Of a DNA stretch of 64,000 bases, positions 1-64,000 are shown piece after piece (positions within the stretch are counted from its first letter, which is position 1; every line of letters begins with the position of its first letter). The notes beneath the pieces were generated by a model, which saw nothing but the letters and a program-made list of their open reading frames with translations, made no database searches and was not told the DNA's origin. Location of the stretch: positions 544,001 to 608,000 of the forward strand of contig CAWIIB010000009.1 of NCBI GenBank assembly GCA_963836075.1. The letters are read 5' to 3'. The translations under genes and the position numbers were made by a program. The stretch comes from an uncultured Acidobacteriota bacterium. Lineage in GTDB: Bacteria; Acidobacteriota; JAQAZP01.

Positions 1-978
1 TGCAACATGGATTCCTGCGTCGACGTCACCTACGGGGACATCCTCTACGCACCGAGCGAAGCGGACAACTCGGTCTTCCGCGCTGAAGTGGCTGCCTGCA
101 CCGGCATGACCGTCGACTACTACGACGCGCGCGTTGGCACCCCGGACGTGGCACTGCTCTCGAACTACGACTGCGTGCTCACCTGGGCCAACTATGCCTA
201 CTTCGACAATGTCGCATTCGGCGACAACCTGGCGACCTACGTGGACGGCGGAGGCAAGGTGATCCTCGGTCAGTGGTGTCTGCCCACCGCGGGCAACTAC
301 CTCTCCGGCGCGATCATGACCTCAGCCTACTGCCCGACCACCGCAGTTTCGCCCTGGGAATCCGGAGCCTACAACGGCGACGGCACCGATTGCGTGTTTG
401 GCGGTGTCGCCGGCCTTGATGCCCCCTATTTCGACGCCGCTACGCTGGTGGCCGGGGCTTCCGATGGGACGTTCAACAACCCGTCGAACAGCCTGGCCGT
501 GGCCTGGCGCGCCGACCGGATGGTCTACTCCAGCCCGGGGCAGACCGGCGGCACCTACACCACCGGTGATTGGGCCCAGTTGCTCTGCAACATGTGCTCC
601 TGCTCGGCGGGACCGAGCGGCACCATCGCCGTGGACCTGGATGCGACGCCCGACAGCGGTTTCACACCCTTCACCTCCTACTTCTCCGCGACGTTGACCA
701 ACCTGACCACCGAGAACCGGCGCGCTGCCGCGAGAATCAACGTGGTCATCGCCAACGGCAACAACTACAACAACTGGAGAGCCGGTTGGACCAACCTCTC
801 CAGCCTGGAGGTCTTCACCAAGTCCTGGTACCAGACCATCCCGGCCCTGGCAACCGTGATCGGCACCAACACCTTCACCCTTCAGGGTGCTGACGTGACG
901 CCGGCCCCCTACAACCAGCCGCCCTTCATGCCGTCTGGTGACACGGACACGGACGTGCAGACCGTGATCGCCAACTAG
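1..978 (+). CDS. Secreted/extracellular protein, 5' truncated by the window edge; Cys-containing domain plus about 120-aa C-terminal beta-rich domain
   Basis: Frame open to position 1 (TGC AAC ATG); GC3-rich codons; stop at 976-978 followed by a terminator. Confidence 0.75.
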   Translation, partial: CNMDSCVDVTYGDILYAPSEADNSVFRAEVAACTGMTVDYYDARVGTPDVALLSNYDCVLTWANYAYFDNVAFGDNLATYVDGGGKVILGQWCLPTAGNYLSGAIMTSAYCPTTAVSPWESGAYNGDGTDCVFGGVAGLDAPYFDAATLVAGASDGTFNNPSNSLAVAWRADRMVYSSPGQTGGTYTTGDWAQLLCNMCSCSAGPSGTIAVDLDATPDSGFTPFTSYFSATLTNLTTENRRAAARINVVIANGNNYNNWRAGWTNLSSLEVFTKSWYQTIPALATVIGTNTFTLQGADVTPAPYNQPPFMPSGDTDTDVQTVIAN

Positions 979-991
979 GCTTTGCAAACCC

Positions 992-1025
992 CGCTCCCCC
1001 CGGTTTCGGCCGGGGGGAGCGTTTC
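992..1025 (+). terminator. Rho-independent terminator-like hairpin
   Basis: CGCTCCCCCCGGT-TTCG-GCCGGGGGGAGCG followed by TTT. Confidence 0.7.
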
Positions 1026-1162
1026 CCTTCTCCCCCCCTATCCCCGACTCCCCCACCATAAAACCGTCAGGCCTGCGGCATGAATGGCAGCATTCAGTGC
1101 GCTATACTTCCCCCATAGACGGACTATATCTTTCATCCATCCGTTCAGCGAGGGACACGCTC

Positions 1163-2134
1163 ATGTTTTCAGCACACAGACGCCCGGTGGTCACGGTGGT
1201 TCTCCTATCCATTGCGCTTTCCATTGCCTGGAGCGGCACCAGCAGTGCCGGAAGCCTTCCGTATGCCATCTACCCCGAGGTCAACGAGAAACAACCTGAT
1301 CTGCCGTCACCATTCACCGATCAGGCCCGGATTGAATATGTCGTAGCGGTGACCAAAGATAATCGTTTTGCGGTCATCCCGGTGACCCTGAGCAACGATC
1401 GATGGATCTGCCGGCAACTGGTGACCGATTCCGAGGATTTCCCGACTTTCGCCCGGACGGGTCTTCACACGGACGCCGAACTGGACAAGATCAAAACCAT
1501 CACCGGCCGCCCGCTGGACGAGATCACCCGGCTGGGCCGCCCCGGCGGCCTGTCAGAGGGAGGGTTCATGGCCGCGGACGAGACGATCCTCTCGGTGATC
1601 AGGTCCGACAACCGCCTGGTGCGGGCGCTGGGCCTGACCCACCCGGATCTGGCCCGGCCGCTGTTCCACGTGCTGAACATGATGGATACCGACCTGAACC
1701 TCAACCGCTGGAACATGGCCAGGCACAGATGGGAGAACATTCAGTACTTTTTCTACAACGGCCACAAGGTATATGTTGATGCCGGGGACACCAAGGGCGG
1801 TCAGAAGTCCATCTTCGACGACGGGATCGAAGGCGGGTTTCACATCAAGCTGTGGCGCGAGCTGGAACCGGAGGAGCTGAAGCTCCTGGAAAAGACCTAT
1901 GGCGACCTGTCACCCGCCCGGATGGAAAAGTTCAAGCAACTGCTCAGTTTCATCAATACCGGCGAGATACAGCCGCAATACATCATGAGATACGGCTTCT
2001 ATGAAGGCCACACCTACTGGAGAGCCGACCCCATCGCCATCACCTTCATCTTCGGGCTGAAAACCCTGCCCGAAATCGAGGGCGCTTTCCCGGGGATGCT
2101 CCATACGACCCTGACGGCCCATTTCACGGAATAG
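1163..2134 (+). CDS. Exported hypothetical protein
   Basis: 345-aa ORF from 1097; ATG at 1163 precedes a signal-peptide-like segment; host-like codon usage. Confidence 0.7.
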   Translation: MFSAHRRPVVTVVLLSIALSIAWSGTSSAGSLPYAIYPEVNEKQPDLPSPFTDQARIEYVVAVTKDNRFAVIPVTLSNDRWICRQLVTDSEDFPTFARTGLHTDAELDKIKTITGRPLDEITRLGRPGGLSEGGFMAADETILSVIRSDNRLVRALGLTHPDLARPLFHVLNMMDTDLNLNRWNMARHRWENIQYFFYNGHKVYVDAGDTKGGQKSIFDDGIEGGFHIKLWRELEPEELKLLEKTYGDLSPARMEKFKQLLSFINTGEIQPQYIMRYGFYEGHTYWRADPIAITFIFGLKTLPEIEGAFPGMLHTTLTAHFTE

Positions 2135-2264
2135 CTTCCGTCGCCGGTGGTCAAACAGCAGGACCGGCTGAGTTTTCATGGACAGTTAGTGCAGCGAAAT
2201 GCCCGGCAGGTCCCTGAGCGGCCGCTTACTGCCGGAATCTCACACCGCTCACCGGGAAAACATC

Positions 2265-3566
2265 ATGGGCGACTGGGGCTGGAGCCACCTCAAGCAGAGT
2301 GACAAGCGGGCCATTCTGCGGGGCTTGAGCGACGGATCGGTCCACGGCGGGCCCTACCACGTGGAGCTGCAGCCAAGCGACCGCTGCGATATCGACTGCT
2401 TTTTCTGTTCAACACGCAGCCACCGGATCGGTGCGGAACTCCCGCTGGAAACGATCAGGGCCCTCACGCAGCAGATGAAAGCCGCAGGAGTCTATTCCAC
2501 CACCCTCTGCGGCGGGGGTGAGCCGCTCGTCTATCGTCACATCCTCCCCTTGTTCCGGATGCTCCGGAAGGCCGGCATCGCCATCGACCACCTCACCACC
2601 AACGGCACCCGGCTCACCCCTCGCTGCAGTGAAGCCCTGTTGGATGGCGGCTGTCGGGAGGTCATCATCAGCCTCAACACGTCCCGGGCTCACTGCTATG
2701 CCGGGATGATGAGGACGTCGGAAGCCACCTTCCACCGGGTGGTTGACAACATCCGTCAACTGGTGGAGCTGCGGGGTCGGAGATCAACGCCGCAGGTCAT
2801 CCTGCAGTTCATGCTGCTCAGGGAAAACTTCCGCACACTGCCGAGGATGTACGATCTGGCTGAGTCGCTGGGTGTGGACGGGATCCTGTTCAGAGAACCG
2901 GCGTTCCTCCCGGCGGGCAGCCAGCTGAACGACGATGAGACGGAAGAGATGATGCAGATGCTGGAGTCGCTGCTCCTCGAGGACCGATTTCGCCTGATCC
3001 GCTCCATCGACAGCTTCCACCGCGATATTTCCGGATCGCTGTCGCCGGTCATTTCCCGGGTCACCCGCCGGCAGGCCGGGACCCCGTTCCACCGCACCGT
3101 CTGGAATCAGTTCCGGAATCGCCACAGCAGCCTGCGTGAGAAGTGGAGACGATTTTCAAACAGCAGGCACCGCCCGGCCACCCAGGCACTGCTGGGACAG
3201 CACGGCGGCTGTGTGGCGCTGTGGCATACCATGACCGTCCGCGCGGACGGCAGCGTGCCGGTCTGCTGCGTCCGGCAAACCAGCAGACTGGCCAGTGTTG
3301 AGGATCAGTGCCTGGAAGACATCTGGTACGGTGATGCGTTCCAGCATGCGCGGCGGCAGATGCATCGCGCCCTTCAGCAGGGCCGGCACTGGGCACCCGA
3401 AGCTGAAGAGATCCCGGCCCTGGTGCCCATGTGCTCGTGGGATGCCCGCGAAGGTCTCAGGCGTTGTATCTTCCGCAACTTCTACTACTCCACCGACCAC
3501 CGGTTCGTCCGCCGATTGCACAAAACCGTTCACCTGTCACAATCACTGGCTGTGCCTTCCCCGTGA
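2265..3566 (+). CDS. Radical SAM protein with SPASM/twitch domain
   Basis: CDIDCFFC motif, GGGEP, TTNGT, and C-terminal CVALW...ADGSVPVCC. Confidence 0.85.
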   Translation: MGDWGWSHLKQSDKRAILRGLSDGSVHGGPYHVELQPSDRCDIDCFFCSTRSHRIGAELPLETIRALTQQMKAAGVYSTTLCGGGEPLVYRHILPLFRMLRKAGIAIDHLTTNGTRLTPRCSEALLDGGCREVIISLNTSRAHCYAGMMRTSEATFHRVVDNIRQLVELRGRRSTPQVILQFMLLRENFRTLPRMYDLAESLGVDGILFREPAFLPAGSQLNDDETEEMMQMLESLLLEDRFRLIRSIDSFHRDISGSLSPVISRVTRRQAGTPFHRTVWNQFRNRHSSLREKWRRFSNSRHRPATQALLGQHGGCVALWHTMTVRADGSVPVCCVRQTSRLASVEDQCLEDIWYGDAFQHARRQMHRALQQGRHWAPEAEEIPALVPMCSWDAREGLRRCIFRNFYYSTDHRFVRRLHKTVHLSQSLAVPSP

Positions 3567-3676
3567 GGAGCTATTGTTCGAACTGTACTGATTCAAGTGG
3601 AGAAACAGATGTGCACACCGATGACGGGCGGGGAAAGCTGGAAACACTGATCCCGGAGCTGCTGGGAGAATAGAAA

Positions 3677-4093
3677 TCAGCTCTCCGAGCTGCCGGCAAT
3701 CAGGTCGGCCAGGGTGGTCCCGGAAAAGTGGTCGGAGACCATCCCGTGAATGGTGGGCAGCAGGCCGCCGAAAATGCAGCTGCCAAAGGTGCAGGCTTCG
3801 TTGCCCAGCAGGCAGTGCTCGCGGGGCAGCGGGCCGTCCATCGCCTCGAAGATCTCCAGCAGGGTAATCTCCCCCGGCTCGCGGGCCAGAACAAACCCGC
3901 CGCGGGGCCCGCGCACCGATCCCACCAGCCCGGCCCTGTTCAGCCGCTGGAACACCTTGTTCAGGTGTGCCTCGGACGCGCCAAAGGGCGCTGCGGCCCG
4001 GGCCGTGGAGATGGGCCAGGCATCCTGGTTGTTGGCCAGGTAGACCAGGCTGTGCAGCGCCAGGTTGGCCGCCTCGGTGATGTTCAGAATCAT
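3677..4093 (-). CDS. Rrf2-family transcriptional regulator (NsrR/IscR-like, 3 Cys)
   Basis: SVRGPRGGFVLAREPGEITLLEIFEAMDG motif; three C-terminal Cys. Confidence 0.92.
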   Translation of the reverse strand: MILNITEAANLALHSLVYLANNQDAWPISTARAAAPFGASEAHLNKVFQRLNRAGLVGSVRGPRGGFVLAREPGEITLLEIFEAMDGPLPREHCLLGNEACTFGSCIFGGLLPTIHGMVSDHFSGTTLADLIAGSSES

Positions 4094-4111
4094 GACAAAC
4101 CCCTCTTAATC

Positions 4112-5149
4112 CTACATCCGCGCCACGCCGAGAAAAACAGCGTGGAGCGCGGCGGCCAGCACGATGAACGCCGGCCGCGCCGCCTGCACCGCCCGGCCGG
4201 CCAGGGTGTAGTGCAACTGGCTGTCCGGACAGATCCCCACGCAGTCACCGCAGAGCGTGCAACTGAGACCCGGTTTCTTCTCCAGCACATGCTCCCGGTT
4301 CAGCGCGTCGTAGCGGCAGACGCCGCTGCACTTGAAACACTGGTTGCAACCATCACCGATGCGTACCCGGAAGAGGGAGAGCCGGCCCAGAAGGTTGGCC
4401 AGCAATCCCATGGGGCAATAGACCACGCAGTGGGCCATGGCCCCGCTGCGCCTTGACCAGACCATCATCAGCGCCACGCCCACCAGGCCAAAGGCCAGGG
4501 CCAGCCCGCCGGCCAGCATGGTTGAGGCCCCCACCGCGCGCAGCGCCAGCGCCGCCAAGGGCACCAGAACCAGCAGCGCCCAGCGCACCGCGCGGCTCCA
4601 TGCCGGCAAGGGCCGGGGCCGTTTCCTGGACCGCGAGGCGGCATGGTCCCAGGCGCCGATGTAACAGAGGTGGCTGCACCAGGCCGGCCCCACCAGCAGC
4701 ACGGTGCTGCAGAAGAGGATCAGCATGAACAGCCCCTCCATGCGGAAGAGCGGTCCGGCGATGATCAGGGCCGGTACCGGCAGGTGCAGCTCTCCGGTCA
4801 TCAAAAAGAGGTCGTAGCCCAGCAGTCCGATCAACAGCTGGGTGAAAAAGACACCGGAGAAGACCAGCCAGACCCGGCGGCGCCACAACGGCTGGGCCGC
4901 GGGGTCGAGCATCCGCCCGCCGATCCAGGCGGCGTAGAAGGCCAGCAGCAGGGCCTCCAGCCAGCCGCCGCCAGGAACGAATCGCTCCAGCAGCAACAGC
5001 GGCCGGTCCACCGGCGCCAGCTGCACCGCGGTCAGCGCCGCCGCGGTGACGGCAAAAGCCGCGACGCGGGGCACCCGGGATGCCGGGTCCCCGGCCGCGG
5101 CTGGATGATCAGAGCCATTCCTCGCCAAGAATATTACCCCGCAGGCCAA
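4112..5149 (-). CDS. Polytopic membrane 4Fe-4S protein (NapH/YccM-like)
   Basis: TM helices, WCSHLC and CVVYCP motifs, two CxxCxxCxxxC motifs; start uncertain. Confidence 0.8.
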   Translation of the reverse strand: MACGVIFLARNGSDHPAAAGDPASRVPRVAAFAVTAAALTAVQLAPVDRPLLLLERFVPGGGWLEALLLAFYAAWIGGRMLDPAAQPLWRRRVWLVFSGVFFTQLLIGLLGYDLFLMTGELHLPVPALIIAGPLFRMEGLFMLILFCSTVLLVGPAWCSHLCYIGAWDHAASRSRKRPRPLPAWSRAVRWALLVLVPLAALALRAVGASTMLAGGLALAFGLVGVALMMVWSRRSGAMAHCVVYCPMGLLANLLGRLSLFRVRIGDGCNQCFKCSGVCRYDALNREHVLEKKPGLSCTLCGDCVGICPDSQLHYTLAGRAVQAARPAFIVLAAALHAVFLGVARM

Positions 5150-5882
5150 CGGTGACCTTCTTCAGCGGCACCTTGCGCCCGGCCGCGGCGACCGCCTGGG
5201 TGGCCAGGTGGACCAGGCCGGCGCAGCAGGGGACCTCCATGATCATCACGGTGAGGGTGTTGATCTTCGACTGGTCGATCATGGTCACCAGCTTCTGCAG
5301 GTAGACATCCTGCCCCTGGTCCAGCTTGGGACAGGCCACGGCCAGCGATTTTCCCTTCAGGTGGTCGTTGTGGAAGCCGCCCATGGCAAACGCCGTGCAG
5401 TCGGCGGCCAGCAGCACGTCTGAACCCTCGAAATAGGGTGCCGTGGGTGACACCAGGTGCAGCTGGATCGGCCACTGGCGCAATGCCGACGGGCCGCTCA
5501 CTGTTTCGTCGGCGGCCGAAGCATCGGCGGGCTCGTCGAATTTCTGCATCAATGATCCCGGGCAACCGCAGGCCGCGGGCGGCCCGTCGTGATGCCCATG
5601 GGCTGCGGCAGCCGGGGCGTGAACGTGTTCCTTCTTCTTCAGCGCCTGCAGGTGCTCCTCCACCGCGGCCTCGTCATATTCGTCGGCGTCGCGCTCCACC
5701 ACGGAGATCGCCCCTTCGGGACAGTCGCCGAGACAGGCGCCCAGACCGTCGCAGAGGTTGTCGGCCACTAGTTTCGCCTTGCCGTCGATGATCTGGATCG
5801 CTCCCTCGGCACAGGAGGGCACGCAGTCGCCGCACCCGGTGCAGAGTTCCTCGTCGATCAGTACCATTGGTCGCTTTGCCAT
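5109..5882 (-). CDS. 4Fe-4S dicluster ferredoxin-domain protein associated with hcp
   Basis: CTGCGDCVPSC, CDGLGACLGDCP, LRQWPIQLHLV, ACPKLD, MEVPCC. Confidence 0.85.
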   Translation of the reverse strand: MAKRPMVLIDEELCTGCGDCVPSCAEGAIQIIDGKAKLVADNLCDGLGACLGDCPEGAISVVERDADEYDEAAVEEHLQALKKKEHVHAPAAAAHGHHDGPPAACGCPGSLMQKFDEPADASAADETVSGPSALRQWPIQLHLVSPTAPYFEGSDVLLAADCTAFAMGGFHNDHLKGKSLAVACPKLDQGQDVYLQKLVTMIDQSKINTLTVMIMEVPCCAGLVHLATQAVAAAGRKVPLKKVTVGLRGNILGEEWL

Positions 5883-5905
5883 CTGAAGTTCCCTCCCGGG
5901 GCCGT

Positions 5906-7588
5906 TTACGCGGCGGAATGGTCCGCTTTTTTGGCGCCTACCATCGCCGCCACATCGGCGGCCGGCTCGGTGATGGGGGTGATGTTGAAGTTCTCCACCA
6001 GAACGTTGACCACGTTCGGCGAGAGGAAGGCGGGCAGGGTGGGCCCGAGGCGGATTCCCTTGACACCCAGGTGGAGCAGGGCCAGCAGTACGGCCACCGC
6101 TTTCTGTTCATACCAGGCGATGTCGAAAGAAATCGGCAGTTCGTTGATATCCTCCAGTTCGAAGACCTCCTTCAGCTTCAGCGCCACCACGGCCAGCGAG
6201 TAGCTGTCGTTGCACTGACCGGCATCGAGCACCCGGGGGATGCCGCCGATATCGCCGAGGTCGAGCTTGTTGTAGCGGAACTTGGCGCAACCGGCGGTGA
6301 GGATCACCGTGTCCTTCGGCAGTTCCTTGGCCACGTCGCTGAAGTATTCGCGAGACTTGTGGCGGCCGTCGCAGCCGGCCATGACGACAAAACGCTTGAT
6401 CGCCCCCGACTTCACCGCGTCCACCACCTTGTCGGCCAGGGCCAGAACCTGGTTGTGGGCAAAGCCTCCGACGATGGTCCCCATCTCCAGTTCCTTCGGC
6501 GCCGGACAGTTCTTCGCCTGCTCCACCAGCGCCGAGAAGTCTTTCCGTCCACCCTCGGTCCGGTCGGCGATATGGGTCAGCCCGGGGTAGCCCACCGCAC
6601 CGGTGATGTAGATCCGGTCCCGGTAGGAATCCTGCACCGGCACCAGGCAGTTGGTGCTCATCAGGATCGGACCGCCAAAGGTCTCGAAGTCGTTCTGCTG
6701 GTCATACCAGGCGCCGCCGTAGTTGCCCACCAGGTGGTCGTATTTCTTGAACTCCGGGTAGTAGTGGGCGGGGAGCATCTCGCCGTGGGTGTACACGTCC
6801 ACACCGGTGCCGGCGGTCTGCTCCAGCAGCTCCTCCATATCCTTCAGGTCGTGGCCGGAGATGAGGATGCCCGGGTTGTTGCGCACGCCGAGACTCACCT
6901 CGGTGACCTCGGGGTTGCCGTAGGCCGCGGTGTTCGCCGTGTCGAGGAGGGCCATGGTGGTCACGGCCACCTCACCGGCCTTCATCACCAGGGCCACCAT
7001 CTCGTCCACGGTGTGCTCACGGGTGGTGGAAACCAGCGCTTCGCTGAAGAAGCCGTAGATCTCGTCCGACTCGTGGCCCAGCATCGCCGCGTGGTGGGCG
7101 TAAGCCGCAACACCCTTCAGACCGTAGACCAGCAGCTCGCGCAGGGAGCGCACGTCCTCGTTGGCGGTGGCCATGACACCCACCTGCGCCGCCCGGTCGG
7201 CGAACTGCTCCTCGCTGCCGCTCCAGGTGGCCGAGGGGTGAAGCCCCTCTTCGGCGGGCCGGCCATGCTTCTGCTCGAAGGGGCCCGCCACCAGCGCCCT
7301 GAGCTCGTCGCGCAGCGCCAGTGCCTTCTGTATATATGTGGTGACCTGGGCATCGTCGAAGCTGGTATTGGTCACGGTGACGAACAGGCTTTCGGCGATG
7401 AACCGGCCCACGCCGCTCTTCTCGATTCCCAGCTCACGGGCCATCTCCTGCCAGATGGACAGGCCGCGCAGGGCGTCCACCAGCAGATCCTGGAGGTTCG
7501 CCGTCGTTTCCGACTTGCCGCAAACCCCCGCCACCGTGCATCCCTGATTCTTCGCCGCCTCCTGACACTGGTAACAGAACATGCTCAT
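5906..7588 (-). CDS. hcp: Hybrid cluster protein (hydroxylamine/NO reductase)
   Basis: MFCYQCQE...[11 protein letters not shown]-terminus, [30 protein letters not shown]. Confidence 0.97.
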
Positions 7589-7692
7589 CTTCCACTCTCT
7601 CCTTGCTGGGTGACAACGGCCGAAACCGTCATGCAGAAACGAAATTGAATAGACATCTTTGTTTTCAAACGCCAGACCTTAGCATTAATCCG

Positions 7693-7733
7693 ATAAAGAG
7701 GTATCAATATACCAGTTTATTTTTGAATGTCAA
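7693..7733 (-). promoter_or_regulatory. sigma70-type hcp promoter with overlapping palindromic operator
   Basis: Minus strand TTGACA (7733-7728), 16 bp, TGG-TATATT; palindrome ATAAAGAGGTAT-caat-ATACCAGTTTAT (10/12) at 7693-7720. Confidence 0.6.
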
Positions 7734-7765
7734 CAATCCCTGACAAGATCATGACGATTGAGTCT

Positions 7766-7930
7766 GGGACACTGAGAAGTGTCTCATGAATGTATAGCGA
7801 GACATCGCAGTGTCTCTGAGACACGGCGGCCATGGGCCAAACCGGCCTCCACCCCTTGCGCTTCATCTAGTATCCATATTATTATCAGGTGTTTAAACTG
7901 ATAAGCTCCAGCTTGGCACGACCTGTGCTA
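7766..7930 (+). promoter_or_regulatory. sigma54 (-24/-12) promoter with upstream TGTCTC/GAGACA repeats (candidate enhancer) and IHF-like site
   Basis: TGGCACGACCTGTGCT at 7914-7929 (GG-N10-GC); several GTGTCTC/GAGACA half-sites at 7766-7825; TATCAGGTGTTTA near 7883. Confidence 0.7.
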
Positions 7931-8051
7931 GTAGACCAGATGAACAGTTTAGGAATTACCGGGCGGACCGGCACAATCCACCGCCCTTTCAGAAACCGGC
8001 CGGAAATAACTCCGGCGATACATCAACGTTTATTTTTCAGGAGACATAACC

Positions 8052-8486
8052 ATGGGCCTCAAGGAGCAGCAGGAAAAGATCGTCGCCAACATGAAGAACT
8101 GGCAGAAGATCGAGGACGCCTCTGTGGCGTCGGTGAGCGAAGTGATCGAGAAGACCGACAACGCGGTAATCAAGATCGTCATGGAGATCATCAAGCGCGA
8201 CTCCGAGATGCACCACCGCATCCAGCAGATGATTGTGGACTGTCTGGAAAGCCAGACCGTGGAAGTGAGTTCCGACGACCTGATCAAGGTCTGGGACCTG
8301 ATCGAGAAGCACATCGCCATCGAAGAGCGGGCCGCCGACCTGGCCACGCACAGCCTGGAAGCCACCGAGGGAACCAAGGGCATGCTGGTGCCGCGCTACC
8401 TTCTGACCTACCTGATGACCGACGAAGCCAAGCACGACAAGCTGCTGGAAGACCTGGAGCTGTTCAAAAAAGGGATGTACAGTTAA
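8052..8486 (+). CDS. Ferritin-like four-helix protein
   Basis: RBS AGGAG; DSEMH and DEAKH (ExxH) motifs. Confidence 0.75.
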   Translation: MGLKEQQEKIVANMKNWQKIEDASVASVSEVIEKTDNAVIKIVMEIIKRDSEMHHRIQQMIVDCLESQTVEVSSDDLIKVWDLIEKHIAIEERAADLATHSLEATEGTKGMLVPRYLLTYLMTDEAKHDKLLEDLELFKKGMYS

Positions 8487-8493
8487 GTATCAT

Positions 8494-8525
8494 CCGGCAC
8501 GCGGGCCCCTCGGGGTCCGCGCCGG
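8494..8525 (+). other. Intergenic GC hairpin (attenuator or mRNA stabiliser)
   Basis: CCGGCACGCGGGCCCC-TC-GGGGTCCGCGCCGG; no clear U-tract. Confidence 0.4.
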
Positions 8526-8588
8526 ACTGCCTTCTTATTCACAACAGAACCTGCCACGTGGTCTGAAGAGTTACCCCGGAGGGAAAAT

Positions 8589-9095
8589 ATGACTATCGAG
8601 GAAGCGATCAAGACGGCCATCGAGTATGAAGTGAAGGTCAAGAACGTTTATGCGGAAGCGGTGAAGGTGGCCGGCAACGACGTCGGGCTGCGGGTCTTCA
8701 GCGTCCTGGCCCGGGAAGAACAGGGTCACGTGGATTACCTGCACTTCAAGCTCGAGGAACTGCACAAGACCGGCACGGTGAGCTCCGACGATCTGGAGAC
8801 GGCCATCCCGTCCCCCGCGGCCATCAATATCGCGGTGGAAAAACTGGAGAACAAGATGGCCGCCGACGACCGGGGCGCCGAGCTGGAGATGCTGCGCAAG
8901 GCCCTGGAGGTGGAAATCGAGACCAGCAACTACTACCAGGAACTGGTCAACACCCTCGAACCCGTGGGACAGAAGTTCTTCAAACGCTTCCTCGAAATCG
9001 AGGAAGGCCACCAGGCGATCATCCGGGCCGAGATCGACTCGCTCAATGGCAGCGGTTTCTGGTTCGACATCCCCGAATTCGACCTCGAGCACTGA
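8589..9095 (+). CDS. Ferritin/rubrerythrin-family protein
   Basis: AIEYE...EEQGH and ALEVE...EEGH diiron motifs. Confidence 0.88.
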   Translation: MTIEEAIKTAIEYEVKVKNVYAEAVKVAGNDVGLRVFSVLAREEQGHVDYLHFKLEELHKTGTVSSDDLETAIPSPAAINIAVEKLENKMAADDRGAELEMLRKALEVEIETSNYYQELVNTLEPVGQKFFKRFLEIEEGHQAIIRAEIDSLNGSGFWFDIPEFDLEH

Positions 9096-9146
9096 CCGGC
9101 CGCGCCGATCCGTTCGGCGCCCACCGGTTTATTACAGGAACAAGCG

Positions 9147-9659
9147 ATGAACAGCAAAACAATGAGTCTCGAAGAAGGGCTGCGGCGGGCCATCGAGGCC
9201 GAGATCGACGGCTACCACTTCTACATGATGGCCGCCAGCAAGTGCGAAGACCCCAAGGGCTGTGAGGTCTTCGAGCAGATGGCCCAGGAAGAGCTGGAGC
9301 ATGTCCGCTTCCTGCGGGCGCAGTATTCTGCCGTCGAAAAGGAAGGCAAGCCGAGCCAGTCGGTGAGACTGGCGGGCCAGGCGCGGCTCGACGCGATGAG
9401 CCCCATTTTCTCGGACAAGATCAAGGGCCGGCTCAAGGATGCGCACTTCGAGATGAGCGCCCTCTCCATCGCCGTCCAGATGGAACTCTCCGCGGTGAAC
9501 TTCTACCGTGACCGGGCCGCCGAATCGGACGATGACACGGTGAAAGATTTCTTCAGCGAACTGTCCAAGTGGGAATCTGGGCACTACAACGCCCTGCTCA
9601 ACCAGCAGCAGGCGCTGAAAGAGGACTACTGGGCGGACGGCGGATTCTCCCCCTTCTAG
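9147..9659 (+). CDS. Ferritin/rubrerythrin-family protein
   Basis: AIEAEIDGYHFY...EELEH and MELSAVNFY...WESGH motifs. Confidence 0.88.
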   Translation: MNSKTMSLEEGLRRAIEAEIDGYHFYMMAASKCEDPKGCEVFEQMAQEELEHVRFLRAQYSAVEKEGKPSQSVRLAGQARLDAMSPIFSDKIKGRLKDAHFEMSALSIAVQMELSAVNFYRDRAAESDDDTVKDFFSELSKWESGHYNALLNQQQALKEDYWADGGFSPF

Positions 9660-9667
9660 GTGCGACG

Positions 9668-10369
9668 ATGAGTACAGCAGACGCCGGCACCGCGGCCCGC
9701 CGCGGAGAGTCGCGCCACGTGCGGCAAAAGAGACTGCTGAGGGATCTCCTGGAAAAACGCGACCGGGAGGGCCTCGTCGCCTGGGCCGACGGGCGCAAGA
9801 AGGGCATCACCGCCCTGCTGGCGCTGCTGCTCTATGAAACGGACGAACTGATCCGCTGGCGCTGCATCGAGGGTCTGGGCCTGCTGGCCAGGGACCAGGC
9901 GCCACGGGGACTGGAGCAGATCCGGGACATCATCCGCCGGTTGCTCTGGATGATGAACGACGAAAGCGGAAATGTGGGTTGGTTCGCCCCCGAGGCCATT
10001 GGAGAAATCCTGGCCAACGTGCCCCGGCTGGCCAGGGAATTTGCCGATCTGCTGCCCAATTTTCTGGTGGAAGAGCCTTTTGAACGGGGCACCCACTGGG
10101 CCATGGTGCGAGTGGCCGTGGCGCTGGGCGACAGTCCTTCCGGGCAAAAAATGCTCGAAGAAGGCGCGGAAAATCTTTTACAATCGTTGAAGGACAAGGA
10201 TGCTTTCACCCGCGCCCACGCGGCCCTGGCCCTCGAACGGCTGGGCCGGCTCACCGGCGCACCGGCAGCGGCCCTGGAAAACGACCAGGCGCCGCTCTCG
10301 GTCTACGACTTCGACACCGGTCAGATGATCGACACCACTGTGGCCGGTTTGCTTGGGGGACGTACATGA
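9668..10369 (+). CDS. HEAT-repeat protein, DVU0298-like family
   Basis: RRLLWMMNDESGNVGWFAPEAIGEI motif; ATG 9668 follows the upstream stop. Confidence 0.7.
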   Translation: MSTADAGTAARRGESRHVRQKRLLRDLLEKRDREGLVAWADGRKKGITALLALLLYETDELIRWRCIEGLGLLARDQAPRGLEQIRDIIRRLLWMMNDESGNVGWFAPEAIGEILANVPRLAREFADLLPNFLVEEPFERGTHWAMVRVAVALGDSPSGQKMLEEGAENLLQSLKDKDAFTRAHAALALERLGRLTGAPAAALENDQAPLSVYDFDTGQMIDTTVAGLLGGRT

Positions 10370-10422
10370 ATATATGAATTTTTCTTGCTCCGCCAAAAAT
10401 TCATATATTCATGTACGTCCCC
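10356..10422. repeat. Perfect 28-bp inverted repeat (REP/MITE-like)
   Basis: GGGGACGTACATGAATATATGAATTTTT, 11-nt loop, AAAAATTCATATATTCATGTACGTCCCC. Confidence 0.9.
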
Positions 10423-10449
10423 GGGAACTGATACAGAGAGGACCAGTAG

Positions 10450-11541
10450 ATGCCACTGGAAGAAATCGGAAAATACAGCGTCAGCCGCCTGCAGGTGCTC
10501 GACGAGCAAGGCAAGGTGGATCCCGAGCTGGAGCCGAAACTCAGCGACGAACAGCTGATGTGGCTCTACCGCAACATGCTGAAGACCAGAAGAGGCGACG
10601 AGCGGATGCTCAAGCTGCAGCGCCAGGGCCGCATCGGGACCTTCGGCCCCTGCACCGGCCAGGAGGCCTCGATCTGCGGTACTGCACTGGCCATGGACGA
10701 AAAGGACTGGCTGGTCGGCTCCTTCCGTGAGAACGGCGCCCGGATGATGCGGGGCGAGCCGCTGATCAACCAGATGGCCTATTTTAACGGGTTCGAAGAA
10801 GGCAACTACTTCGAGGGGATGAACCGCATCACCCCGGTATCGGTCATCGTCGGGGCGCAGCTGCTCCACGCCACCGGCATCGCCTACGCCGCACGGTACA
10901 AGGGCGAAACCGAAACGGCCGTGGTGGCGTTCACCGGTGACGGCGGCACTTCGGAGGGCGACTTCCACGAAGCGCTGAATTTCGCCACTGTCTGGCAGGT
11001 GCCGGTGGTGTTCATCATCCAGAACAACCACTGGGCCATCTCCCACCCGCGGTCGAAACAGACCCACGCCAGGTCCTTTGCCCAGAAGGCCATCGGCTAC
11101 GACATGCCCGGCATCCAGGTGGACGGCATGGACGCGCTGGCCATGTATCGCGCAGTGAAGGAAGGCCTGGACCGGGCCCGCACCGGAGGCGGCCCGTCGC
11201 TGATCGAATCCGACTGCTACCGACTGATGATGCACACCACCGCCGACGACCCGACCAAGTATCGTGACGAGGCCGAGGTGGAAGCCGCCTGGAAACGGGA
11301 GCCGCTGATCCGCTTCAAGGCCTACCTTGAAAACAAGGGGCTCCTCGACGAAAAGGGCCAGGAAAAGATGGAAGGGGAGATCAAGGCTGAAATCGAAGCC
11401 ACGGTCAAGGAACTGGACCAGTGGAAGGGGGGCCCCGTCGATGCACCCTTCGAGCATGCCTTCGCCCACAAGCACCCGGAGATCGAGATGCAGCAGGCCG
11501 AATTCCTCGATCACCTGAGAAAGGAGGGCGCCAATGGCTAA
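10450..11541 (+). CDS. pdhA: Pyruvate (2-oxoacid) dehydrogenase E1 alpha
   Basis: [15 protein letters not shown] motif [17 protein letters not shown]...QNN, HTTADDP. Confidence 0.93.
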
Positions 11542-12515
11542 GCTGAATATGGTCCAGGCGCTGAACCTGGCGATGGCCCAGGAGATGGCCAGAGACAAGG
11601 ACGTGGTGATCATGGGCGAGGACGTTGGTGTGGACGGCGGCGTGTTCCGCGTCACCGACGGCCTGCTGGACACCTTCGGCGAGGAGCGGGTAATCGACAC
11701 GCCGCTGGCCGAGTCGGGCATCGTCGGTACCGCCATCGGCATGGCCATGGCCGGCCTCAAACCGGTGGCCGAAATCCAGTTTTCCGGATTCGCTTTCCTG
11801 ATGTTCCACCAGCATCGAGGGGCACGCTTCCCGCTTTCGCTCCCGGACCCATGGCCACTTGACGGTGCCGATGGTGGTCCGCATGCCTTACGGCGGCAAG
11901 GTTCGGGCCCTGGAACACCACTCGGAAAGCAAGGAAGCCACCTACGCCCATCTGCCGGGTCTGAAGGTGGTCATCCCCTCGACCCCGCGCAATGCCCGGG
12001 CGCTGCTGCTGGCCGCCATTCGCGACCCGGACACCGTGATCTTCATGGAGCCCAAGCGCTCCTACCGCGCCTTCCGCGAGGAAGTGCCGGAGGAGGAAGA
12101 GGTGATGGAGATCGGTAAGGCCCAGATCGTGGAAGAGGGCACCGACCTCACCGTCATTTCCTGGGGCGCCATGATGCGGCCCACCATCGCGGCCGTGGAG
12201 CAGGTGAAAGAAAAGCGCGGGACAAGCATCGAACTGATCGACCTGCTGACCATGGCCCCGATGGACGGGGCGACCCTCGTCGAGTCGGTGCGTAAGACCG
12301 GCCGCTGCGTGGTGGTCCAGGAGGCGGCCCGCTCCTGCAGCATCTCCTCTGAAATCATCGCCCGGATCAACGACCGTGAACTGCTCTACCTCGAGGCGCC
12401 GGTGAAGCGGGTCACCGGATATGACGTGGTCACCCCGTACTTTGCGCGCGAGGAGGCCTATATCCCCGGGCCGGAGCGGATCGTTCGGGGCATCGAGGAA
12501 ACCCTCGACTTTTAG
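11534..12515 (+). CDS. pdhB: Pyruvate dehydrogenase E1 beta, one-base frameshift near 11813
   Basis: [23 protein letters not shown]; continues in the shifted frame as [12 protein letters not shown]...EHHSES. Confidence 0.88.
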
Positions 12516-12524
12516 GAGGTCACC

Positions 12525-13883
12525 GTGTACGAGTTCATACTGCCCGATCTGGGTGAAGGCATCCACGAAGCCGAGATTCTCAAGTGGTATGTCCAGGCCG
12601 GCGACACCATCGTCGAGGACGAGCCGCTGGTGGATCTCGAGACGGACAAGGCCGCGGTCACCATCCCCTCTCCCAAGGGCGGGACCGTGCAGTCCCTGGC
12701 CGGTAAGGTGGGGGACATCGTCAACGTCGGCAACGTGCTGGCGGTGATCGACGATGGGAGCGGCGCCGCAGCCGCGCCGCCTGCCGAAGTGAAGGAAGAG
12801 GCGCCGGCCGCGGAACCGGCTGCGGCAGCGGCCGCACCCGAACCGGCACCTGCGGCAGCCCAAACGCCCGCCCCGCCGGCAGCCCCGGCGGCCGCGGTGA
12901 CGGGTCCGGTGCCCGCCGCACCGGCCACGCGCCGCCTGGCCCGTGAGCTGGGGGTGGAAATCAACCTGGTGCCGCCCACGGGGCCGGCCGGCCGGGTGAC
13001 CCCGGAGGACGTGCGCCGCTTTGCCGAGGGCGGTGTCGCCGACCCGGCCGACCTCCACGTGGAGGTCAAGGCCAAAGATGTTGGCGATGACGAGCGGGCG
13101 CTCAAGGAGTTCGCGGCCCACGCCGCCTCCACCATCCCGCTGCTCGACCTCGAGCCGCTGCCCGACTTCAGCAAGTGGGGCCCGGTGGAAACGGAACAGC
13201 TCCGTTCCATCCGCCGCAAGGTGGCACGGAAAATGGTCACCTCGATGATCCTGGTGCCCCACGTGGCCCACATGGACGAGGCCGACGTCACCCTGCTCGA
13301 GGAATTCCGCAAACGGGAGAAGGATCGCCGGGCGGGTACGCCGGGCGGACACCTGACCCTGCTGGCCTTCATCGTCAAGGCGGTCACCGCGGGCTTGCGG
13401 GCGGCCAAGGCCTTCAACGCCAGCCTCGACCCGTTCAAGGAGGAGATCACCTACAAGAAGTACTACAACATCGGCGTGGCCGTGGACTCGGGCAAGGGAC
13501 TGGTGGTCCCGGTGATCAAGGATACCGACCGCAAGAGCATCATCCAGATCGCGAAGGAGATCGAGGACCTTGCCCTGCGGGCCCGCGAGGGCAAGCTGGA
13601 GGTGGACGAGCTGCGCGGCGGCACGTTCACCATCACCAACGTCGGGCCGCTGGGCGGCACGGCAATGATCCCCACCATCAACTATCCCGAGGTGGCGATC
13701 CTCGGTATGGGCAGGGCCCAGCAGAAGCCGGTGGTCAGGGACGGCGAGATCGTGATCCGCACCCTGCTTCCCCTTACCCTGGCCTTCGACCACCGGATCG
13801 CCGACGGCGCCGACGCGGCGCGGTTCGTAACCGAGATGGTCCGCCAGCTGGCCGATCCGAACCTGTTGTTACTGGAGACCTAG
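12525..13883 (+). CDS. pdhC: Dihydrolipoamide acetyltransferase E2
   Basis: Lipoyl motif ETDKA, Ala/Pro linker, PATRRLARELG, DHRIADG. Confidence 0.95.
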   Translation: MYEFILPDLGEGIHEAEILKWYVQAGDTIVEDEPLVDLETDKAAVTIPSPKGGTVQSLAGKVGDIVNVGNVLAVIDDGSGAAAAPPAEVKEEAPAAEPAAAAAAPEPAPAAAQTPAPPAAPAAAVTGPVPAAPATRRLARELGVEINLVPPTGPAGRVTPEDVRRFAEGGVADPADLHVEVKAKDVGDDERALKEFAAHAASTIPLLDLEPLPDFSKWGPVETEQLRSIRRKVARKMVTSMILVPHVAHMDEADVTLLEEFRKREKDRRAGTPGGHLTLLAFIVKAVTAGLRAAKAFNASLDPFKEEITYKKYYNIGVAVDSGKGLVVPVIKDTDRKSIIQIAKEIEDLALRAREGKLEVDELRGGTFTITNVGPLGGTAMIPTINYPEVAILGMGRAQQKPVVRDGEIVIRTLLPLTLAFDHRIADGADAARFVTEMVRQLADPNLLLLET

Positions 13884-13911
13884 AAGCCTTCTCAAAAGTG
13901 GAGACCGAAAA

Positions 13912-15325
13912 ATGGTAATGGGCAGCCTGCGAGAGGAAACCGAACTGCTGGTCATCGGCGCCGGCCCCGGCGGTTACGTGGCGGCGATCCGCGCCGCCGA
14001 CCTGGGCCGGGAGGTGACGCTGGTGGAGGAGCGGGAGCAGTTGGGCGGCGTCTGTCTCATCGAGGGCTGCATCCCCTCCAAGGCGCTGATCAGTGCCGTG
14101 GAAGTGGCCGAATCGGCCAAGGCCGCCGAGCGGATGGGTCTCACTTTCGGCGAACCATCCCAGGACCTGTTCAAGCTCCGCCAGTGGAAGGACTCGGTGG
14201 TGGACGGCCTCACCGGTGGTATCCGCGGCCTGCTCAAACGGCGCGGCGTGCGAGGTGATTCAGGGCCGGGCCCGCTTCGACGGCAAGAACTCGGTGGCCA
14301 TCGAGGGCGGTTCCGGTGTGGATTTCAAGAACTGCATCATCGCCACCGGTTCGCGGATCAACCAGCTGCCCCCGGGATACGACCTGCCGCTCTGGTCCTC
14401 TGCCGAAGCGCTGACCCTGCCCGAAGTGCCGGAACGGCTGCTGGTGGTGGGCGGCGGGTATATCGGCATGGAGATGGGGCTGGTCTACGCCGGCCTGGGC
14501 TCACAGGTGACCATGGTGGAACTCTTCCCCCGTTTGCTGATGGGCGCTGACGAGGACCTGGTGGAAGTGGTGGTGAAGAGCTGCGCCGAGAAGTTCGAGG
14601 CGGTGCTCCTGGAGTCGAAGGTCGTTGCCGTGGAACGCGCGGAAAACGGGTACGCGGTGACCATCTCCCACGAGGGCGAGGAAAAGAAGAAGGAGTTCGA
14701 CCAGGTGCTGGTGGCCATCGGCCGGCGCCCGAACACCGACGACATCGGCCTGGAAAAAGCCGGACTGTCCACCAACGACCAGGGGCTGATCGAGGTCACC
14801 GCCGAAGGGCGCACCGCGGTGCCCCACATTTTCGCCATCGGCGACGTGGTGCCGGGGCCGGCCCTGGCCCACAAGGCCAGCCGCGAGGCCAAGGTGGCCG
14901 CCGAGGTGATCTCGGGTCTCAAATCATCCTTTGACAACCGGGCGGTGCCGGCGGTGGTCTTCACCCACCCGGAGCTGGCCTGGACCGGGATCACCGAGCG
15001 TGAAGCGAAAGAGGCGGGACGCCCGCTCACCGTGGGCAAATTCCCCCTGCGCGCCCTGGGCCGGGCCTGGACCATGGGCCAGACCGAGGGTTTCGTCAAG
15101 GTGATGTCCGACCCGGAGACGAACCTGTTGCTGGGGGTGGGCATGGTGGGCCCCCACGCCTCGGAACTGATCGCCGAGGCCACCCTGGCCATCGAGATGG
15201 GGGCGACGCTGGAAGACCTGCTGGTCACCATCCACCCCCACCCCACCCTCTCCGAAGCGCTGATGGAAGCGGCGGAAGCGGCGGCCGGGGAGGCAGTGCA
15301 CATCAACCCGCCGCGGAAGAAATGA
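13912..15325 (+). CDS. lpdA: Dihydrolipoamide dehydrogenase E3, one-base frameshift near 14251
   Basis: GAGPGGY, GGVCLIEGCIPSK; second frame has GGGYIG and HPHPTLSE. Confidence 0.9.
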
Positions 15326-15984
15326 TCCGTCCGCCGCGGGAGAACGTGGCGGGTCTGTCCATCGGGGCCTACGACCTGGACGACCCGCTGATCGAGGCCA
15401 CCATGGCCGACCGCCGGCCCAGGCATCGCCTGTACCGGCCGGATGGTGTGCAGGTGGTACTGGGCCGGGGCAGCCGGCCGGAGAAAGAACTGAATAGGGC
15501 GGCCTGCCTGGAAGACCGGGTGACCGTGCTGCGGCGCCACGGCGGCGGCTGCACGGTGGTGCTCGACCCGGGGAACGTGATCGTTTCCGCGGTGCTGCCG
15601 GTAACCGGTTTTGGCGGGAATCCGGGGCACTTTGCCCGGCTCACCAGCTGGCTGATCGGCGGCCTGGAGCGGGCCGGGGTCAGCGGTGTTCGCCAGCGGG
15701 GGATCAGCGATCTGGCCCTTGGCGAACGGAAGGTCGGCGGGGCCTGTATCTACCGCAACCGGGATGTGCTGTTCTACTCGGTGACCCTGCTGGTGGAACC
15801 GGACACCGGGTTGATGGAGCGCTACCTGGCCCACCCGCCGCGGGAACCGGAGTACCGCCGGGGGAGATCCCATGCGGATTTCGTCACCTTGCTGGCCACG
15901 GAGTTCCCCGGGATCGGCGGGACGGCGGGCCTGGTGGAGAAACTGGAACGGGAACTCGACATCCCGGCCCTGACCGGGGGTTGA
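15322..15984 (+). CDS. Lipoate-protein ligase family protein
   Basis: RRHGGGCTV, SDLALGERKVGG; adjacent to pdh. Confidence 0.8.
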   Translation: MIRPPRENVAGLSIGAYDLDDPLIEATMADRRPRHRLYRPDGVQVVLGRGSRPEKELNRAACLEDRVTVLRRHGGGCTVVLDPGNVIVSAVLPVTGFGGNPGHFARLTSWLIGGLERAGVSGVRQRGISDLALGERKVGGACIYRNRDVLFYSVTLLVEPDTGLMERYLAHPPREPEYRRGRSHADFVTLLATEFPGIGGTAGLVEKLERELDIPALTGG

Positions 15985-16113
15985 ATCCCGATTATAAATA
16001 TATGATAAGCTGTTGGGCGTTCGAGAGGATGCGGATTAATAGATATCCCTGCCGGATCCACGAGTTCACGCCGAGTTTTAGTTGTTGAACTATATATATA
16101 CATTTAGTAGCTG

Positions 16114-16716
16114 ATGTTCAGTAAAAAATTCGATCGGCGAGTCTACATCGCCCTGGCAACGGTTCTGTTTGCCGTCACCGTGGGCGCCTCCTTCGGAGCC
16201 TACGTCCTCTGGCCGTCGCGGCGGGAGGCGGGGTATATGCCGGACCAGCCCATCGCCTACAACCACAAGATTCACGCCGGCGATCTGAAGATCGAGTGCC
16301 TCTATTGCCACACCGAAGCGGACCGCGGGCCCCACGCCACCGTCCCCCCCCTCTCCACCTGCATGAAGTGCCACGAGGAAGTGCAGACAAAGGACGCGGA
16401 GGGCAAACTCGAGGCGGAAACCGCCAAACTTCTCAAATACTGGGAAAAGCAGGAGCCGGTGCGTTGGAACAAGGTCAACGACGTGGCCGACTTCGTCTAT
16501 TTCGACCACAGCCGGCACATGACGGAAATCGCCGATCTCACCTGCCAGGAGTGCCACGGGCCGGTGGAGACCTTCGTGCACATGAAGCGGCAATACGGGC
16601 TCAAGATGAGCTGGTGCCTCGATTGCCACAAGGAATCATTGACCGAGGATGACCCGCGCCGTGCCACCGGGCAGAAAACCCGCGCGGCCATCCATTGCTC
16701 GGCATGCCACCGGTGA
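16114..16716 (+). CDS. actA: Alternative complex III pentaheme cytochrome c
   Basis: N-terminal TM, QPIAYNHKIH, five CxxCH motifs. Confidence 0.92.
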   Translation: MFSKKFDRRVYIALATVLFAVTVGASFGAYVLWPSRREAGYMPDQPIAYNHKIHAGDLKIECLYCHTEADRGPHATVPPLSTCMKCHEEVQTKDAEGKLEAETAKLLKYWEKQEPVRWNKVNDVADFVYFDHSRHMTEIADLTCQECHGPVETFVHMKRQYGLKMSWCLDCHKESLTEDDPRRATGQKTRAAIHCSACHR

Positions 16717-16740
16717 GCGAAAAGAGCATCCAGGTGCCCC

Positions 16741-19731
16741 ATGAATAGAAGAAAAAATCAGCAGCAGGAACGGTGGGAACGGATCAGGGATGCCGAACTG
16801 CCCGCTCGCGAGGACAACCTCACCGCTCCGGATGAACTGAGCCGCCGCACGGTGCTCAAGGGGATGATGGCCGCCTCGGCAGCCCTGGCCTTCGGGGTCA
16901 CCGGCTGCGACCGTAAACCGCGGCGGCAGATCATCAGCCGCGCCCACCGGCCCGAGTTCCAGCCGCCGGCGGACTCGGTTTTCTATTCCTCCACCTGGTC
17001 CGGCGGGACCTACCCCTACGGGCTGATGGTCAAGACCGTGGGCGGGCGGCCGGTGAAGATCGAGGGCAGCCCCGAGCACCCGGTGAACGCCGGGTCCAGC
17101 AGCGCCCAGATTCAGGCAGACCTGCTCTCGCTCTACGACCCGGACCGCCTGCGCACGCCGCAACAGGGCGGGCAGGCATTGACCTGGGAGGAGGCCGACG
17201 CGCTGGTGGCCGAGGCCCTGCGGAGCGGCAACAAAACGGCGCTGGTCACCCGGTCTACCCTCGGCCCGTCGGAACGGGCGCTGGTGGCCCAGTTCCTCGA
17301 ACTCTGCCCCGGAGCGCGCCACTTTGTCCACGAAACGGCCCACGACGCTCCGCGTCGCAGCGCCTGGAACCGCTTCTACGGCGTCGAAGGCGAACCGCTA
17401 CCCCGCTTTGACAGGGCCCGGGTGATCCTCGGCCTCGACTGCGATTTCCTGGGCACCGATGGCGCGGTGCTGGAGAACATCCGCCGCTTTACCGAGGGGC
17501 GGATGTTGAATGAGGGCCACCCGGGCCAGACCCGGATGAGCCGTTTCTACGCTGTTGAATCGACGATGACGGTCACCGGCGGATGTGCCGACCACCGCCT
17601 GCGGCTGCTGCCCTCGGCCATGGCCCGGCTGGCCACGGCGCTCCGCGATGCCCTGGCCGGTGATGAAACGGCCCTGGATGCGCTGACCGACCTCCACGGC
17701 CTGGACCGCGTTCTGGTGGATGCCCTGCTGAACGACCTGCAGCAGAGCCGTGGTGCGGCCCTGGTGGTGGCCGGCGGCCACCTGCCCGAGGAAGCGCACA
17801 CGTCGGTGGCCTCGATCAACGCCATGCTGGAAGCCCCGGGGACAGCCCTGGAGTGGAACCCGGCGCCGGCGGCCCTGCCGGTGACCCCAGCGGCCGAGAT
17901 GGCGGCAGCGTTCCGAAACGGCATGGATGTGGCCATCTTCCTCGGTGTCAACCCGGTCTACGACTGGCCGGGAGGCGGCTTCGACGAGTTGCTGGACCGG
18001 GCCGCCCTCACCGTGGGGCACGGCCTTTACGCCGACGAGACGGTGTCAGGCTGTTCGCTCTCCCTGCCCAGCGCCCACACCCTCGAATCATGGAACGATG
18101 CGGAACCGCGGCCCGGCCTGGCCACCGTCTGCCAACCGGTGATCGCCCCGCTCTTCCAGGGCCGGCAGGAAGCGGAGTCTCTGCTCCGCTGGACCCAGGC
18201 CCTGGCGCCGGCGGACCACCCGGTGGCTGTCCACAAGGACTGGCACGACTACCTGAAACGGAACTGGCAGTCCCGAACCACCGTGGAGCCCCATGACTTC
18301 TACACCCCGGAGCAGGTGGCGGAGAAGGCTTGGGAAGAGGTGCTGCGCAGCGGCGGCATCATGGAGCAGACCGGGGCACCCTTCCCCATCATCGGCCTGA
18401 CCGAACCGGTCGAGGCGACGCCGGTGCCCACGGACAGCGGTTTCGAAGTGGTGATCCTGCCCCACAACGCGGTCCACGACGGACGCTACGCCAACAACGG
18501 CTGGCTCCAGGAACTGCCCGACCCGGTGAGCAAGCTGGTCTGGGACAACGCGGCCGCGGTCAGCCCGGCCACGGCCAGGGAGCTGGGCGTGGAGGAGGGG
18601 AACAACCTTTCCATCAAGGTGAAGGGAATGAGCATCACCGTTCCGGCGCTGATCCAGGCCGGCACCGCTGACGGTGTGGTGGTGCTGACCCTGGGACACG
18701 GCCGGACCCGCGGCGGCCAGGTGGCGGTGGAAGCCGCCGGGGTGAACGTCGCCCCGCTGCTCGGCGCCTCCGGCAGTTCTGCGCCGCGCCTGGTGACCGG
18801 CGCAGCGGTGAGCGCAGCCGGTGGCTCGGTGACCCTGGTGCGGACCCAGAAGCAGTTCGACCAGCATGACCGGCACATTGTCCGGGACACCTCGCTGGAA
18901 AAATGGGCGCGAAACCCCAAGGTGATCCAGGAGAGCCGGCACCTGCCCGACCCGGAATTCGACCTCTACGAGCCGGTGGACTACTCCAAGGGCCACAAGT
19001 GGGCCCTGGCCGTGGACCTCAACAGCTGTGTCGGCTGCGGCATCTGCGTCACCGCCTGCCAGGCGGAGAACAACATCCCCATCGTGGGCAAGGAGCAGTG
19101 CGGCAACGGGCGCGAGATGCACTGGTTGCGGCTGGACCGCTACCACGAGGGCGAACCGGAGAACCCCACGGTGCAGCAGCAACCGATGCTCTGCCAGCAC
19201 TGCGACAACGCACCGTGCGAGAATGTCTGCCCGGTGAACGCCACCAACCACAGCCCCGAGGGCCTGAACGACATGGCCTACAACCGCTGCGTGGGCACCC
19301 GCTACTGTTCGAACAACTGCCCCTACAAGGTGCGGCGGTTCAACTTCTTCCGCTTCCAGCAGGAACGCCTGCGGGACCCGGTCCAGGAACTGGTCTTCAA
19401 CCCCCAGGTGACGGTGCGCGGCGTGGGGGTTATGGAGAAGTGCACCTTCTGCGTGCAGCGGATCAACGCCGCAAAGCACCAGGCCATGGTGGCCGGACGG
19501 GAACTGGCCGAGGGCGAGATCCAGACCGCCTGCCAGCAGGCGTGCCCGGCCCGAGCCATCGCTTTTGGCGATGTCAATCGCCAGAAAGACGCCGTAACCC
19601 GGGCGCGGGAATCAAACCGCGCCTACCACGTGCTGGAAGAACTGAACGTGAAACCAAACGTCACCTACCAGGCGCGGATACGCAACCGCGCGGTGGATGA
19701 CCACACATCTGACAAGGATGGCCATCACTGA
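16741..19731 (+). CDS. actB: Alternative complex III subunit B (molybdopterin-oxidoreductase-like plus Fe-S domains)
   Basis: Tat motif SRRTVLK with lipobox VTGC; GRPVKIEG; C-terminal [43 protein letters not shown]. Confidence 0.93.
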
Positions 19732-21110
19732 TGAGTGAGAGCCGATCAGCACTGTCGCCGCTGGGCCTGTTCACCACCAGGGTGGACGCCCGCCGTATCG
19801 ACGAGGACGTCTACCGCCCGGTGGAATCGTTCCCCACCGGCCGCTGGTGGGCCGCCATCTCGGTGACCAGCGTCATGGCCCTGATCTTTGTCATCAGCGT
19901 CGGGCACACCGTGATCCGGGGCATCGGCACCTGGGGCAACAACGTGCCGGTGGGCTGGGGCTGGGCCATTGTCAACTTCGTCTTCTGGATCGGCATCGGC
20001 CATGCCGGCACGCTGATCTCGGCGATCCTCTTCCTGCTGCGCCAGCGCTGGCGCACCGGCATTGCCCGTTTCGCCGAGGCGATGACCATCTTTGCCGTGA
20101 TCTGTGCCCTGCAGTTCCCGCTGATCCACACCGGGCGGCCCTGGCTGGCCATGTTCTGGCTGATCCCCTACCCCAACGGGCAGGGCATCTACCAGAACTT
20201 CCGTTCGCCCCTGGAGTGGGACGTCTTCGCCGTCTCGACCTACGGCCTGGTCTCGCTGCTCTTCTGGTTCACCGGGCTGATCCCCGATCTGGCCAGCGCC
20301 CGGGACCGGGCGACCCACCCGTTCCGCAAGTTCGCCTACGGACTGCTCAGCCTCGGCTGGAACGGCAGCAACCGCGGGTGGAGCCACTATGAAAAGGCCT
20401 ACCTGCTCTTCGCCGGCCTCTCCACGCCGCTGGTCCTTTCGGTGCACAGCATCGTCTCCTTCGACTTTGCCGTGGCGGTGATGCCGGGCTGGCACACCAC
20501 CATCTTTCCGCCATACTTCGTCGCCGGCGCCATCTTCAGCGGGTTCGCCATGGTGGCCACGCTGATCATCATCATGCGCAAGATGTTCCGGCTGCAGCAC
20601 CTGATCACCGACAACCACCTGGAGCTGATGAACAAGATCATCATCGTCACCTCGATGATGGTCGGCTACGCCTACGCCATGGAGTTTTTCATCGCCTGGT
20701 ACAGCGGGGTGGCCTACGAGCGGTTCGTCTTCCTCAACCGGGCCATGGGCCCCTACGCCTGGGCCTACTGGATCATGGTCACCTGCAACGTGATCGTGCC
20801 CCAGCTTCTCTGGTTCAAGAAGATCCGCCGCACGGTGCTGCTGATGTACCCCATCGTGCTGCTGGTCAACGTGGGGATGTGGTTCGAGCGTTTCGTCATC
20901 GTGGTCACCAGCCTGCACCGCGATTACCTCCCTTCCAGCTGGGACTATTTCCGACCCACCTGGACCGATGTCGGGTTGCTGGTGGGGAGTTTCGGGCTCT
21001 TCCTGACCCTGATGCTGCTCTTCTGCCGTTTCCTGCCCACCATCGCCACGGCGGAGCTGAAGGCGGTGGCGCCCGGGGCGCAGCCGTCCCACGGAGGGAG
21101 CCATGACTGA
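19731..21110 (+). CDS. actC: Alternative complex III subunit C (NrfD family)
   Basis: [54 protein letters not shown]. Confidence 0.95.
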
Positions 21111-21702
21111 GCCGTTGAACAACACGGCCCCGGCCGTGGAAGAGCAGACAACCCAGCTGGGGCTGGTGGGCCTCTATGACGATCCGGACGCCCTGATCCG
21201 GGGCGCGGAAGAGGTGCGCAAGGCCGGCTACAAGCACTGGGACTGCCACACGCCCTACCCGGTGCACGGGCTGGACGATGCCATGGGGCTCAAGCCGTCG
21301 CCCATACCCTATGTCACCATCACCGCCGGGTTCATCGGCCTGGTGGCCGCCCTGCTGCTCACCGGCCTGCTGAGCGTCTGGCAGTACCCGATCCGCATCG
21401 GGGGCAAGCCGCTCTGGAGCTGGCAGGCCTTCGTGCCGATCTACTTCGAACTGTTCGTCCTCTTCGCCGCCCTGGCCACCATGGGCTCGGTGATCCTGTT
21501 CTGCCGGCTGGGCCGCTGGCACTCGCCGCTCCACGACTCGGAAGTGATGCCCGAGATCACCTGCGACCGCTTCGCCATCGTGCTGGAGTCCCGGGACGGG
21601 GCCTATTCCGAACCGGCGGCGCGGCAGTTGCTGGAGTCATCGGGCTGCGGCGACATCCGGCCGCTGGTGGTGCGCGAGGAGGAGGATGACGGGTTGATAT
21701 GA
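21103..21702 (+). CDS. actD: Alternative complex III subunit D (DUF3341)
   Basis: [27 protein letters not shown]. Confidence 0.92.
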
Positions 21703-22427
21703 TGCAGAAACTGCTGCAAAACATCCTGGACAAGGTCCTGCCCCGCTGGTCGCCGCTGATGTTCAAGGCGACGTTGATCACCCTGGTGGCGGCGGCCTTT
21801 GTCATCCCGCTGGCCCTGGCCGCCACACCGTTTATCGAGTTCTTCAACGGTATGGCCGCCCAGTCCAAGGGCAAGGCGCAGATGACCTATGGCCGTACCT
21901 TCGAGGAAGAGTTGCTGGTCACCCGCGAACCGGCGCCGGGGGCCGTGCCTCGCGGCTGGCGGCCCTACCCGCTGGCGCACCTCACCGAACGGATCGATGA
22001 GGCAAAAGCCGCGGACCCTGAGATGGACCCGAAGCTCATCTCCGAGATGGAGCTGGAAGCGGCACGGCTGGCCGGGGAGCTACTGGCCAACCCCGTTCCG
22101 CTCACCGAGGAGGGGTTACTCCGCGGCAAGAACCGCTATGACATTTTCTGCATCGTCTGTCACGGCCCCCGGGGGCAGGCCAACGGCCCGGCCACCGGGA
22201 CCAACCCGGTCACCGGGGTCCCCCGTTTCCCCGCACCCCCGTCGCTGCACACCGAGCAGGCGCAGGGCTACAAAGATGGGATGATTTACCACATCATCAC
22301 CCAGGGCATGGGCCAGATGCCCGGCTACTCGGACAAACTGTCCGAGGAGGACCGCTGGCAGGTGATCAACTACGTTCGTGCCCTGCAGCGGGCGATGAAC
22401 CCCAGACCCGAGGACCTCGAGCCATGA
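21699..22427 (+). CDS. actE: Alternative complex III monoheme cytochrome c
   Basis: YDIFCIVCHG, DGMIYHIITQG...MPGY, DRWQVINYVRALQ. Confidence 0.9.
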   Translation: MMQKLLQNILDKVLPRWSPLMFKATLITLVAAAFVIPLALAATPFIEFFNGMAAQSKGKAQMTYGRTFEEELLVTREPAPGAVPRGWRPYPLAHLTERIDEAKAADPEMDPKLISEMELEAARLAGELLANPVPLTEEGLLRGKNRYDIFCIVCHGPRGQANGPATGTNPVTGVPRFPAPPSLHTEQAQGYKDGMIYHIITQGMGQMPGYSDKLSEEDRWQVINYVRALQRAMNPRPEDLEP

Positions 22428-23650
22428 GCGCGCAGACCGGACAGACCACACCGCTGGTGCCGGCGCCGAGGGAGAGCAAGCGGCTGTTTGCCGCTGCGCT
22501 GCTCCTCGTGGCGCTCGGCGCGCTGCTCAGCGCCGCGGCGTATTATTCCGGTGATGCCGGCCGGGTCCGCTTCGGCTTCGCCTACCTCTGGGGTTTTACC
22601 TTTGTCTGGAGCGTCGCCCTGGGCAGCCTCTTCTTCGTCGCCCTGCACCACCTGACCCACGCCGTCTGGTCGGTGGTGGTTCGCCGGGTGGCCGAATTGC
22701 TGGCCGCCCCGATGTGGCTTATCGGGCTGCTCTTCGTCCCCATACTGCTCTTTGCCCTGTGGAACGACCAGTTCCACCTCTTCCCCTGGCTCGACGCGGC
22801 GGCCGTGGAACACGACCACCTGCTGCAGGGCAAGGCGCCCTATCTCAACTTCACCTTCTGGACCATTCGCGCGGCGGCCTTCTTCGCGCTCTGGATCGGC
22901 TTCAGCCGTTTCTTCGTCGGCCGCTCGCTGGCCCAGGACCGCGGTGAGGGGGGCGAACAGTCCACGGCAAAGATGCGTAAATTTGCCGCACCGTTCATGC
23001 TGCTCTTTGCCGCCAGCTCGACCTTTGCCGGCATCGACTGGCTGATGAGCCTCGAACCCCACTGGTTCAGCACCATTTTCGGGGTCTACCTCTTCGGCGG
23101 CATGGTGCTCGCCTCGCTGGCCGCCATCACCATCATCACCATCTGGCTGGTGAAGAGCGGCCGCCTCGGCCAGGGGCTGATCACCCGGCACCACATCTAC
23201 AATCTCGGCACCCTGCAGTTCGTCTTTGCCTGTTTCTGGGCCTACATCGCTTTCAGCCAGTACATGCTGATCTGGTACGCCAACATGCCCGAGGAGACCT
23301 TCTACCTGGCCCACCGGATGCACGGCGGCTGGCTGGGGGTGAGCGCGGCCCTGGCCCTGGTCCGTTTCGTCATCCCCTTCCTCGCCCTGCTCTCCCAGCG
23401 GGCGAAGATGAACACGAGGATCCTGCTCTGGGTCTCCGCCCTGATGCTGGTCGGCCAGCTGCTCGACCTCTACTGGCTGATCATGCCCCAGGTTCACCAG
23501 GCCGGCCCCGCACTGGGCTGGCAGGAGCTCGGCCCGTTGCTGATGCTCTCGGGAATAGTCGGCCTCTTCATCGCCCGGTTCATCAAACGGCACTCTCCGC
23601 TGGCGGTGGGCGACCCGCTGCTCGAGGAGTCCCTGCATTTTCACCTCTAG
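22424..23650 (+). CDS. actF: Alternative complex III subunit F
   Basis: DWLMSLEPHWFSTIFG, FWAYIAFSQYMLIWYANMPEE. Confidence 0.92.
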   Translation: MSAQTGQTTPLVPAPRESKRLFAAALLLVALGALLSAAAYYSGDAGRVRFGFAYLWGFTFVWSVALGSLFFVALHHLTHAVWSVVVRRVAELLAAPMWLIGLLFVPILLFALWNDQFHLFPWLDAAAVEHDHLLQGKAPYLNFTFWTIRAAAFFALWIGFSRFFVGRSLAQDRGEGGEQSTAKMRKFAAPFMLLFAASSTFAGIDWLMSLEPHWFSTIFGVYLFGGMVLASLAAITIITIWLVKSGRLGQGLITRHHIYNLGTLQFVFACFWAYIAFSQYMLIWYANMPEETFYLAHRMHGGWLGVSAALALVRFVIPFLALLSQRAKMNTRILLWVSALMLVGQLLDLYWLIMPQVHQAGPALGWQELGPLLMLSGIVGLFIARFIKRHSPLAVGDPLLEESLHFHL

Positions 23651-23661
23651 AGGTGGGGGAA

Positions 23662-24510
23662 ATGAACGTGATGCAAAAGGCATTCATACTGATCTTGATC
23701 CTGGTCCTGCCGTGGACCGTCCAGGCACAGGCCCTCAAGGGCCAGGCGCCCCACGCCCCTGGTCAGGAAATCAACCCGCGGGTGGGGATCGAAGAACACC
23801 TCGACACCTCCCTCGCGCTGGACGACCTGCATTTCACCGACGAGGACGGCAACCCGGTGGTATTGAAGGACCTCTTCGGCAAGCCGGTGATCCTGACCAT
23901 GGTCTACTTCAGCTGCCCCGGCATCTGCACCCCGCTGCTCAACGAGCTCTCCCGGGTGGTGCAGCAGTCGCGGATGGTCCCGGGAAAGGACTTCCGCATG
24001 GTGACCATCAGTTTCGACCCCGACGAGGGTCACGAACTGGCCCGGCTGAAGCGGACCAACATGATCGCCGCCATGGAGAAGAACAAGCCAGCGCCCGAGG
24101 ACTGGCGCTTCCTGGTGGGCGACGAGGAAAACATCCGCAAGATCACCGATGCGCTTGGCTTCCGCTACGTACGAGACAAGAACGGCATCGACTTCGTCCA
24201 CGCCGCCTCGGTGATGTTTCTCTCCCCCGAGGGAAAGATCGTCCGTTACCTGAACACCACACGCTTCAACCCGGCCGACCTGGAGATGGCGGTGATCGAC
24301 GCCGCCGAGGGCCGCTCGCGGTCCTTCATGCAGAAGGTGGAGCGCCTCTGTTATGCTTATGATCCTGAAGGACAGGCCTACGTGCTGAAGATCAACCGGA
24401 TTATCCTCGGCATCACTCTGGTCTTCGTCCTGCTCTTTGTCGGGTTCCTGGTGCTCAGGAAACCTGCGGCCCGGCGTCCTCCACGGGTGAGCAAGGGAGC
24501 CGCGTCATGA
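23662..24510 (+). CDS. SCO family copper chaperone
   Basis: YFSCPGICTPLLN, ISFDP, FVHAAS. Confidence 0.9.
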   Translation: MNVMQKAFILILILVLPWTVQAQALKGQAPHAPGQEINPRVGIEEHLDTSLALDDLHFTDEDGNPVVLKDLFGKPVILTMVYFSCPGICTPLLNELSRVVQQSRMVPGKDFRMVTISFDPDEGHELARLKRTNMIAAMEKNKPAPEDWRFLVGDEENIRKITDALGFRYVRDKNGIDFVHAASVMFLSPEGKIVRYLNTTRFNPADLEMAVIDAAEGRSRSFMQKVERLCYAYDPEGQAYVLKINRIILGITLVFVLLFVGFLVLRKPAARRPPRVSKGAAS

Positions 24511-26126
24511 CCACTACCACTAACGTTGCCGCGGCCGCAGCCGCTCCGAACTACCTCACCGCCAAAAAGGGGATCTGGTCCTGGCTGAGCACCACCGACC
24601 ACAAACGGATCGGTCTGCTCTACCTCTACAGCACGCTGACCTTCTTCGTCTTCGCCGCCGTGCTGGCCTTCCTCTTCCGCCTCGAGCTCTTCTCCCCCGG
24701 AGTGCAGTATTTCGGCAGCGACATCTACAACCGGCTGATCACGCTCCACGGGATCTCGATGATTTTCCTCTTCATCATCCCCGGCATCCCGGCCGTGTTC
24801 GGCAACTTCTTCCTGCCGATCCTCATCGGGGCCGAGGACGTCAGCTTCCCGCGGATCAACCTGCTTTCCTGGTACTGCTTCATCGCCGGGGCGCTGCTGG
24901 CGCTGGTCTCGGTGATCCTCGGCGGGGTGGACACCGGCTGGACCTTCTACGTGCCCTACAGCCTGCGCACCGAACAGAACATCTTCGTCCCGATGATGGC
25001 CGCCTTCATCCTCGGCTGGTCGTCGATCCTCACCGGCCTCAACTTCGTCACCACCGTGCACCGGCTGCGCGACGCGCGGATGAAGTGGTTCAGGATGCCG
25101 CTCTTCGTCTGGTCACTTTACGCCACCGGGTGGGTGCAGCTGCTGGCCACGCCGGTGGTGGGGATCACCCTGGTGATGGTGATGCTGGAGAAGTTCGTCG
25201 GGGTGGCGATCTTCGACCCCACCCGCGGCGGCGACCCGATCCTCTACGAGCACCTCTTCTGGATCTACTCGCACCCCGCGGTCTACATCATGATTCTGCC
25301 GGCGATGGGGATCGTCTCGGAGATCATCCCCACCTTCTCGCGCAAGACCATTTTCGGCTACAAGTTCATCGCCTACTCCTCGATGGCCATCGCCGGAATC
25401 GGATCGCTGGTCTGGGCCCACCACATGTTCACCTCGGGGATGGCCGACGTGGCGCGGGTGATCTTCTCCTTCCTCACCTTCTTCGTCGCCATACCCAGTG
25501 CGGTGAAGGTCTTCAACTGGCTGGCCACGATGTACAAGGGCTCGATCAAGCTCGAGCCGCCGATGGTCTGGGCGCTGATGTTCATCGTCCTCTTCACCAT
25601 CGGCGGTCTGACCGGCCTTTACAACGGCATGCTCTCCATCGACATCCACATCCACGACACCTCGTTCGTGGTGGCCCACTTCCACTACACCATGTTCGGC
25701 GGCACTGTGATGATCTTCTACGCCGCCCTGCTCTACTGGTGGCCCAAGATGTTCGGCCGGATGTACAATAAAAAGCTGGCCAACTTCCTTGCCGGCACCG
25801 TGTTCATCGGCTTCAACCTGACCTATTTCCCGCTGTTCATGGCCGGGATTGCCGGGATGCCGCGGCGCTACGCCGACTACCTGCCGCGCTACGAGATCTA
25901 CCACCGGCTCTCCACCATCGGCTCATGGATCATGATCAGCTCCCTGTTCATTCTGCTGATCCACCTGATCTGGGTCTCGAAGCGGGGGAAGAAGGCACCG
26001 GACAGCCCCTGGGGCGGGGCGACCCTGGAGTGGAGAACGGCCACGCCGCCGCCGACGCTCAATTTCACCGGCGAGCCGGACCTCAGCCGCTGGGCCTACG
26101 AGTACCCCGAAGAGGTGGAGCGATGA
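24507..26126 (+). CDS. coxA: Cytochrome c oxidase subunit I (A2 type)
   Basis: TTDHKRIG, GGDPILYEHLFWIYSHPAVY (YS motif), VWAHHMF, VVAHFHY. Confidence 0.96.
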   Translation: MTTTTNVAAAAAAPNYLTAKKGIWSWLSTTDHKRIGLLYLYSTLTFFVFAAVLAFLFRLELFSPGVQYFGSDIYNRLITLHGISMIFLFIIPGIPAVFGNFFLPILIGAEDVSFPRINLLSWYCFIAGALLALVSVILGGVDTGWTFYVPYSLRTEQNIFVPMMAAFILGWSSILTGLNFVTTVHRLRDARMKWFRMPLFVWSLYATGWVQLLATPVVGITLVMVMLEKFVGVAIFDPTRGGDPILYEHLFWIYSHPAVYIMILPAMGIVSEIIPTFSRKTIFGYKFIAYSSMAIAGIGSLVWAHHMFTSGMADVARVIFSFLTFFVAIPSAVKVFNWLATMYKGSIKLEPPMVWALMFIVLFTIGGLTGLYNGMLSIDIHIHDTSFVVAHFHYTMFGGTVMIFYAALLYWWPKMFGRMYNKKLANFLAGTVFIGFNLTYFPLFMAGIAGMPRRYADYLPRYEIYHRLSTIGSWIMISSLFILLIHLIWVSKRGKKAPDSPWGGATLEWRTATPPPTLNFTGEPDLSRWAYEYPEEVER

Positions 26127-26749
26127 GCCAGGGGACGGCAGCCGCCCAGCAGCATCACGAGCACTACGACCCGGAGGCGAACAGGATCGGGATGTGGCTT
26201 TTCCTCTTCACCGAGGTGCTGCTCTTCGGCGCCCTGTTCATCGCCTACGCCATGTATCTCACCCTGCACCGCTGGGATTTCATGGTCGGGTCGGCCCAGC
26301 TGGACAAGCTGATGGGTGCGGCGAACACGGTGATCCTGCTCACCAGCAGCCTGACCATGGCGCTGTCCATCGGCGCCCTGGAGCGGGGCAAAAAGATGCT
26401 GTCGCTGGTGCTGCTGGGGGTGACGCTGCTCTTCTCCTTCGGCTTCCTCGGCATCAAGTCGGTGGAGTGGAGCCACAAGTATCACCACGGCATCTGGCCC
26501 CAATCGGAAAACCTGGCCACGTTCCCCCAGGGCGAACAGGTCTTTTACGGGCTCTATTTCACCATGACCGGGCTGCACGCCCTGCACGTGATCATCGGCG
26601 CGGTGGCGATCCTCGTTGTTATGGCGCTGGTGGCCCGGGGGAAGGTGCACCAGGGGCGCCCCGACCTGTTGGTGAATACCGGGCTCTACTGGCACCTGGT
26701 GGATCTGGTCTGGATTTTCCTCTTTCCGTTGTTCTATCTTATCCATTGA
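26123..26749 (+). CDS. coxC: Cytochrome c oxidase subunit III
   Basis: GMWLFLFTEVLLFG, TGLHALHV, YWHLVDLVW; ATGA overlap with subunit I. Confidence 0.93.
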   Translation: MSQGTAAAQQHHEHYDPEANRIGMWLFLFTEVLLFGALFIAYAMYLTLHRWDFMVGSAQLDKLMGAANTVILLTSSLTMALSIGALERGKKMLSLVLLGVTLLFSFGFLGIKSVEWSHKYHHGIWPQSENLATFPQGEQVFYGLYFTMTGLHALHVIIGAVAILVVMALVARGKVHQGRPDLLVNTGLYWHLVDLVWIFLFPLFYLIH

Positions 26750-26758
26750 GGTTCAAGC

Positions 26759-27046
26759 ATGAGCGACCATACAGACCATCAGATCGTGCCCTACCGGGTC
26801 TACCTCATCGTCTGGCTGGGCCTGCTGGCCCTGACCGTGGTCACGGTGGCCGTCTCCTATGTCGACATGCGCAACGTGGCGGTCCTCACCGCGGTGCTCA
26901 TCGCCACGGTGAAGAGCTCGCTGGTACTGCTTTACTTCATGGAAATCAGGTTCGGCAAGCCCCTCTACGCGATCATGATTCTCGCGGTGCTGGGGACCTA
27001 CGCCATTTTCATCGGATTGACATTTGCAGACTATGGATACCGTTAA
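26759..27046 (+). CDS. coxD: Cytochrome c oxidase subunit IV
   Basis: YLIVWLGLLALTVVTV, IATVKSSLVLLYFM. Confidence 0.88.
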   Translation: MSDHTDHQIVPYRVYLIVWLGLLALTVVTVAVSYVDMRNVAVLTAVLIATVKSSLVLLYFMEIRFGKPLYAIMILAVLGTYAIFIGLTFADYGYR

Positions 27047-28214
27047 TCAGTTCACTCAGCCGCTCTCGGACATCACCCGCGAGGTGGACCTGGCCTTCAA
27101 CATGATGGGCTGGATCTCGCTCTTCCTGCTGCTGGGCATCACCCTGGCCATGGTCTGGTTCGTGTTCCGCTACAGCCGCGGCCGGGCAAAAACAACCACC
27201 CAGATCGAGGGCCATTTCTGGCTCGAGGTGACCTGGATCGTCCTGCCGGTGATCCTGGTCACCTGGATGTTCTGGGTCGGCTACAAAGGGTTCCTGCTCA
27301 TCCGGGAGGTCCCGGAAGGAGCGATGGTGGTCAAGGTCACCGGCCAGCAGTGGTCCTGGTCCTTCTACTACCCCGAGGAAGGGATCAGTACCACCGAAAT
27401 GGTGGTCCCGGTGAACACGCCGGTGAAGGCCGAGATCACCGCACCGCCCGACGACGTGCTGCACAGCTTCTTCATCCCCGACTTCCGGGTCAAGGAGGAC
27501 GCGGTGCCGGGCAAGGAGACCTACCTCTGGTTCGAGTCGAACCGGGTGGGAGACTTCAACATCTTCTGCGCCGAATACTGCGGCAAGGACCACTCCCGGA
27601 TGATCTCCATGCTCCACGTGGTCTCGGAAGAGGACTACCGCAAGTGGATCAAGGCCCAGGAGGCGAAGAAGTACAAACCGCTGGAATACGAGGGGCTGGT
27701 GAATGCGGACCACCCGGCCTTCGGTCCCGACGACCTGAACATCGACGCCGCGGCGCTCTACCGCAACTACTGCGCCTCGTGCCACGGGGCGGCTGGTGAC
27801 GGTTCGGGCCTGCCCGGGGTGGCGCGGGATTTCAACGACCTGCCCAAGTGGAAGAAGAGCAGCAAGGTCACCGACATCTTCCGCACCCTCACCGAGGGGA
27901 TTCCGGGAACCCAGATGCGGGCCTTTCCCAACTTCGCGCCCTGGGAGAAAGTGGGCCTGGCCCACCAGGTGCGCTCCTTCATCCGCGAGGGCGCCGAGCC
28001 GATCACCGAAGAGGACTACGCCGCCCTGGTGGAGCAGTACGAGCTGGACAAGATGCAGGGCCCGCGGGAGACCATCCCGGTGGACCGGGCCATGGAGCTG
28101 CTCACCCAGGAAGCCGCGACAAGGTCAGCTGCGCCCGCAGAAGAACCCCGACCTGAAGAGCCGCCGGTGACGGAAGAACTCGCACCACCGCACTCGGACG
28201 AACCGAATCCATAA
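27033..28214 (+). CDS. coxB: Cytochrome c oxidase subunit II with fused C-terminal cytochrome c
   Basis: LEVTW, QQWSWSFYY, DVLHSF, CuA motif CAEYCGKDHSRM, CASCH. Confidence 0.94.
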   Translation: MDTVNQFTQPLSDITREVDLAFNMMGWISLFLLLGITLAMVWFVFRYSRGRAKTTTQIEGHFWLEVTWIVLPVILVTWMFWVGYKGFLLIREVPEGAMVVKVTGQQWSWSFYYPEEGISTTEMVVPVNTPVKAEITAPPDDVLHSFFIPDFRVKEDAVPGKETYLWFESNRVGDFNIFCAEYCGKDHSRMISMLHVVSEEDYRKWIKAQEAKKYKPLEYEGLVNADHPAFGPDDLNIDAAALYRNYCASCHGAAGDGSGLPGVARDFNDLPKWKKSSKVTDIFRTLTEGIPGTQMRAFPNFAPWEKVGLAHQVRSFIREGAEPITEEDYAALVEQYELDKMQGPRETIPVDRAMELLTQEAATRSAAPAEEPRPEEPPVTEELAPPHSDEPNP

Positions 28215-28412
28215 GCCAGGTCCTTATCGTGCCATTGACGCACCGCTTACAGGTGTGTTCGCAGTCCGTTGTGTACAGTCTGGGGCGACCATGGTCATTT
28301 TTGACTGACATTTCCAGCAAAATACTTTCTTTCCAAGCAAGTAGACCGGTGGCGATACTCCTAATTCATCATCATCCATTTTGTTACTACCTCTTAGCAC
28401 GAACTGAGAACC

Positions 28413-29729
28413 CTACAGCTCATCCAGCGGGCTGCGTGCGTCCGGTGCCATCGCCTGCAATACATGGGTGTAGAGCATGGTTGTTTCCACGCTTTTGTGC
28501 CCGAGCAGATCTTGCACCCGACGGATGTCCGTGCCCTTCATCAGAAGCGCCGTGGCAAAGCTGTGTCTCAATGAATGACAACCAGCCGGCTTGGCAATCC
28601 CCGACCGCCGCACCGCCTCCTTCATCGCCCTCTGCACCGTTGCAGTGGCCATATGCCAACGCCGAATCACGCCATCATCACCCACGTTCAGCTTGGCCGA
28701 TGGGAACACAAACTGCCAGCCCCATTCACGCCCCGCATTGGCGTATTTCCGCTTTAGGGCATCCGGCAACGGCGCCTCACCGGCACCAGCCGCCAAGTCA
28801 CGCACGTGCAGGTCCTTCACCTTGGCCAGGTGGTCCTTCAGGCCCTGAACCAACCGCTCCGGTAAAAAGGTAACACGGTCTTTGTCCCCCTTGCTCACCC
28901 GCACCATAATCGATCCGGATGCGAAGTCGATTTCCTTCACCCGTAACTGCACCAGTTCGCTCACCCGCAACCCGCTGCCATAAACCAACTCGAGCATGAG
29001 CCGGTATACCCCCCGAAGTTCATTGAAAACAGCACGCGCCTCTTCCGGCATCAGCACCACCGGCAATCGACGCCCCCGCCGAGCTCGCACTGTTGCGCCC
29101 ATGTCACCCAGATCTTTCATCAGCACATGGCGGAACAAAAACAGCAGTGCATTGAAAGCCTGATTCTGGGTGGATGATGCCACGTTGCGCTGAACAGCTA
29201 GATAGCTGAGATACGACCTCACATCATCCGTTGTCGGTGCAACCCTGGTTGTCCCGTCCACGTAAGCGAGAAATCGCTGAGCCCAACCCAGATAGCTGCG
29301 CTCAGTACGATTTGCATAGCGACGCAACCTCATCAGCTGCCGCATCTCCACCAGCAGCTGCTTTGCGTTCAAGGCCCCAGTATTTCCACATTCACCACCT
29401 ACACCTGATTCCCCGCTCGCCGCACTCGAACCTGTGGAGCTGCCGGAACCATGTACATCAGTTGCCACCCCCGTAACCTGCTGTTTACGATACTGACCAC
29501 AGAAGAGTGCCACCGCATCGGCTGCTTGTCGCAGTTGCCAGCCCTGGGTCCTCCCCTCCCCCAGGTCCTCCAGGAAAACCAGCAACGTGTCCTGCCAGAC
29601 CTCAATCTGCCTGCTTGACTGCAACCGCAGGAACCGCTCCACCCACCCCACGAAAAACTGTATTTTGTGATCGGAAGTCATCCGCTTCTCACGCAGCCAC
29701 ACCGCGTATGCTTCCAACTCGCTGTTCAT
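28413..29729 (-). CDS. intI: Integron integrase with long N-terminal extension
   Basis: ASSTQNQAFNALLFLF, YGSGLRVSE, KGDKDR, IntI-specific insertion LPDALKRKYANAGREWGWQFVFPS, HSLRHSFAT, LLGH, TMLYTHV. Confidence 0.96.
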   Translation of the reverse strand: MNSELEAYAVWLREKRMTSDHKIQFFVGWVERFLRLQSSRQIEVWQDTLLVFLEDLGEGRTQGWQLRQAADAVALFCGQYRKQQVTGVATDVHGSGSSTGSSAASGESGVGGECGNTGALNAKQLLVEMRQLMRLRRYANRTERSYLGWAQRFLAYVDGTTRVAPTTDDVRSYLSYLAVQRNVASSTQNQAFNALLFLFRHVLMKDLGDMGATVRARRGRRLPVVLMPEEARAVFNELRGVYRLMLELVYGSGLRVSELVQLRVKEIDFASGSIMVRVSKGDKDRVTFLPERLVQGLKDHLAKVKDLHVRDLAAGAGEAPLPDALKRKYANAGREWGWQFVFPSAKLNVGDDGVIRRWHMATATVQRAMKEAVRRSGIAKPAGCHSLRHSFATALLMKGTDIRRVQDLLGHKSVETTMLYTHVLQAMAPDARSPLDEL

Positions 29730-29948
29730 CCCCACCCAGCCTTCTGTATCAATCTGATTACTTGCAGTTTACACGTATCGCCAAACACAATACCCGACTA
29801 TGCAACCAGTCTAATATCCAGGTAATACCTGCCAATCACGACCCTGCCAACCAACCTGCGAATATCCAGCCTCCTGGATATCAAACTATCCTCCTATCCG
29901 AGTAATGGCCCGGTTATACCAATCTATTGCAGCCACATTGCCGATCTC

Positions 29949-29977
29949 TTGACTATCGGCCCACCCGTGTTTACCAT
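29949..29977 (+). promoter_or_regulatory. Candidate cassette promoter Pc
   Basis: TTGACT-17 bp-TACCAT pointing into the array. Confidence 0.45.
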
Positions 29978-30069
29978 ATGACACAATGACTTGTACTCAT
30001 TCGGGTTCCGACCTTGACCTGCAACACTATGAAAAGAAAGCAATATGCGTGCCCGAATTCCCTTTTTTT

Positions 30070-30098
30070 GTGTATAGTCAGATATAGAATTGTTGAAC
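30070..30098 (+). other. attI site (crossover G/TTGAAC at 30092)
   Basis: GTTGAAC is the exact complement of R'' GTTCAAC of the first attC; no attC hairpin upstream. Confidence 0.6.
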
Positions 30099-30177
30099 TT
30101 AGCCGCTTCGCGGGGAATAAATCTTGCATAGACAGATAGTTGCGTTGATCGTGGTCCCATACCTACCGTGGTGATAT

Positions 30178-31338
30178 ATGGAAGGCAGGATTCAAGCGAT
30201 ATTCCGTCAGCACTTCGATGCGTATGCCTCGGAACATCGTCTTCCCCTACATGCCCATAAAGCCGCCCGTTCAATCATCAGCTGCCGCACCGAAGCGATG
30301 GGCGGGCACGTGATGCGCTGCCCCGCCGGCCACCTCGAGAAGATCTCATACAACTCCTGCAAGCACCGTTCCTGCCCCCAGTGCTCGAGCCTGCCCGCGG
30401 AACGCTGGCTCGAGAACCAGAAGGCGCAGTTGCTGGCCACCAATCACTTCCACGTGATCTTCACCATGCCCGATGGTCTGAACGACCTCTGGCGATGGAA
30501 CAGGAAGTTGATGGCCGACCTGCTGTTCAAGGCTTCCCGCGACACCCTCTTCGAGCTGCTCGGCGATGAACGCTATCTCGGCGCAAAGCCGGGTCTGATG
30601 AGTTCCCTCCACACCTGGGGCCGAACACTGGTCCTGCACCCGCACCTGCACTGCCTGGTCACTGGTGGCGGTCTGGATGACGAAGGCAACTGGCGACAAG
30701 CCAGGCAGGGCTACCTTCTCCCAGCCCGCCTGGTGAGCGCCCTTTACAAGGGCAAGATGATCGCCTTCATCAGCAAGACGTTCAACGAGGGTAAGCTCCG
30801 GCTACCCGCCGGATCACGGCCCAAGGACCTGTTCCGCCTGCTGGCCCGGCTCAAGAAGAAGAAGTGGAACGTCCGCCTGCAGAGTAAATACGCACACGGC
30901 AACGGCGTGACCACCTATCTCGCCCGATACGTCAAGGGCGGCCCGATCTCCAACCGTCGCGTGATCCGTGTCGATGGACACCACGTGTGGTTCCGCTACA
31001 CGGACCACCGCGACGGCCGCAACAAGACGATGAAGCTCACGCATCGCGAGTTCTTTAATCGGCTTCTGCAGCACGTACCTGTCCCCTACAGCCACACCGT
31101 GAGGTATTACGGGCTTTACCACTCGCACAACATCGATTCACTGAATCGCTGTCGATCGATTATGGGCCAGGCACCGGTGGAAAAACCGGAGCTGATGGAC
31201 TGGTCAGCCTACTGTGAGAAGATCGGTTTGGCCGACCAGGTGACGTGCCCGGTCTGCGGACGGCGGATCATCTACGCCGGCCCCTTGAAACGAGGCAAAC
31301 CACCGCCGGAGGGAGAGCGCTATGACCAAGCAGCGTAA
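30178..31338 (+). CDS. IS91-family (Y2 HUH rolling-circle) transposase, cassette 1
   Basis: Zn-binding YNSCKHRSCPQC, HFHVIFT, LHTWG, HUH motif HPHLHCLVTGGG, YLARY, VRYYG. Confidence 0.92.
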   Translation: MEGRIQAIFRQHFDAYASEHRLPLHAHKAARSIISCRTEAMGGHVMRCPAGHLEKISYNSCKHRSCPQCSSLPAERWLENQKAQLLATNHFHVIFTMPDGLNDLWRWNRKLMADLLFKASRDTLFELLGDERYLGAKPGLMSSLHTWGRTLVLHPHLHCLVTGGGLDDEGNWRQARQGYLLPARLVSALYKGKMIAFISKTFNEGKLRLPAGSRPKDLFRLLARLKKKKWNVRLQSKYAHGNGVTTYLARYVKGGPISNRRVIRVDGHHVWFRYTDHRDGRNKTMKLTHREFFNRLLQHVPVPYSHTVRYYGLYHSHNIDSLNRCRSIMGQAPVEKPELMDWSAYCEKIGLADQVTCPVCGRRIIYAGPLKRGKPPPEGERYDQAA

Positions 31339-31557
31339 TCACAACCTCTTCTCTGCAGCCTCATTCAACCAGGGGGAAGTGCGTCCACGGGCAACAGCCT
31401 CGATCAGATGGTGTATACCTCAGTTTCCAAAGTGTTTAGGCCGGTTAACAGTAGTTGCATTTTACGTTTTCGGAATAGACGATCGCATACGACCAGATTC
31501 ATTACTCGATGGGTGTGTGAAGAGGTGAAAACTCCATAAGGTCGAATAAAGGGGCCT

Positions 31558-31654
31558 GTTCAACCAGTAGATTGAGTTGACCGCCGACCTGTCACGTCAA
31601 TTGCGGGGCAACTGTCGCGCCAGGACGGCTCGCAACTCATCTAAGACGTTCTGC
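31558..31654 (+). repeat. attC1 (singleton type)
   Basis: GTTCAAC...TGAGTTG...CAACTCA...GTTCTGC. Confidence 0.8.
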
Positions 31655-31673
31655 GAAAGATCGAAGGTAAGCA

Positions 31674-32105
31674 ATGTCGTTAAAGGCCAATAAATTGCTC
31701 GTACGACGCTTATATGAAGAAGCATTCAACACCGGAAATGTTGAATTGATCGAGAGCCTTGTCTCTCCCGAATACACAGAAGTTCATGATGGGAAAAGGC
31801 ATGTCATTGGCATAGAGGGCGCTAAAGCACACGCGGTTGGTGTTCGTCAGACTTATCCGGATCTTCATATCTCAATCGAACAACAAATTGCTGAAGGCGA
31901 GTGGGTCGTCTCCTGTATTACAGCAACAGGAACACATAAAGGTTCCTGGCTGGGTATCAAGCCGACTGGCAAGTCTGTTACTTTCACTGGTGTCAATGTT
32001 GATCGCGTTATAAAAGGAAAGATTGTAGAACATGGTGGTGCTGCCAACATGCTTGGTCCTTTGATGGAGATTGGGGCGATTGAGGGGGTAGGCAACACTG
32101 ATTAA
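31674..32105 (+). CDS. SnoaL-like ester cyclase (cassette)
   Basis: NKLLVRRLYEE, PDLHISIEQQIAEGEWV, GTHKGSWLGIKPTGK. Confidence 0.88.
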   Translation: MSLKANKLLVRRLYEEAFNTGNVELIESLVSPEYTEVHDGKRHVIGIEGAKAHAVGVRQTYPDLHISIEQQIAEGEWVVSCITATGTHKGSWLGIKPTGKSVTFTGVNVDRVIKGKIVEHGGAANMLGPLMEIGAIEGVGNTD

Positions 32106-32112
32106 ATTACTC

Positions 32113-32228
32113 GCAGAACCATCCCATACACCTGTCAGCCAGGTGTCACGGCCCTTGCTGAACAACCGGTCGCTCTCCTGGTGGCAACGGCCGTGCCACC
32201 TGTCTGCAGGTGATGGGTGACGTTAGGC
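32113..32228 (+). repeat. attC family A
   Basis: GCAGAAC...CACCTG...GTCACGGCCCTTGC...GCAACGGCCGTGCC...CAGGTG...GTTAGGC. Confidence 0.9.
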
Positions 32229-32309
32229 AGACTGGCTTCGTCTGCCAGCTTGAGAAGTCTGAGAGAGAGTGAGAAATGAAGATTCGATTGCCTGAGGAGG
32301 TTGAAGAAC

Positions 32310-32486
32310 ATGCGCCGTCGAGGTCCCGTGTCCACTGTGATCTTGTTCCTGGCTTTCGCAGTGATGTTCTCACTGGTTTTCTGGCCTGAGGTTTCCTTGG
32401 CAGCGAAGATTGCGTTCTTCGCAGCCGGCGTTGGCTGCGGCGTGGGCATCGCACGCTGGCGCGGAGCAGTTCGTAAGCAGAGTTAG
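32310..32486 (+). CDS. Small two-TM membrane protein (cassette)
   Basis: RBS GAGGAGG; hydrophobic; fills the cassette. Confidence 0.55.
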   Translation: MRRRGPVSTVILFLAFAVMFSLVFWPEVSLAAKIAFFAAGVGCGVGIARWRGAVRKQS

Positions 32487-32520
32487 CATGGAGCGTGCTC
32501 GCGCGGCGGCTCGGCCAGAT

Positions 32521-32641
32521 GCCTGACAGGCGATTGCAGCCGCCGGGCTTGCCTGTCACGTCGACTACACCGCGGGCTGACGCCCGCGACGCACCCGCCG
32601 CGCCAGTCTGGCGCACGCGGCTGAAATGCGTTTCGTTAGGC
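32521..32641 (+). repeat. attC (singleton; R'' GCCTGAC variant)
   Basis: GCCTGAC...CAGCCG...CGGCTG...GTTAGGC. Confidence 0.7.
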
Positions 32642-32728
32642 GGCGCGAGTTTGTCAGCCCCTTGTGGCCAAACGCCTCCCGATGTTTGACAAGGCGCCGT
32701 GCGTGGCGTGAAGTAGGAGATCGAAGAT

Positions 32729-33070
32729 ATGGACGCCAGCACTAGTGAGCCGGTCGCAGTCGTAGTTAACGAGGCACAACTTCTCCTTGCAGAGAAACGC
32801 ACCTCCCTGGCAGTCATGCGAACAGGTATCGCCGTGCTTGCCTTACCGCTGTCGGTGTTCAGTTTACTGGTCGCGACATCGAAGTATTACGATGTCCTCA
32901 ATGTCCTGCACTTCCTGATACCGCTGGCGAGTCTTTGTATCGCCTTACTCGTCTTTGGAACCTATCTGATAGTTGCTTCTGCCCGAAAGATCCGACAAGC
33001 CGATAGCCTGATTCATCGGATCAAGCTGGAGCATAGCGCAATCGCCCAGTTTCTAGAGCCAATGGAGTAA
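32729..33070 (+). CDS. DUF202/YidH-like membrane protein (cassette)
   Basis: LLAEKRTSLAVMRTGIA motif followed by TM helices. Confidence 0.7.
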   Translation: MDASTSEPVAVVVNEAQLLLAEKRTSLAVMRTGIAVLALPLSVFSLLVATSKYYDVLNVLHFLIPLASLCIALLVFGTYLIVASARKIRQADSLIHRIKLEHSAIAQFLEPME

Positions 33071-33123
33071 GTGGCTATGTGTATTCGGGAAGTTTCAGGC
33101 AAACGGGACAGGTCGTGAACACG

Positions 33124-33220
33124 GTCTAACAGGAGCTTGCACCTGACAAAGCCGCTTGTCACGCCCCTGGCGGCGCCAGGGCCGCGCCAACCGACTTTGC
33201 AGGTGAAGCCATCGTTAGGC
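33124..33220 (+). repeat. attC (singleton)
   Basis: GTCTAAC...CACCTG...CAGGTG...GTTAGGC. Confidence 0.85.
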
Positions 33221-33231
33221 CGGAGAAAAGC

Positions 33232-33708
33232 ATGATTATGACAAAACATATTCTATGCGCCACAGTGTTATTGACAGCCTTTTGCCTATGTCCAGTCGGC
33301 TTATCAAATGAGCCTCCATTGAAGCTTGATCCAATAGATTTGTCTGGTCCGTATGAAGTTGAGTTAGGTGACTGGAAGCCGGCGCTGGAATTGGGAGCTG
33401 ACATTCAATACATCACTCCACCTCGCCAAATATCACTTAGCACAGCGAAGGCACCAGGACTGAAGCCAGAAGATCAAAGTGTTCGTCTAATAAAGCCATT
33501 TCCGGATGGTTCTAAAGTCATCCACAGCTTCTCATGTTGGGAGATTCGTAAGGATGGCAAAATCGATATTTGTTTCAGCACTGGACACAGCGGAATCTAT
33601 ATGATGGTAACCATCTCAGGTGATCGACTTATAGGAACAGCAGAGACATTTTGGAATTTTCCGAGGCAAATCCAAAGGGCCAAGGTGCAACTGAAGCGTG
33701 TTCATTGA
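33232..33708 (+). CDS. Secreted hypothetical protein, family X copy 1
   Basis: Signal peptide; paralogous to 35880 and 36521. Confidence 0.8.
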   Translation: MIMTKHILCATVLLTAFCLCPVGLSNEPPLKLDPIDLSGPYEVELGDWKPALELGADIQYITPPRQISLSTAKAPGLKPEDQSVRLIKPFPDGSKVIHSFSCWEIRKDGKIDICFSTGHSGIYMMVTISGDRLIGTAETFWNFPRQIQRAKVQLKRVH

Positions 33709-33719
33709 AGCAAAGCTCG

Positions 33720-33867
33720 GCCTAACAACCACATGCAACGGCCAAGCCGAATCCGTCACGCTGGTTGCATACCGCGCGGTCAATCAAAAGTCACGTGCGG
33801 GAACTACCAGGCATTGCCAAAGCAACCAGCGCGCCGGCCGGCTTGCCGCTGATGGGTGGCGTTATAC
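33720..33867 (+). repeat. attC family B
   Basis: GCCTAAC...CGGCCAAGCCG...GTCACGCTGGTTGC...GCAACCAGCGCGCC...CTTGCCG...GTTATAC. Confidence 0.9.
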
Positions 33868-33886
33868 GCAAAGAGATATTTAAAGG

Positions 33887-34354
33887 ATGACAGAATCCGA
33901 AAGCATCAAGTATCGACTGATGATTGATGGTGAAGAGGATATTGTATCAAGCTTGGTGCAAACGTCATTCATGAAACACATCGCTTCATACTACAAACAG
34001 GATGGGATTAACGAGGTATTACGACTATCTGAACCATTTTCTATCAAAGCTCGGAATGAAGCTGGCAACGTGTTCATCGTATGTATGATCGGCTCTAAGC
34101 TTGCAGGAATGATGGAGTATAGAGACCCGGCACATATTGGTTTACTGTTTGTAGATCCAGATTATATGGGCCGAGACATCGGAGGAGGATTCATTGCTGA
34201 AGCGAAAGAGCGAGCGAAGGGCACTTTTGATGTAATAACAGTGAATGCCTCTCCCAACTCCGTCGCATTCTATGCAAAATACGGTTTCACTCACATTGGA
34301 GGAGTGAAGGAGGACGGGGGTATAGTATTTTATCCTATGGCCTTAGCTATTTAG
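33887..34354 (+). CDS. GNAT acetyltransferase (cassette)
   Basis: LLFVDPDYMGRDIG, VNASPNSVAFYAKYGF. Confidence 0.88.
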   Translation: MTESESIKYRLMIDGEEDIVSSLVQTSFMKHIASYYKQDGINEVLRLSEPFSIKARNEAGNVFIVCMIGSKLAGMMEYRDPAHIGLLFVDPDYMGRDIGGGFIAEAKERAKGTFDVITVNASPNSVAFYAKYGFTHIGGVKEDGGIVFYPMALAI

Positions 34355-34360
34355 AGAATC

Positions 34361-34476
34361 GTATAACAAACCCATTCACCTGGCAGCCAGGTGTCACGGC
34401 CCTTGCTGAGCAAACGGTCGTTCTCCTGGTGGCAACGGCCGTGCCACCTGCCCGCAGGTGATGGGTGACGTTAGAT
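34361..34476 (+). repeat. attC family A
   Basis: GTATAAC...GTTAGAT. Confidence 0.9.
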
Positions 34477-34489
34477 GCGAGAGGTTCTT

Positions 34490-34987
34490 ATGAAATGTAG
34501 ATATTTTCAATTTGTAGTGCTTACCACTATTATTCTGAGCACTCATGCATTTGCTCATGTCGACACGATACTGCCCTTAAAAGATGGCGTGATAACGGGG
34601 TTACCCGAGCAATACCATCCGGCCTTGTTCGATGCAAATGAGCCCTCCATCCAAATCGGCCAGAACAAACTTGTCTTCCCACCATGCATAGCGAAGTACT
34701 TTCTCACGGACATGCGATTTGAACCGAATATCGACGACTGCAGTATTGAAATTAGCGGATCTTGGTATCACAACTCGTCAATCTTACCGCCATATATTTC
34801 AATCGATATTCATCCAGAGGAGCGACACTATTACTATTCGATACTACTTTCTCTAGAATCCCTGGAAATAATCCATGTTCAAGTGGTTATAAAAGAAAAG
34901 CATGTAACTTCCTATAACGAGATATCCATCAATGATCCCTGTAAGGCCCTATTGTCGAAATCATACTCAAAATTACCATTGCCATAG
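34490..34987 (+). CDS. Secreted hypothetical protein (cassette)
   Basis: Signal peptide ending AFA; fills the cassette. Confidence 0.7.
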   Translation: MKCRYFQFVVLTTIILSTHAFAHVDTILPLKDGVITGLPEQYHPALFDANEPSIQIGQNKLVFPPCIAKYFLTDMRFEPNIDDCSIEISGSWYHNSSILPPYISIDIHPEERHYYYSILLSLESLEIIHVQVVIKEKHVTSYNEISINDPCKALLSKSYSKLPLP

Positions 34988-35029
34988 CAGAGGGTATTGA
35001 ATCACTGTTTAATAGGTTTTAGAAGGCGC

Positions 35030-35145
35030 ATCTAACAAACCCATTCACCTGTCAGCCAGGTGTCACGGCCCTTGCTGAGCAGCCAGTCGTTTCCCTGGTG
35101 GCAACGGCCGTGCCACCTGTCCGCAGGTGATGGGTAACGTTGTGC
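35030..35145 (+). repeat. attC family A
   Basis: ATCTAAC...GTTGTGC. Confidence 0.9.
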
Positions 35146-35156
35146 AAAAATAACTC

Positions 35157-35185
35157 TTGACAATACGTACATGATAACGTACGTT
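35157..35185 (+). promoter_or_regulatory. TA cassette promoter with CGTAC operator repeats
   Basis: TTGACA-17-TACGTT; ACGTAC...CGTACGT. Confidence 0.6.
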
Positions 35186-35206
35186 TGATGGTGTAGGAGG
35201 TGCACC

Positions 35207-35449
35207 ATGGCAACCATTACAGCAACAGAGGCAAGGGCCAAGCTTTACAGCTTGATAGACGAAGCAGAGAACTCCCACGAGCCCATTGTGATCACAGGAA
35301 AACGAGGTAACGCAGTGTTGGTTTCCGAAAACGACTGGAACGCCATAAAGGAAACATTGTTCTTGCTTTCCATTCCTGGCATGCGTGAATCGATTGTTGA
35401 GGGCATGAAAGAGCCGTTGGAGGAATCTTCTAAAAATCTCGATTGGTAG
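35207..35449 (+). CDS. yefM: Phd/YefM antitoxin
   Basis: ATEARAKLYSLIDE...PIVITGKRGNAVLVS...ETLFLLS. Confidence 0.92.
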   Translation: MATITATEARAKLYSLIDEAENSHEPIVITGKRGNAVLVSENDWNAIKETLFLLSIPGMRESIVEGMKEPLEESSKNLDW

Positions 35450-35454
35450 GACGG

Positions 35455-35715
35455 ATGTGGGACCTCTACTTCACGAAACGGGCACAGAAGGACGCAAAGA
35501 AAATAGCTGCGGCAGGTCTGAAGAATAAGACAAAGCAACTTCTAGAAATCATCCGTGAAAACCCATTCCAAAATCCCCCTCCATACGAAAAATTGGTTGG
35601 CGATTTAGCCGGCGCATATTCCCGACGTATCAACATTCAACATCGTTTAGTGTACCAAGTATATGAAAAGGAGAAGATCGTACGGGTACTCCGAATGTGG
35701 ACCCACTATGAATGA
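35455..35715 (+). CDS. yoeB: Txe/YoeB toxin
   Basis: PPYEKLVGDLAGAYSRRINIQHRLVY...MWTHYE. Confidence 0.93.
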   Translation: MWDLYFTKRAQKDAKKIAAAGLKNKTKQLLEIIRENPFQNPPPYEKLVGDLAGAYSRRINIQHRLVYQVYEKEKIVRVLRMWTHYE

Positions 35716-35722
35716 ACAGAAT

Positions 35723-35868
35723 GCACAACCACCACATTCAGCGGCCAAGCCAATTCCGTCACGCTGGTTGCATACCGAGCGGTCAATCAGATGGCCCGTT
35801 ATAACGCTGTCAAGCATTGCCAAAGCAACCAGCGCGCCGGGGCTTGCCGCTGATGTGAGGCGTTAGGC
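35723..35868 (+). repeat. attC family B
   Basis: GCACAAC...GTTAGGC. Confidence 0.9.
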
Positions 35869-35879
35869 CGAGGAAAAGC

Positions 35880-36356
35880 ATGATTACAACAAAGCATATT
35901 CTATGCGCCACAGTTTTATTGACAGCCTTTTGCCTATGCCCAGTCTGCTTATCAAATGAGCCTCCATTGAAGCTTGATCCAATAGTTCTGTCTGGTCCGT
36001 ATGAAGTTGAGTTGGGTGAATGGGAGCCGGCGCTGGAATTGGGAACTGATATTCAAACCATCACTCCACCTGTCCAAATATCACTTAGCACAGAGAAGGC
36101 ACCAGGACCGAAGCCAGAAATTCAAAGTGTTCGTCTAATAAAGCCCTTTCCGGATGGTTCTAAAGTCATCCACAGCTACTCATTTTGGGAGATTCGTAAG
36201 GATGGAAAAATCGATATTTGTTTCAGCACTGGCCACGGTGGAGTGTATATGACGGTATCAATCTCAAGTGATCGACTTATAGGAACAGCTGAGACATTTT
36301 GGGATTTTCCTAGGCAAACCCAAAGGGCCAAGGTGCAACTGAAGCGGGTTCATTGA
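35880..36356 (+). CDS. Secreted hypothetical protein, family X copy 2
   Basis: 138/158 aa identical to copy 1 by manual count. Confidence 0.8.
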   Translation: MITTKHILCATVLLTAFCLCPVCLSNEPPLKLDPIVLSGPYEVELGEWEPALELGTDIQTITPPVQISLSTEKAPGPKPEIQSVRLIKPFPDGSKVIHSYSFWEIRKDGKIDICFSTGHGGVYMTVSISSDRLIGTAETFWDFPRQTQRAKVQLKRVH

Positions 36357-36367
36357 AGCAAAGCTCG

Positions 36368-36515
36368 GCCTAACAACCACATGCAACGGCCAAGCCGAAT
36401 CCGTCGCGCTGGTTGCAGACCGCGCGCTAAACCAGATGTCCCGTTTCGGCGCTTTCAAGCAATGCTGGAGCAACCAGCGCGCCGGCCGGCTTGCCGCTGA
36501 TGTGGGGCGTTAGGC
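36368..36515 (+). repeat. attC family B
   Basis: GCCTAAC...GTTAGGC. Confidence 0.9.
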
Positions 36516-36520
36516 CGAAG

Positions 36521-37003
36521 ATGAGACAGATCATGAAGAGATTTATTACATACACCACAATACTTCTACCTGTTTTAATCCTATGCTCAGCCGGCATATC
36601 AGATGAGCATCCTCTGAAGCCCAATCCAAAGGATATATCTGGTCCATATCAAATAGTGTTAGGTGAATGGATACCAGCTCTAGATATAGGAGCTGACGTG
36701 AAGTTCATTACCCCACCTCATCAAATAATGCTTAGCACTGAGATTTTACCGGGTCCCAAGAATGCACTTGGCAATGCTCGTTATTTAAAGCCCTATCCAG
36801 AGGGTTCGCATTCAATACACAGCTACTCATTCTGGGAGATCCTCGATGATGGCAGCATCTTTATTTCTTTTAGCACCGGCTACAGCGGACTATTTATGAC
36901 GTTAACCGTCTCGGGTGATAAGCTTCTAGGAACAGCGGAAACGTTTTGGGATTTTCCGAGGCAAACCCAGACAGCAGAGGTCCAACTGAAGCGTATTCAA
37001 TAG
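36521..37003 (+). CDS. Secreted hypothetical protein, family X copy 3 (diverged)
   Basis: Shares SGPY, ITPP, IHSYSFWEI, FSTG, GTAETFWDFPRQTQ. Confidence 0.8.
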   Translation: MRQIMKRFITYTTILLPVLILCSAGISDEHPLKPNPKDISGPYQIVLGEWIPALDIGADVKFITPPHQIMLSTEILPGPKNALGNARYLKPYPEGSHSIHSYSFWEILDDGSIFISFSTGYSGLFMTLTVSGDKLLGTAETFWDFPRQTQTAEVQLKRIQ

Positions 37004-37015
37004 AAATGAGGTTTG

Positions 37016-37131
37016 GCCTAACAAACCCATGCACCTGTCAGCCAGGTGTCACGGCCCTTGCTGAACATACGGTCGCTCATCTGGTGGCAACGGCCGTGCC
37101 ACCTGCCCGCAGGTGATGGGTGACGTTATGT
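37016..37131 (+). repeat. attC family A
   Basis: GCCTAAC...GTTATGT. Confidence 0.9.
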
Positions 37132-37150
37132 GTATATAAAGGAATGTTAA

Positions 37151-37711
37151 ATGCGTAGCGGTCTTATTAGTGTTTGCTTGTTGGCTACATTTTTTCTCTC
37201 TTCAATGCAGACACACTCACAAGAGAATGTTCAACCAACGCCATGGGAAAAGAGAATAGCTGCATATCAATCAGAATATCCTGATTTGCCACCCCTAAAG
37301 CTATCCAAGAAGCTAAAGGAGCACTTCCTTTTTTTGATGGATTCTGAACTAGGCATCGTATTTGGGTATTTTTGTTACGAGGCAGGCCAACCGCCAAAGG
37401 CACGAATATCTTGCTTCCGCTTGCTTGAGAGACGGAGGATTCTAGCTTTTCGCTACTTACTCCGCTTTGGGAATCCTGGGAGCAAGCTATATGCCGTTGA
37501 AAGCCTATACCTGCTAAAAGCGTGGGGATATGACATACCTGAGGAAGATACTCTACTCATTGAACAAGTTCTTAAATCTGAAGACCGTGCTGATGTTTGC
37601 AATGGTTGTATGGTGTCCACGGAGCCTTTGCATCGTGCCCTGACTCAAAAGGATCTCGAGCGAGTCGAAGAGAATTGGCAGGCATACAAAAAGATGGGTT
37701 GGGTAAGATAG
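37151..37711 (+). CDS. Secreted hypothetical protein (cassette)
   Basis: RBS AAGGA, signal peptide. Confidence 0.7.
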   Translation: MRSGLISVCLLATFFLSSMQTHSQENVQPTPWEKRIAAYQSEYPDLPPLKLSKKLKEHFLFLMDSELGIVFGYFCYEAGQPPKARISCFRLLERRRILAFRYLLRFGNPGSKLYAVESLYLLKAWGYDIPEEDTLLIEQVLKSEDRADVCNGCMVSTEPLHRALTQKDLERVEENWQAYKKMGWVR

Positions 37712-37719
37712 CAGAGAAC

Positions 37720-37834
37720 ACATAACAATCCCATACACCTGTCAGCCAGGTGTCACGGCCCTTGCTGATCTGACGGTCGTTTTGCTGGCGGCAACGGCCG
37801 TGCCACCTGCCGCAGGTGATGGGTGGCGTTATAC
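37720..37834 (+). repeat. attC family A
   Basis: ACATAAC...GTTATAC. Confidence 0.9.
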
Positions 37835-37849
37835 GGCAAAGGCTAGATT

Positions 37850-38395
37850 ATGGATATCGTTTGGCGAGTAGTGATAGTGATTGTTGTCACAGTCATAGTG
37901 AATGTATCGATCTTCCTATCTCCAAGACGACGCCATGAATTATCCAATGAGACATCCATAGAGCTCCGATATCCTCTAGGCTTTTTGATTATTAGCATCA
38001 TAGGTATTGCCTTAGCCAGCATGATGGTTCTTGTAGCAATAAATAAAGACAGCCTTCGCGAAGCACTACCGCCGACTATCGTATCCATTCCCTTTCTCTT
38101 GTTGGGTCTGTACATTCTTCTAGAGTTGAGAAAGAAGATAGTCCTTCGTCCAGATGGTTTCTACTCTCATACACCGTGGAAGCATGACTCATTCGTACCT
38201 TGGTCCAGCATACGGGTCGTACGCTATTCAGCGGTGAATGACTGGTTTATCCTAGATATCGGAAACAGCATGCACCGAATCAGCACCCACTTTGTATATT
38301 TCCCAGCTTTTCTTGATGGGTTAATGAAGAATGTGGAGCCATCTATTTGGAAGGCAGCAATCGAAAAGTATGCCAGGCCGAAAGTAGCCGTATAA
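37850..38395 (+). CDS. Membrane protein with probable bacterial PH-like C-terminus (cassette)
   Basis: Three TMs then FVPWSSIRVV; stop lies inside R''. Confidence 0.7.
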   Translation: MDIVWRVVIVIVVTVIVNVSIFLSPRRRHELSNETSIELRYPLGFLIISIIGIALASMMVLVAINKDSLREALPPTIVSIPFLLLGLYILLELRKKIVLRPDGFYSHTPWKHDSFVPWSSIRVVRYSAVNDWFILDIGNSMHRISTHFVYFPAFLDGLMKNVEPSIWKAAIEKYARPKVAV

Positions 38396-38504
38396 CAAGC
38401 CCATTCACCTGATGCCAGGTGTCACGGCCCTTGCTGGGCATCCGGTCGATCTCCTTGGTGGCAACGGCCGTGCCACCCGCCACAGGTGATGGGTGACGTT
38501 CGAC
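38390..38504 (+). repeat. attC family A
   Basis: GTATAAC...GTTCGAC. Confidence 0.9.
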
Positions 38505-38512
38505 GTAAAAGA

Positions 38513-39067
38513 ATGAAATTAAAATCGACAAAATCAGATGATCCAGCATTCGTCAGGCTCGTTGCCTCGATTCTTGATTCTGCTGTAGCCGAGAGCACTC
38601 CCGACATTGTGACGGTCATTCAGATCAAGAATTGGTTTGACCATAAGTGGCTCAAATTCTCGGGCAAGGTGTTGGGGGCATTCGGAATATGGAAGTCGGA
38701 ACTGACAGTACCTCCATTCCATCCGAACCGAGTCGTCAGCCAAACGGTAAGCCGCTTGACTGATGGTCTATACGAAGAATTCGAGGCTCCTCCCCTCCAC
38801 GTTTTGCAGCCCAGTTCTGCAAATCACAGCCGGAAGATGAGATACCAAACGGAATCAGGTGTCTTTGCGTGGTGGACAAGCAACACGGTTGAAAATGATC
38901 AAGGGAGCCTGATGGTTTACACCCAGATTGATGGTGAGTCCGTTACCTGGTTTCTTGGGTTTCAGAAAACAGATGACTGGAAGATTATCAAAAGGATAGG
39001 CATTCCAGACGTCATCATTGAAAAGCATATGAAGGGCGTCGAACAACCCCATTCACCTGTCGGCTAG
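38513..39067 (+). CDS. Hypothetical protein (cassette; reads into attC)
   Basis: ORF fills the cassette; IKNWFDHKWLKFSGK. Confidence 0.7.
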   Translation: MKLKSTKSDDPAFVRLVASILDSAVAESTPDIVTVIQIKNWFDHKWLKFSGKVLGAFGIWKSELTVPPFHPNRVVSQTVSRLTDGLYEEFEAPPLHVLQPSSANHSRKMRYQTESGVFAWWTSNTVENDQGSLMVYTQIDGESVTWFLGFQKTDDWKIIKRIGIPDVIIEKHMKGVEQPHSPVG

Positions 39068-39153
39068 GTGTCACGGCCCTTGCTGATCTACCGGGCGTGC
39101 ACCTGGCGGCAACGGCCGTGCCACCTGCCTGCAGGTGATGGGTGACGTTCGAC
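39038..39153 (+). repeat. attC family A
   Basis: GTCGAAC...GTTCGAC. Confidence 0.9.
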
Positions 39154-39159
39154 GCAAAG

Positions 39160-39489
39160 ATGATAAAAATGAGTAACAGTGAAGAGATTCGCAAAGAACG
39201 TGAAAGGCTGAAGCAGAAATATAGTGGTGCTTTCAGTCGATTGAGCCAGGTTCTCTTCACTGAAGATCCCATAGGAATAAATTTCGGTGACAATACCGAC
39301 GAATACGAACCTGAGGTTGGTACTATCCTCTCAAGGCTAAGTCATTGTCGTTCAACGGATGAAATCCAAAAGGTTGTGCACGAGGAGTTTGTTAAGTGGT
39401 TCGACTCCGAAATAGCGGGCCCATTTGAGAGATACGAGACTGTAGCTAAACGTATTTATGATGAGGTGTTGCCAACCCTATCAGGATGA
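39160..39489 (+). CDS. YugE/DUF1871-like protein (cassette)
   Basis: DPIGI...DEYEPEV...F.KWF motif. Confidence 0.7.
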   Translation: MIKMSNSEEIRKERERLKQKYSGAFSRLSQVLFTEDPIGINFGDNTDEYEPEVGTILSRLSHCRSTDEIQKVVHEEFVKWFDSEIAGPFERYETVAKRIYDEVLPTLSG

Positions 39490-39496
39490 TTGGGAC

Positions 39497-39614
39497 GTCG
39501 AACAACCCCATTCACCTGTTGCCCTGGTGTCACGGCCCTTGCCGAGCATCAGGTCGCCATCGCTGGCGGGCAACGGCCGTGCCACCTGTCTGCAGGTGAT
39601 GGGTGACGTTCGGC
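39497..39614 (+). repeat. attC family A
   Basis: GTCGAAC...GTTCGGC. Confidence 0.9.
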
Positions 39615-39634
39615 CTGCATAGCTGAAAAATATA

Positions 39635-39669
39635 TTGACAAATCGAATGGTATCACATATAATACCATC
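39635..39669 (+). promoter_or_regulatory. Consensus promoter giving a probably leaderless toxin mRNA, with operator palindrome
   Basis: TTGACA-17-TATAAT-6 nt-ATG; ATGGTAT...ATACCAT. Confidence 0.75.
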
Positions 39670-40096
39670 ATGAAGCCAAGCATAGTCATTGATACTAGTG
39701 TCCTCATTGCCGCTTTGCGGTCTAAGCATGGAGCCTCGTTCAGGCTTCTTAAGTTAATTGGTAAGAACAAGTTTGAACTAAACGTTTCAGTCCCGCTCAT
39801 TCTTGAACTTGAAGCAGTGGCCAAACGGCCCGGGAAAGTGCCAGGCCTTACTAGTGAAGATATTGACGACGTTATAGACTACATCTGTCGAGTCTCCCAT
39901 CACCGAATGATCCATTTTCTGTGGCGACCAACGCTCAGAGACCCTGGTGATGACCTCGGTACTTGAACTTGCCGTCGAAGCCGAATGTGACTATATCGTC
40001 ACCCACAATGTACGCGACTTCGACAAGGCTGAACAGTTTGGGATCTCTACTGTGACGCCTCGGCAGTTCTTAGGGATCATTGGAGAGCTACCATGA
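39670..40096 (+). CDS. PIN-domain toxin, one-base frameshift near 39958
   Basis: VIDTSVLIAAL, LRDPGDD; shifted frame continues VLELAVEAECDYIVTHNVRDF. Confidence 0.85.
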
Positions 40097-40329
40097 GTAC
40101 CATTAGCCTCAGAATCCCGGAATCTCTGCATGAGCGCGTGAGAGAACTTGCCAAGCAAGAAAACATCTCAATAAATCAATTCATCTCTACGGCTCTCGCT
40201 GAGAAAATTTCAGCATTACTGACCGCCGAGTACCTTGAAGAACGGGCGCTCCGTGGAAGACGCGCCAAGTTTAATCGTGCTCTCTCCAAAGTCAGTGACG
40301 CTGCTCCGGACAAATCTGACGAAATCTAA
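40093..40329 (+). CDS. Ribbon-helix-helix (HicB-like) antitoxin
   Basis: STISLRIPESLH...ISINQFISTALAEK; ATGA overlap. Confidence 0.85.
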   Translation: MSTISLRIPESLHERVRELAKQENISINQFISTALAEKISALLTAEYLEERALRGRRAKFNRALSKVSDAAPDKSDEI

Positions 40330-40355
40330 TTGAATACTTGAATGGCCATAAAGAG

Positions 40356-40470
40356 GCCGAACCAGCCCATGCACCTGTCAGCCAGATGTCACGGCCCTTG
40401 CTGAGCAACCGATCGTACCTCTGGCGGCAACGGCCGTGCCACCTGTTGCAGGTGATGGGTGACGTTATAA
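40356..40470 (+). repeat. attC family A
   Basis: GCCGAAC...GTTATAA. Confidence 0.9.
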
Positions 40471-40512
40471 AGCGATACATGAACCGGCATCTCGATGCGA
40501 GAGGTAGAGCTC

Positions 40513-41193
40513 ATGGCTGTTGAGATCATACCGATTCCACTTGGATTCGACACATGCTACGTCTTGAGAGCAGATGGTATGGTTGCGGTAGATGCCGGCG
40601 CCCCGAACAAGGTCAATCACTTTCTGTCCGGTTTGCAGCGTGCTGCAATTCAGCCCGAAGACATACAATTGATTGTGATTACACACGGTCATTGGGATCA
40701 CATTGGCTCTGCAAGCGACATGAAGTCGGCCACAGGTGCGAAGATCGCAATGCATGAAAACGAGATCGTTTGGTTGGAGCAGTCTCGAACGCCACTTTCT
40801 CCTGGTGTGACATGGTGGGGACGAATCTTTCGCGGCGTGCACCTAGTTTTCATGCCGTTGATAAAAGTCCCACCAGCAAAGGTAGACCTGCCGCTGAATA
40901 ACGACGGCCTTTCGCTGTCTGACTTTGGAATACCCGGTTGCATTTTGAGCACGCCGGGTCACTCATCGGGATCTGTTAGCGTGCTCCTCGATGGTGGTGA
41001 AGCGCTGGTTGGTGATCTTGCGATGAACAAGTTCCCACTGCGTTTGTCTCCTGGTCTTCCTATCTTTGCGGACGACCCAGGTGCGGTCATTGCCAGTTGG
41101 GAGTTGCTACTTGATGCGGGCGCAACGGAAGTCTATCCAGCCCATGGAAGGCCGTTTTCGGCGGATGTGATCCGACGCGCCATCGCTGTATAA
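40513..41193 (+). CDS. MBL-fold metallo-hydrolase (cassette)
   Basis: THGHWDHIG, TPGHSSG, VGD, YPAHG. Confidence 0.9.
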   Translation: MAVEIIPIPLGFDTCYVLRADGMVAVDAGAPNKVNHFLSGLQRAAIQPEDIQLIVITHGHWDHIGSASDMKSATGAKIAMHENEIVWLEQSRTPLSPGVTWWGRIFRGVHLVFMPLIKVPPAKVDLPLNNDGLSLSDFGIPGCILSTPGHSSGSVSVLLDGGEALVGDLAMNKFPLRLSPGLPIFADDPGAVIASWELLLDAGATEVYPAHGRPFSADVIRRAIAV

Positions 41194-41303
41194 CCAGCCC
41201 ATTCACCTGGCGCCAGGTGTCACGGCCCTTGCTGGGCAAACGGTCGCTCCTCAGGTGGCAACGGGCCGCGCCACCTGTCTGCAGGTGATGGGTGACGTTA
41301 AAC
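41188..41303 (+). repeat. attC family A
   Basis: GTATAAC...GTTAAAC. Confidence 0.88.
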
Positions 41304-41325
41304 GCACTTATAAGATAAAAAGAGC

Positions 41326-41360
41326 TTGACGCGTAACGTTATACGTCATATCTTACTACC
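41326..41360 (+). promoter_or_regulatory. higBA promoter, probably leaderless, with operator
   Basis: TTGACG-17-TATCTT-6 nt-ATG; TGACG...CGTCA palindrome. Confidence 0.7.
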
Positions 41361-41649
41361 ATGATACGGTCATTCAAAAACAAAGAGACGGAGAAACTCT
41401 TCGGCCGTGTCCGGTCAGCAAAGCTTCCGGGGGATATCCAACGAGTTGCCCTACGAAAGCTCCGCATGCTTCACCGGGCAAAAACCCTTGCGGACCTTAG
41501 AGTTCCGCCAGCAAACCGACTTGAGCGCCTTTCGGGTAATCGAGCCGGTCAGGTACAGTATTCGTATCAATGATCAGTGGCGTATCTGTTTCCGCTGGGA
41601 TTCTGGTGACGCCTTCGAAGTTGAGATCGTTGACTATCATCGAGGCTAG
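41361..41649 (+). CDS. higB: HigB toxin, one-base frameshift near 41552
   Basis: MIRSFKNKETEKLF...PPANRLERL; shifted frame YSIRINDQWRICFRW...VEIVDYH. Confidence 0.88.
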
Positions 41650-41651
41650 CC

Positions 41652-41957
41652 ATGGCTAAAAACAAGCTTGATCCGGTCCACCCTGGTGAGATCCTATTTG
41701 AGGAATTCCTCAAACCTATGGGGCTCAGTCAAAACCAGCTCGCTAATGATATTGGTGTCCCCCCTCGTCGAATCAACGAGATTGTTCATGGTAAGCGTCG
41801 CGTTACGGCGGATACGGCTTTGCGGTTGGCAAAATATTTCAAGATGTCCCCAGAGTTTTGGCTCGGTCTTCAGATGGACTACGAGTTAGACCTCGAAATG
41901 GACCGTCTTGGTGACCGTTTAAGCAAGGAAGTTGGCGAATATTCACGAGCATCTTAG
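41652..41957 (+). CDS. higA: HigA antitoxin
   Basis: HPGEILFEEFLKPMG...RINEIVHGKRRVTADTALRL...FWLGLQ. Confidence 0.93.
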   Translation: MAKNKLDPVHPGEILFEEFLKPMGLSQNQLANDIGVPPRRINEIVHGKRRVTADTALRLAKYFKMSPEFWLGLQMDYELDLEMDRLGDRLSKEVGEYSRAS

Positions 41958-41964
41958 AAGAGGC

Positions 41965-42079
41965 GTCCAACAAGCCCATTCACCTGTCAGCCAGGTGTCA
42001 CGGCCCTTGCTGAACACTTGGCCGTTCTTCTGCTGGCAACGGCCGTGCCACCTGTTGCAGGTGATGGGTGGCGTTATGT
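41965..42079 (+). repeat. attC family A
   Basis: GTCCAAC...GTTATGT. Confidence 0.9.
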
Positions 42080-42093
42080 TTGAAGAGAATGAT

Positions 42094-42561
42094 ATGGAAT
42101 CAATGAGGACCTTAAAAGCTATAGAAGGTTTTATACAGCTTGTTGAGCAAGAGGGCTTCCCTGATGAAGCGCAACTTAAATTGGCGCTTGATGAGCTTGC
42201 TCTTGCAAGCAATATATGCACAGATTTTGAATTTGATGAAAGAGAATTACCAGAGGCACCAGACCTCGATCAGATAAAAATTCGAGACATGGTCTATTCT
42301 AAATTTCCAGATTATGGAATGTATAATTTACCTGAAAAAGTTGGAGGCGATTTGTCTGAGACAGAATAAATGCTTGGCAGTGCCCATGACGACTTACAGG
42401 ACATTTACAGAGATCTAAAAGAAGTAAAATGGACTTGGGAAAATAATAGTGCCGAGGATGGAATGTGGTATTTTCATTGGGGCTATGACCATCATTGGGG
42501 AGCTCATTTAAGAAATCTTCAATGGTATCTATATAATTCAAGATACGAAGGAAGCAGATAA
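42094..42561 (+). pseudogene. DUF5063-like protein with in-frame TAA at 42367-42369
   Basis: Two contiguous same-frame ORFs; the C-terminal part has DDLQDIYRDL...HWGAH. Confidence 0.6.
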
Positions 42562-42564
42562 ATA

Positions 42565-42638
42565 ACATAACAAGGCAAATCAACTCGGATGCAATTTCCG
42601 CTGTGCTCCATTCGCACCGGTTATTTGCAGCGTTATGT
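42565..42638 (+). repeat. Short attC (74 bp, foreign type)
   Basis: ACATAAC...CAAAT...GTGCTCCATTCGCAC...ATTTG...GTTATGT. Confidence 0.85.
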
Positions 42639-42655
42639 TTCCATGAGAATATGTG

Positions 42656-43012
42656 ATGATTAATCGAGCAGCTGTCATATTAAAATACAAAGCTCCTGCG
42701 GTTAAATGGATAAATGAAGCGGATCCGAATGCCAAAGGGCGGGAGTTTGATATCTCGCTGGAATCGGTAAATGAGGAAAGGACTGTTTATCTTATACCTG
42801 AAGAAGATGCAGATAATGATGCTGCTTTTAAAAAGTGGATTCGAAGATACTACAGTACGCTTTTTGAGTGGGAACTTGAGGGCTGGTACACAGATGAAGA
42901 GATGTGGCCAAAGGACAGAACATTGGAGCTTTTCAACGAGTGGTTCGAGGTCCAGTGCCATACCGTTATTGAAGACACCGTGGGTGATCCGATAGAAGAT
43001 GACGAAACATAA
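42656..43012 (+). CDS. Acidic hypothetical protein (cassette)
   Basis: INRAAVILK...WYTDEEMWPKDRT...FNEWF; stop inside R''. Confidence 0.75.
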   Translation: MINRAAVILKYKAPAVKWINEADPNAKGREFDISLESVNEERTVYLIPEEDADNDAAFKKWIRRYYSTLFEWELEGWYTDEEMWPKDRTLELFNEWFEVQCHTVIEDTVGDPIEDDET

Positions 43013-43122
43013 CCATCCCATTCACCTGTCAGCCAGGTGTCACGGCCCTTGCTGAACAGATGGTCGTTATCCTGGTGGCAACGGCCGTGCCACCTGCCCA
43101 CAGGTGATGGTCGGCGTTAGCT
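43007..43122 (+). repeat. attC family A
   Basis: ACATAAC...GTTAGCT. Confidence 0.9.
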
Positions 43123-43143
43123 CGACTCCAGAGAGGAAGATTA

Positions 43144-43407
43144 ATGAAGGCATATGGGAAACCTTCTATCGATTCCATCCGCTCTTTTGAAACATCAGCT
43201 CTATCATGTGCAAAGACCACGGATCCGCCCCCAGGATCTTTCCATTTGGGAAGTGCATACGATACCTTCACTGGCCATTTTGCTTTTGGATGGGGGACTT
43301 TGGAATCCCAAACCGGTTCAGCAGGCATCGGATTTGGCCCTGGTGGAACCTCATATTCTGGATCATATATGGGCGCTTGTGGTATATGGATAACATTCAG
43401 CTCTTAA
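43144..43407 (+). CDS. 87-aa RiPP-precursor-like peptide (cassette)
   Basis: RBS AGAGGAAG; fills the cassette; YGKPSI leader-like motif; reading frame supported by the homolog at 57826-57939. Confidence 0.7.
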   Translation: MKAYGKPSIDSIRSFETSALSCAKTTDPPPGSFHLGSAYDTFTGHFAFGWGTLESQTGSAGIGFGPGGTSYSGSYMGACGIWITFSS

Positions 43408-43422
43408 GTTAATCGAATGATG

Positions 43423-43537
43423 AGCTAACAATCCCATTCACCTGTCGTCCAGGTGTCACGGCCCTTGCTGAACCACCGGTCGTTTTGCTGGCGGCAACGG
43501 CCGTGCCACCTGCCGCAGGTGATGGGTGGCGCTGTGC
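43423..43537 (+). repeat. attC family A with mutated R' (GCTGTGC)
   Basis: AGCTAAC...GCTGTGC; the next cassette's R'' GCACAAC implies ancestral GTTGTGC. Confidence 0.85.
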
Positions 43538-43560
43538 TATATAGAACGTGGACACCTCAT

Positions 43561-44976
43561 TTGAAACTGCGTCTCTCAATAATCCTCGGCATACTGACCG
43601 TGCTCCACCTTGGCGGCTGCAGGCCACACCTTGAGTCGCAAGAGTCTCAATCAGCGATCGCATTCGTCAACGTAAATGTTGTTCCGATGGATCGCAACGT
43701 CGTCCTTAAGAACCATACAGTTGTAGTGGAAGGAGACAGAATTCAATCACTTGCTCCTACCGCTTTACTGAATCCACCTCCCGGATCTACCATCATTGAT
43801 GGTAAGAACAAATACCTCATGCCTGGCCTTGCGGACATGCATGTTCATGTCATTGATAAGGACCAACTGATCCTGTTTATTGCCAATGGAGTGACAACCG
43901 TTCGCAATATGTGGGGCGAACCAAAACATCTCGAGTGGCGACAAGCTATCAGCGATAATCAACTCGTGGGACCAACGATCTACACTGCGGGAGCCATAAT
44001 CGACGGTGACCCGCCGGTCTTCCCGGAAAGTCAAGTTGTCACCTCCACCGAGCAGGCGCAGATCATCGTAGCCGAACAGAAAGCAGCCGGCTATGACTTC
44101 TTAAAAGTGTACAGCAATTTGTCCCTGGAAGCCTACGATGCTTTGGTCGCAGCTGCGAGCGCTCTGGAGATACCGATAGATGGACATGTACCGGCAGATG
44201 TCGGGCTCGAACATGTTCTGGCATCTCGGCAACGCTGTATCGAACACCTGGATGGTTACGAAACCGCTCTGGTTTCAGATAGTTGTGCACCTCTTGACCA
44301 GCGTGGCCTTGCGGCACTGATACTGGCGTGGACCGCTCTTGATCGGAGCAAATTCCCCGAGATTGTAAAGCAAACGCGGGAAGCTGGAACTTGGAATTGT
44401 CCGACGTTGATTGTATATGAAAAATGGGTGCCACCGGATAAGGCGACCGCGCTGCTCAAAGGCAAGGAATTCACATACCTGTCACCCGACGAGATTGAAT
44501 TTCACCATCCGAAGAACAACTACACAAATAGCTTTACCCCTGCGATGTTTGGTGACGTCGCAACTGGTAACCCAATCCGCAAGGAACTGACGAAAAGGCT
44601 TCATGAAGGGGGTGCCCGAATCCTTCTCGGAACAGATTGTGGCAATCCGCTAGTCGTGCCGGGATTCTCAACACATGAGGAGTTGCAGAACCTCGTTGAA
44701 GCAGGTCTCACGCCATACGAAGCTATCAAGGCAGGTACGCATGATGCAGCGGAGTTCTTTAACGCGCTGGAGGAGTTTGGGACTGTAGCCGTTGGCAGTC
44801 GAGCAGACTTGATTCTCGTTGAAGGCAATCCACTCGATGACGTGGCTAATGTTGGGAAGCGCATTGGTGTCATGGCCCGAGGGAGTTGGTATCCCGAGAG
44901 AGCTTTGAAGGCGCGGTTGGATAAACTGGCGGCACGTTATTCTCGCGAGACAATGCATAAAATGACGCCGAATTGA
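43561..44976 (+). CDS. Amidohydrolase-family lipoprotein (cassette)
   Basis: Lipobox LGGC, MPGLADMHVH, NGVTTVR, LLGTD, ADLILVEGNPL. Confidence 0.9.
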   Translation: MKLRLSIILGILTVLHLGGCRPHLESQESQSAIAFVNVNVVPMDRNVVLKNHTVVVEGDRIQSLAPTALLNPPPGSTIIDGKNKYLMPGLADMHVHVIDKDQLILFIANGVTTVRNMWGEPKHLEWRQAISDNQLVGPTIYTAGAIIDGDPPVFPESQVVTSTEQAQIIVAEQKAAGYDFLKVYSNLSLEAYDALVAAASALEIPIDGHVPADVGLEHVLASRQRCIEHLDGYETALVSDSCAPLDQRGLAALILAWTALDRSKFPEIVKQTREAGTWNCPTLIVYEKWVPPDKATALLKGKEFTYLSPDEIEFHHPKNNYTNSFTPAMFGDVATGNPIRKELTKRLHEGGARILLGTDCGNPLVVPGFSTHEELQNLVEAGLTPYEAIKAGTHDAAEFFNALEEFGTVAVGSRADLILVEGNPLDDVANVGKRIGVMARGSWYPERALKARLDKLAARYSRETMHKMTPN

Positions 44977-44986
44977 ATGGATGAAC

Positions 44987-45105
44987 GCACAACAATTGAA
45001 TTGAGCGGGCCGGGGATTCCATCCCCAGCGGTCAGGCGAATGGCTTGAGCCACCCACGCGCCGGATAAGCATCCGGCATCCCGGCCGCTCATTCTGTCGT
45101 TGGAC
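44987..45105 (+). repeat. attC (singleton)
   Basis: GCACAAC...TGAGCGGGCCGGG...CCGGCCGCTCA...GTTGGAC. Confidence 0.85.
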
Positions 45106-45214
45106 GGCAACTGGAGGAATAAGACAGTAAACGGACAGGGCAATATCCGTAAGACCTTCAATAACTATAGCTTGCCTCTTGTTTTATCGTATCATCACAT
45201 GATATAGTAAGACC

Positions 45215-45430
45215 ATGAAAAAGCACCGATCAAAAAGGCGAGTAACCAGCAGAATCATTCGAAAGGGTGTAGCTACTGGCCGTCTCACAGAAGGTCAGCT
45301 CTCTACCCCTGCTGATCGAATTGAAGCCGTATGGGAACTCACGCTTTTATGCCATGCATGGTTGAGTGAATCTTTAGATGAACCGCGACTTCAAAGATCT
45401 CATAGCAGAGTTAAACGCACAAGGGGTTGA
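45215..45430 (+). CDS. Small basic protein upstream of a nucleotidyltransferase
   Basis: TPADRIEAVWELT...PRLQR; overlaps the next gene. Confidence 0.6.
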   Translation: MKKHRSKRRVTSRIIRKGVATGRLTEGQLSTPADRIEAVWELTLLCHAWLSESLDEPRLQRSHSRVKRTRG

Positions 45431-45830
45431 GTTCATAGTGGTTGGTGCTCATGCCTTGGCAGCTCATGGCTTTGTACGAGCAACTCAAGACCTAGATATT
45501 TGGATTCGACCAAGCCTTGATAACGCCCAGAAGGTAATAATTGCACTTAAAAGCTTTGGTGCACCTCTTCACGATCTTACGGAAGACGACCTTATCAATG
45601 AAGACGTCGTCTTCCAAGTTGGTCTCCCACCTATCCGAATAGATATTCTCACTGCAATTGATGGTGTTTCATTCGGGGAGGCCTGGGAGGATCGCTTCCA
45701 TACTAAATTTTCAGGTCTTCCAATATCTGTTTTATCCAAACCCCTGTTGCTAAAAAACAAACGTGCCTCAGGCCGAAAACAAGATCTCGCTGATGTTGAG
45801 AGGTTGGAAAACCTTGAAGATACTGAGTAA
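45378..45830 (+). CDS. Nucleotidyltransferase-fold protein (DUF6036-like)
   Basis: VVGAHALAAHGFVRATQDLDIWI, KRASGRKQDLAD. Confidence 0.85.
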   Translation: MNRDFKDLIAELNAQGVEFIVVGAHALAAHGFVRATQDLDIWIRPSLDNAQKVIIALKSFGAPLHDLTEDDLINEDVVFQVGLPPIRIDILTAIDGVSFGEAWEDRFHTKFSGLPISVLSKPLLLKNKRASGRKQDLADVERLENLEDTE

Positions 45831-45862
45831 TATTGAAATCAGTAGTATTTTGATAATCCACC

Positions 45863-46011
45863 GTCCAACAACCACATTCAACGGTCAAGCCGATTTCGTC
45901 ACGCTGGTTGCAATCCGCACGTTTGGTCAAAAGGCTCGCGCCGACGCTATCGGGCATTGCGAAGGCAACCATCTCGCCGACTCGGCTTGCCGCTGATGTG
46001 GAGCGTTAGCT
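45863..46011 (+). repeat. attC family B
   Basis: GTCCAAC...GTTAGCT. Confidence 0.9.
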
Positions 46012-46028
46012 TTGCACGGAGATGAGAT

Positions 46029-46601
46029 ATGGCAAATAGAAGGGTAGTAATATTTCTTACCACAATACTTTTCTCCAGCCTCCTTTCGTTGTCGTATGGA
46101 TTGCGCGATTTGGAAATTGTCCCAGATGGGGATATGCCTAATGTGGTTCCTTTGTATGTATTTGGTGAGCCCATTTCATTACGAATGATATTGATCAATT
46201 TGGGCCCTGATGAAGTGCTCACCTTTTTAAACTATCATGAGAATGAAGATAAGACTGATGAAATATGCGGGCTTACCGTGCGAGTCGTAGAGGATTCGGG
46301 GAAAGTCCTTACAAGACATGACATCTTTCCATCTGATCCTGGCAGAAGCGATTGGTGGACATTTAAGTACCTGGAATCTACTGCATACGAGATGGGCTCA
46401 GATGGGCAGGTGTCAAGTAAGGTTCATATATTGGATCCTGGGACTTCCGCCTCATGCATATTTAGGCTTGATAAGGTTCTCAGAGATGCCCCTGGACTCA
46501 GTGGACCACTTGTTCCTGGCTACTATGATGTCCAGGTATCATATGATCAACTGACATCAAATATTCTTCGAATTCAAATAGTAAATGAGATCCAGAAGTG
46601 A
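46029..46601 (+). CDS. Secreted hypothetical protein, Ig-like (cassette)
   Basis: Signal peptide; GEPISL...LDPG...PGYYDVQV...SNILRIQI. Confidence 0.7.
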   Translation: MANRRVVIFLTTILFSSLLSLSYGLRDLEIVPDGDMPNVVPLYVFGEPISLRMILINLGPDEVLTFLNYHENEDKTDEICGLTVRVVEDSGKVLTRHDIFPSDPGRSDWWTFKYLESTAYEMGSDGQVSSKVHILDPGTSASCIFRLDKVLRDAPGLSGPLVPGYYDVQVSYDQLTSNILRIQIVNEIQK

Positions 46602-46607
46602 GTGGCA

Positions 46608-46723
46608 AGCTAACCATCCCATTCACCTGTCGATCAGGTGTCACGGCCCTTGCTTGACAAACGGTCGCTCTTCTGGTGGCAACGGCCGTGCCACCTGTCC
46701 GCAGGTGATGGGTGACGTTGGCC
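46608..46723 (+). repeat. attC family A
   Basis: AGCTAAC...GTTGGCC. Confidence 0.9.
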
Positions 46724-46745
46724 TCCAAATAATTGAAATAAAGTA

Positions 46746-46781
46746 TTGACGAAGTGTAGCCGATAGGCTACATTGTAAGTG
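46746..46781 (+). promoter_or_regulatory. TA promoter, probably leaderless, with operator
   Basis: TTGACG-17-TACATT-7 nt-ATG; TGTAGCC...GGCTACA. Confidence 0.7.
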
Positions 46782-47072
46782 ATGGTAGAGATACGAAAAA
46801 CAGCAAACTTTGTTAAGTGGATTGACGGGTTACGTGACATTCGTGCCCGTGCTCGAGTGCAAGCGAGAATCGAACGCCTTGCCCTCGGACATACAGGCGA
46901 CGCAAAACCGGTGGGCGAAGGGGTATCAGAGCTGAGGATCGATTATGGTCCTGGATATCGAGTCTACTGCAAGAAGCAGGGCCAAACATTGATTGTTCTG
47001 CTAGCCGGCGGCGATAAACGGACTCAAAGCCGGGACATTAAGACTGCCCTGCGCCTCGCGCGTGACCTCTAG
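46782..47072 (+). CDS. RelE-like addiction module killer (HI1419-like)
   Basis: GDAKPVGEGVSELRIDYGPGYRVY...LLAGGDKRTQSRDI. Confidence 0.92.
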   Translation: MVEIRKTANFVKWIDGLRDIRARARVQARIERLALGHTGDAKPVGEGVSELRIDYGPGYRVYCKKQGQTLIVLLAGGDKRTQSRDIKTALRLARDL

Positions 47073-47082
47073 GAGATTGACT

Positions 47083-47382
47083 ATGAGTAAAACAAAAACC
47101 ACTCGATACGATGTAGCCGAGCACCTTAGGACACCAGAAGAAATGGCAGCATACCTGGAAGCTTGTTTTGAAGAGTCCGAAGGAGATGCGTCATTCATAG
47201 CTAAAGCGCTCGGCGATATTGCTCGCGCTAAAGGCATGACACAAGTTGCGCGCGATGCCGGTCTTTCCCGGGAAAGCCTATACAAGGCTCTATCGGGAGA
47301 GCGTACACCAAGCTTCGATACGATTCTTAAGGTTATCAAGGCACTCGGTATTGAACTGCATGCTGCTCCGGTACAAACCTGA
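47083..47382 (+). CDS. Addiction module antidote HTH protein (HI1420-like)
   Basis: ALGDIARAKGMTQVARDAGLSRESLYKALS. Confidence 0.92.
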   Translation: MSKTKTTRYDVAEHLRTPEEMAAYLEACFEESEGDASFIAKALGDIARAKGMTQVARDAGLSRESLYKALSGERTPSFDTILKVIKALGIELHAAPVQT

Positions 47383-47390
47383 AACGGCGA

Positions 47391-47536
47391 GGCCAACAAC
47401 CACATTCAACGGTCAAGCCGATTCCGTCACGCTGTTTGCAAACCGTGCGGTCAATCAAAAGGCTCGTTAGGTCCCTTCACGGCATTGCCAAAGCAACCAG
47501 CGCGCCGGGGCTTGCCGCTGATGTGGGGCGTTAGCT
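47391..47536 (+). repeat. attC family B
   Basis: GGCCAAC...GTTAGCT. Confidence 0.9.
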
Positions 47537-47549
47537 CGCTAGAAAAGAA

Positions 47550-47786
47550 ATGGAATTTATCGAGACTATCCTGACGTTTCTGTCCATATTTTGTGTCGTG
47601 GTCTCATTCGCCATCTTCATCATAGTCGGCATTAGTCATGGTGGTGGGCTATACATGTCGCCTTCTGATCCTGCTCTAGTGAACGAGATCAGCAAGACGG
47701 GGATCAGGTGGTTCATCGCAGCTTTTTTCTTGATGCTGATAGGTATCGCATCGCTAATACTACTGGTTTTGATAGCCTTGCAATAG
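47550..47786 (+). CDS. Small two-TM membrane protein (cassette)
   Basis: Hydrophobic ORF at cassette start. Confidence 0.6.
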   Translation: MEFIETILTFLSIFCVVVSFAIFIIVGISHGGGLYMSPSDPALVNEISKTGIRWFIAAFFLMLIGIASLILLVLIALQ

Positions 47787-47871
47787 AAACGCTCTCAGTT
47801 CCTGCGTGAGAGAGACGGACGGGGCCATAGGTAACAGTAGAGTCCACGCACATGGGTAACATAAAAGTCCG

Positions 47872-48018
47872 AGCTAACAACCACATTCAACGGCCAAGCC
47901 GATGCCGTCACGCCGGTTGCAGACCGCGCGGCAAATCAAACAACCCGTTTCAGCCCTTCCTGGCTTTGAAAAAGCAACCAGCGCGCCGGCGGCTTGCCGC
48001 TGATGTGGAGCGTTCGGT
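47872..48018 (+). repeat. attC family B
   Basis: AGCTAAC...GTTCGGT. Confidence 0.9.
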
Positions 48019-48035
48019 CGATTAGAAATAAAACC

Positions 48036-48074
48036 TTGACAGGAAAACAATATCACCGTATCTTACTAGTAAGA
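48036..48074 (+). promoter_or_regulatory. TA promoter with operator
   Basis: TTGACA-17-TATCTT; TCTTAC-TA-GTAAGA. Confidence 0.65.
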
Positions 48075-48095
48075 CCCTAAACTTGGAGGTTCCTG

Positions 48096-48359
48096 ATGAG
48101 TTCACTAGCCACAACCAAAATGTCCTCGAAAGGACAAGTCGTTATTCCGGAAGAGGTTCGTAAGCGCTTAGGGCTTGAGCCCGGAACACAGTTCGTTGTC
48201 ATCGGCGATAAGGAAGCCGTTGTCCTCAAGATACTATCGCCTCCATCGATGGATGAATTTGATGAGCTGATTTCAAAGGCACGCCGTCAGGCCAAGCAAG
48301 CCGGAATGAAGAAATCTGACATTCAAAAAGCTGTTGCGAAGTCTCGGAGCAAAAAGTGA
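48096..48359 (+). CDS. AbrB/MazE-type antitoxin
   Basis: TTKMSSKGQVVIPEEVRKRLGL. Confidence 0.9.
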   Translation: MSSLATTKMSSKGQVVIPEEVRKRLGLEPGTQFVVIGDKEAVVLKILSPPSMDEFDELISKARRQAKQAGMKKSDIQKAVAKSRSKK

Positions 48360-48760
48360 ACATCGTCCTTGACACAAATGTGTTCGTGTCAGGCATTTTC
48401 TATTCCGGGCCTCCATACCAAATCCTCCAAGCCTGGCGCGATCGTATCGTTCAGATTGTCACTTCACCCGAGATCCTCGATGAGTACACACGGGTTCTTG
48501 AAGAACTCGGAACACAGCATCCGGAAATTTCCATCCTACCCATCATCGATTTTCTAACCCTTCATACACATATCGTCCTTGCCCCACCGTTGCAGACTGC
48601 CGTTTGTACTGATCCGGACGATGACATGTTCTTCGCTTGCGCAGTCGCAAGTAAAACGAAGCTCATTGTAAGCGGTGACAAGCACTTGCTCTCATGTGAT
48701 GGTTATAAAGGTATTGAGGTTTTGAAACCCAGAGCGTTTGTTGAAAATTACTCGCTATAA
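48356..48760 (+). CDS. PIN-domain toxin
   Basis: IVLDTNVFVSG, CTDPDDDMF, IVSGDKHLL. Confidence 0.92.
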   Translation: MNIVLDTNVFVSGIFYSGPPYQILQAWRDRIVQIVTSPEILDEYTRVLEELGTQHPEISILPIIDFLTLHTHIVLAPPLQTAVCTDPDDDMFFACAVASKTKLIVSGDKHLLSCDGYKGIEVLKPRAFVENYSL

Positions 48761-48769
48761 GAAAGACCG

Positions 48770-48883
48770 ACCGAACCATCCCATTCACCAGGCAGCCAGG
48801 TGTCACGGCCCTTGCTAACTGACGGTCGCTTCCCTGGTGGCAACGGCCGTGCCACCTGCCGCAGGTGATGGGTGACGTTATGC
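48770..48883 (+). repeat. attC family A
   Basis: ACCGAAC...GTTATGC. Confidence 0.9.
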
Positions 48884-48895
48884 AGGAATAGTGAT

Positions 48896-49372
48896 ATGAA
48901 GCATGTAGTTTATCTTGTATTTCTATTGTCCTTTTCATGTTGTCTACATGGACAGACGCAATCAAATATGCTCGATGAATTGATACTAAATCGAGCCAAA
49001 TGGGAGGCTCTTGGTTTAACCGACTATGATATTCAGATTAAAGATGACACATGCTGGTGTATGCATGCACTGGGTTATGGGCCTATAAAATCTTACGTGA
49101 GGAATGACCAAATACGATCTTCATACTATTTGGGTGAGCGCCGAGACGGTTATAAGAATGGTGACAGGATAAGAGAGAGTTCTCATCTGATAAAGACAAT
49201 AAAGGACCTTTTTGAGTTAGCGGAACTAAGAATCAGGAAAGCATCACCTGAAGCGATTAGCATCAAGTACGATGAGGTATATGGTTTTCCTTCAGTGATT
49301 GACTACGATGAGCCAGAGTGGGCCGATGAGCAGTCCCGGTTGATTGTAGTGTCCTTCAAGGCAAGGAAATAG
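48896..49372 (+). CDS. DUF6174-like secreted protein (cassette)
   Basis: RAKWEALGLTDY...CWC...TIKDLF...YDEVYGFPS...ADE. Confidence 0.75.
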   Translation: MKHVVYLVFLLSFSCCLHGQTQSNMLDELILNRAKWEALGLTDYDIQIKDDTCWCMHALGYGPIKSYVRNDQIRSSYYLGERRDGYKNGDRIRESSHLIKTIKDLFELAELRIRKASPEAISIKYDEVYGFPSVIDYDEPEWADEQSRLIVVSFKARK

Positions 49373-49377
49373 AAACT

Positions 49378-49493
49378 GCATAACAAACCCATCCACCTGC
49401 TGTCCAAGTGTCAGGGCCCTTGCTGAACAGGCGGTCGCTTTCCTGGTGGCAACGGCCGTGCCACCTGCCCGCAGGTGATGGGTGACGTTAGGG
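49378..49493 (+). repeat. attC family A
   Basis: GCATAAC...GTTAGGG. Confidence 0.9.
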
Positions 49494-49525
49494 TAAACCA
49501 ATTTAATGAAGCCAACAGAAATCTC

Positions 49526-49554
49526 TTGACTTTCAGCGATAACGTGATTACATT
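49526..49554 (+). promoter_or_regulatory. mazEF promoter
   Basis: TTGACT-17-TACATT. Confidence 0.6.
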
Positions 49555-49579
49555 GTAGTTACCGACTGGAGGTAACAAG

Positions 49580-49831
49580 ATGAAGACAAAAATAGTGAAA
49601 ATTGGCAATTCTCAGGGTGTTCGCATTCCCAAACCTCTAATCGAGCAAACAGGCTTGTCTGACGAGGTTGAAATCAGCATCCAAGGAGACACCCTCGTTA
49701 TCAGTGTGGCTCATAGGCCGCGTGAAGGCTGGGAAGTTTCCTTCCAGGCCATGGCTGATGAAGGTGCAGATTCTCTGCTGGATGATACCCTTCAAACTTC
49801 TGCGTGGGATGATGAGGAGTGGGAATGGTAA
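49580..49831 (+). CDS. mazE: MazE/AbrB antitoxin
   Basis: KIVKIGNSQGVRIPK...WDDEEWEW. Confidence 0.92.
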   Translation: MKTKIVKIGNSQGVRIPKPLIEQTGLSDEVEISIQGDTLVISVAHRPREGWEVSFQAMADEGADSLLDDTLQTSAWDDEEWEW

Positions 49832-50148
49832 TCAATCGCTTCGACGTCTATCTTGTCAACCTTGATCCGACCGTCGGAAGTGAAATCAAGAAGACGCGCC
49901 CCTGCCTAGTCATATCCCCTGATGAGATGAATCATCATATCCGCACTTTGATCGTCGCTCCGATGACAACCAAAGGAAAGCCCTATCCAAGCAGGGTGAA
50001 ATGTAGGTTTAAGGGAAAATCTGGCCTTATTGTTCTAGACCAAATCCGGACGATTGACGCCAACCGAATCGTAAAGAGACTCGGACGTATCAATAAGCAA
50101 ACCGAAGTGAAGGTTTTAGATCTTCTTGGTGAGATGTTTGCACCATAG
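49825..50148 (+). CDS. mazF: MazF/PemK toxin
   Basis: LDPTVGSEIKKTRPCLVISPDEMN, DQIRTID. Confidence 0.93.
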   Translation: MVINRFDVYLVNLDPTVGSEIKKTRPCLVISPDEMNHHIRTLIVAPMTTKGKPYPSRVKCRFKGKSGLIVLDQIRTIDANRIVKRLGRINKQTEVKVLDLLGEMFAP

Positions 50149-50156
50149 AAAGGTCA

Positions 50157-50273
50157 CCCTAACCATCCCATACACCTGGCAGCCAGGTGTCACGGCCCTT
50201 GCTAAGCAGCCAGCCGTTTTAGCTGGGGTCAACGGCCGTGCCACCTGTCCGCAGGTGATGGGTTGCGTTAGGC
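50157..50273 (+). repeat. attC family A
   Basis: CCCTAAC...GTTAGGC. Confidence 0.9.
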
Positions 50274-50307
50274 TCCATTTACTTAGATAAACGAGCAACG
50301 GGAGGGA

Positions 50308-50526
50308 GTGGCTCACATGAACAGACCGGTAGTGGTTATTGGGATTGTTATCATCGTCAACGCGTGCATTTGGGGATTCACCATGATCATGGCATCCCGT
50401 GCACTCAGCGGTACTGGAGCATATGAGCAGATACAGAACATCCTTGCCGCTGGCGCCGCTTCGTCGCTCATCGTGGTGGGTGGAGGTCTTGGCGGTCTGG
50501 TCACGCGCTTGAAGTCGAAGGAGTGA
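50308..50526 (+). CDS. Small membrane protein (cassette)
   Basis: RBS GGGAGG; two hydrophobic segments. Confidence 0.6.
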   Translation: MAHMNRPVVVIGIVIIVNACIWGFTMIMASRALSGTGAYEQIQNILAAGAASSLIVVGGGLGGLVTRLKSKE

Positions 50527-50529
50527 CCA

Positions 50530-50591
50530 CCGCCTGCTTGCCGGCCGGGTTGTGTGCGAGTGGGTTCGCTGCAACCTAATTGTCGTTAGGC
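50530..50591 (+). repeat. Degenerate attC remnant (R' retained)
   Basis: GTTAGGCTT at 50585 matches the downstream R'' AAGCCTAAC; no clear R'' of its own. Confidence 0.5.
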
Positions 50592-50611
50592 TTTCATGTG
50601 AGAGGAATTCA

Positions 50612-50779
50612 ATGAAAAAGCTACCTCTCCTTTTCGCGGTTATCAGCTTCATCCTTGCGATTGTCATTTTCTTCGGAACTGAAGGGTATCGGGCCATCTA
50701 CAGTGGGCTGTTCTTTTTCTTGATATCTGTTGTGTTTCTTTGCAGAGCTCGGAAGCGTGGACAGAAAGCCCCAGAGTAA
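50612..50779 (+). CDS. Small two-TM membrane protein (cassette)
   Basis: RBS GAGAGGA; MKKLPLLFAV... Confidence 0.6.
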   Translation: MKKLPLLFAVISFILAIVIFFGTEGYRAIYSGLFFFLISVVFLCRARKRGQKAPE

Positions 50780-50812
50780 TCCTGTTGCCAGTGAGCACTC
50801 ATTGAGGGTGAA

Positions 50813-50927
50813 GCCTAACAAGCCCATGCACCTGGCAGTCATGTGTCACGGCCCTTGCTAAGCATCCGGTCGTTCATCTTGTGGCAATGACCGTGCCACC
50901 TGCCGCAGGTGATGGGTAACGTTGGCC
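50813..50927 (+). repeat. attC family A
   Basis: GCCTAAC...GTTGGCC. Confidence 0.9.
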
Positions 50928-51001
50928 CTAAAGAAATGACTTGACGGAACGTCATCGATGGATATATTGTAATACTATAGCCTATCGATGGAGGGCATGG
51001 C

Positions 51002-51209
51002 ATGACTACAGTAACCATATCACCCAAATTTCAGATCGTTATCCCGCGGCCAATCCGTGACCGCCTGCGCCTCCGACCAGGACAAAAAATCCAGGTTGTT
51101 GAGTACCGATGGCAGACTTGAGCTGATACCAGAGCGCGACATTGAAGAGCTACGTGGATTCTTGAAAGGGATCAACACTGACTTTGAGCGGGAGGATGAC
51201 AGAGTATGA
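51002..51209 (+). CDS. AbrB-type antitoxin (not in ORF track), one-base frameshift near 51107
   Basis: MTTVTISPKFQIVIPRPIRDRLRLRPGQKIQVVEY, then DGRLELIPERDIEELRGFLKGINTDFEREDDRV; TTGACG at 50941. Confidence 0.82.
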
Positions 51210-51583
51210 ACATAGTCGATTCCTCCGGATGGCTTGAATACTATGCTGGTGGAAGAAATGCCAAGCACTTCCTGCCAGTACTAAAGGATATTGAATCTCT
51301 GGTTGTACCTACCGTTTCACTCTATGAAGTTTTTAAGGTCGTACTTCGAGAACGTGGTGAGGACGATGCGCTTCAGGCTGTCAGTGCTATGCAAAAGGGC
51401 CTCGTAGTAGATCTAACGCCTAGGCTTTCACTATCTGCCGCCAAACTCAGCATCAAGCACTCATTGCCTATGGCAGATAGCATTATTCTTGCAACGGCAC
51501 GAGAATATGAAGCTACGATATGGACACAGGATGTTGATTTTAAGGGTTTGCCCGAGGTCCAGTACTTCCAAAAGAAAAAATAG
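51206..51583 (+). CDS. vapC: VapC/PIN toxin
   Basis: NIVDSSGWLEY, LPMADSIILATA, WTQDVDF. Confidence 0.92.
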   Translation: MNIVDSSGWLEYYAGGRNAKHFLPVLKDIESLVVPTVSLYEVFKVVLRERGEDDALQAVSAMQKGLVVDLTPRLSLSAAKLSIKHSLPMADSIILATAREYEATIWTQDVDFKGLPEVQYFQKKK

Positions 51584-51585
51584 AG

Positions 51586-51731
51586 GGCCAACAACCACAT
51601 TCAACGGCCAAGCCGATTCCGTCACGCTGGTTGCATACCGAGCGGTCAATCAGACGGCCCGTTACAGCGGTTCCAGGCATTGCCAAAGCAACCAGCGCGC
51701 CGGGGCTTGCCGCTGATGTGGGGCGTTATGC
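51586..51731 (+). repeat. attC family B
   Basis: GGCCAAC...GTTATGC. Confidence 0.9.
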
Positions 51732-51741
51732 CAAAAACATC

Positions 51742-51776
51742 TTGACAGACGTAACCCCAGAGGTTACATTCAGGAT
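51742..51776 (+). promoter_or_regulatory. higBA promoter with operator
   Basis: TTGACA-17-TACATT; GTAACC...GGTTAC. Confidence 0.7.
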
Positions 51777-52055
51777 ACGATAAGAAGCTTCGCGCACAAA
51801 GGCCTTGAGAGGTTTTTCCTTAACGGCACCATGAAGGGCATTCAGGCTGCTCATGCACAGAAATTGAGCGATATTCTTGATTTACTTGATGCCTCGGTGA
51901 CTGTAGAAGATATGCGATTTCCTGGCTCAGGGCTGCATAGGCTGAAGGGCAAACTTAAAGATCACTATAGCGTGAAAGTATCTGGCAATTGGCGCGTCAT
52001 TTTCACGTTCAAAAGTGGGGACGCATATGTTGTTGATTACATTGACTATCACTGA
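51777..52055 (+). CDS. higB: HigB toxin with ACG where the ATG start is expected
   Basis: ACG-IRSFAHKGLERFF...LHRLKG...YSVKVSGNWRVIF...DYIDYH. Confidence 0.82.
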   Translation, partial: TIRSFAHKGLERFFLNGTMKGIQAAHAQKLSDILDLLDASVTVEDMRFPGSGLHRLKGKLKDHYSVKVSGNWRVIFTFKSGDAYVVDYIDYH

Positions 52056-52067
52056 TGAGGTGCTGAT

Positions 52068-52370
52068 ATGAAGAACAGAAAGAGAAAGCCTGCCCATCCC
52101 GGTGGCATTTTAAAGAGGCAGTATCTTGATGTGCTCGGTCTCTCTGTGTCTGGACTTGCGAGCATTCTAGGTGTTTCTCGAAAAACTGTATCCAAAATCA
52201 CCAATGAGCGTGGTTCTGTAACGCCCAATATGGCTCTTAGGCTTTCTAAAGCCTTTGGTACCTCTGCGGAGCTTTGGATGAACTTGCAGCAGGCTTTTGA
52301 TCTTTGGGTGGCTACACACGAATCAACCGACTGGAAAAAGATCAAGCAGCTCGACTTTCCTGCAGCATAG
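52068..52370 (+). CDS. higA: HigA antitoxin
   Basis: HPGGILKRQYL...VTPNMALRLSKAFGTSAELWMNLQ. Confidence 0.92.
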   Translation: MKNRKRKPAHPGGILKRQYLDVLGLSVSGLASILGVSRKTVSKITNERGSVTPNMALRLSKAFGTSAELWMNLQQAFDLWVATHESTDWKKIKQLDFPAA

Positions 52371-52399
52371 ACAGAATTGGCTTGGCTAGCAGATAATTG

Positions 52400-52545
52400 G
52401 CATAACAACCACATTCAACGGTCAAGCCGAATCCGTCACGCTGGTTGCATTCCGTGCGATCAATCTAATGGCATGTGCCGGCACTTCCAGGCATTGCAAA
52501 AGCAACCAGCGCGCCGGAGCTTGCCGCTGATGTGGGGCGTTAGGC
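52400..52545 (+). repeat. attC family B
   Basis: GCATAAC...GTTAGGC. Confidence 0.9.
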
Positions 52546-52562
52546 GTCGGAGGAGTATTGAA

Positions 52563-53111
52563 TTGAAATTAAGGTGTAAAGGGTTATTGATTGTTTGCAC
52601 CATTGCCCTACACGCTGTTTTCAGCCTTGCATACAGTCAATGTGATATACCGCGACCAATCAATAGCGAATACATAGCAGCCCTGAAGGATATTGCCTAC
52701 TATAATGAAATGGGTGGAGGCGGAGATAAATGCTATTGGGAAATAGTCGGACTTGGACTACCCGTTGTTGAAGAGCTCATTGACCTTATTGACGATCCAA
52801 TTCTAACCAAACATCTTGTCCCCCACTGGGGCGGCCAATATGCGGTAGGTGATATTGCTCTAAACTTGCTTTTGGATATCATTCATATTCCAGTTGTCGA
52901 TTTACTGCCAAATGTTGATCCAAAAGACTTTAAAACTATGGGGTTCGGCGTTTACTGGAAATATGTTAGGACTGATCCCAAAAACCGCTTTGAAGTTCAG
53001 TCTGACATTCAAAAATGGTTTGAGAAGCACAAAGAATCTCTTTACTGGAAGGATATTCAGGGGCTCCAGGCTGGCGGACAGTACCAGTTGAAGCCAGAAA
53101 AGGACGCCTAA
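52563..53111 (+). CDS. Secreted hypothetical protein (cassette)
   Basis: RBS AGGAG, TTG start, signal peptide; stop inside R''. Confidence 0.65.
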   Translation: MKLRCKGLLIVCTIALHAVFSLAYSQCDIPRPINSEYIAALKDIAYYNEMGGGGDKCYWEIVGLGLPVVEELIDLIDDPILTKHLVPHWGGQYAVGDIALNLLLDIIHIPVVDLLPNVDPKDFKTMGFGVYWKYVRTDPKNRFEVQSDIQKWFEKHKESLYWKDIQGLQAGGQYQLKPEKDA

Positions 53112-53222
53112 CCATCCCATTCACCTGGCAGCCAGGTGTCACGGCCCTTGCTGGGCAACCGGTCGTTCTCCAGGTGGCAACGGCCGTGCCACCTGGCCGC
53201 AGGTGATGGGCAGGCGTTAGGC
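53106..53222 (+). repeat. attC family A
   Basis: GCCTAAC...GTTAGGC. Confidence 0.9.
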
Positions 53223-53257
53223 GAAGTAACAATAATTGACATTCGAACAATATCGTC

Positions 53258-53575
53258 ATGACTGTTAGAGATTACTTAAACAGCAAACGCAAACAAGCAT
53301 GGCTTATACTTTGCTTCGGTATATTCCATACGCTCATAGGATTTGTGGTCCTATTGCTAACAACATATTTTGGCCTATTTTTATCAGCCATTGGATTTCT
53401 GGTCTATCTGTACGGGTTTTATCGGATCATACAGGCGGCCAAATGCCCAAACTGTAAGAACACGATCATCGGTGGTATTAACTTCAACCGTTACATTGGT
53501 AAGTATATTAACTATTGCCAGTTTTGTGGCAGATCACTAGACGAAGAATTGGGCGTGGATGTGATTGATGAGTAG
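53258..53575 (+). CDS. Two-TM protein with C-terminal zinc ribbon (cassette)
   Basis: CPNC...CQFCG. Confidence 0.7.
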   Translation: MTVRDYLNSKRKQAWLILCFGIFHTLIGFVVLLLTTYFGLFLSAIGFLVYLYGFYRIIQAAKCPNCKNTIIGGINFNRYIGKYINYCQFCGRSLDEELGVDVIDE

Positions 53576-53612
53576 CAGATTTCATGAAACGAGTAAGCGA
53601 AATGAGAACAAC

Positions 53613-53728
53613 GCCTAACCATCCCATTCACCTGTTGGCCAGCTGTCACGGCCCTTGTTGATCATCCGGTCGTTCTCACAGGCGGCAACGGCCGTGCCAC
53701 CTACCACAGGTGATGGGTGACCCTAGGT
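53613..53728 (+). repeat. attC family A with destroyed R' (CCTAGGT)
   Basis: GCCTAAC...CCTAGGT; the next R'' GACCTAAC implies ancestral GTTAGGTC. Confidence 0.85.
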
Positions 53729-53731
53729 CAA

Positions 53732-54043
53732 ATGATGAACAAGCAAAAATATTATCGAAGAATATTGCGCTATAAGGACGATCATATACCCTTATTAGTC
53801 TTTATGGGTGGATGGTGGAGTATCCTGAAAGTATTCATATTCGGTTTCGGATTGTATTTGGTAATTGAAGGAATAACAGCAATAAAGATGATTGGTATCT
53901 TTCTAATTGGTTATTCATTGGGGAAGATAGCGGCGGCCTTCAATTCATATTTTTCATCAATGAGGCAATGGGAACACCTGAATGACGTGATTGATTGGGA
54001 AAAAGTGTCCGAATCCGCGAGTTCTAAGGAAAAGTTGACCTAA
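53732..54043 (+). CDS. Membrane hypothetical protein (cassette)
   Basis: Two TMs, VIDWEKV; stop inside R''. Confidence 0.65.
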   Translation: MMNKQKYYRRILRYKDDHIPLLVFMGGWWSILKVFIFGFGLYLVIEGITAIKMIGIFLIGYSLGKIAAAFNSYFSSMRQWEHLNDVIDWEKVSESASSKEKLT

Positions 54044-54155
54044 CAAGCCCATTCATCTGATGGCCAGGTGTCACGGCCCTTGCTTGACAGCCGGTCGCTA
54101 TCGCTGGTGGGCAACGGCCGTGCCACCTGTCCGCAGGTGATGGGTAACGTTAGGT
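54038..54155 (+). repeat. attC family A
   Basis: ACCTAAC...GTTAGGT. Confidence 0.9.
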
Positions 54156-54179
54156 CAGCGACTAAAGAGGAGATGTGTA

Positions 54180-55136
54180 GTGCTATTAATTGCTCAAGAA
54201 TTGAAGCACTGTAGGTTTGTGCTTATATCCACTTTCTGTATCTGCCTTGCAGTGATTCTGGTTTCCGGCTGTGAGGCTAACAAGCGCAGTGTTAAGGAAC
54301 TCAGCGTTCAAACTCCTGACGTAACATTGTTTGCACGCACCGCGGGGCATCTGGAGTCCGGTAACGTGCTCATAGCAGTTAACGGTGGGCCTGGCTTGTC
54401 CAGTCACTATATGCTCAGCTTAGAGCGCTTGGCGGGCACTGAGCTCGCTGTGATCACCTATGATCAAAGAGGGGTGAGCCGATCGACGGACGTACCCCCC
54501 ATTCCTGATAATTTCACGTTTCAGAAATATGTGGAGGATCTTGAGTATGTGCGGGCAGCGAGTGGAGTGGAGACCGTTCACCTGTTGGGACATTCATGGG
54601 GTGGCCTCGTGGCGTTGAGCTACGCTGTAACCTATCCGGAGAGGATACGTTCGATAGTCCTAATAGGCTGTGGCCCACCCACATGGGACCAGGTACGAAC
54701 ATGTTTTGAGAAGATCCAGCAAAGATTCGTGGAATTGCAAGCTTCGGGGCTGATCCCCAGCGGTCTGACACCGGGGACAAAGGAGTTCGGGGAAGCGATC
54801 CTCGCAGCTTACTTCTCTGATCCGACCTTCTGGTTTTCGTCAGACGACGAAGGAAGTGAGCCGGTACAAAATCAACGAGTGAACCAGCTGACTTGGACAG
54901 CTGTTCAGGATTACGATTTGACTTCCGAACTTTCTAGGCTGGAGCACCGAGTATTGGTGCTCCGAGGCGAGGGTGATCCATGTGAGCCGTCCGCCGGCCA
55001 GGCCGTTGAAGAAGCACTGTCGTCCGCCGAAATCCTGTCTGTTATGTTGAAAGATTGCGGACACTTCTGGCACGAGTGTCCCGAGGAGTTTTTCGCAGCG
55101 GTTAGACCGTTCCTTTACGAATCAGTGACGGAGTAG
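54180..55136 (+). CDS. Alpha/beta hydrolase (proline iminopeptidase-like) lipoprotein (cassette)
   Basis: Lipobox VSGC, NGGPG, YDQRG, GHSWGG, CGHF. Confidence 0.9.
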   Translation: MLLIAQELKHCRFVLISTFCICLAVILVSGCEANKRSVKELSVQTPDVTLFARTAGHLESGNVLIAVNGGPGLSSHYMLSLERLAGTELAVITYDQRGVSRSTDVPPIPDNFTFQKYVEDLEYVRAASGVETVHLLGHSWGGLVALSYAVTYPERIRSIVLIGCGPPTWDQVRTCFEKIQQRFVELQASGLIPSGLTPGTKEFGEAILAAYFSDPTFWFSSDDEGSEPVQNQRVNQLTWTAVQDYDLTSELSRLEHRVLVLRGEGDPCEPSAGQAVEEALSSAEILSVMLKDCGHFWHECPEEFFAAVRPFLYESVTE

Positions 55137-55183
55137 GCATAAGACTAGCAGGGCACTTGAGATCTAGCCAGACTGGATTGCGA

Positions 55184-56261
55184 CTTGACATCAAGTTTGA
55201 ACTGCGACAGTAGCCCTTACGCATAGACGCACTCCTCAGGTGTGAAGAAGCCAAGGATTTTCCTGGGCCGAGTGTTCAGCTTTGCAGCAATGGCGTTGCA
55301 TTGCTGCTGGCTCACCGAGGCCATCGATTCGGATTTAGGCAGATATTGGCGGATGAGGCCGTTGGTGTTTTCATTAGTGCCACGTTCCCAAGAGTGATAA
55401 GGCGTGGCGAAGTAAAACTGAACTCCGGTATTTTGCTCGATTAATTTGTGGCCATGGAATTCCGTACCATTATCAGCAGTGATCGTCTTAATTTTCTTTT
55501 GATGACGTTTGATAATTTTAAGTAACCTGGCGTTGAGCTGGTCGATGGTTCTCGCCTTGAGCTTGCCTATGAGGGTGTATCTGGTCTTCCGCTCCACCAG
55601 GGTGACGATACAGTCTTTACTTCCCTTGCCCAGCACCGTATCGATCTCCCAGTGGCCGAAGGTCTTCCAGGTTTCAACATCCGCAGGGCGCTCTGATATG
55701 TGGCGCTTCCCGGCCAAGCGGCCCCTGCTGTCATAGGCGCCATAGCGCTTGCGACGTTGCTTAAAAGCACCGCGAAGGTGGGTGTAGAGGTCACCGCCGG
55801 CTTCCATGTCGGCCCAGACGTATAGATAGATGGTTTCGTGGCTGATATTTAGCAGGTTCTCCCGTTTCAGATAGCCGGAGACCTGCTCAGGGCTCCAGTC
55901 GAGAAGCAGCAGAGATTCGACCATGGCAAAGTCCTGGGCTGTGAACTGCTGATTTCTTCGAGAGCGGCTACGCCGGCCTCGTGTTCGACTGTCAGCCTTG
56001 AAAGGACGATAACCCGTATCGCTGCACTGGTTTCGTCTGATCTCACGGTAGATGGAGCTGCGGTGGCGGCCGAGGATCCTGGCTATCCTCGAGGTTTTAA
56101 AACCTTGTTTTCTGAGGGCAGAGATCATATATCTCTCTTCACGGGTGATCTGGTGATAAATCATGGCTGCCTCCCTTTAATTGGTCGTTGAGAGAAGCAG
56201 CCATTATCCCAGATCGCCCGTGCTTTAAGCACAGGTGTCGCACTTAGTATATGAATTCGCG
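55184..56261 (-). mobile_element. IS30-family insertion sequence
   Basis: Imperfect 26-bp terminal IRs ending TGCGACA/TGTCGCA (16/26 match) around the transposase. Confidence 0.85.
55217..56164 (-). CDS. IS30-family transposase
   Basis: WSPEQV, SHETIY, GHWEIDTV, TADNGTEF, WERGTNENTNGLIRQY, LNTRPRKILG. Confidence 0.95.
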   Translation of the reverse strand: MIYHQITREERYMISALRKQGFKTSRIARILGRHRSSIYREIRRNQCSDTGYRPFKADSRTRGRRSRSRRNQQFTAQDFAMVESLLLLDWSPEQVSGYLKRENLLNISHETIYLYVWADMEAGGDLYTHLRGAFKQRRKRYGAYDSRGRLAGKRHISERPADVETWKTFGHWEIDTVLGKGSKDCIVTLVERKTRYTLIGKLKARTIDQLNARLLKIIKRHQKKIKTITADNGTEFHGHKLIEQNTGVQFYFATPYHSWERGTNENTNGLIRQYLPKSESMASVSQQQCNAIAAKLNTRPRKILGFFTPEECVYA

Positions 56262-56263
56262 CC

Positions 56264-56379
56264 TGCGAACAAGCCCATTCACCTGTCAGCCAGGCGTCAC
56301 GGCCCTTGCTGATCAATCGGTCGTCATTCTGGTGGCAACGGCCGTGCCACCCGCCTGCAGGTAATGGGTGGCGTTCCCG
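56264..56379 (+). repeat. attC family A
   Basis: TGCGAAC...GTTCCCG. Confidence 0.88.
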
Positions 56380-56464
56380 AAGAAAGAAATATTAAGATCT
56401 TTTAGCGGCAGACCGAATATGGTATCATATTAGGACTGGACGCATTATGTAAGGAGGGCCGTCA

Positions 56465-56740
56465 ATGAGTATTGAAAATGACATCCGACCAATCACCTAT
56501 CTAAAATCAAGAGCAGCAGACTTACTGAAACAGGTAAACGAAACCCAGCGACCCGTCATCATCACCCAGAACGGAGAACCTAGGGCGGTTCTTCAAGATC
56601 CCCAAAGCTATGAAAGCATGAGAAATGCCCTAGGACTCCTGAAGCTGATCTCGCAAGGCGAAGAGGATATCCGCAAGGGAAAGGTCCGCACTAAGGATGA
56701 GGTCTTTTCGAGAATCGAAAAGGCGATACGCAAGAAATGA
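56465..56740 (+). CDS. Phd/YefM antitoxin
   Basis: DIRPITYLKSRAADLL...PVIITQNGEPRAV. Confidence 0.92.
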   Translation: MSIENDIRPITYLKSRAADLLKQVNETQRPVIITQNGEPRAVLQDPQSYESMRNALGLLKLISQGEEDIRKGKVRTKDEVFSRIEKAIRKK

Positions 56741-57063
56741 AAGAAACATTCGGAGTCTTTTGGGCCGCCGTAGCTGAAAAGGATCTTTTGGGAGTCGTCG
56801 ATTTCATTGCTGAAGAAGATCCTGAAGTTGCCCTGAATATCCTGAACAAGATCAAGGATCGCACATCTACGCTTGATCATTACCCTATGCGGGGTCGTAA
56901 CGTACCAGAGCTACTACAACATGGCATGGCACGATACCGTGAACTTGTGATCAACCCCTGGCGGGTGATCTACAGGATTGAAGAAAAGAAAGTGTATGTC
57001 GTTTCTGTTATTGACTCACGCCGTAACGTGGAAGACATTCTGCTGGCGAGATTTCTAAGATAA
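56737..57063 (+). CDS. RelE/ParE toxin
   Basis: AEKDLLGVVDFIA...GRNVPEL...YRELVINPWRVIYRI. Confidence 0.92.
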   Translation: MKETFGVFWAAVAEKDLLGVVDFIAEEDPEVALNILNKIKDRTSTLDHYPMRGRNVPELLQHGMARYRELVINPWRVIYRIEEKKVYVVSVIDSRRNVEDILLARFLR

Positions 57064-57065
57064 TT

Positions 57066-57231
57066 CGAGAACAACCACATTCAACGGTCAAGCCGATTCC
57101 GTCACGCTGGTTGCAAACCATACTGCCATTCATACGGCTCGATTCGCCGCTGCCAGGCCTTACCAAAGCAACCAGCGCGCCGGCCGGCGCTTCGCACCGA
57201 CTCGGCTTGCCGCTTATGTGGGGCGTTAGCC
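57066..57231 (+). repeat. attC family B (extended, 166 bp)
   Basis: CGAGAAC...GTTAGCC. Confidence 0.88.
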
Positions 57232-57243
57232 GCAGAAGGATAG

Positions 57244-57825
57244 ATGATTCGTTTCTCTGAAGAGAATGAATATAATTATGGATACACGATGTATTTACGC
57301 ATGCGAATAGTATGTTTATCGATATTGCTTTCTACGCTGTCAACATTGTTGTTTTCACAGGCTACAGTTCGCCAAGGTAGTTCGGCTGATCTTCGACTTG
57401 AACATGATCAGTACAATTACACTTCTCCAATGATTCTTACACAATCATTAAGAACTTTATGCGTAGATCACGATATCGATCGTGATGGGATTGGACGATC
57501 ATTTTCATTCGGAAAGTACAGATGCGACAACGTATCTCTTAAGCAAATATATGTTGAAAGAAGAAATAAGAAGAGATGGCCATCCGAAAGGTTATCGATA
57601 TGGGTTCTTGTATATACATATCCACATCGAGATAAGTTAGTTACCTTGAAACTTAACGTGTATTTGGGTGAGAAATGGATCTGTGGAAGTATCATAACTG
57701 ATATCGATGCCGAGGAAACGAAGGAAACAGAATCCGAGGTGAGCTTCTCATACCCCAAGCATCTATTCACTAGTGGCATTGCACCCGTATTGAAGGTAAC
57801 AATGATCGTCCATGATAACGGATAA
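57244..57825 (+). CDS. Secreted hypothetical protein (cassette; own attC reduced to R'')
   Basis: Signal-like segment; stop within GGATAAC, which nearly complements the 5' GTTAGCC. Confidence 0.7.
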   Translation: MIRFSEENEYNYGYTMYLRMRIVCLSILLSTLSTLLFSQATVRQGSSADLRLEHDQYNYTSPMILTQSLRTLCVDHDIDRDGIGRSFSFGKYRCDNVSLKQIYVERRNKKRWPSERLSIWVLVYTYPHRDKLVTLKLNVYLGEKWICGSIITDIDAEETKETESEVSFSYPKHLFTSGIAPVLKVTMIVHDNG

Positions 57826-57939
57826 CTTGGATATGAGTCAGTTAGTGGCTCAGCAGGTGTAGGCGTGGGCCCCGGCGGAACAACATCTAGCGTCTGGTAT
57901 TCTGCAATATGCGGTAATTGGATAACCTTTAGTTCTTGA
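57826..57939 (+). pseudogene. 3' remnant of a homolog of the 43144-43407 peptide
   Basis: Translates LGYESVSGSAGVGVGPGGTTSSVWYSAICGNWITFSS*, versus ESQTGSAGIGFGPGGTSYSGSYMGACGIWITFSS*. Confidence 0.8.
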
Positions 57940-57957
57940 AATTGCCGGAATGATACG

Positions 57958-58073
57958 AGCGAACAAACCCCATTCACTTGGCAGCCAGGTGTCACGGCCC
58001 TTGCAGAACAAGTGGTCGTTATCGCTGAGCAACGGCCGTGCCACCTGTCCACAAGTGATGGGTAACGTTCGCC
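57958..58073 (+). repeat. attC family A
   Basis: AGCGAAC...GTTCGCC. Confidence 0.88.
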
Positions 58074-58083
58074 AAGAGGCCCC

Positions 58084-59181
58084 ATGAGAGAAACTTCAAT
58101 TCGGTTTTGCGAGCACTTTCCGCTGTTCGTCATGAATGGGTGGAATAGGACTACCTGGCTCATACCCATCGTCGTGCTCTCCCTGCTCCAGGCAGGCTGC
58201 AGCTACTGGATTTTCGATGTCGGTATCGGATTGATCGACACGAAAACTCAGTCGATGACTTTTCTGCGGTCGGGGGATAACCGGGAAGTTGTTGTCAATA
58301 TCTCAGAGCAGGATCGGAGTTTTCAGACATTCCATCGTATCGACAATCAACTCCAGATGCGCACGATCACATTCGATGGCAAAGTTCTGAGCAAACGGAC
58401 TATTCCACTCCTGGTGGAAGGTTACGCTGGCAAATACCAATATGCTGTGTCTCCGGACGGCAGCCAAATCATATACTTCGACTATTCTACGAAAGGACTG
58501 CGTATTTACGATACTGTAATTAATGACGACTCCCCACTTATGGACAGGGTGGACTCCACGGGCGTCGGAATAGCGAATATCCACTTTGTCTCTCAGGATG
58601 AAATCGTCCTCATATTGCTCAGTGATGAGGCAATAGGGCGAACCGGAAACGCCATCGTCCAGTTCAATATTGCAACTAAGACTGCGAAGACAATTGCCGA
58701 GCCTATATACCTTTTCTCCTGCCCAGACGCCTCTTTTTCGAGATCGAACAGGTATCTCGCATACTGGGAAGCAAGCGAACAGCACAGCATCTACGGAGAT
58801 GTTCGTATTCTCGACCTGAAGACATCCCAGGTCGTGGGCACAATCGAGAATCCGGGAGATGCCCTTATGAGTTGTCCGTCCGTGAGTCCGAACGAGCAGA
58901 TGGTTGCCTGTGTTGCGGGAAATTCGCTGTTAACGGCGCCGCTCTCAGGTGAGCCGGCAAAGGTAGTGAAGACTCTGCCCGAAAATCTCACCTGCTACTC
59001 CCTGGTTTTCCTCAACGACAAGACACTGCTCTACCGGACCGGCAAGGGCGGCCCCCGGTATGCCCTCACAGCGCTGGATATAGACACCGGCAAGGAAATC
59101 CGGTATTCGAAGCGCGCGTTCAACGGCGATATCTTTGTCGTTGATAATGGGAATCGATTGATCTGCGAACTGGGGGATTGA
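58084..59181 (+). CDS. TolB-like beta-propeller lipoprotein (cassette)
   Basis: Lipobox LQAGC; repeated SPDGSQIIY / SRSNRYLAY / SPNEQMVA blades. Confidence 0.75.
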   Translation: MRETSIRFCEHFPLFVMNGWNRTTWLIPIVVLSLLQAGCSYWIFDVGIGLIDTKTQSMTFLRSGDNREVVVNISEQDRSFQTFHRIDNQLQMRTITFDGKVLSKRTIPLLVEGYAGKYQYAVSPDGSQIIYFDYSTKGLRIYDTVINDDSPLMDRVDSTGVGIANIHFVSQDEIVLILLSDEAIGRTGNAIVQFNIATKTAKTIAEPIYLFSCPDASFSRSNRYLAYWEASEQHSIYGDVRILDLKTSQVVGTIENPGDALMSCPSVSPNEQMVACVAGNSLLTAPLSGEPAKVVKTLPENLTCYSLVFLNDKTLLYRTGKGGPRYALTALDIDTGKEIRYSKRAFNGDIFVVDNGNRLICELGD

Positions 59182-59193
59182 TTGGGAAACCAT

Positions 59194-59269
59194 GGCGGAC
59201 AAACAAATCCACATTACCCGTGGGGGCGAGCGGACGCGCCCCGCGGTCCCGTGATTTCCGGCGTTAGCT
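59194..59269 (+). repeat. Short attC (singleton; R'' GGCGGAC variant)
   Basis: GGCGGAC...CCGTGGGGGCG...CGCCCCGCGG...GTTAGCT. Confidence 0.7.
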
Positions 59270-59284
59270 CGTCAGAGAAAAGAC

Positions 59285-59320
59285 TTGACTGATCTGCATG
59301 TATAATGCATATTAATACAT
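59285..59320 (+). promoter_or_regulatory. vapBC promoter, probably leaderless
   Basis: TTGACT-17-CATATT-7 nt-ATG; TGCAT...ATGCA palindrome. Confidence 0.6.
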
Positions 59321-59518
59321 ATGAGAACTACGCTTAACATCGAGGAAAGCCTGCTTAAGCAGGCGGCAAAGTTGACTGGGCTGAAGGAAAAAACTGCTCT
59401 CGTTCGACGCGGACTTGAGGCGCTCATTGCCTTGGAAAGCGCCCGTCGTCTGGCTACCCTTGGAGGTAGCGAGAAGAAGCTCAAGCCGATCCCGCGGCGC
59501 CGAACAAGTGCAGCATGA
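59321..59518 (+). CDS. vapB: VapB antitoxin (DUF2191-like)
   Basis: MRTTLNIEESLL...EKTALVRRGLEALIA...RLATLGG. Confidence 0.9.
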   Translation: MRTTLNIEESLLKQAAKLTGLKEKTALVRRGLEALIALESARRLATLGGSEKKLKPIPRRRTSAA

Positions 59519-59871
59519 TTCTTGTTGATACTTCCGTCTGGATCAATCACCTGCGCAAGGCTGATGAGGAACTCTCCAAGTTCCTCGATCAGGGTGTGGT
59601 TCTGTGCCATCCTTTCGTGATTGGCGAATTGGCATGCGGCAACATGAAGAACCGAGATGAGATTCTCGAATTGTTAGCCGCACTTCCTGGAGCCGATGTA
59701 GCCAGCCATGAAGAAGCAATGCATCTTGTCACCGGTCGCCAGTTATGGGGCAAAGGTATCGGCTGGATTGATGTCCATCTACTGGCCTCAGCACTTCTGT
59801 CAAACTGCACACTTTGGACGAAAGATAAAGCTCTGCAATCCATTTCTCGCTCGCTCAATATCGGGGCGTGA
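59515..59871 (+). CDS. vapC: VapC/PIN toxin
   Basis: MILVDTSVWINHLR...HPFVIGELACG...GIGWIDVHLLASA...LWTKDK. Confidence 0.93.
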   Translation: MILVDTSVWINHLRKADEELSKFLDQGVVLCHPFVIGELACGNMKNRDEILELLAALPGADVASHEEAMHLVTGRQLWGKGIGWIDVHLLASALLSNCTLWTKDKALQSISRSLNIGA

Positions 59872-59880
59872 GAAAGGGTG

Positions 59881-59922
59881 AGCTGACGTGGCACCAGCCC
59901 GCAGGTGATGGGAACTTCGTGC
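59881..59922 (+). repeat. Internally deleted, dead family A attC
   Basis: AGCTGAC joined to ...CGCAGGTGATGGG-AA-CTTCGTG. Confidence 0.65.
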
Positions 59923-59927
59923 TGTGA

Positions 59928-60776
59928 GTGAAGAGTATGGACATGTTTGAACAACTCGAAGAGATCAACAAACGACCTGAACCGTTTGCGTGCTATACGG
60001 CGGCAGAATTGTGGACCGACACTCATACCTCGGAGCAGATGCTCGCCTGCCATCTCGATGCCGATATCGATCTGTCATCTCGTCGAGTTGAATTCATAGA
60101 CCGATCAGTGGCATGGATCGGCTCACATTTCAATGTCAGAGCTGGTACCCGGATTGCCGATTTCGGCTGCGGCCCCGGACTTTACGCCAACCGTCTGGCC
60201 AAGCTCGGTGCAAGCGTGACGGGCATTGATTTCTCCAAACGCTCGCTCAGGCACGCACGCACAGTTGCTGCAGAGGAGGGGTTGGCGGCCGAATACGTTA
60301 ACCAGAATTACCTGGAATTCGAAACCGAAGAGCGGTTCGACATTATCCTGATGATCATGTGCGACTTCTGTGCCCTCAGCCCTGAGCAGCGCATGACCAT
60401 GCTGGGGAAGTTCCAGACCCTCCTGGCGTCAGGGGGATCGGTCCTGCTCGACGTCTACTCCCGGAGTGCATTCGAACAACGTGAGGAGGCGGCCTCCTGC
60501 GAGGAGAACCTGCTCAGTGGATTCTGGTCACCCGAGAAGTACTACGGTTTCCTGAACACCTTCAAGTATGACGATATCGGCGTGGTCCTGGACAAGTACA
60601 CCATCGTCGAGGCCAGGCGTACACGGACAATCTACAACTGGCTCCAGTACTTCTCCCCGGGAGCCCTGCAGAGCGAGTTCGAGAAAGCGGGATTCACCCG
60701 CCAGGAGTTCTACGGCAATGTGGCAGGGGCACCGTTTGCTGAGTCTGCATCAGAGTTTGCCATCGTGGGGAAGTAG
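59928..60776 (+). CDS. Class I SAM-dependent methyltransferase (probable last, immobilised cassette)
   Basis: IADFGCGPG, VTGIDFS; no attC downstream. Confidence 0.9.
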   Translation: MKSMDMFEQLEEINKRPEPFACYTAAELWTDTHTSEQMLACHLDADIDLSSRRVEFIDRSVAWIGSHFNVRAGTRIADFGCGPGLYANRLAKLGASVTGIDFSKRSLRHARTVAAEEGLAAEYVNQNYLEFETEERFDIILMIMCDFCALSPEQRMTMLGKFQTLLASGGSVLLDVYSRSAFEQREEAASCEENLLSGFWSPEKYYGFLNTFKYDDIGVVLDKYTIVEARRTRTIYNWLQYFSPGALQSEFEKAGFTRQEFYGNVAGAPFAESASEFAIVGK

Positions 60777-60816
60777 GGACCTTTTCCATCTCTTGCGGTG
60801 AGATATGCGGGATAGA

Positions 60817-63504
60817 ATGGAACAAATGATCGGCCAGAGCCTTGCCCACTACAAGATCATCGCTGCCCTCGGGGCCGGCGGAATGGGTGAGGTGTACCGT
60901 GCCACAGATACGACGCTGAACCGTGACGTCGCCATCAAGGTACTCCCGGCGGAAGTGGCGCAAGACTCCCAGCGACTGGCCCGCTTACGCCGCGAGGCAC
61001 AGCTTCTCGCTGCCCTGAACCACCCGAACATCGCGGCGATCTACGGACTGGAGGAGGCGAAGGGGAAGTCCTTCCTGGCTCTTGAGCTGGTCGAGGGCGA
61101 GGACCTCAAGGAGCGCCTCGAGCGGGGTGCGGTTCCCGTCGACGAAGCGCTGGAGATTGCGGAGCAGATCGCGGAGGCCCTCGAGGAGGCGCACAACAAG
61201 GGGATCGTCCACCGCGACCTCAAGCCCGCCAACGTCAAGATCACCCCTGATGGCAAGGCGAAAGTCCTCGACTTCGGTCTCGCCAAGGCCTGGGCCGGCG
61301 ACGACGTCGGTGGGACGTCGGCGGCGGCCCAGTCGGAGTCACTGACTCTGACGCACGCCGGCACGGTGCCCGGCAGGATCATGGGCACGGCAGCGTACAT
61401 GTCACCCGAGCAGGCGCGGGGCAAGCCGGTGGACAAGCGGGCAGACGTCTGGTCCTTCGGCGTGGTGCTGTGGGAGATGCTGACTGGCCAGGCGCTCTTC
61501 CGGGGCGATACGGTGGCCGACGTCATCGCGGCAGTCGTGACGATGGAGCCGGACCTCGACGCGGTGCCGTCCACCACGCCGCCGGCGGTGCGCCGCCTGC
61601 TCGCGCTCTGTCTCCGCAAGGACCCGCGCACTCGACTGCCCGATATCGGTGCCGCCCGCCTGGAATTACAGGAACTGCTTGCGGGCTCCACATTGGAACC
61701 CGGGGCCGCCGGGACAGACCACGATTCCTCCGGCGCCACGAAGGTTCGGCGCCTCGTGCGGCAGAGATGGGCCTGGGCGGCGGCGCTCCTTGTGACCGCC
61801 GGACTGGCCGGTTTCTTAACTGTGGCCCTGCTCACGCAAACCCCGGAAGCGCAGCCCGCCGTGCACTTCATCTTCGACCCACCCGAGAACGTAACCCTCT
61901 CCGACTTCAATCCCCTTGCCGTGTCGCCCGAGGGCAGCACCATCGTATTCGCCGGCTGGCCTCCCGTTGGTGCGAAGCAACTCTGGACGCGCACCCTGGA
62001 CGTGCCGGAGGTCCAGGCGCTTCCCGGGACGGAAGGCGCAGGTCAGCCCTTCTGGTCTCCCGACGGTTCGTCGATCGCGTTCTTTGCCGAGGGCGAACTG
62101 AGGAAGCTGAGCCTGGCGAGCGGGAAGGTCCAGAAAATCTGCTTACTTCCTCCCGGTTGCCCCGGCCCCGCGGGTACCTGGAGCAATGAGGGCACCATTA
62201 TTTTCTCGACAGGAACGGTAAAAGGGCTGTTCCGGGTCCCAGCAGCGGGAGGGGAACCCAGGCCCCTGACAACGCCCGACGAGCAAACACACCACTGGTG
62301 GCCGCAATTCCTGCCCGACGGGCGCCGCTTCATCTTCGAAATCTACAGCCTGCAGGCGGGGAAGAAGGGTGTCTACGTGTCCTCTCTTGATGCGCCCGAC
62401 CAGTGGCGCCTTCTTCTGCCCGTACCTATGCGCACCCGGTACGGCTCGGGGCAGCTGCTCTACGTGCAGGATGGCAGCACCCTCCTGGCGCGGCCCTTCG
62501 ACATCGCACGAGCAGAACTCGCGGGTGATCCGGTGGCGGTGGCATCGCCCGTGGCCTCGGGCAGGGTTCCCCGCTGGGGGTGGTTCTCGGTCTCGGCCGG
62601 AGGCGTCCTGACCTATCTCGAGGGAACCACCAATACCCAGCTCGTGTGGCTCGACCGAGCGGGGAAGCGGCTCGGGACGCTCGGGGCCCCCGGGCGCTAC
62701 GAAGGCCCGATCATCCTCTCGCCGGACGACAGCCGCGTTGCGGTGGAGATCATCGCCGGAGACGGGTTGTGGGACATCTGGGTGGTCGACGTGGCCCGCG
62801 GGTTGGCCAGCCGCGTGACCACCGGCCCCCCGCAGTCGACGGACCCGGTCTGGTCCCCGGACAGCCGGGAGCTCATTTTCGAGAGAGGTTCCGGCGGCGG
62901 TGATCTCTATCGCAAGGATCTGCGGATCGGCGCCAATGCGTCGCCGCTGCTGGAGACCTCCCAGGGCGAGATCCCGGAGGACTGGTCGCGCGACGGGAAG
63001 ATCCTGCTCTACCGCACAACCGGGGAGGAGAGCGCCCTGTGGGCGCTGCCCCTGGACGGGGACGGCTCACCCGAGCTGGTGATCAAAACCGGATTCTCGT
63101 TGCGCCAGGCGCAGATGTCTCCCGACGGGCGGTGGCTGGCCTACATGTCCAACGAGTCTGGACAATTCGAGGTCTACGTCGAGCCGTTCCGTCGACCGGG
63201 CGAGCGGGTGCGCGTCTCCCCCGACGGCGGCAGTCAGCCCAGGTGGCGTGGCGACGGGAAGGAGCTCTTCTACCTGTCTCCCGACGGGCCGCTGATGGCT
63301 GTGGATGTCCGGGAGGGAGCTTCGGGACCCGATGTGGGGATGCCTGCAGTGCTCATTCCCGCCGATAAGGCCGGAGCGCGGCTGTGGGGAAGCGACGACT
63401 ACGCGGTCACCGCGGACGGCCAGCGCTTCCTGGTGAAGACGCGCGTCGAAGAGGAGGACCGGCGGATCCACGTTTTCCTCAACTGGACCTCGCTGCTGGA
63501 GTGA
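60817..63504 (+). CDS. Hanks-type Ser/Thr kinase with TM and PD40/TolB-like beta-propeller
   Basis: GAGGMGEVY, VAIK, HRDLKPAN, DFG, GTAAYMSPEQ; WSPDG repeats. Confidence 0.93.
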   Translation: MEQMIGQSLAHYKIIAALGAGGMGEVYRATDTTLNRDVAIKVLPAEVAQDSQRLARLRREAQLLAALNHPNIAAIYGLEEAKGKSFLALELVEGEDLKERLERGAVPVDEALEIAEQIAEALEEAHNKGIVHRDLKPANVKITPDGKAKVLDFGLAKAWAGDDVGGTSAAAQSESLTLTHAGTVPGRIMGTAAYMSPEQARGKPVDKRADVWSFGVVLWEMLTGQALFRGDTVADVIAAVVTMEPDLDAVPSTTPPAVRRLLALCLRKDPRTRLPDIGAARLELQELLAGSTLEPGAAGTDHDSSGATKVRRLVRQRWAWAAALLVTAGLAGFLTVALLTQTPEAQPAVHFIFDPPENVTLSDFNPLAVSPEGSTIVFAGWPPVGAKQLWTRTLDVPEVQALPGTEGAGQPFWSPDGSSIAFFAEGELRKLSLASGKVQKICLLPPGCPGPAGTWSNEGTIIFSTGTVKGLFRVPAAGGEPRPLTTPDEQTHHWWPQFLPDGRRFIFEIYSLQAGKKGVYVSSLDAPDQWRLLLPVPMRTRYGSGQLLYVQDGSTLLARPFDIARAELAGDPVAVASPVASGRVPRWGWFSVSAGGVLTYLEGTTNTQLVWLDRAGKRLGTLGAPGRYEGPIILSPDDSRVAVEIIAGDGLWDIWVVDVARGLASRVTTGPPQSTDPVWSPDSRELIFERGSGGGDLYRKDLRIGANASPLLETSQGEIPEDWSRDGKILLYRTTGEESALWALPLDGDGSPELVIKTGFSLRQAQMSPDGRWLAYMSNESGQFEVYVEPFRRPGERVRVSPDGGSQPRWRGDGKELFYLSPDGPLMAVDVREGASGPDVGMPAVLIPADKAGARLWGSDDYAVTADGQRFLVKTRVEEEDRRIHVFLNWTSLLE

Positions 63505-63619
63505 CGCGTCAGAGCGCGCGGCCAGGAGAACGATTCTCGCCCGTCCGAAGCCGTCCGGCGACCGAAGAAAAGATCAAGCGATGCAAGCCCCGGCCCCAGA
63601 AGTGATATGATCTTCGGCC

Positions 63620-64000
63620 ATGAGCACTGAGACTCCAGCGAAGAAGAATCCCGGCCTGCTCCGGGACCTGCTGACCCTGATGAAGGCCCGGATCACCGTG
63701 GCCACCACCGTGACCACCGGCGCGGGCTATATCCTCGCTGCTGGTGAGATGCGCGGGGAGATCATCTTCCCTCTGCTGGGCACTTTCCTGCTCGCCTCCG
63801 GCTCGTCGGCGCTGAACCAGTGCCAGGAGGTGGAGATCGACGCGCGGATGCCGCGCACCCGCAACCGCCCGCTGCCCGCAGGACGGATCAGCCTCTCCGC
63901 GGCGCTCTTCTTCTCCATCCTGCTGATCCTCTTCGGGCTCTATTTCCTCGCCTCGGTGGAACGAAACACCCTGCTGCTGCTCGGGCTGGGAGCGTTTGCC
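63620..64000 (+). CDS. ctaB: Protoheme IX farnesyltransferase (heme o synthase), 3' truncated; not in ORF track
   Basis: LMKARIT...ALNQCQEVEIDARMPRTRNRPLPAGRIS. Confidence 0.9.
   Translation, partial: MSTETPAKKNPGLLRDLLTLMKARITVATTVTTGAGYILAAGEMRGEIIFPLLGTFLLASGSSALNQCQEVEIDARMPRTRNRPLPAGRISLSAALFFSILLILFGLYFLASVERNTLLLLGLGAFA

Follow-up and report, generated by a model that had tools for sequence, protein, structure and literature searches.

An integron array that opens with the gene of an IS91-family transposase raises the question of what moves that gene: the integron integrase (IntI), the transposase itself or both. The locus analysed here lies in a stretch of 64,000 nucleotides from an uncultured Acidobacteriota bacterium (GCA_963836075.1, CAWIIB010000009.1:544001-608000); this whole stretch is referred to as the window and all positions are counted from its first letter. 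The question touches on the origin of integron cassettes and on the source of single-stranded attC sites outside conjugation and replication, both of which are open.

The transposase gene lies in the first cassette of a large integron

The window contains a large chromosomal integron. The integrase gene intI (28413-29735, minus strand) encodes a protein of 440 amino acids which matches the integron integrase profile TIGR02249 with 381.5 bits (cut-off 265) over positions 2-315 of 315, as well as Phage_integrase and Phage_int_SAM_4. Approximately 120 additional N-terminal residues are found ahead of the SAM-like domain, the profile matches beginning at residue 122-128. To the right of intI, from ~30 to 60 kb, extends a low-GC stretch with dozens of attC repeats in two families. 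The transposase cassette lies beside intI and attI in the orientation of the array, followed downstream by 27 complete resident attC sites; intI is divergent from it, 357 nt upstream. The intergenic region (29736-30092, plus strand) ends at attI with the crossover after G30092, the left cassette end at attI being placed by homology with other copies. A promoter-like site facing the cassettes was seen at 29949-29977, with a match no better than chance, and the promoter scan gave sites no more numerous than in shuffled sequences. An Rfam search of 29700-31750 gave zero matches.

The gene tnpA (30178-31338, plus strand) encodes an intact IS91-family Y2 HUH transposase of 386 amino acids with a zinc-binding N-terminus. 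The product matches Y2_Tnp (2.2e-57), Zn_Tnp_IS91 (2.9e-28) and, over 2-355 of 356 profile positions, the IS91 family transposase model NF033538 (387 bits, cut-off 125). In alignment with IS1294 TnpA, with which it shares 30% identity, its HPHLH and YLARY motifs correspond to HPHVH and YLGRY, and the catalytic residues of the HUH and YxxxY motifs are invariant across 30 homologues. Conservation at codon positions 1, 2 and 3 amounts to 0.84, 0.85 and 0.54 in five units, by which the protein appears to be under strong purifying selection. No partner recombinase gene was found inside the cassette, as the preliminary description of this DNA had noted. It had also suggested looking for other genomic copies, and here the search was negative: the element is single-copy in its own genome. 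Three distant IS91-like genes with frames of 466-470 amino acids and 25-27% identity are present in the same genome (contig C9, 2233320, 2469191 and 2477850; L002-L004).

The cassette spans 30093-31648 (plus strand), running from TTGAAC through its attC to the G of the crossover point. GTTGAAC at 30092-30098 is the exact complement of GTTCAAC at 31558-31564, the R'' of its attC, so that the first six bases of the unit (TTGAAC) are complementary to its own R'' (GTTCAA). The attC, hereafter attC1 (31558-31654, plus strand), ends in R' GTTCTGC (31648-31654) with the crossover between 31648 and 31649. Its bottom strand is predicted to fold into one long imperfect bulged hairpin (-24.4 kcal/mol, z -3.25), and 1 of 200 shuffled sequences folded as well. 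The sequence of attC1 is unlike both resident attC families, which fits the expectation for a recent arrival.

The same pairing governs the array. In 21 of 23 adjacent resident pairs R' is the reverse complement of the next R'', compared with a mean of 2.2 of 27 in shuffled pairings, which bears out the earlier statement that most cassettes follow this rule. The resident sites were collected by regular expressions for the two resident families, a procedure blind to the pairing rule; a fold-based attC scan of the array was discarded because of its many false positives within coding DNA (11 of 70 'perfect'). Because the next cassette begins with TTCTGC and its own attC begins with GCAGAAC, the crossover point of attC1 is the one in use.

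This next cassette (31649-32222, plus strand) encodes a SnoaL-like protein (31674-32105; Pfam SnoaL, 8.7e-32) and begins with TTCTGC at 31649, which pairs with GCAGAAC at 32113 at the opening of its attC (32113-32228). The attC of the third cassette (32516-32641) seems to begin with GCCTGAC, having GAC for AAC, and is partnered with the box GTTAGGC; its R'' may be decayed. Three paralogous cassettes follow at 33213-33512, 35861-36160 and 36508-36807. The first two encode secreted-looking proteins of 158 amino acids and are 92% alike in DNA (family D6); the one protein of the three that was searched had no Pfam match. Two small overlapping open reading frames at 35207-35715 share one cassette, and by eye we take them to resemble a Phd/YefM-YoeB antitoxin-toxin pair.

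Recombination of the cassette in natural populations

Parts of 29800-31900 are present in 20 public metagenome runs from 11 studies, of which four runs (X1, X2, X3 and X8) were examined as contigs, in which rare forms cannot show. In X2, X3 and X8, which belong to three studies, contigs with 0-1 differences reach 31650 (...GACGTT) and then diverge, continuing with AGGC, AGGG and GGGC, respectively, whereas the window continues with CTGC. Divergence at this point in three runs fixes the right boundary of the unit at the G|TT of attC1 and shows that the site undergoes recombination in nature. The continuation in X2 equals the window from 50270 onwards (30 of 30 letters exact), and attC1 is thus joined in this run to a cassette beginning at 50268, which lies 18.6 kb farther along the array here. 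The X2 population has an array variant which lacks, or has moved, 18.6 kb of cassettes (31649-50267). On the left side, an X2 contig covering 29989-30723 with 0 differences agrees with the window across the attI junction; other contigs begin inside the cassette, at 30118 and 30140, and none showed its left end in another setting. In X1, the SnoaL cassette is represented by a 90%-alike copy that follows a different attC, one of resident type. While the three runs document the right junction, both junctions are visible in the comparison of two relatives, L092 and L093, which are 99.8% identical exactly from TTGGAC through the attC end and lie in unrelated surroundings.

A clade of transposases without partner recombinase

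An alignment-based scan of GTDB genomes and JGI metagenomes supplied 159 loci of the family, to which three plasmid loci were added. A FastTree phylogeny of 142 full-length proteins, which excluded the frameshifted L011 and L097 together with 17 rows that were short or broken, separated 16 rows without adjacent recombinase from 126 other rows with a support of 99; this value is SH-like without bootstrap, and several partner-less rows sit on long branches. The gene of gcISKpn22, whose product shares 38% amino-acid identity with the transposase of the window, falls into the partner-less clade by the tree. In all comparisons given below the rows are related to each other, and the counts overstate their independence.

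Elements of the partner-less clade begin with TTG(A/G/T)AC, and in 14 of 16 the unit is preceded by G. The R'' box reads GT(T/C/A)CAAC in 15 of the 16 listed elements, the other being GTCCAAA in L089, whereas this pattern is found in only 2 of 32 resident R'' boxes; L169 has GTTCAAC, too. Both ends are known for 15 elements; in 13 of these 15, all but L009 and L094, the 5' hexamer matches R'' as its exact complement, and the two ends covary as TTGAAC/GTTCAA, TTGGAC/GTCCAA and TTGTAC/GTACAA, a pattern into which L169 also fits. Where measured, the attC begins ~190-250 nt after the stop codon; shorter distances were seen in ISKpn22 (~175 nt) and in L169 (~50 nt past the end of homology). Thus, the proposed search of homologues for a GTTCAAC-type attC at a set distance downstream was positive in the 16-member clade. 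Furthermore, the relatives' ends are tied to attC, and the pairing rule in the window together with the covarying ends in relatives rules out that GTTGAAC is a chance match.

The position of the relatives varies: mid-array, last in a class 1 integron or outside integrons. The first slot next to attI, which the preliminary description had emphasised, is therefore true of the element in the window but is not a family trait. Another cassette's attC directly precedes the unit in L010, L011, L090, L091, L094, L097, L099, L168 and L169. In L091 and L011, the pairing rule holds for the following cassette too, and the attC of the transposase is distinct from the resident ones. L169 lacks the box in the 3' spacer described below and keeps the cassette build. 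Five members (L009, L088, L089, L092 and L093) are surrounded by ordinary chromosomal genes, and neither an integrase nor an attC was seen nearby. In this non-integron subclade, A or T precedes the unit in 2 of 5, the right flank reads TTATC in 3 of 4 known cases (L009, L092 and L093) and a left-flank motif of 16-21 nt, GTTRACATAG..CCG, is common to L009, L088 and L093. These shared flanks may mark a favoured insertion target or belong to a unit longer than the one defined here, and the copies themselves could be due to IntI insertion at secondary sites or to HUH insertion.

Some irregular loci were seen in addition. In L010 (Endozoicomonas MAG, 3700-4000), attC and the first ~85 nt of the cassette are tandemly duplicated upstream of the gene, possibly through faulty assembly, and a fragment of intI is located 3.9 kb upstream. 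In L096, five or six CAAC(R)(R)GGGATAT repeats like the integrase-binding repeats of attI are located just left of the unit (1400-1560), with no integrase within 1.5 kb, and the 13 nt GAACTTAATCGTT at the attC end are duplicated (3080-3107), GAAC then following GTT.

The collected evidence bears on the idea of an IS91 lineage targeting att sites, in which HUH insertion would have occurred beside resident sites and the downstream attC would be a property of the host array, comparable to IS1111-attC elements and group IIC-attC introns. The GTTC within R'' speaks for such targeting. Against it, attC1 is unlike the resident families and remains attached to the gene in three runs whose downstream DNA differs, L092 and L093 have the same attC in different surroundings, the transposase attC differs from neighbouring resident sites in L091 and L011, and 5' hexamer and R'' covary, as they do in circularised cassettes. 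The element thus does not behave as one that sits in or beside a pre-existing resident attC. Since gene and attC travel together, targeting of resident attC sites is rejected for the partner-less clade, and as an explanation of the locus we consider it improbable.

Boundaries, pairing rule, fold of attC1 and the right junction in three runs all agree with the packaging of the transposase as a cassette that the preliminary description had suggested. We therefore conclude with high confidence that 30093-31648 is a bona fide and currently mobile integron cassette, and that it carries an intact Y2 HUH transposase of the IS91 family which belongs to the partner-less, ISKpn22-like clade. The cassette appears to be moved by integron integrases through the usual crossover at the G|TT of attI and attC.

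A sister clade with its own recombinase

In 117 of the 126 sister-clade rows, a tyrosine recombinase gene on the same strand ends less than 400 nt upstream of the transposase gene. The recombinase is IntI-like without the IntI-specific insert: in L019, the integron integrase model is the best family match, TIGR02249 giving 199 bits (cut-off 265) with a gap of 29 residues. L019 and L020 are built like the partner-less elements, with TTGAAC plus hairpin, a CCATAA box and GTTCAAC plus terminal hairpin, but have their own recombinase. In addition, the sister clade forms tandem copies, and the base before TT at the junctions is not always G. L019 (2713-8102) contains a partial right end and two full tandem copies with a period of 2599 nt, as expected of rolling-circle products.

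The cassette carries IS91-like ends

In PMC13181058, targets of the IS91 family are given as CTTG, GTTC, GTCC and GTAC, and terIS as a palindrome plus a GTTC cleavage site. For comparison, three IS1294 copies read, on the tnpA-sense strand, GAAC-CA-palindrome ... TTTCAATTTCCTATACGT, followed by GAAC or CAAG; the left end is GAAC CA CGGCAGCC TGG CGGCTGC.

The left end of the cassette has the same layout. Together with the preceding bases it reads GTT-GAAC-TTAG-CCGCTTCGCGG, and the terIS-like structure (30095-30113, plus strand) consists of GAAC, 4 nt and the hairpin CCGC-TTC-GCGG (30103-30113), GAAC-TTAG-CCGCTTCGCGG corresponding to GAAC-CA-CGGCAGCCTGGCGGCTGC of IS1294. A palindrome by a GTTC-type site is thus present upstream of tnpA, and on the bottom strand the left end is a hairpin followed by GTYC, the cleavage site of the family, two bases from the IntI cut. 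Across the clade, the end has the general form GRAC, then 3-4 nt, then a hairpin that is predicted in 16 of 16 elements with known 5' end and whose stems covary (CCGC/GCGG, CCATGC/GCATGG, CCAGC/GCTGG and GCCT/AGGC), the individual hairpins being weak (z -0.4 to -3.3).

The 3' spacer (31339-31557, plus strand) is of conserved length and extends over 219 nt from the stop codon to R'', in agreement with the 220 bp given before. It contains the oriIS-like box AACTCCATAA at 31530-31539, which resembles the right-end box TTCAATTTCCTATAC of IS1294, and a subterminal hairpin just before R''. A box of the form AAyyCCATAG is found ~150-250 nt 3' of the stop codon in both the partner-less and the recombinase-bearing clade. 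In the alignment of five units, the first 15 nt are conserved to 0.85 and the CCATAG box window to 0.81, compared with 0.24-0.5 in most spacer windows. A second island ~40 nt past the stop codon (31370-31392; aligned in L009 and L088-L095; approximately AGGGG-n-GT-n-GTGyG-yCTGGGG) is conserved to 0.61. Finally, the first four bases of R'' in the clade are GTTC, GTCC or GTAC only, as in IS91-family targets.

The link between GTTC and IS91 chemistry is therefore more than a word match: the R'' variants are among the targets reported in PMC13181058, and the left end is built like terIS of IS1294. By this organisation, the whole body of the cassette apart from attC would be an IS91-type element and not an ordinary passenger.

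The right end does not follow IS1294. No oriIS end abutted by GAAC or CAAG on the tnpA-sense strand was found: the box AACTCCATAA is internal, 19 nt before R'' and ~110 nt before the unit end, and the flanks right after the unit are CTGC, AGGC, AGGG and GGGC, none of them GAAC or CAAG. Downstream of the CCATAG box, the sense strand was searched for GRAC as the mark of an initiating nick, and no tetranucleotide recurred consistently. Moreover, the two ends of the unit are inverted repeats, by which either strand is readable as terIS-bearing.

How the cassette could be moved

IntI recombines the folded bottom strand of attC. The functional intermediate of the IS91 family is described in PMC13181058 as a bottom-strand circle. 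Since such an IS91 circle would carry the attC strand used by IntI, we propose a relay of HUH copy-out and IntI paste-in. The transposase would nick at the terIS-like and R'' sites of the cassette, that is, at its IS91-type sites, and roll out single-stranded copies; these would be circles bearing the attC bottom strand, the strand that IntI recombines, and would be inserted by IntI. The sister clade would bring its own IntI-like recombinase to this reaction, the partner-less clade would borrow that of the host integron. We infer this relay only from the orientation and conservation of the sites and judge the chances that it operates to be about even. Several findings count against it: the single copy in the genome, the lack of any circle, tandem or one-ended product of the cassette among the contigs (in which rare forms would not show), the position of the oriIS-like box 30-50 nt inside the unit and not at its end, top-strand flanks other than the GAAC/CAAG of canonical IS1294, the inverted-repeat ends, the cassette of L169 which lacks the spacer box, and the weakness of the single 5' hairpins. 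Also, the conservation at the 5' end could stem from a promoter or leader instead of a transposase site.

The same observations can be read as those of a pure passenger, an IS91-type element or gene that was once captured and is moved by IntI alone. Its IS-like ends would then be relics or serve expression, and the transposase would be kept for some other benefit or by hitch-hiking. Every mappable boundary is of IntI type, the element is single-copy, no canonical oriIS plus target is present at the unit end and L169 is still a cassette without the box, all of which agree with passive transport. However, the protein is under strong purifying selection with invariant catalytic motifs, the 5' hairpin region and the CCATAG box, which IntI does not need, are conserved well above third codon positions, R'' is held to IS91-type tetranucleotides, and one subclade lives outside integrons with a non-G left-junction base in 2 of 5. 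On balance, passive transport appears rather unlikely to us, if still worth serious consideration. Even if the transposase were inert, the element would define a widespread cassette family, for which a protein search gave 3600 relatives, the best 120 of the 3600 being 49-85% identical.

It is also conceivable that the enzyme serves the host, as a Y2 nuclease recruited by integrons to provide single-stranded DNA or nicks that aid cassette shuffling in general. The slot next to attI, downstream of the promoter-like site, and the array variant in X2 with attC1 joined to the cassette at 50268 would fit such a role. On the other hand, the transposase is absent at E <= 1e-20 from the 2 same-genus genomes searched, and the 60 other genomes in total (these 2 and 58 more) gave only two distant matches with 35-38% identity; the array position varies and conserved cis sites occur only within its own cassette. 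A host-serving enzyme is thus very improbable.

The proposed relay can be carried further. Read-through of IS91 past its terminator is one-ended transposition. In the extended form, the Y2 transposase would be a cassette replicase which nicks the GTYC of the terIS-like end and rolls bottom-strand circles with a folded attC ready for IntI, giving a replicative spread by two enzymes; read-through would link neighbouring genes to attC and so create new cassettes, and the sister clade would be the self-sufficient form, near a possible ancestral integron. This far-reaching version is a tentative one, and we regard it as unlikely.

What makes the element of interest in either case is that a natural element joins an enzyme that makes single-stranded DNA circles, of the bottom strand in IS91, to a site that IntI reads only as a folded bottom strand, and that the bases shared by both systems are conserved and covarying. 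It thereby links two systems of single-stranded DNA mobility, and it is a simple system of one cassette and two enzymes.

Comparison with known systems

IS1111-attC elements and group IIC-attC introns insert into existing attC sites. Both are mentioned in PMC9229058 and PMC7923331. Like the cassette in the window, they are mobile elements specialised on integron recombination sites, but here the element itself is a cassette with its own attC. Another physical link between an IS91-like rolling-circle element and integrons is ISCR1 of complex class 1 integrons (PMC8876359); it is located beyond the 3' conserved segment, is not a cassette and has no attC.

With the IS91 family proper (IS91, IS801, IS1294 and IS1294b) the element shares the Y2 HUH enzyme with N-terminal zinc domain, the left end of GRAC plus subterminal palindrome as in IS1294, the oriIS-like box and the tetranucleotides GTTC, GTCC and GTAC. 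It differs in that the cassette ends are IntI crossover points, an attC is carried and the ends are inverted repeats; in addition, no GAAC or CAAG flank abuts the oriIS end, and the element is single-copy here.

A plasmid search for the transposase gave no close relative, the top match being 40.6% identical. The closest counterpart in build is gcISKpn22, so named in INTEGRALL according to PMC6262049. A search limited to the main texts of one library of papers found gcISKpn22 named in two papers, analysed in neither, and yielded no mechanistic account of IS91-type transposase cassettes. Because INTEGRALL lists gcISKpn22, the kind is already catalogued and not wholly new. Of the preliminary interpretation as a whole, the packaging as a cassette and the connection to IS91 chemistry have held and an att-targeting lineage has not, while movement or copying of the cassette by the HUH enzyme stays a proposal.

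gcISKpn22 is the last cassette of In722 (intI1-aacA4'-3-blaIMP-6-aadA2-gcISKpn22), a class 1 integron on pKPI-6-type IncN plasmids. It differs from the cassette in the window by its place, the last slot of a clinical mobile class 1 integron instead of the slot adjacent to attI, by its spacer of ~175 nt and by a degenerate box. The build is otherwise alike: the attC of aadA2 ends in G|TTGAAC, followed by a small hairpin, a partner-less IS91-family transposase, a spacer and an attC that begins with GTTCAAC and ends with G|TTAGAT at the 3' conserved segment. Epidemic IncN plasmids with the blaIMP-6 class 1 integron therefore already carry a member of the clade.

Follow-up and report, generated by a model that had tools for sequence, protein, structure and literature searches.

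As a rule, an integron gene cassette begins with six bases that are complementary to the R'' core of the attC site belonging to it. Fused cassettes are already known; for example, the blaGES-1/aacA4 pair of a class 1 integron leaves the integron as one cassette and is transcribed into a polycistronic message, and the fusions described in the introduction of the same paper keep both complete coding regions (PMC4670013). Here we describe a related arrangement in a window of 64,000 nucleotides, the whole stretch of DNA analysed, which spans G000:C9:544001-608000 of an uncultured Acidobacteriota bacterium. In this locus, a deletion of about 0.3 kb has probably fused two cassettes and left behind a functionless 3' remnant of a RiPP-precursor-type peptide gene. 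The remnant itself is ordinary.

The low-GC part of the window is a chromosomal integron. The host DNA has a GC content of ~0.61-0.67, which drops to ~0.45-0.53 at approximately 32-60 kb of the stretch, and the cassettes are AT-richer than the host (~0.47 vs 0.65 GC). Both an IntI gene and an attC-separated cassette array, two marks of an integron, are found there; the attC sites were recognised by inverse core sites R''(RYYYAAC) and R'(GTTRRRY) and by hairpin folding. The array lies on the plus strand and contains 33 attC sites (32113-58073, about 28 kb) of about 108-159 nt, which belong to three intermixed types, two of them abundant and the third one found at 44987-45105. The features used in the following analysis are:

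28413-29735, minus strand: intI, integron integrase (tyrosine recombinase IntI); TIGR02249, 381.5 bits against a cut-off of 265
30178-31338: IS91-family transposase gene, between intI and the first cassette
43117-43531, plus strand: intact peptide cassette with an 87-aa gene at 43144-43407, preceded by AGGAAG; profile E 6.7e-42
56465-57063: Phd/ParE cassette genes directly upstream of the composite cassette; Pfam matches to Phd and ParE
57066-57231, plus strand: type-B attC belonging to the Phd/ParE cassette upstream; the start of the composite cassette is set by R' GTTAGCC (57225-57231) of this site
57226-58067, plus strand: putative composite (fused) cassette, with an ORFan gene, then a peptide-gene remnant, then one attC; bordered by R' GTTAGCC and R' GTTCGCC
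57244-57825, plus strand: ORFan ORF of 193 codons whose N-terminus has a hydrophobic, signal-like segment; TAA at 57823-57825
57820-57826, plus strand: GGATAAC, which includes the stop codon; possibly what is left of the R'' core from the missing attC of the ORFan cassette; one mismatch from the expected GGCTAAC
57826-57939, plus strand: putative 3' remnant of a ~88-aa RiPP-precursor-like peptide gene, 37 codons plus TGA; profile match, no start codon
57958-58073, plus strand: type-A attC from the peptide cassette, with R'' AGCGAAC (57958-57964) and R' GTTCGCC (58067-58073); repeat families D2/D4/D5

Complementarity between cassette start and R'' was scored by script at four variable positions over the 32 cassettes with both ends. 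It was perfect in 27 of them, the imperfect ones being cassettes 13 (one mismatch), 14 (two), 31 (three), 32 (one) and the composite cassette 33 (two). The start TTAGCC of the latter predicts an R'' of GGCTAAC, and the actual AGCGAAC differs at two of the four variable positions, so that the disagreement pointed out in the original prediction is real. The rule has predictive value in this array, since the expected heptamer of one apparent exception led to the third attC type. The 132-nt gap between the ORFan stop codon and R'' is the largest of 33 (the next are 85 and 72 nt, the usual range is 2-12 nt) and is filled exactly by the 114-nt remnant and an 18-nt spacer. Neither an attC core motif nor a hairpin was found between 57826 and 57957 by motif scan and folding (z +1.5), and the remnant, as single-stranded DNA, does not fold by itself (z +1.5). 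The bottom strand of the downstream attC (57955-58076) folds at -36.5 kcal/mol (z -7.9), a value equalled by none of 200 shuffles. The ORFan ORF, with a GC content of 0.385, has no Pfam or NCBIfam match, no homologue beyond itself among 5.8 billion proteins and no paralogue in its own genome.

Four features are seen directly: the remnant is homologous to the peptide, it is truncated, no attC separates the two segments, and the cassette ends do not match. Two traits of fused cassettes are thus present, namely the mismatched outer ends and the lack of an attC between the segments; a third, the completeness of both coding regions, is absent, as the second gene covers profile positions 54-88 of 88. 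A deletion-fused cassette is the most economical reading, since it accounts together for a truncated family member, the missing separating attC and the cassette ends that do not correspond. As for the proposal that a deletion took an attC and the 5' half of the peptide gene, the fused-cassette traits support it, and the event itself and its end points are what we infer from them. Searches of the own genome, 40 relatives, 5.8 billion proteins and, by pattern, one metagenome gave neither the unfused parental cassettes nor an ORFan cassette that has an attC of its own. In four sequencing runs searched over 56900-58400, the contigs cover only 57201-57631 and pieces of attC, and none crosses 57632-57968.

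As originally noted, the ORFan reading frame continues directly after the stop codon in GGATAAC, and the 37 codons that follow (57826-57936) read LGYESVSGSAGVGVGPGGTTSSVWYSAICGNWITFSS from C57826 and end with TGA at 57937-57939. Their translation gives an ungapped alignment with the C-terminal end of the 43144 peptide, with 22 of 34 identities (E 3e-4, BLASTP, single comparison). The significance of this alignment against shuffled controls is borne out: its Smith-Waterman score of 114 was reached by none of 20000 shuffles of the fragment (31.3 +/- 6.0, maximum 72; z 13.8), with the same result when the full peptide was shuffled instead. Similarly, a family profile of 88 positions, built from 120 database homologues, matches the remnant at positions 54-88 (E 5.7e-13 among 2503 six-frame segments of the window), and positions 1-53 left no trace in these segments besides the intact 43144 gene. 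The earlier description of this sequence as a second allele of the 43144 peptide holds as far as common family and truncation are concerned, but the word allele is too strong at 65% identity, with three chromosomal paralogues from the own genome being closer to the remnant (69-72%, among the matches listed). The best database match has 26 of 36 identities, among the 120 of 151 homologues listed.

A start codon, the leader and the first half of the core are all missing from the remnant, as are both invariant His residues and the first invariant Cys. Its 37 codons are open and most family-consensus residues are kept, with departures at the nearly invariant positions F64, S70 and G77. There is no in-frame ATG and no Shine-Dalgarno-like string before the in-frame GTG. 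The remnant matches no Rfam model, promoter and terminator scans of the region gave nothing (four promoter-like motifs vs 3.5 +/- 2.2 in shuffles), and Pfam searches with the 233-codon minus-strand ORF at 57468-58169 and with the product of reading through the stop (as X) returned no match. Based on the missing ATG and leader, the lost Cys and His, the three departures and the null RNA, promoter and antisense scans, we judge the remnant to be without function and read it as a pseudogene fragment.

The peptide family to which the remnant belongs is compact and unannotated. For the 87-aa protein encoded at 43144, 151 homologues were found at E<=1e-3, which confirms that further family members exist, and no Pfam or NCBIfam model matched it. 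The 120 homologues listed have 84-118 aa (nearly all 84-94), are all unnamed or 'hypothetical' and contain no Pfam domain. A HMMER search against 1.84 billion representatives of 50% identity clusters gave 19 clusters (11 at E<=1e-10; 37-117 aa), two of which are C-terminal or N-terminal pieces, and a 554-aa match that looks spurious; the Protein Atlas contains the family as 'hypothetical protein' clusters only. In a weak search for longer fused members, none above 153 aa was found. Family members are mostly chromosomal and not cassette-borne: the own genome has 13 further copies on three contigs, located outside the integron at a GC content of ~0.6, and three or more of these appear to be frameshifted. 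The profile matched 12 times in one congener and 10 times in a second one, including partial or decayed copies, and C-terminal-only remnants of the family occur in the ordinary high-GC chromosome of congeners.

The peptides combine an N-terminal leader (KPxIxSEKSFETSAL...) with a Gly-rich core that carries two invariant Cys residues. An alignment of 38 members has 14 invariant columns, among them C22, H34, H45, C79 and W82. Since the family is conserved along its whole length, it is not a hypervariable scaffold, and the view of a diversified family with variable positions on a conserved frame had to be abandoned. An AF2 model based on the family alignment (pLDDT 45.7) has no stable fold and is disordered. 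We also considered a lasso-peptide reading of the leader (Y..P..I...T) and rejected it, as the putative ring Asp is not conserved.

Within the integron, the intact peptide cassette has an R'' AGCTAAC at 43423 and a degenerate R' GCTGTGC at 43531, and its attC folds without R-box pairing. The attC of the remnant is not the closest relative of this site. A common cassette lineage of the two peptide cassettes beyond the gene was rejected, as their 3' spacers share only GAATGAT and AGC-AAC and other attC sites are closer.

Another genome of the same genus holds the same allele lineage at the edge of an array, behind a degenerate type-B attC end (L012:1313-1545). This copy is 89% identical to the remnant over 73 nt, and the unusual GVGVGPGGTTSSV motif is common to both. 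The leader and the 5' half are still present, though with in-frame TAG and TGA codons; the 3' end and the attC are gone, and the start of the cassette is degenerate. Between the two copies, the first 24 codons they have in common differ by five synonymous, one non-synonymous and one nonsense change, which suggests that both were constrained until recently, before each decayed on its own. When a metagenome was scanned with a pattern coding for AGVGVGPGGTT, one locus (L051) was returned, which was rejected as an independent allele because it carries the same decayed copy. An intact allele of the remnant was not found in the own genome, 40 relatives, the metagenome scan and the 120 listed homologues, nor did the own genome, the relatives, the scan and the four sequencing runs yield the intact cassette that had been predicted to start with GTTCGCT. 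Among the three cassette-associated copies of the family that were observed, one is intact (43144), the others being the remnant and the congener pseudogene. The attC motifs described here are absent within about 1.5 kb of the intact copies in two congeners.

The position of the break was examined at the nucleotide level. GGATAAC may be an R'' relic, as assigned in the original prediction, judging from its position at the break and its single mismatch to GGCTAAC; this is plausible rather than proven, since the same heptamer recurs at 57920 inside the remnant, within the NWIT codons. A stop codon within R'' is found at five of the 33 attC sites of the array. A heptamer this close to GGCTAAC arose anywhere in the cassette in 759 of 2000 shuffles, and in a fixed 16-nt frame in 158 of 20000. 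Clear nucleotide homology to the congener copy and to the 43144 gene begins at GAG TCA (57835), and it plausibly extends back to TTGGA (57827). When X is put in place of the stop, the alignment to the profile is prolonged to position 50 (G X L G Y E S vs g f g a s e s) without a gain in score (43.0 vs 46.0 bits). The break may thus lie some bases further upstream, or the two genes may first have been joined in frame and the fusion inactivated afterwards. In addition, the 10-nt string GTTCGCCAAG occurs at 57367, within the ORFan ORF, and again at R' 58067. In the bodies of the 29 other cassettes examined, not even 7 nt of the respective downstream R' occur again, and this repeat hints at a more complicated history of the cassette. 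A junction catalysed by IntI was rejected: AAC|TTGGAT resembles a core site, but we could not derive the product from the bottom-strand chemistry of attC. We therefore leave the junction as an illegitimate deletion of unspecified type, as far as can be inferred.

Several other explanations were weighed against the deletion fusion. The one that deserves most attention, although we give it a low probability, is either a fusion in frame, with a break upstream of 57820 through which the ORFan would have lost its own 3' end, or a natural long form with this segment as its C-terminal domain; in both, TAA at 57823 would be a later nonsense mutation at the aromatic position of G-F/W-G. The remnant does share the ORFan frame, the alignment read through the stop does extend over G X L G to position 50, and GGA T.. 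is common with the aligned GGA TGG of the 43144 gene. Against this, the extension brings no score, a change from TGG to TAA requires two substitutions, and a stop inside an R''-like heptamer is normal in this array; the listed database members are nearly all of the usual short length, the weak search gave no member above 153 aa, and the mismatch of the cassette ends would still demand a lost attC. Slightly less probable still is a different cassette boundary, where the unit of the attC at 57958-58073 would start at 57368 (TTCGCCAAG, one mismatch to R'' AGCGAAC) and the 193-codon ORF would be chimeric. The segment 57226-57367 would then be a stump of another cassette, and the remnant would still need a separate truncation. 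The repeated GTTCGCCAAG, without parallel in the 29 other cassettes, speaks for this boundary; however, it needs two events instead of one and leaves the missing 5' half unexplained, the ORF is continuous with a signal-like N-terminus and an even GC content across 57367 (0.366 vs 0.395), and, in 733 nt, chance alone should yield GTT plus four positions within one mismatch ~0.6 times.

We consider a functional role for the remnant very unlikely, be it as a leaderless core peptide started from the internal GTG or as a read-through C-terminal extension of a secreted ORFan protein. The open codons and the retained consensus residues fit such a role, but the missing ATG and Shine-Dalgarno-like string, the presence of TAA, the strongest stop codon, ahead of the remnant, the absence of the leader that a recognition protein would bind, the departures at F64, S70 and G77, the lack of an excess of promoter-like motifs and the pseudogene state of the sister copy of the same allele all argue against it. 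Finally, a chance similarity of two Gly-rich stretches has a next to negligible probability: both sequences are Gly/Ser-rich and resemble low-complexity sequence, but the composition-preserving shuffles and the profile match refute it, and the nucleotide identity to the sister-species copy speaks against it as well.

According to the preferred reading, the deletion fusion, a full peptide cassette would once have stood behind the 193-codon ORFan cassette in the chromosomal integron. The deletion would have taken the rest of the ORFan cassette's attC behind the R'' core, together with the 5' UTR, leader and initial ~50 codons of the peptide gene. From the intact cassette at 43117-43531 and the attC lengths in the array, the missing piece can be estimated at ~0.28-0.33 kb. 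The single composite cassette that remains at 57226-58067 is flanked by attC sites that are presumed usable, and is expected to be mobilised whole. Transcription of the remnant, if it happens at all, would be as the 3' end of the ORFan mRNA, without translation.

The genomic context of other family members points to their possible role. Some copies adjoin genes for PqqD, radical-SAM/SPASM, HprK-like and B12-radical-SAM proteins, and for this reason the family looks like RiPP precursors, a prediction from gene context that we regard as likely correct. In the own genome, one locus (L002, G000:C9:2114000-2128000) has a minus-strand run of an HprK/ScmC-like gene, a PqqD gene (91 aa, PF05402, 1.1e-21), a rSAM/SPASM gene and a weak S24-like ORF; three tandem peptide copies follow the S24-like ORF, and two B12-binding rSAM genes converge on the run. 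At another locus of the own genome (L003), two peptide copies lie directly upstream of a further B12-rSAM gene. Among 35 loci from other genomes, 11 have a SPASM homologue and seven a PqqD homologue, and the enzyme-holding cluster occurs only once per genome. In MAGs labelled as Armatimonadota, Terriglobia, Fermentibacteria and Eisenbacteria, the match is limited to the N-terminal ~35-45 residues, with the pattern K-P-x-I/V-x-x-E-x-x-F-E-T-S/T-A-L-x-C-G-K. The tails behind this common leader are different in these other phyla and often short and Cys-containing; at the level of sequence, a common leader with divergent tails is the shared-leader, diverse-core pattern.

We propose that the peptides would be presented by the PqqD-type recognition protein to the radical-SAM/SPASM enzyme, with the B12-radical-SAM and HprK-like proteins as accessories. 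A complex prediction for PqqD with leader residues 1-45 gave a score of 0.52 (best of three controls 0.01), within the weak score band of <=0.60. The mark applied in this prediction is reached by 116 of 157 solved complexes and by two of 215 mismatched pairs, and scores of <=0.60 include only 18 of the 157 solved complexes plus both passing mismatched pairs. The runs agree in at least 95% of contacts, and the partner pLDDT is at least 51. The pair may owe its pass to likeness to existing solved RRE-leader complexes. The nearest NCBIfam names of the enzymes are SynChlorMet ScmC/ScmE/ScmF, GeoRSP, and sactipeptide and ranthipeptide maturases, all far below the curated cut-offs (ScmC 43.1 bits against a cut-off of 125, ScmE 115.5 against 400, ScmF 86.7 against 400, GeoRSP rSAM 92.6 against 400). 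The system would work like SCM/GeoRSP and, judging from these scores, is not a member of either.

The composite cassette suggests that attC loss with cassette fusion, which has been called rare in clinical class 1 integrons, also shapes large chromosomal arrays in the environment. The complementarity of cassette start and R'' is a practical detector of such fusions; it flagged the composite cassette and revealed the third attC type. The more useful by-product is the peptide family, which is multi-copy in the genus, with one intact copy on an integron cassette, and whose leader is common to several phyla and lies beside PqqD/rSAM-SPASM genes. Searches of the full texts in a limited collection found neither the leader motif nor any link between integron cassettes and RiPP precursors. 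A tentative and rather unlikely extension is that the integron serves as a mobile store of plug-in substrates: free-standing precursor genes with a leader, such as 43144, would be taken up as cassettes, and the one PqqD/rSAM-SPASM/B12-rSAM locus of the host would mature their products in trans. Just as doubtfully, the decayed sister copy and the remnant at 57826 would then be discarded entries of the store. We keep this reading low because only one of the three cassette-associated copies is intact and no attC motifs lie near the intact copies of the congeners. If it is true, integron shuffling would be linked to the diversification of a RiPP product repertoire, and maturation in trans would make these peptides a first example of integron-borne RiPP substrates.

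In comparison with known RRE(PqqD)-dependent rSAM/SPASM RiPP systems, a leader-plus-core gene likewise adjoins genes for a stand-alone PqqD, a rSAM/SPASM enzyme and an HprK-related kinase-like protein, and the core has conserved Cys, whereas the core of the family described here is long (~65 aa) and conserved and B12-rSAM genes stand alongside. In the prochlorosin-type arrangement, one maturase locus serves many dispersed precursor genes. The present layout is similar in that the copies are scattered and the PqqD/SPASM genes are seen at one locus, and differs in the class of enzyme and in cores that are conserved and not hypervariable; action in trans is only supposed here. The array itself resembles the sedentary chromosomal integrons of PMC11551772 in its long, mostly ORFan content, its toxin-antitoxin cassette, its highly similar attC sites and its AT-rich cassettes; it departs from them in the mixture of three attC types and in the IS91-family transposase gene between intI and the array. 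Compared with the blaGES-1/aacA4 pair (PMC4670013), the fusion is located in a large chromosomal array of ORFans and not in a resistance integron, and its excision as a unit is only predicted. It further differs from that pair in that the deletion would also have taken the 5' half of the second gene, and a single gene survives.

Two abundant attC types make up most of the array, and within the window several sites depart from them or may mark the limits of the array:

30178-31338, IS91-family (Y2 transposase) gene between intI and the first cassette
43531-43537, degenerate R' (GCTGTGC in place of GTT...) in the attC of the intact peptide cassette
44987-45105, attC of a third type (R'' GCACAAC, R' GTTGGAC), which differs from both abundant types
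53722-53728, degenerate R' (CCTAGGT in place of GTT...)
59876-59920, degenerate attC 3' arm without GTT

The third-type attC divides an apparent single cassette of 2.5 kb in two, and both flanking cassettes then fit the rule that the first bases of a cassette are complementary to the R'' of its own attC. Because the R' of the intact peptide cassette is degenerate and the fold of its attC lacks R-box pairing, this cassette may no longer be excisable by itself. Mismatched ends were also found in cassette 41298-42073, with two start/R'' mismatches, and in the 2.2-kb cassette 54150-56373, which mismatches at three of the four positions compared and carries two convergent ORFs of 318 aa (plus strand) and 315 aa (minus strand). 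The latter may represent a further fused or rearranged cassette.

A 10-nt string, GTTCGCCAAG, is present at two sites, namely inside the ORFan ORF of the composite cassette, directly 3' of its signal-like segment (57367-57376), and at 58067-58076, where it comprises R' and the opening bases of the following cassette. Among 29 other cassettes examined, none had a repeat of the downstream R' of even 7 nt inside the cassette body.

The IS91-family gene may separate the array from attI/Pc. At the other side, the degenerate attC arm is likely the end of the array, and GC content climbs to the host level beyond about 60 kb of the window. Outside the window, the following loci carry related attC sites or copies of the peptide family:

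G000:C9:1269522-1279341 (same contig), minus strand, second cluster of the attC types of the window array
L003 11947-12560 (same contig, about 3132950-3133560), frameshifted family copy of low GC (0.49)
L069 1501-1590, C-terminal-only family remnant in high-GC chromosomal DNA of a congener
L073 1501-1599, C-terminal-only family remnant in high-GC chromosomal DNA of a second congener
L002 (G000:C9:2114000-2128000) 6667-13278, candidate RiPP gene cluster with HprK/ScmC-like, PqqD, rSAM/SPASM and S24-like ORFs and three tandem precursors

The second cluster could be another array or an attC cluster lacking an integrase; tblastn identified no peptide-family member in it. Decay of the family is not restricted to the integron, as evidenced by the remnants in the two congeners. 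The frameshifted copy directly follows a tRNA gene and a hairpin resembling a terminator, and it has the appearance of a short insert at the tRNA.

Two B12-binding rSAM genes in convergent orientation accompany the candidate RiPP cluster. At loci L028-L050, from MAGs that carry the labels Armatimonadota, Terriglobia, Fermentibacteria and Eisenbacteria, short peptides have in common the leader K-P-x-I/V-x-x-E-x-x-F-E-T-S/T-A-L-x-C-G-K, followed by Cys-containing tails that are very different from each other, and their genes are often adjoined by PqqD and SPASM genes. These peptides constitute a wider, apparently unannotated superfamily of probable precursors.
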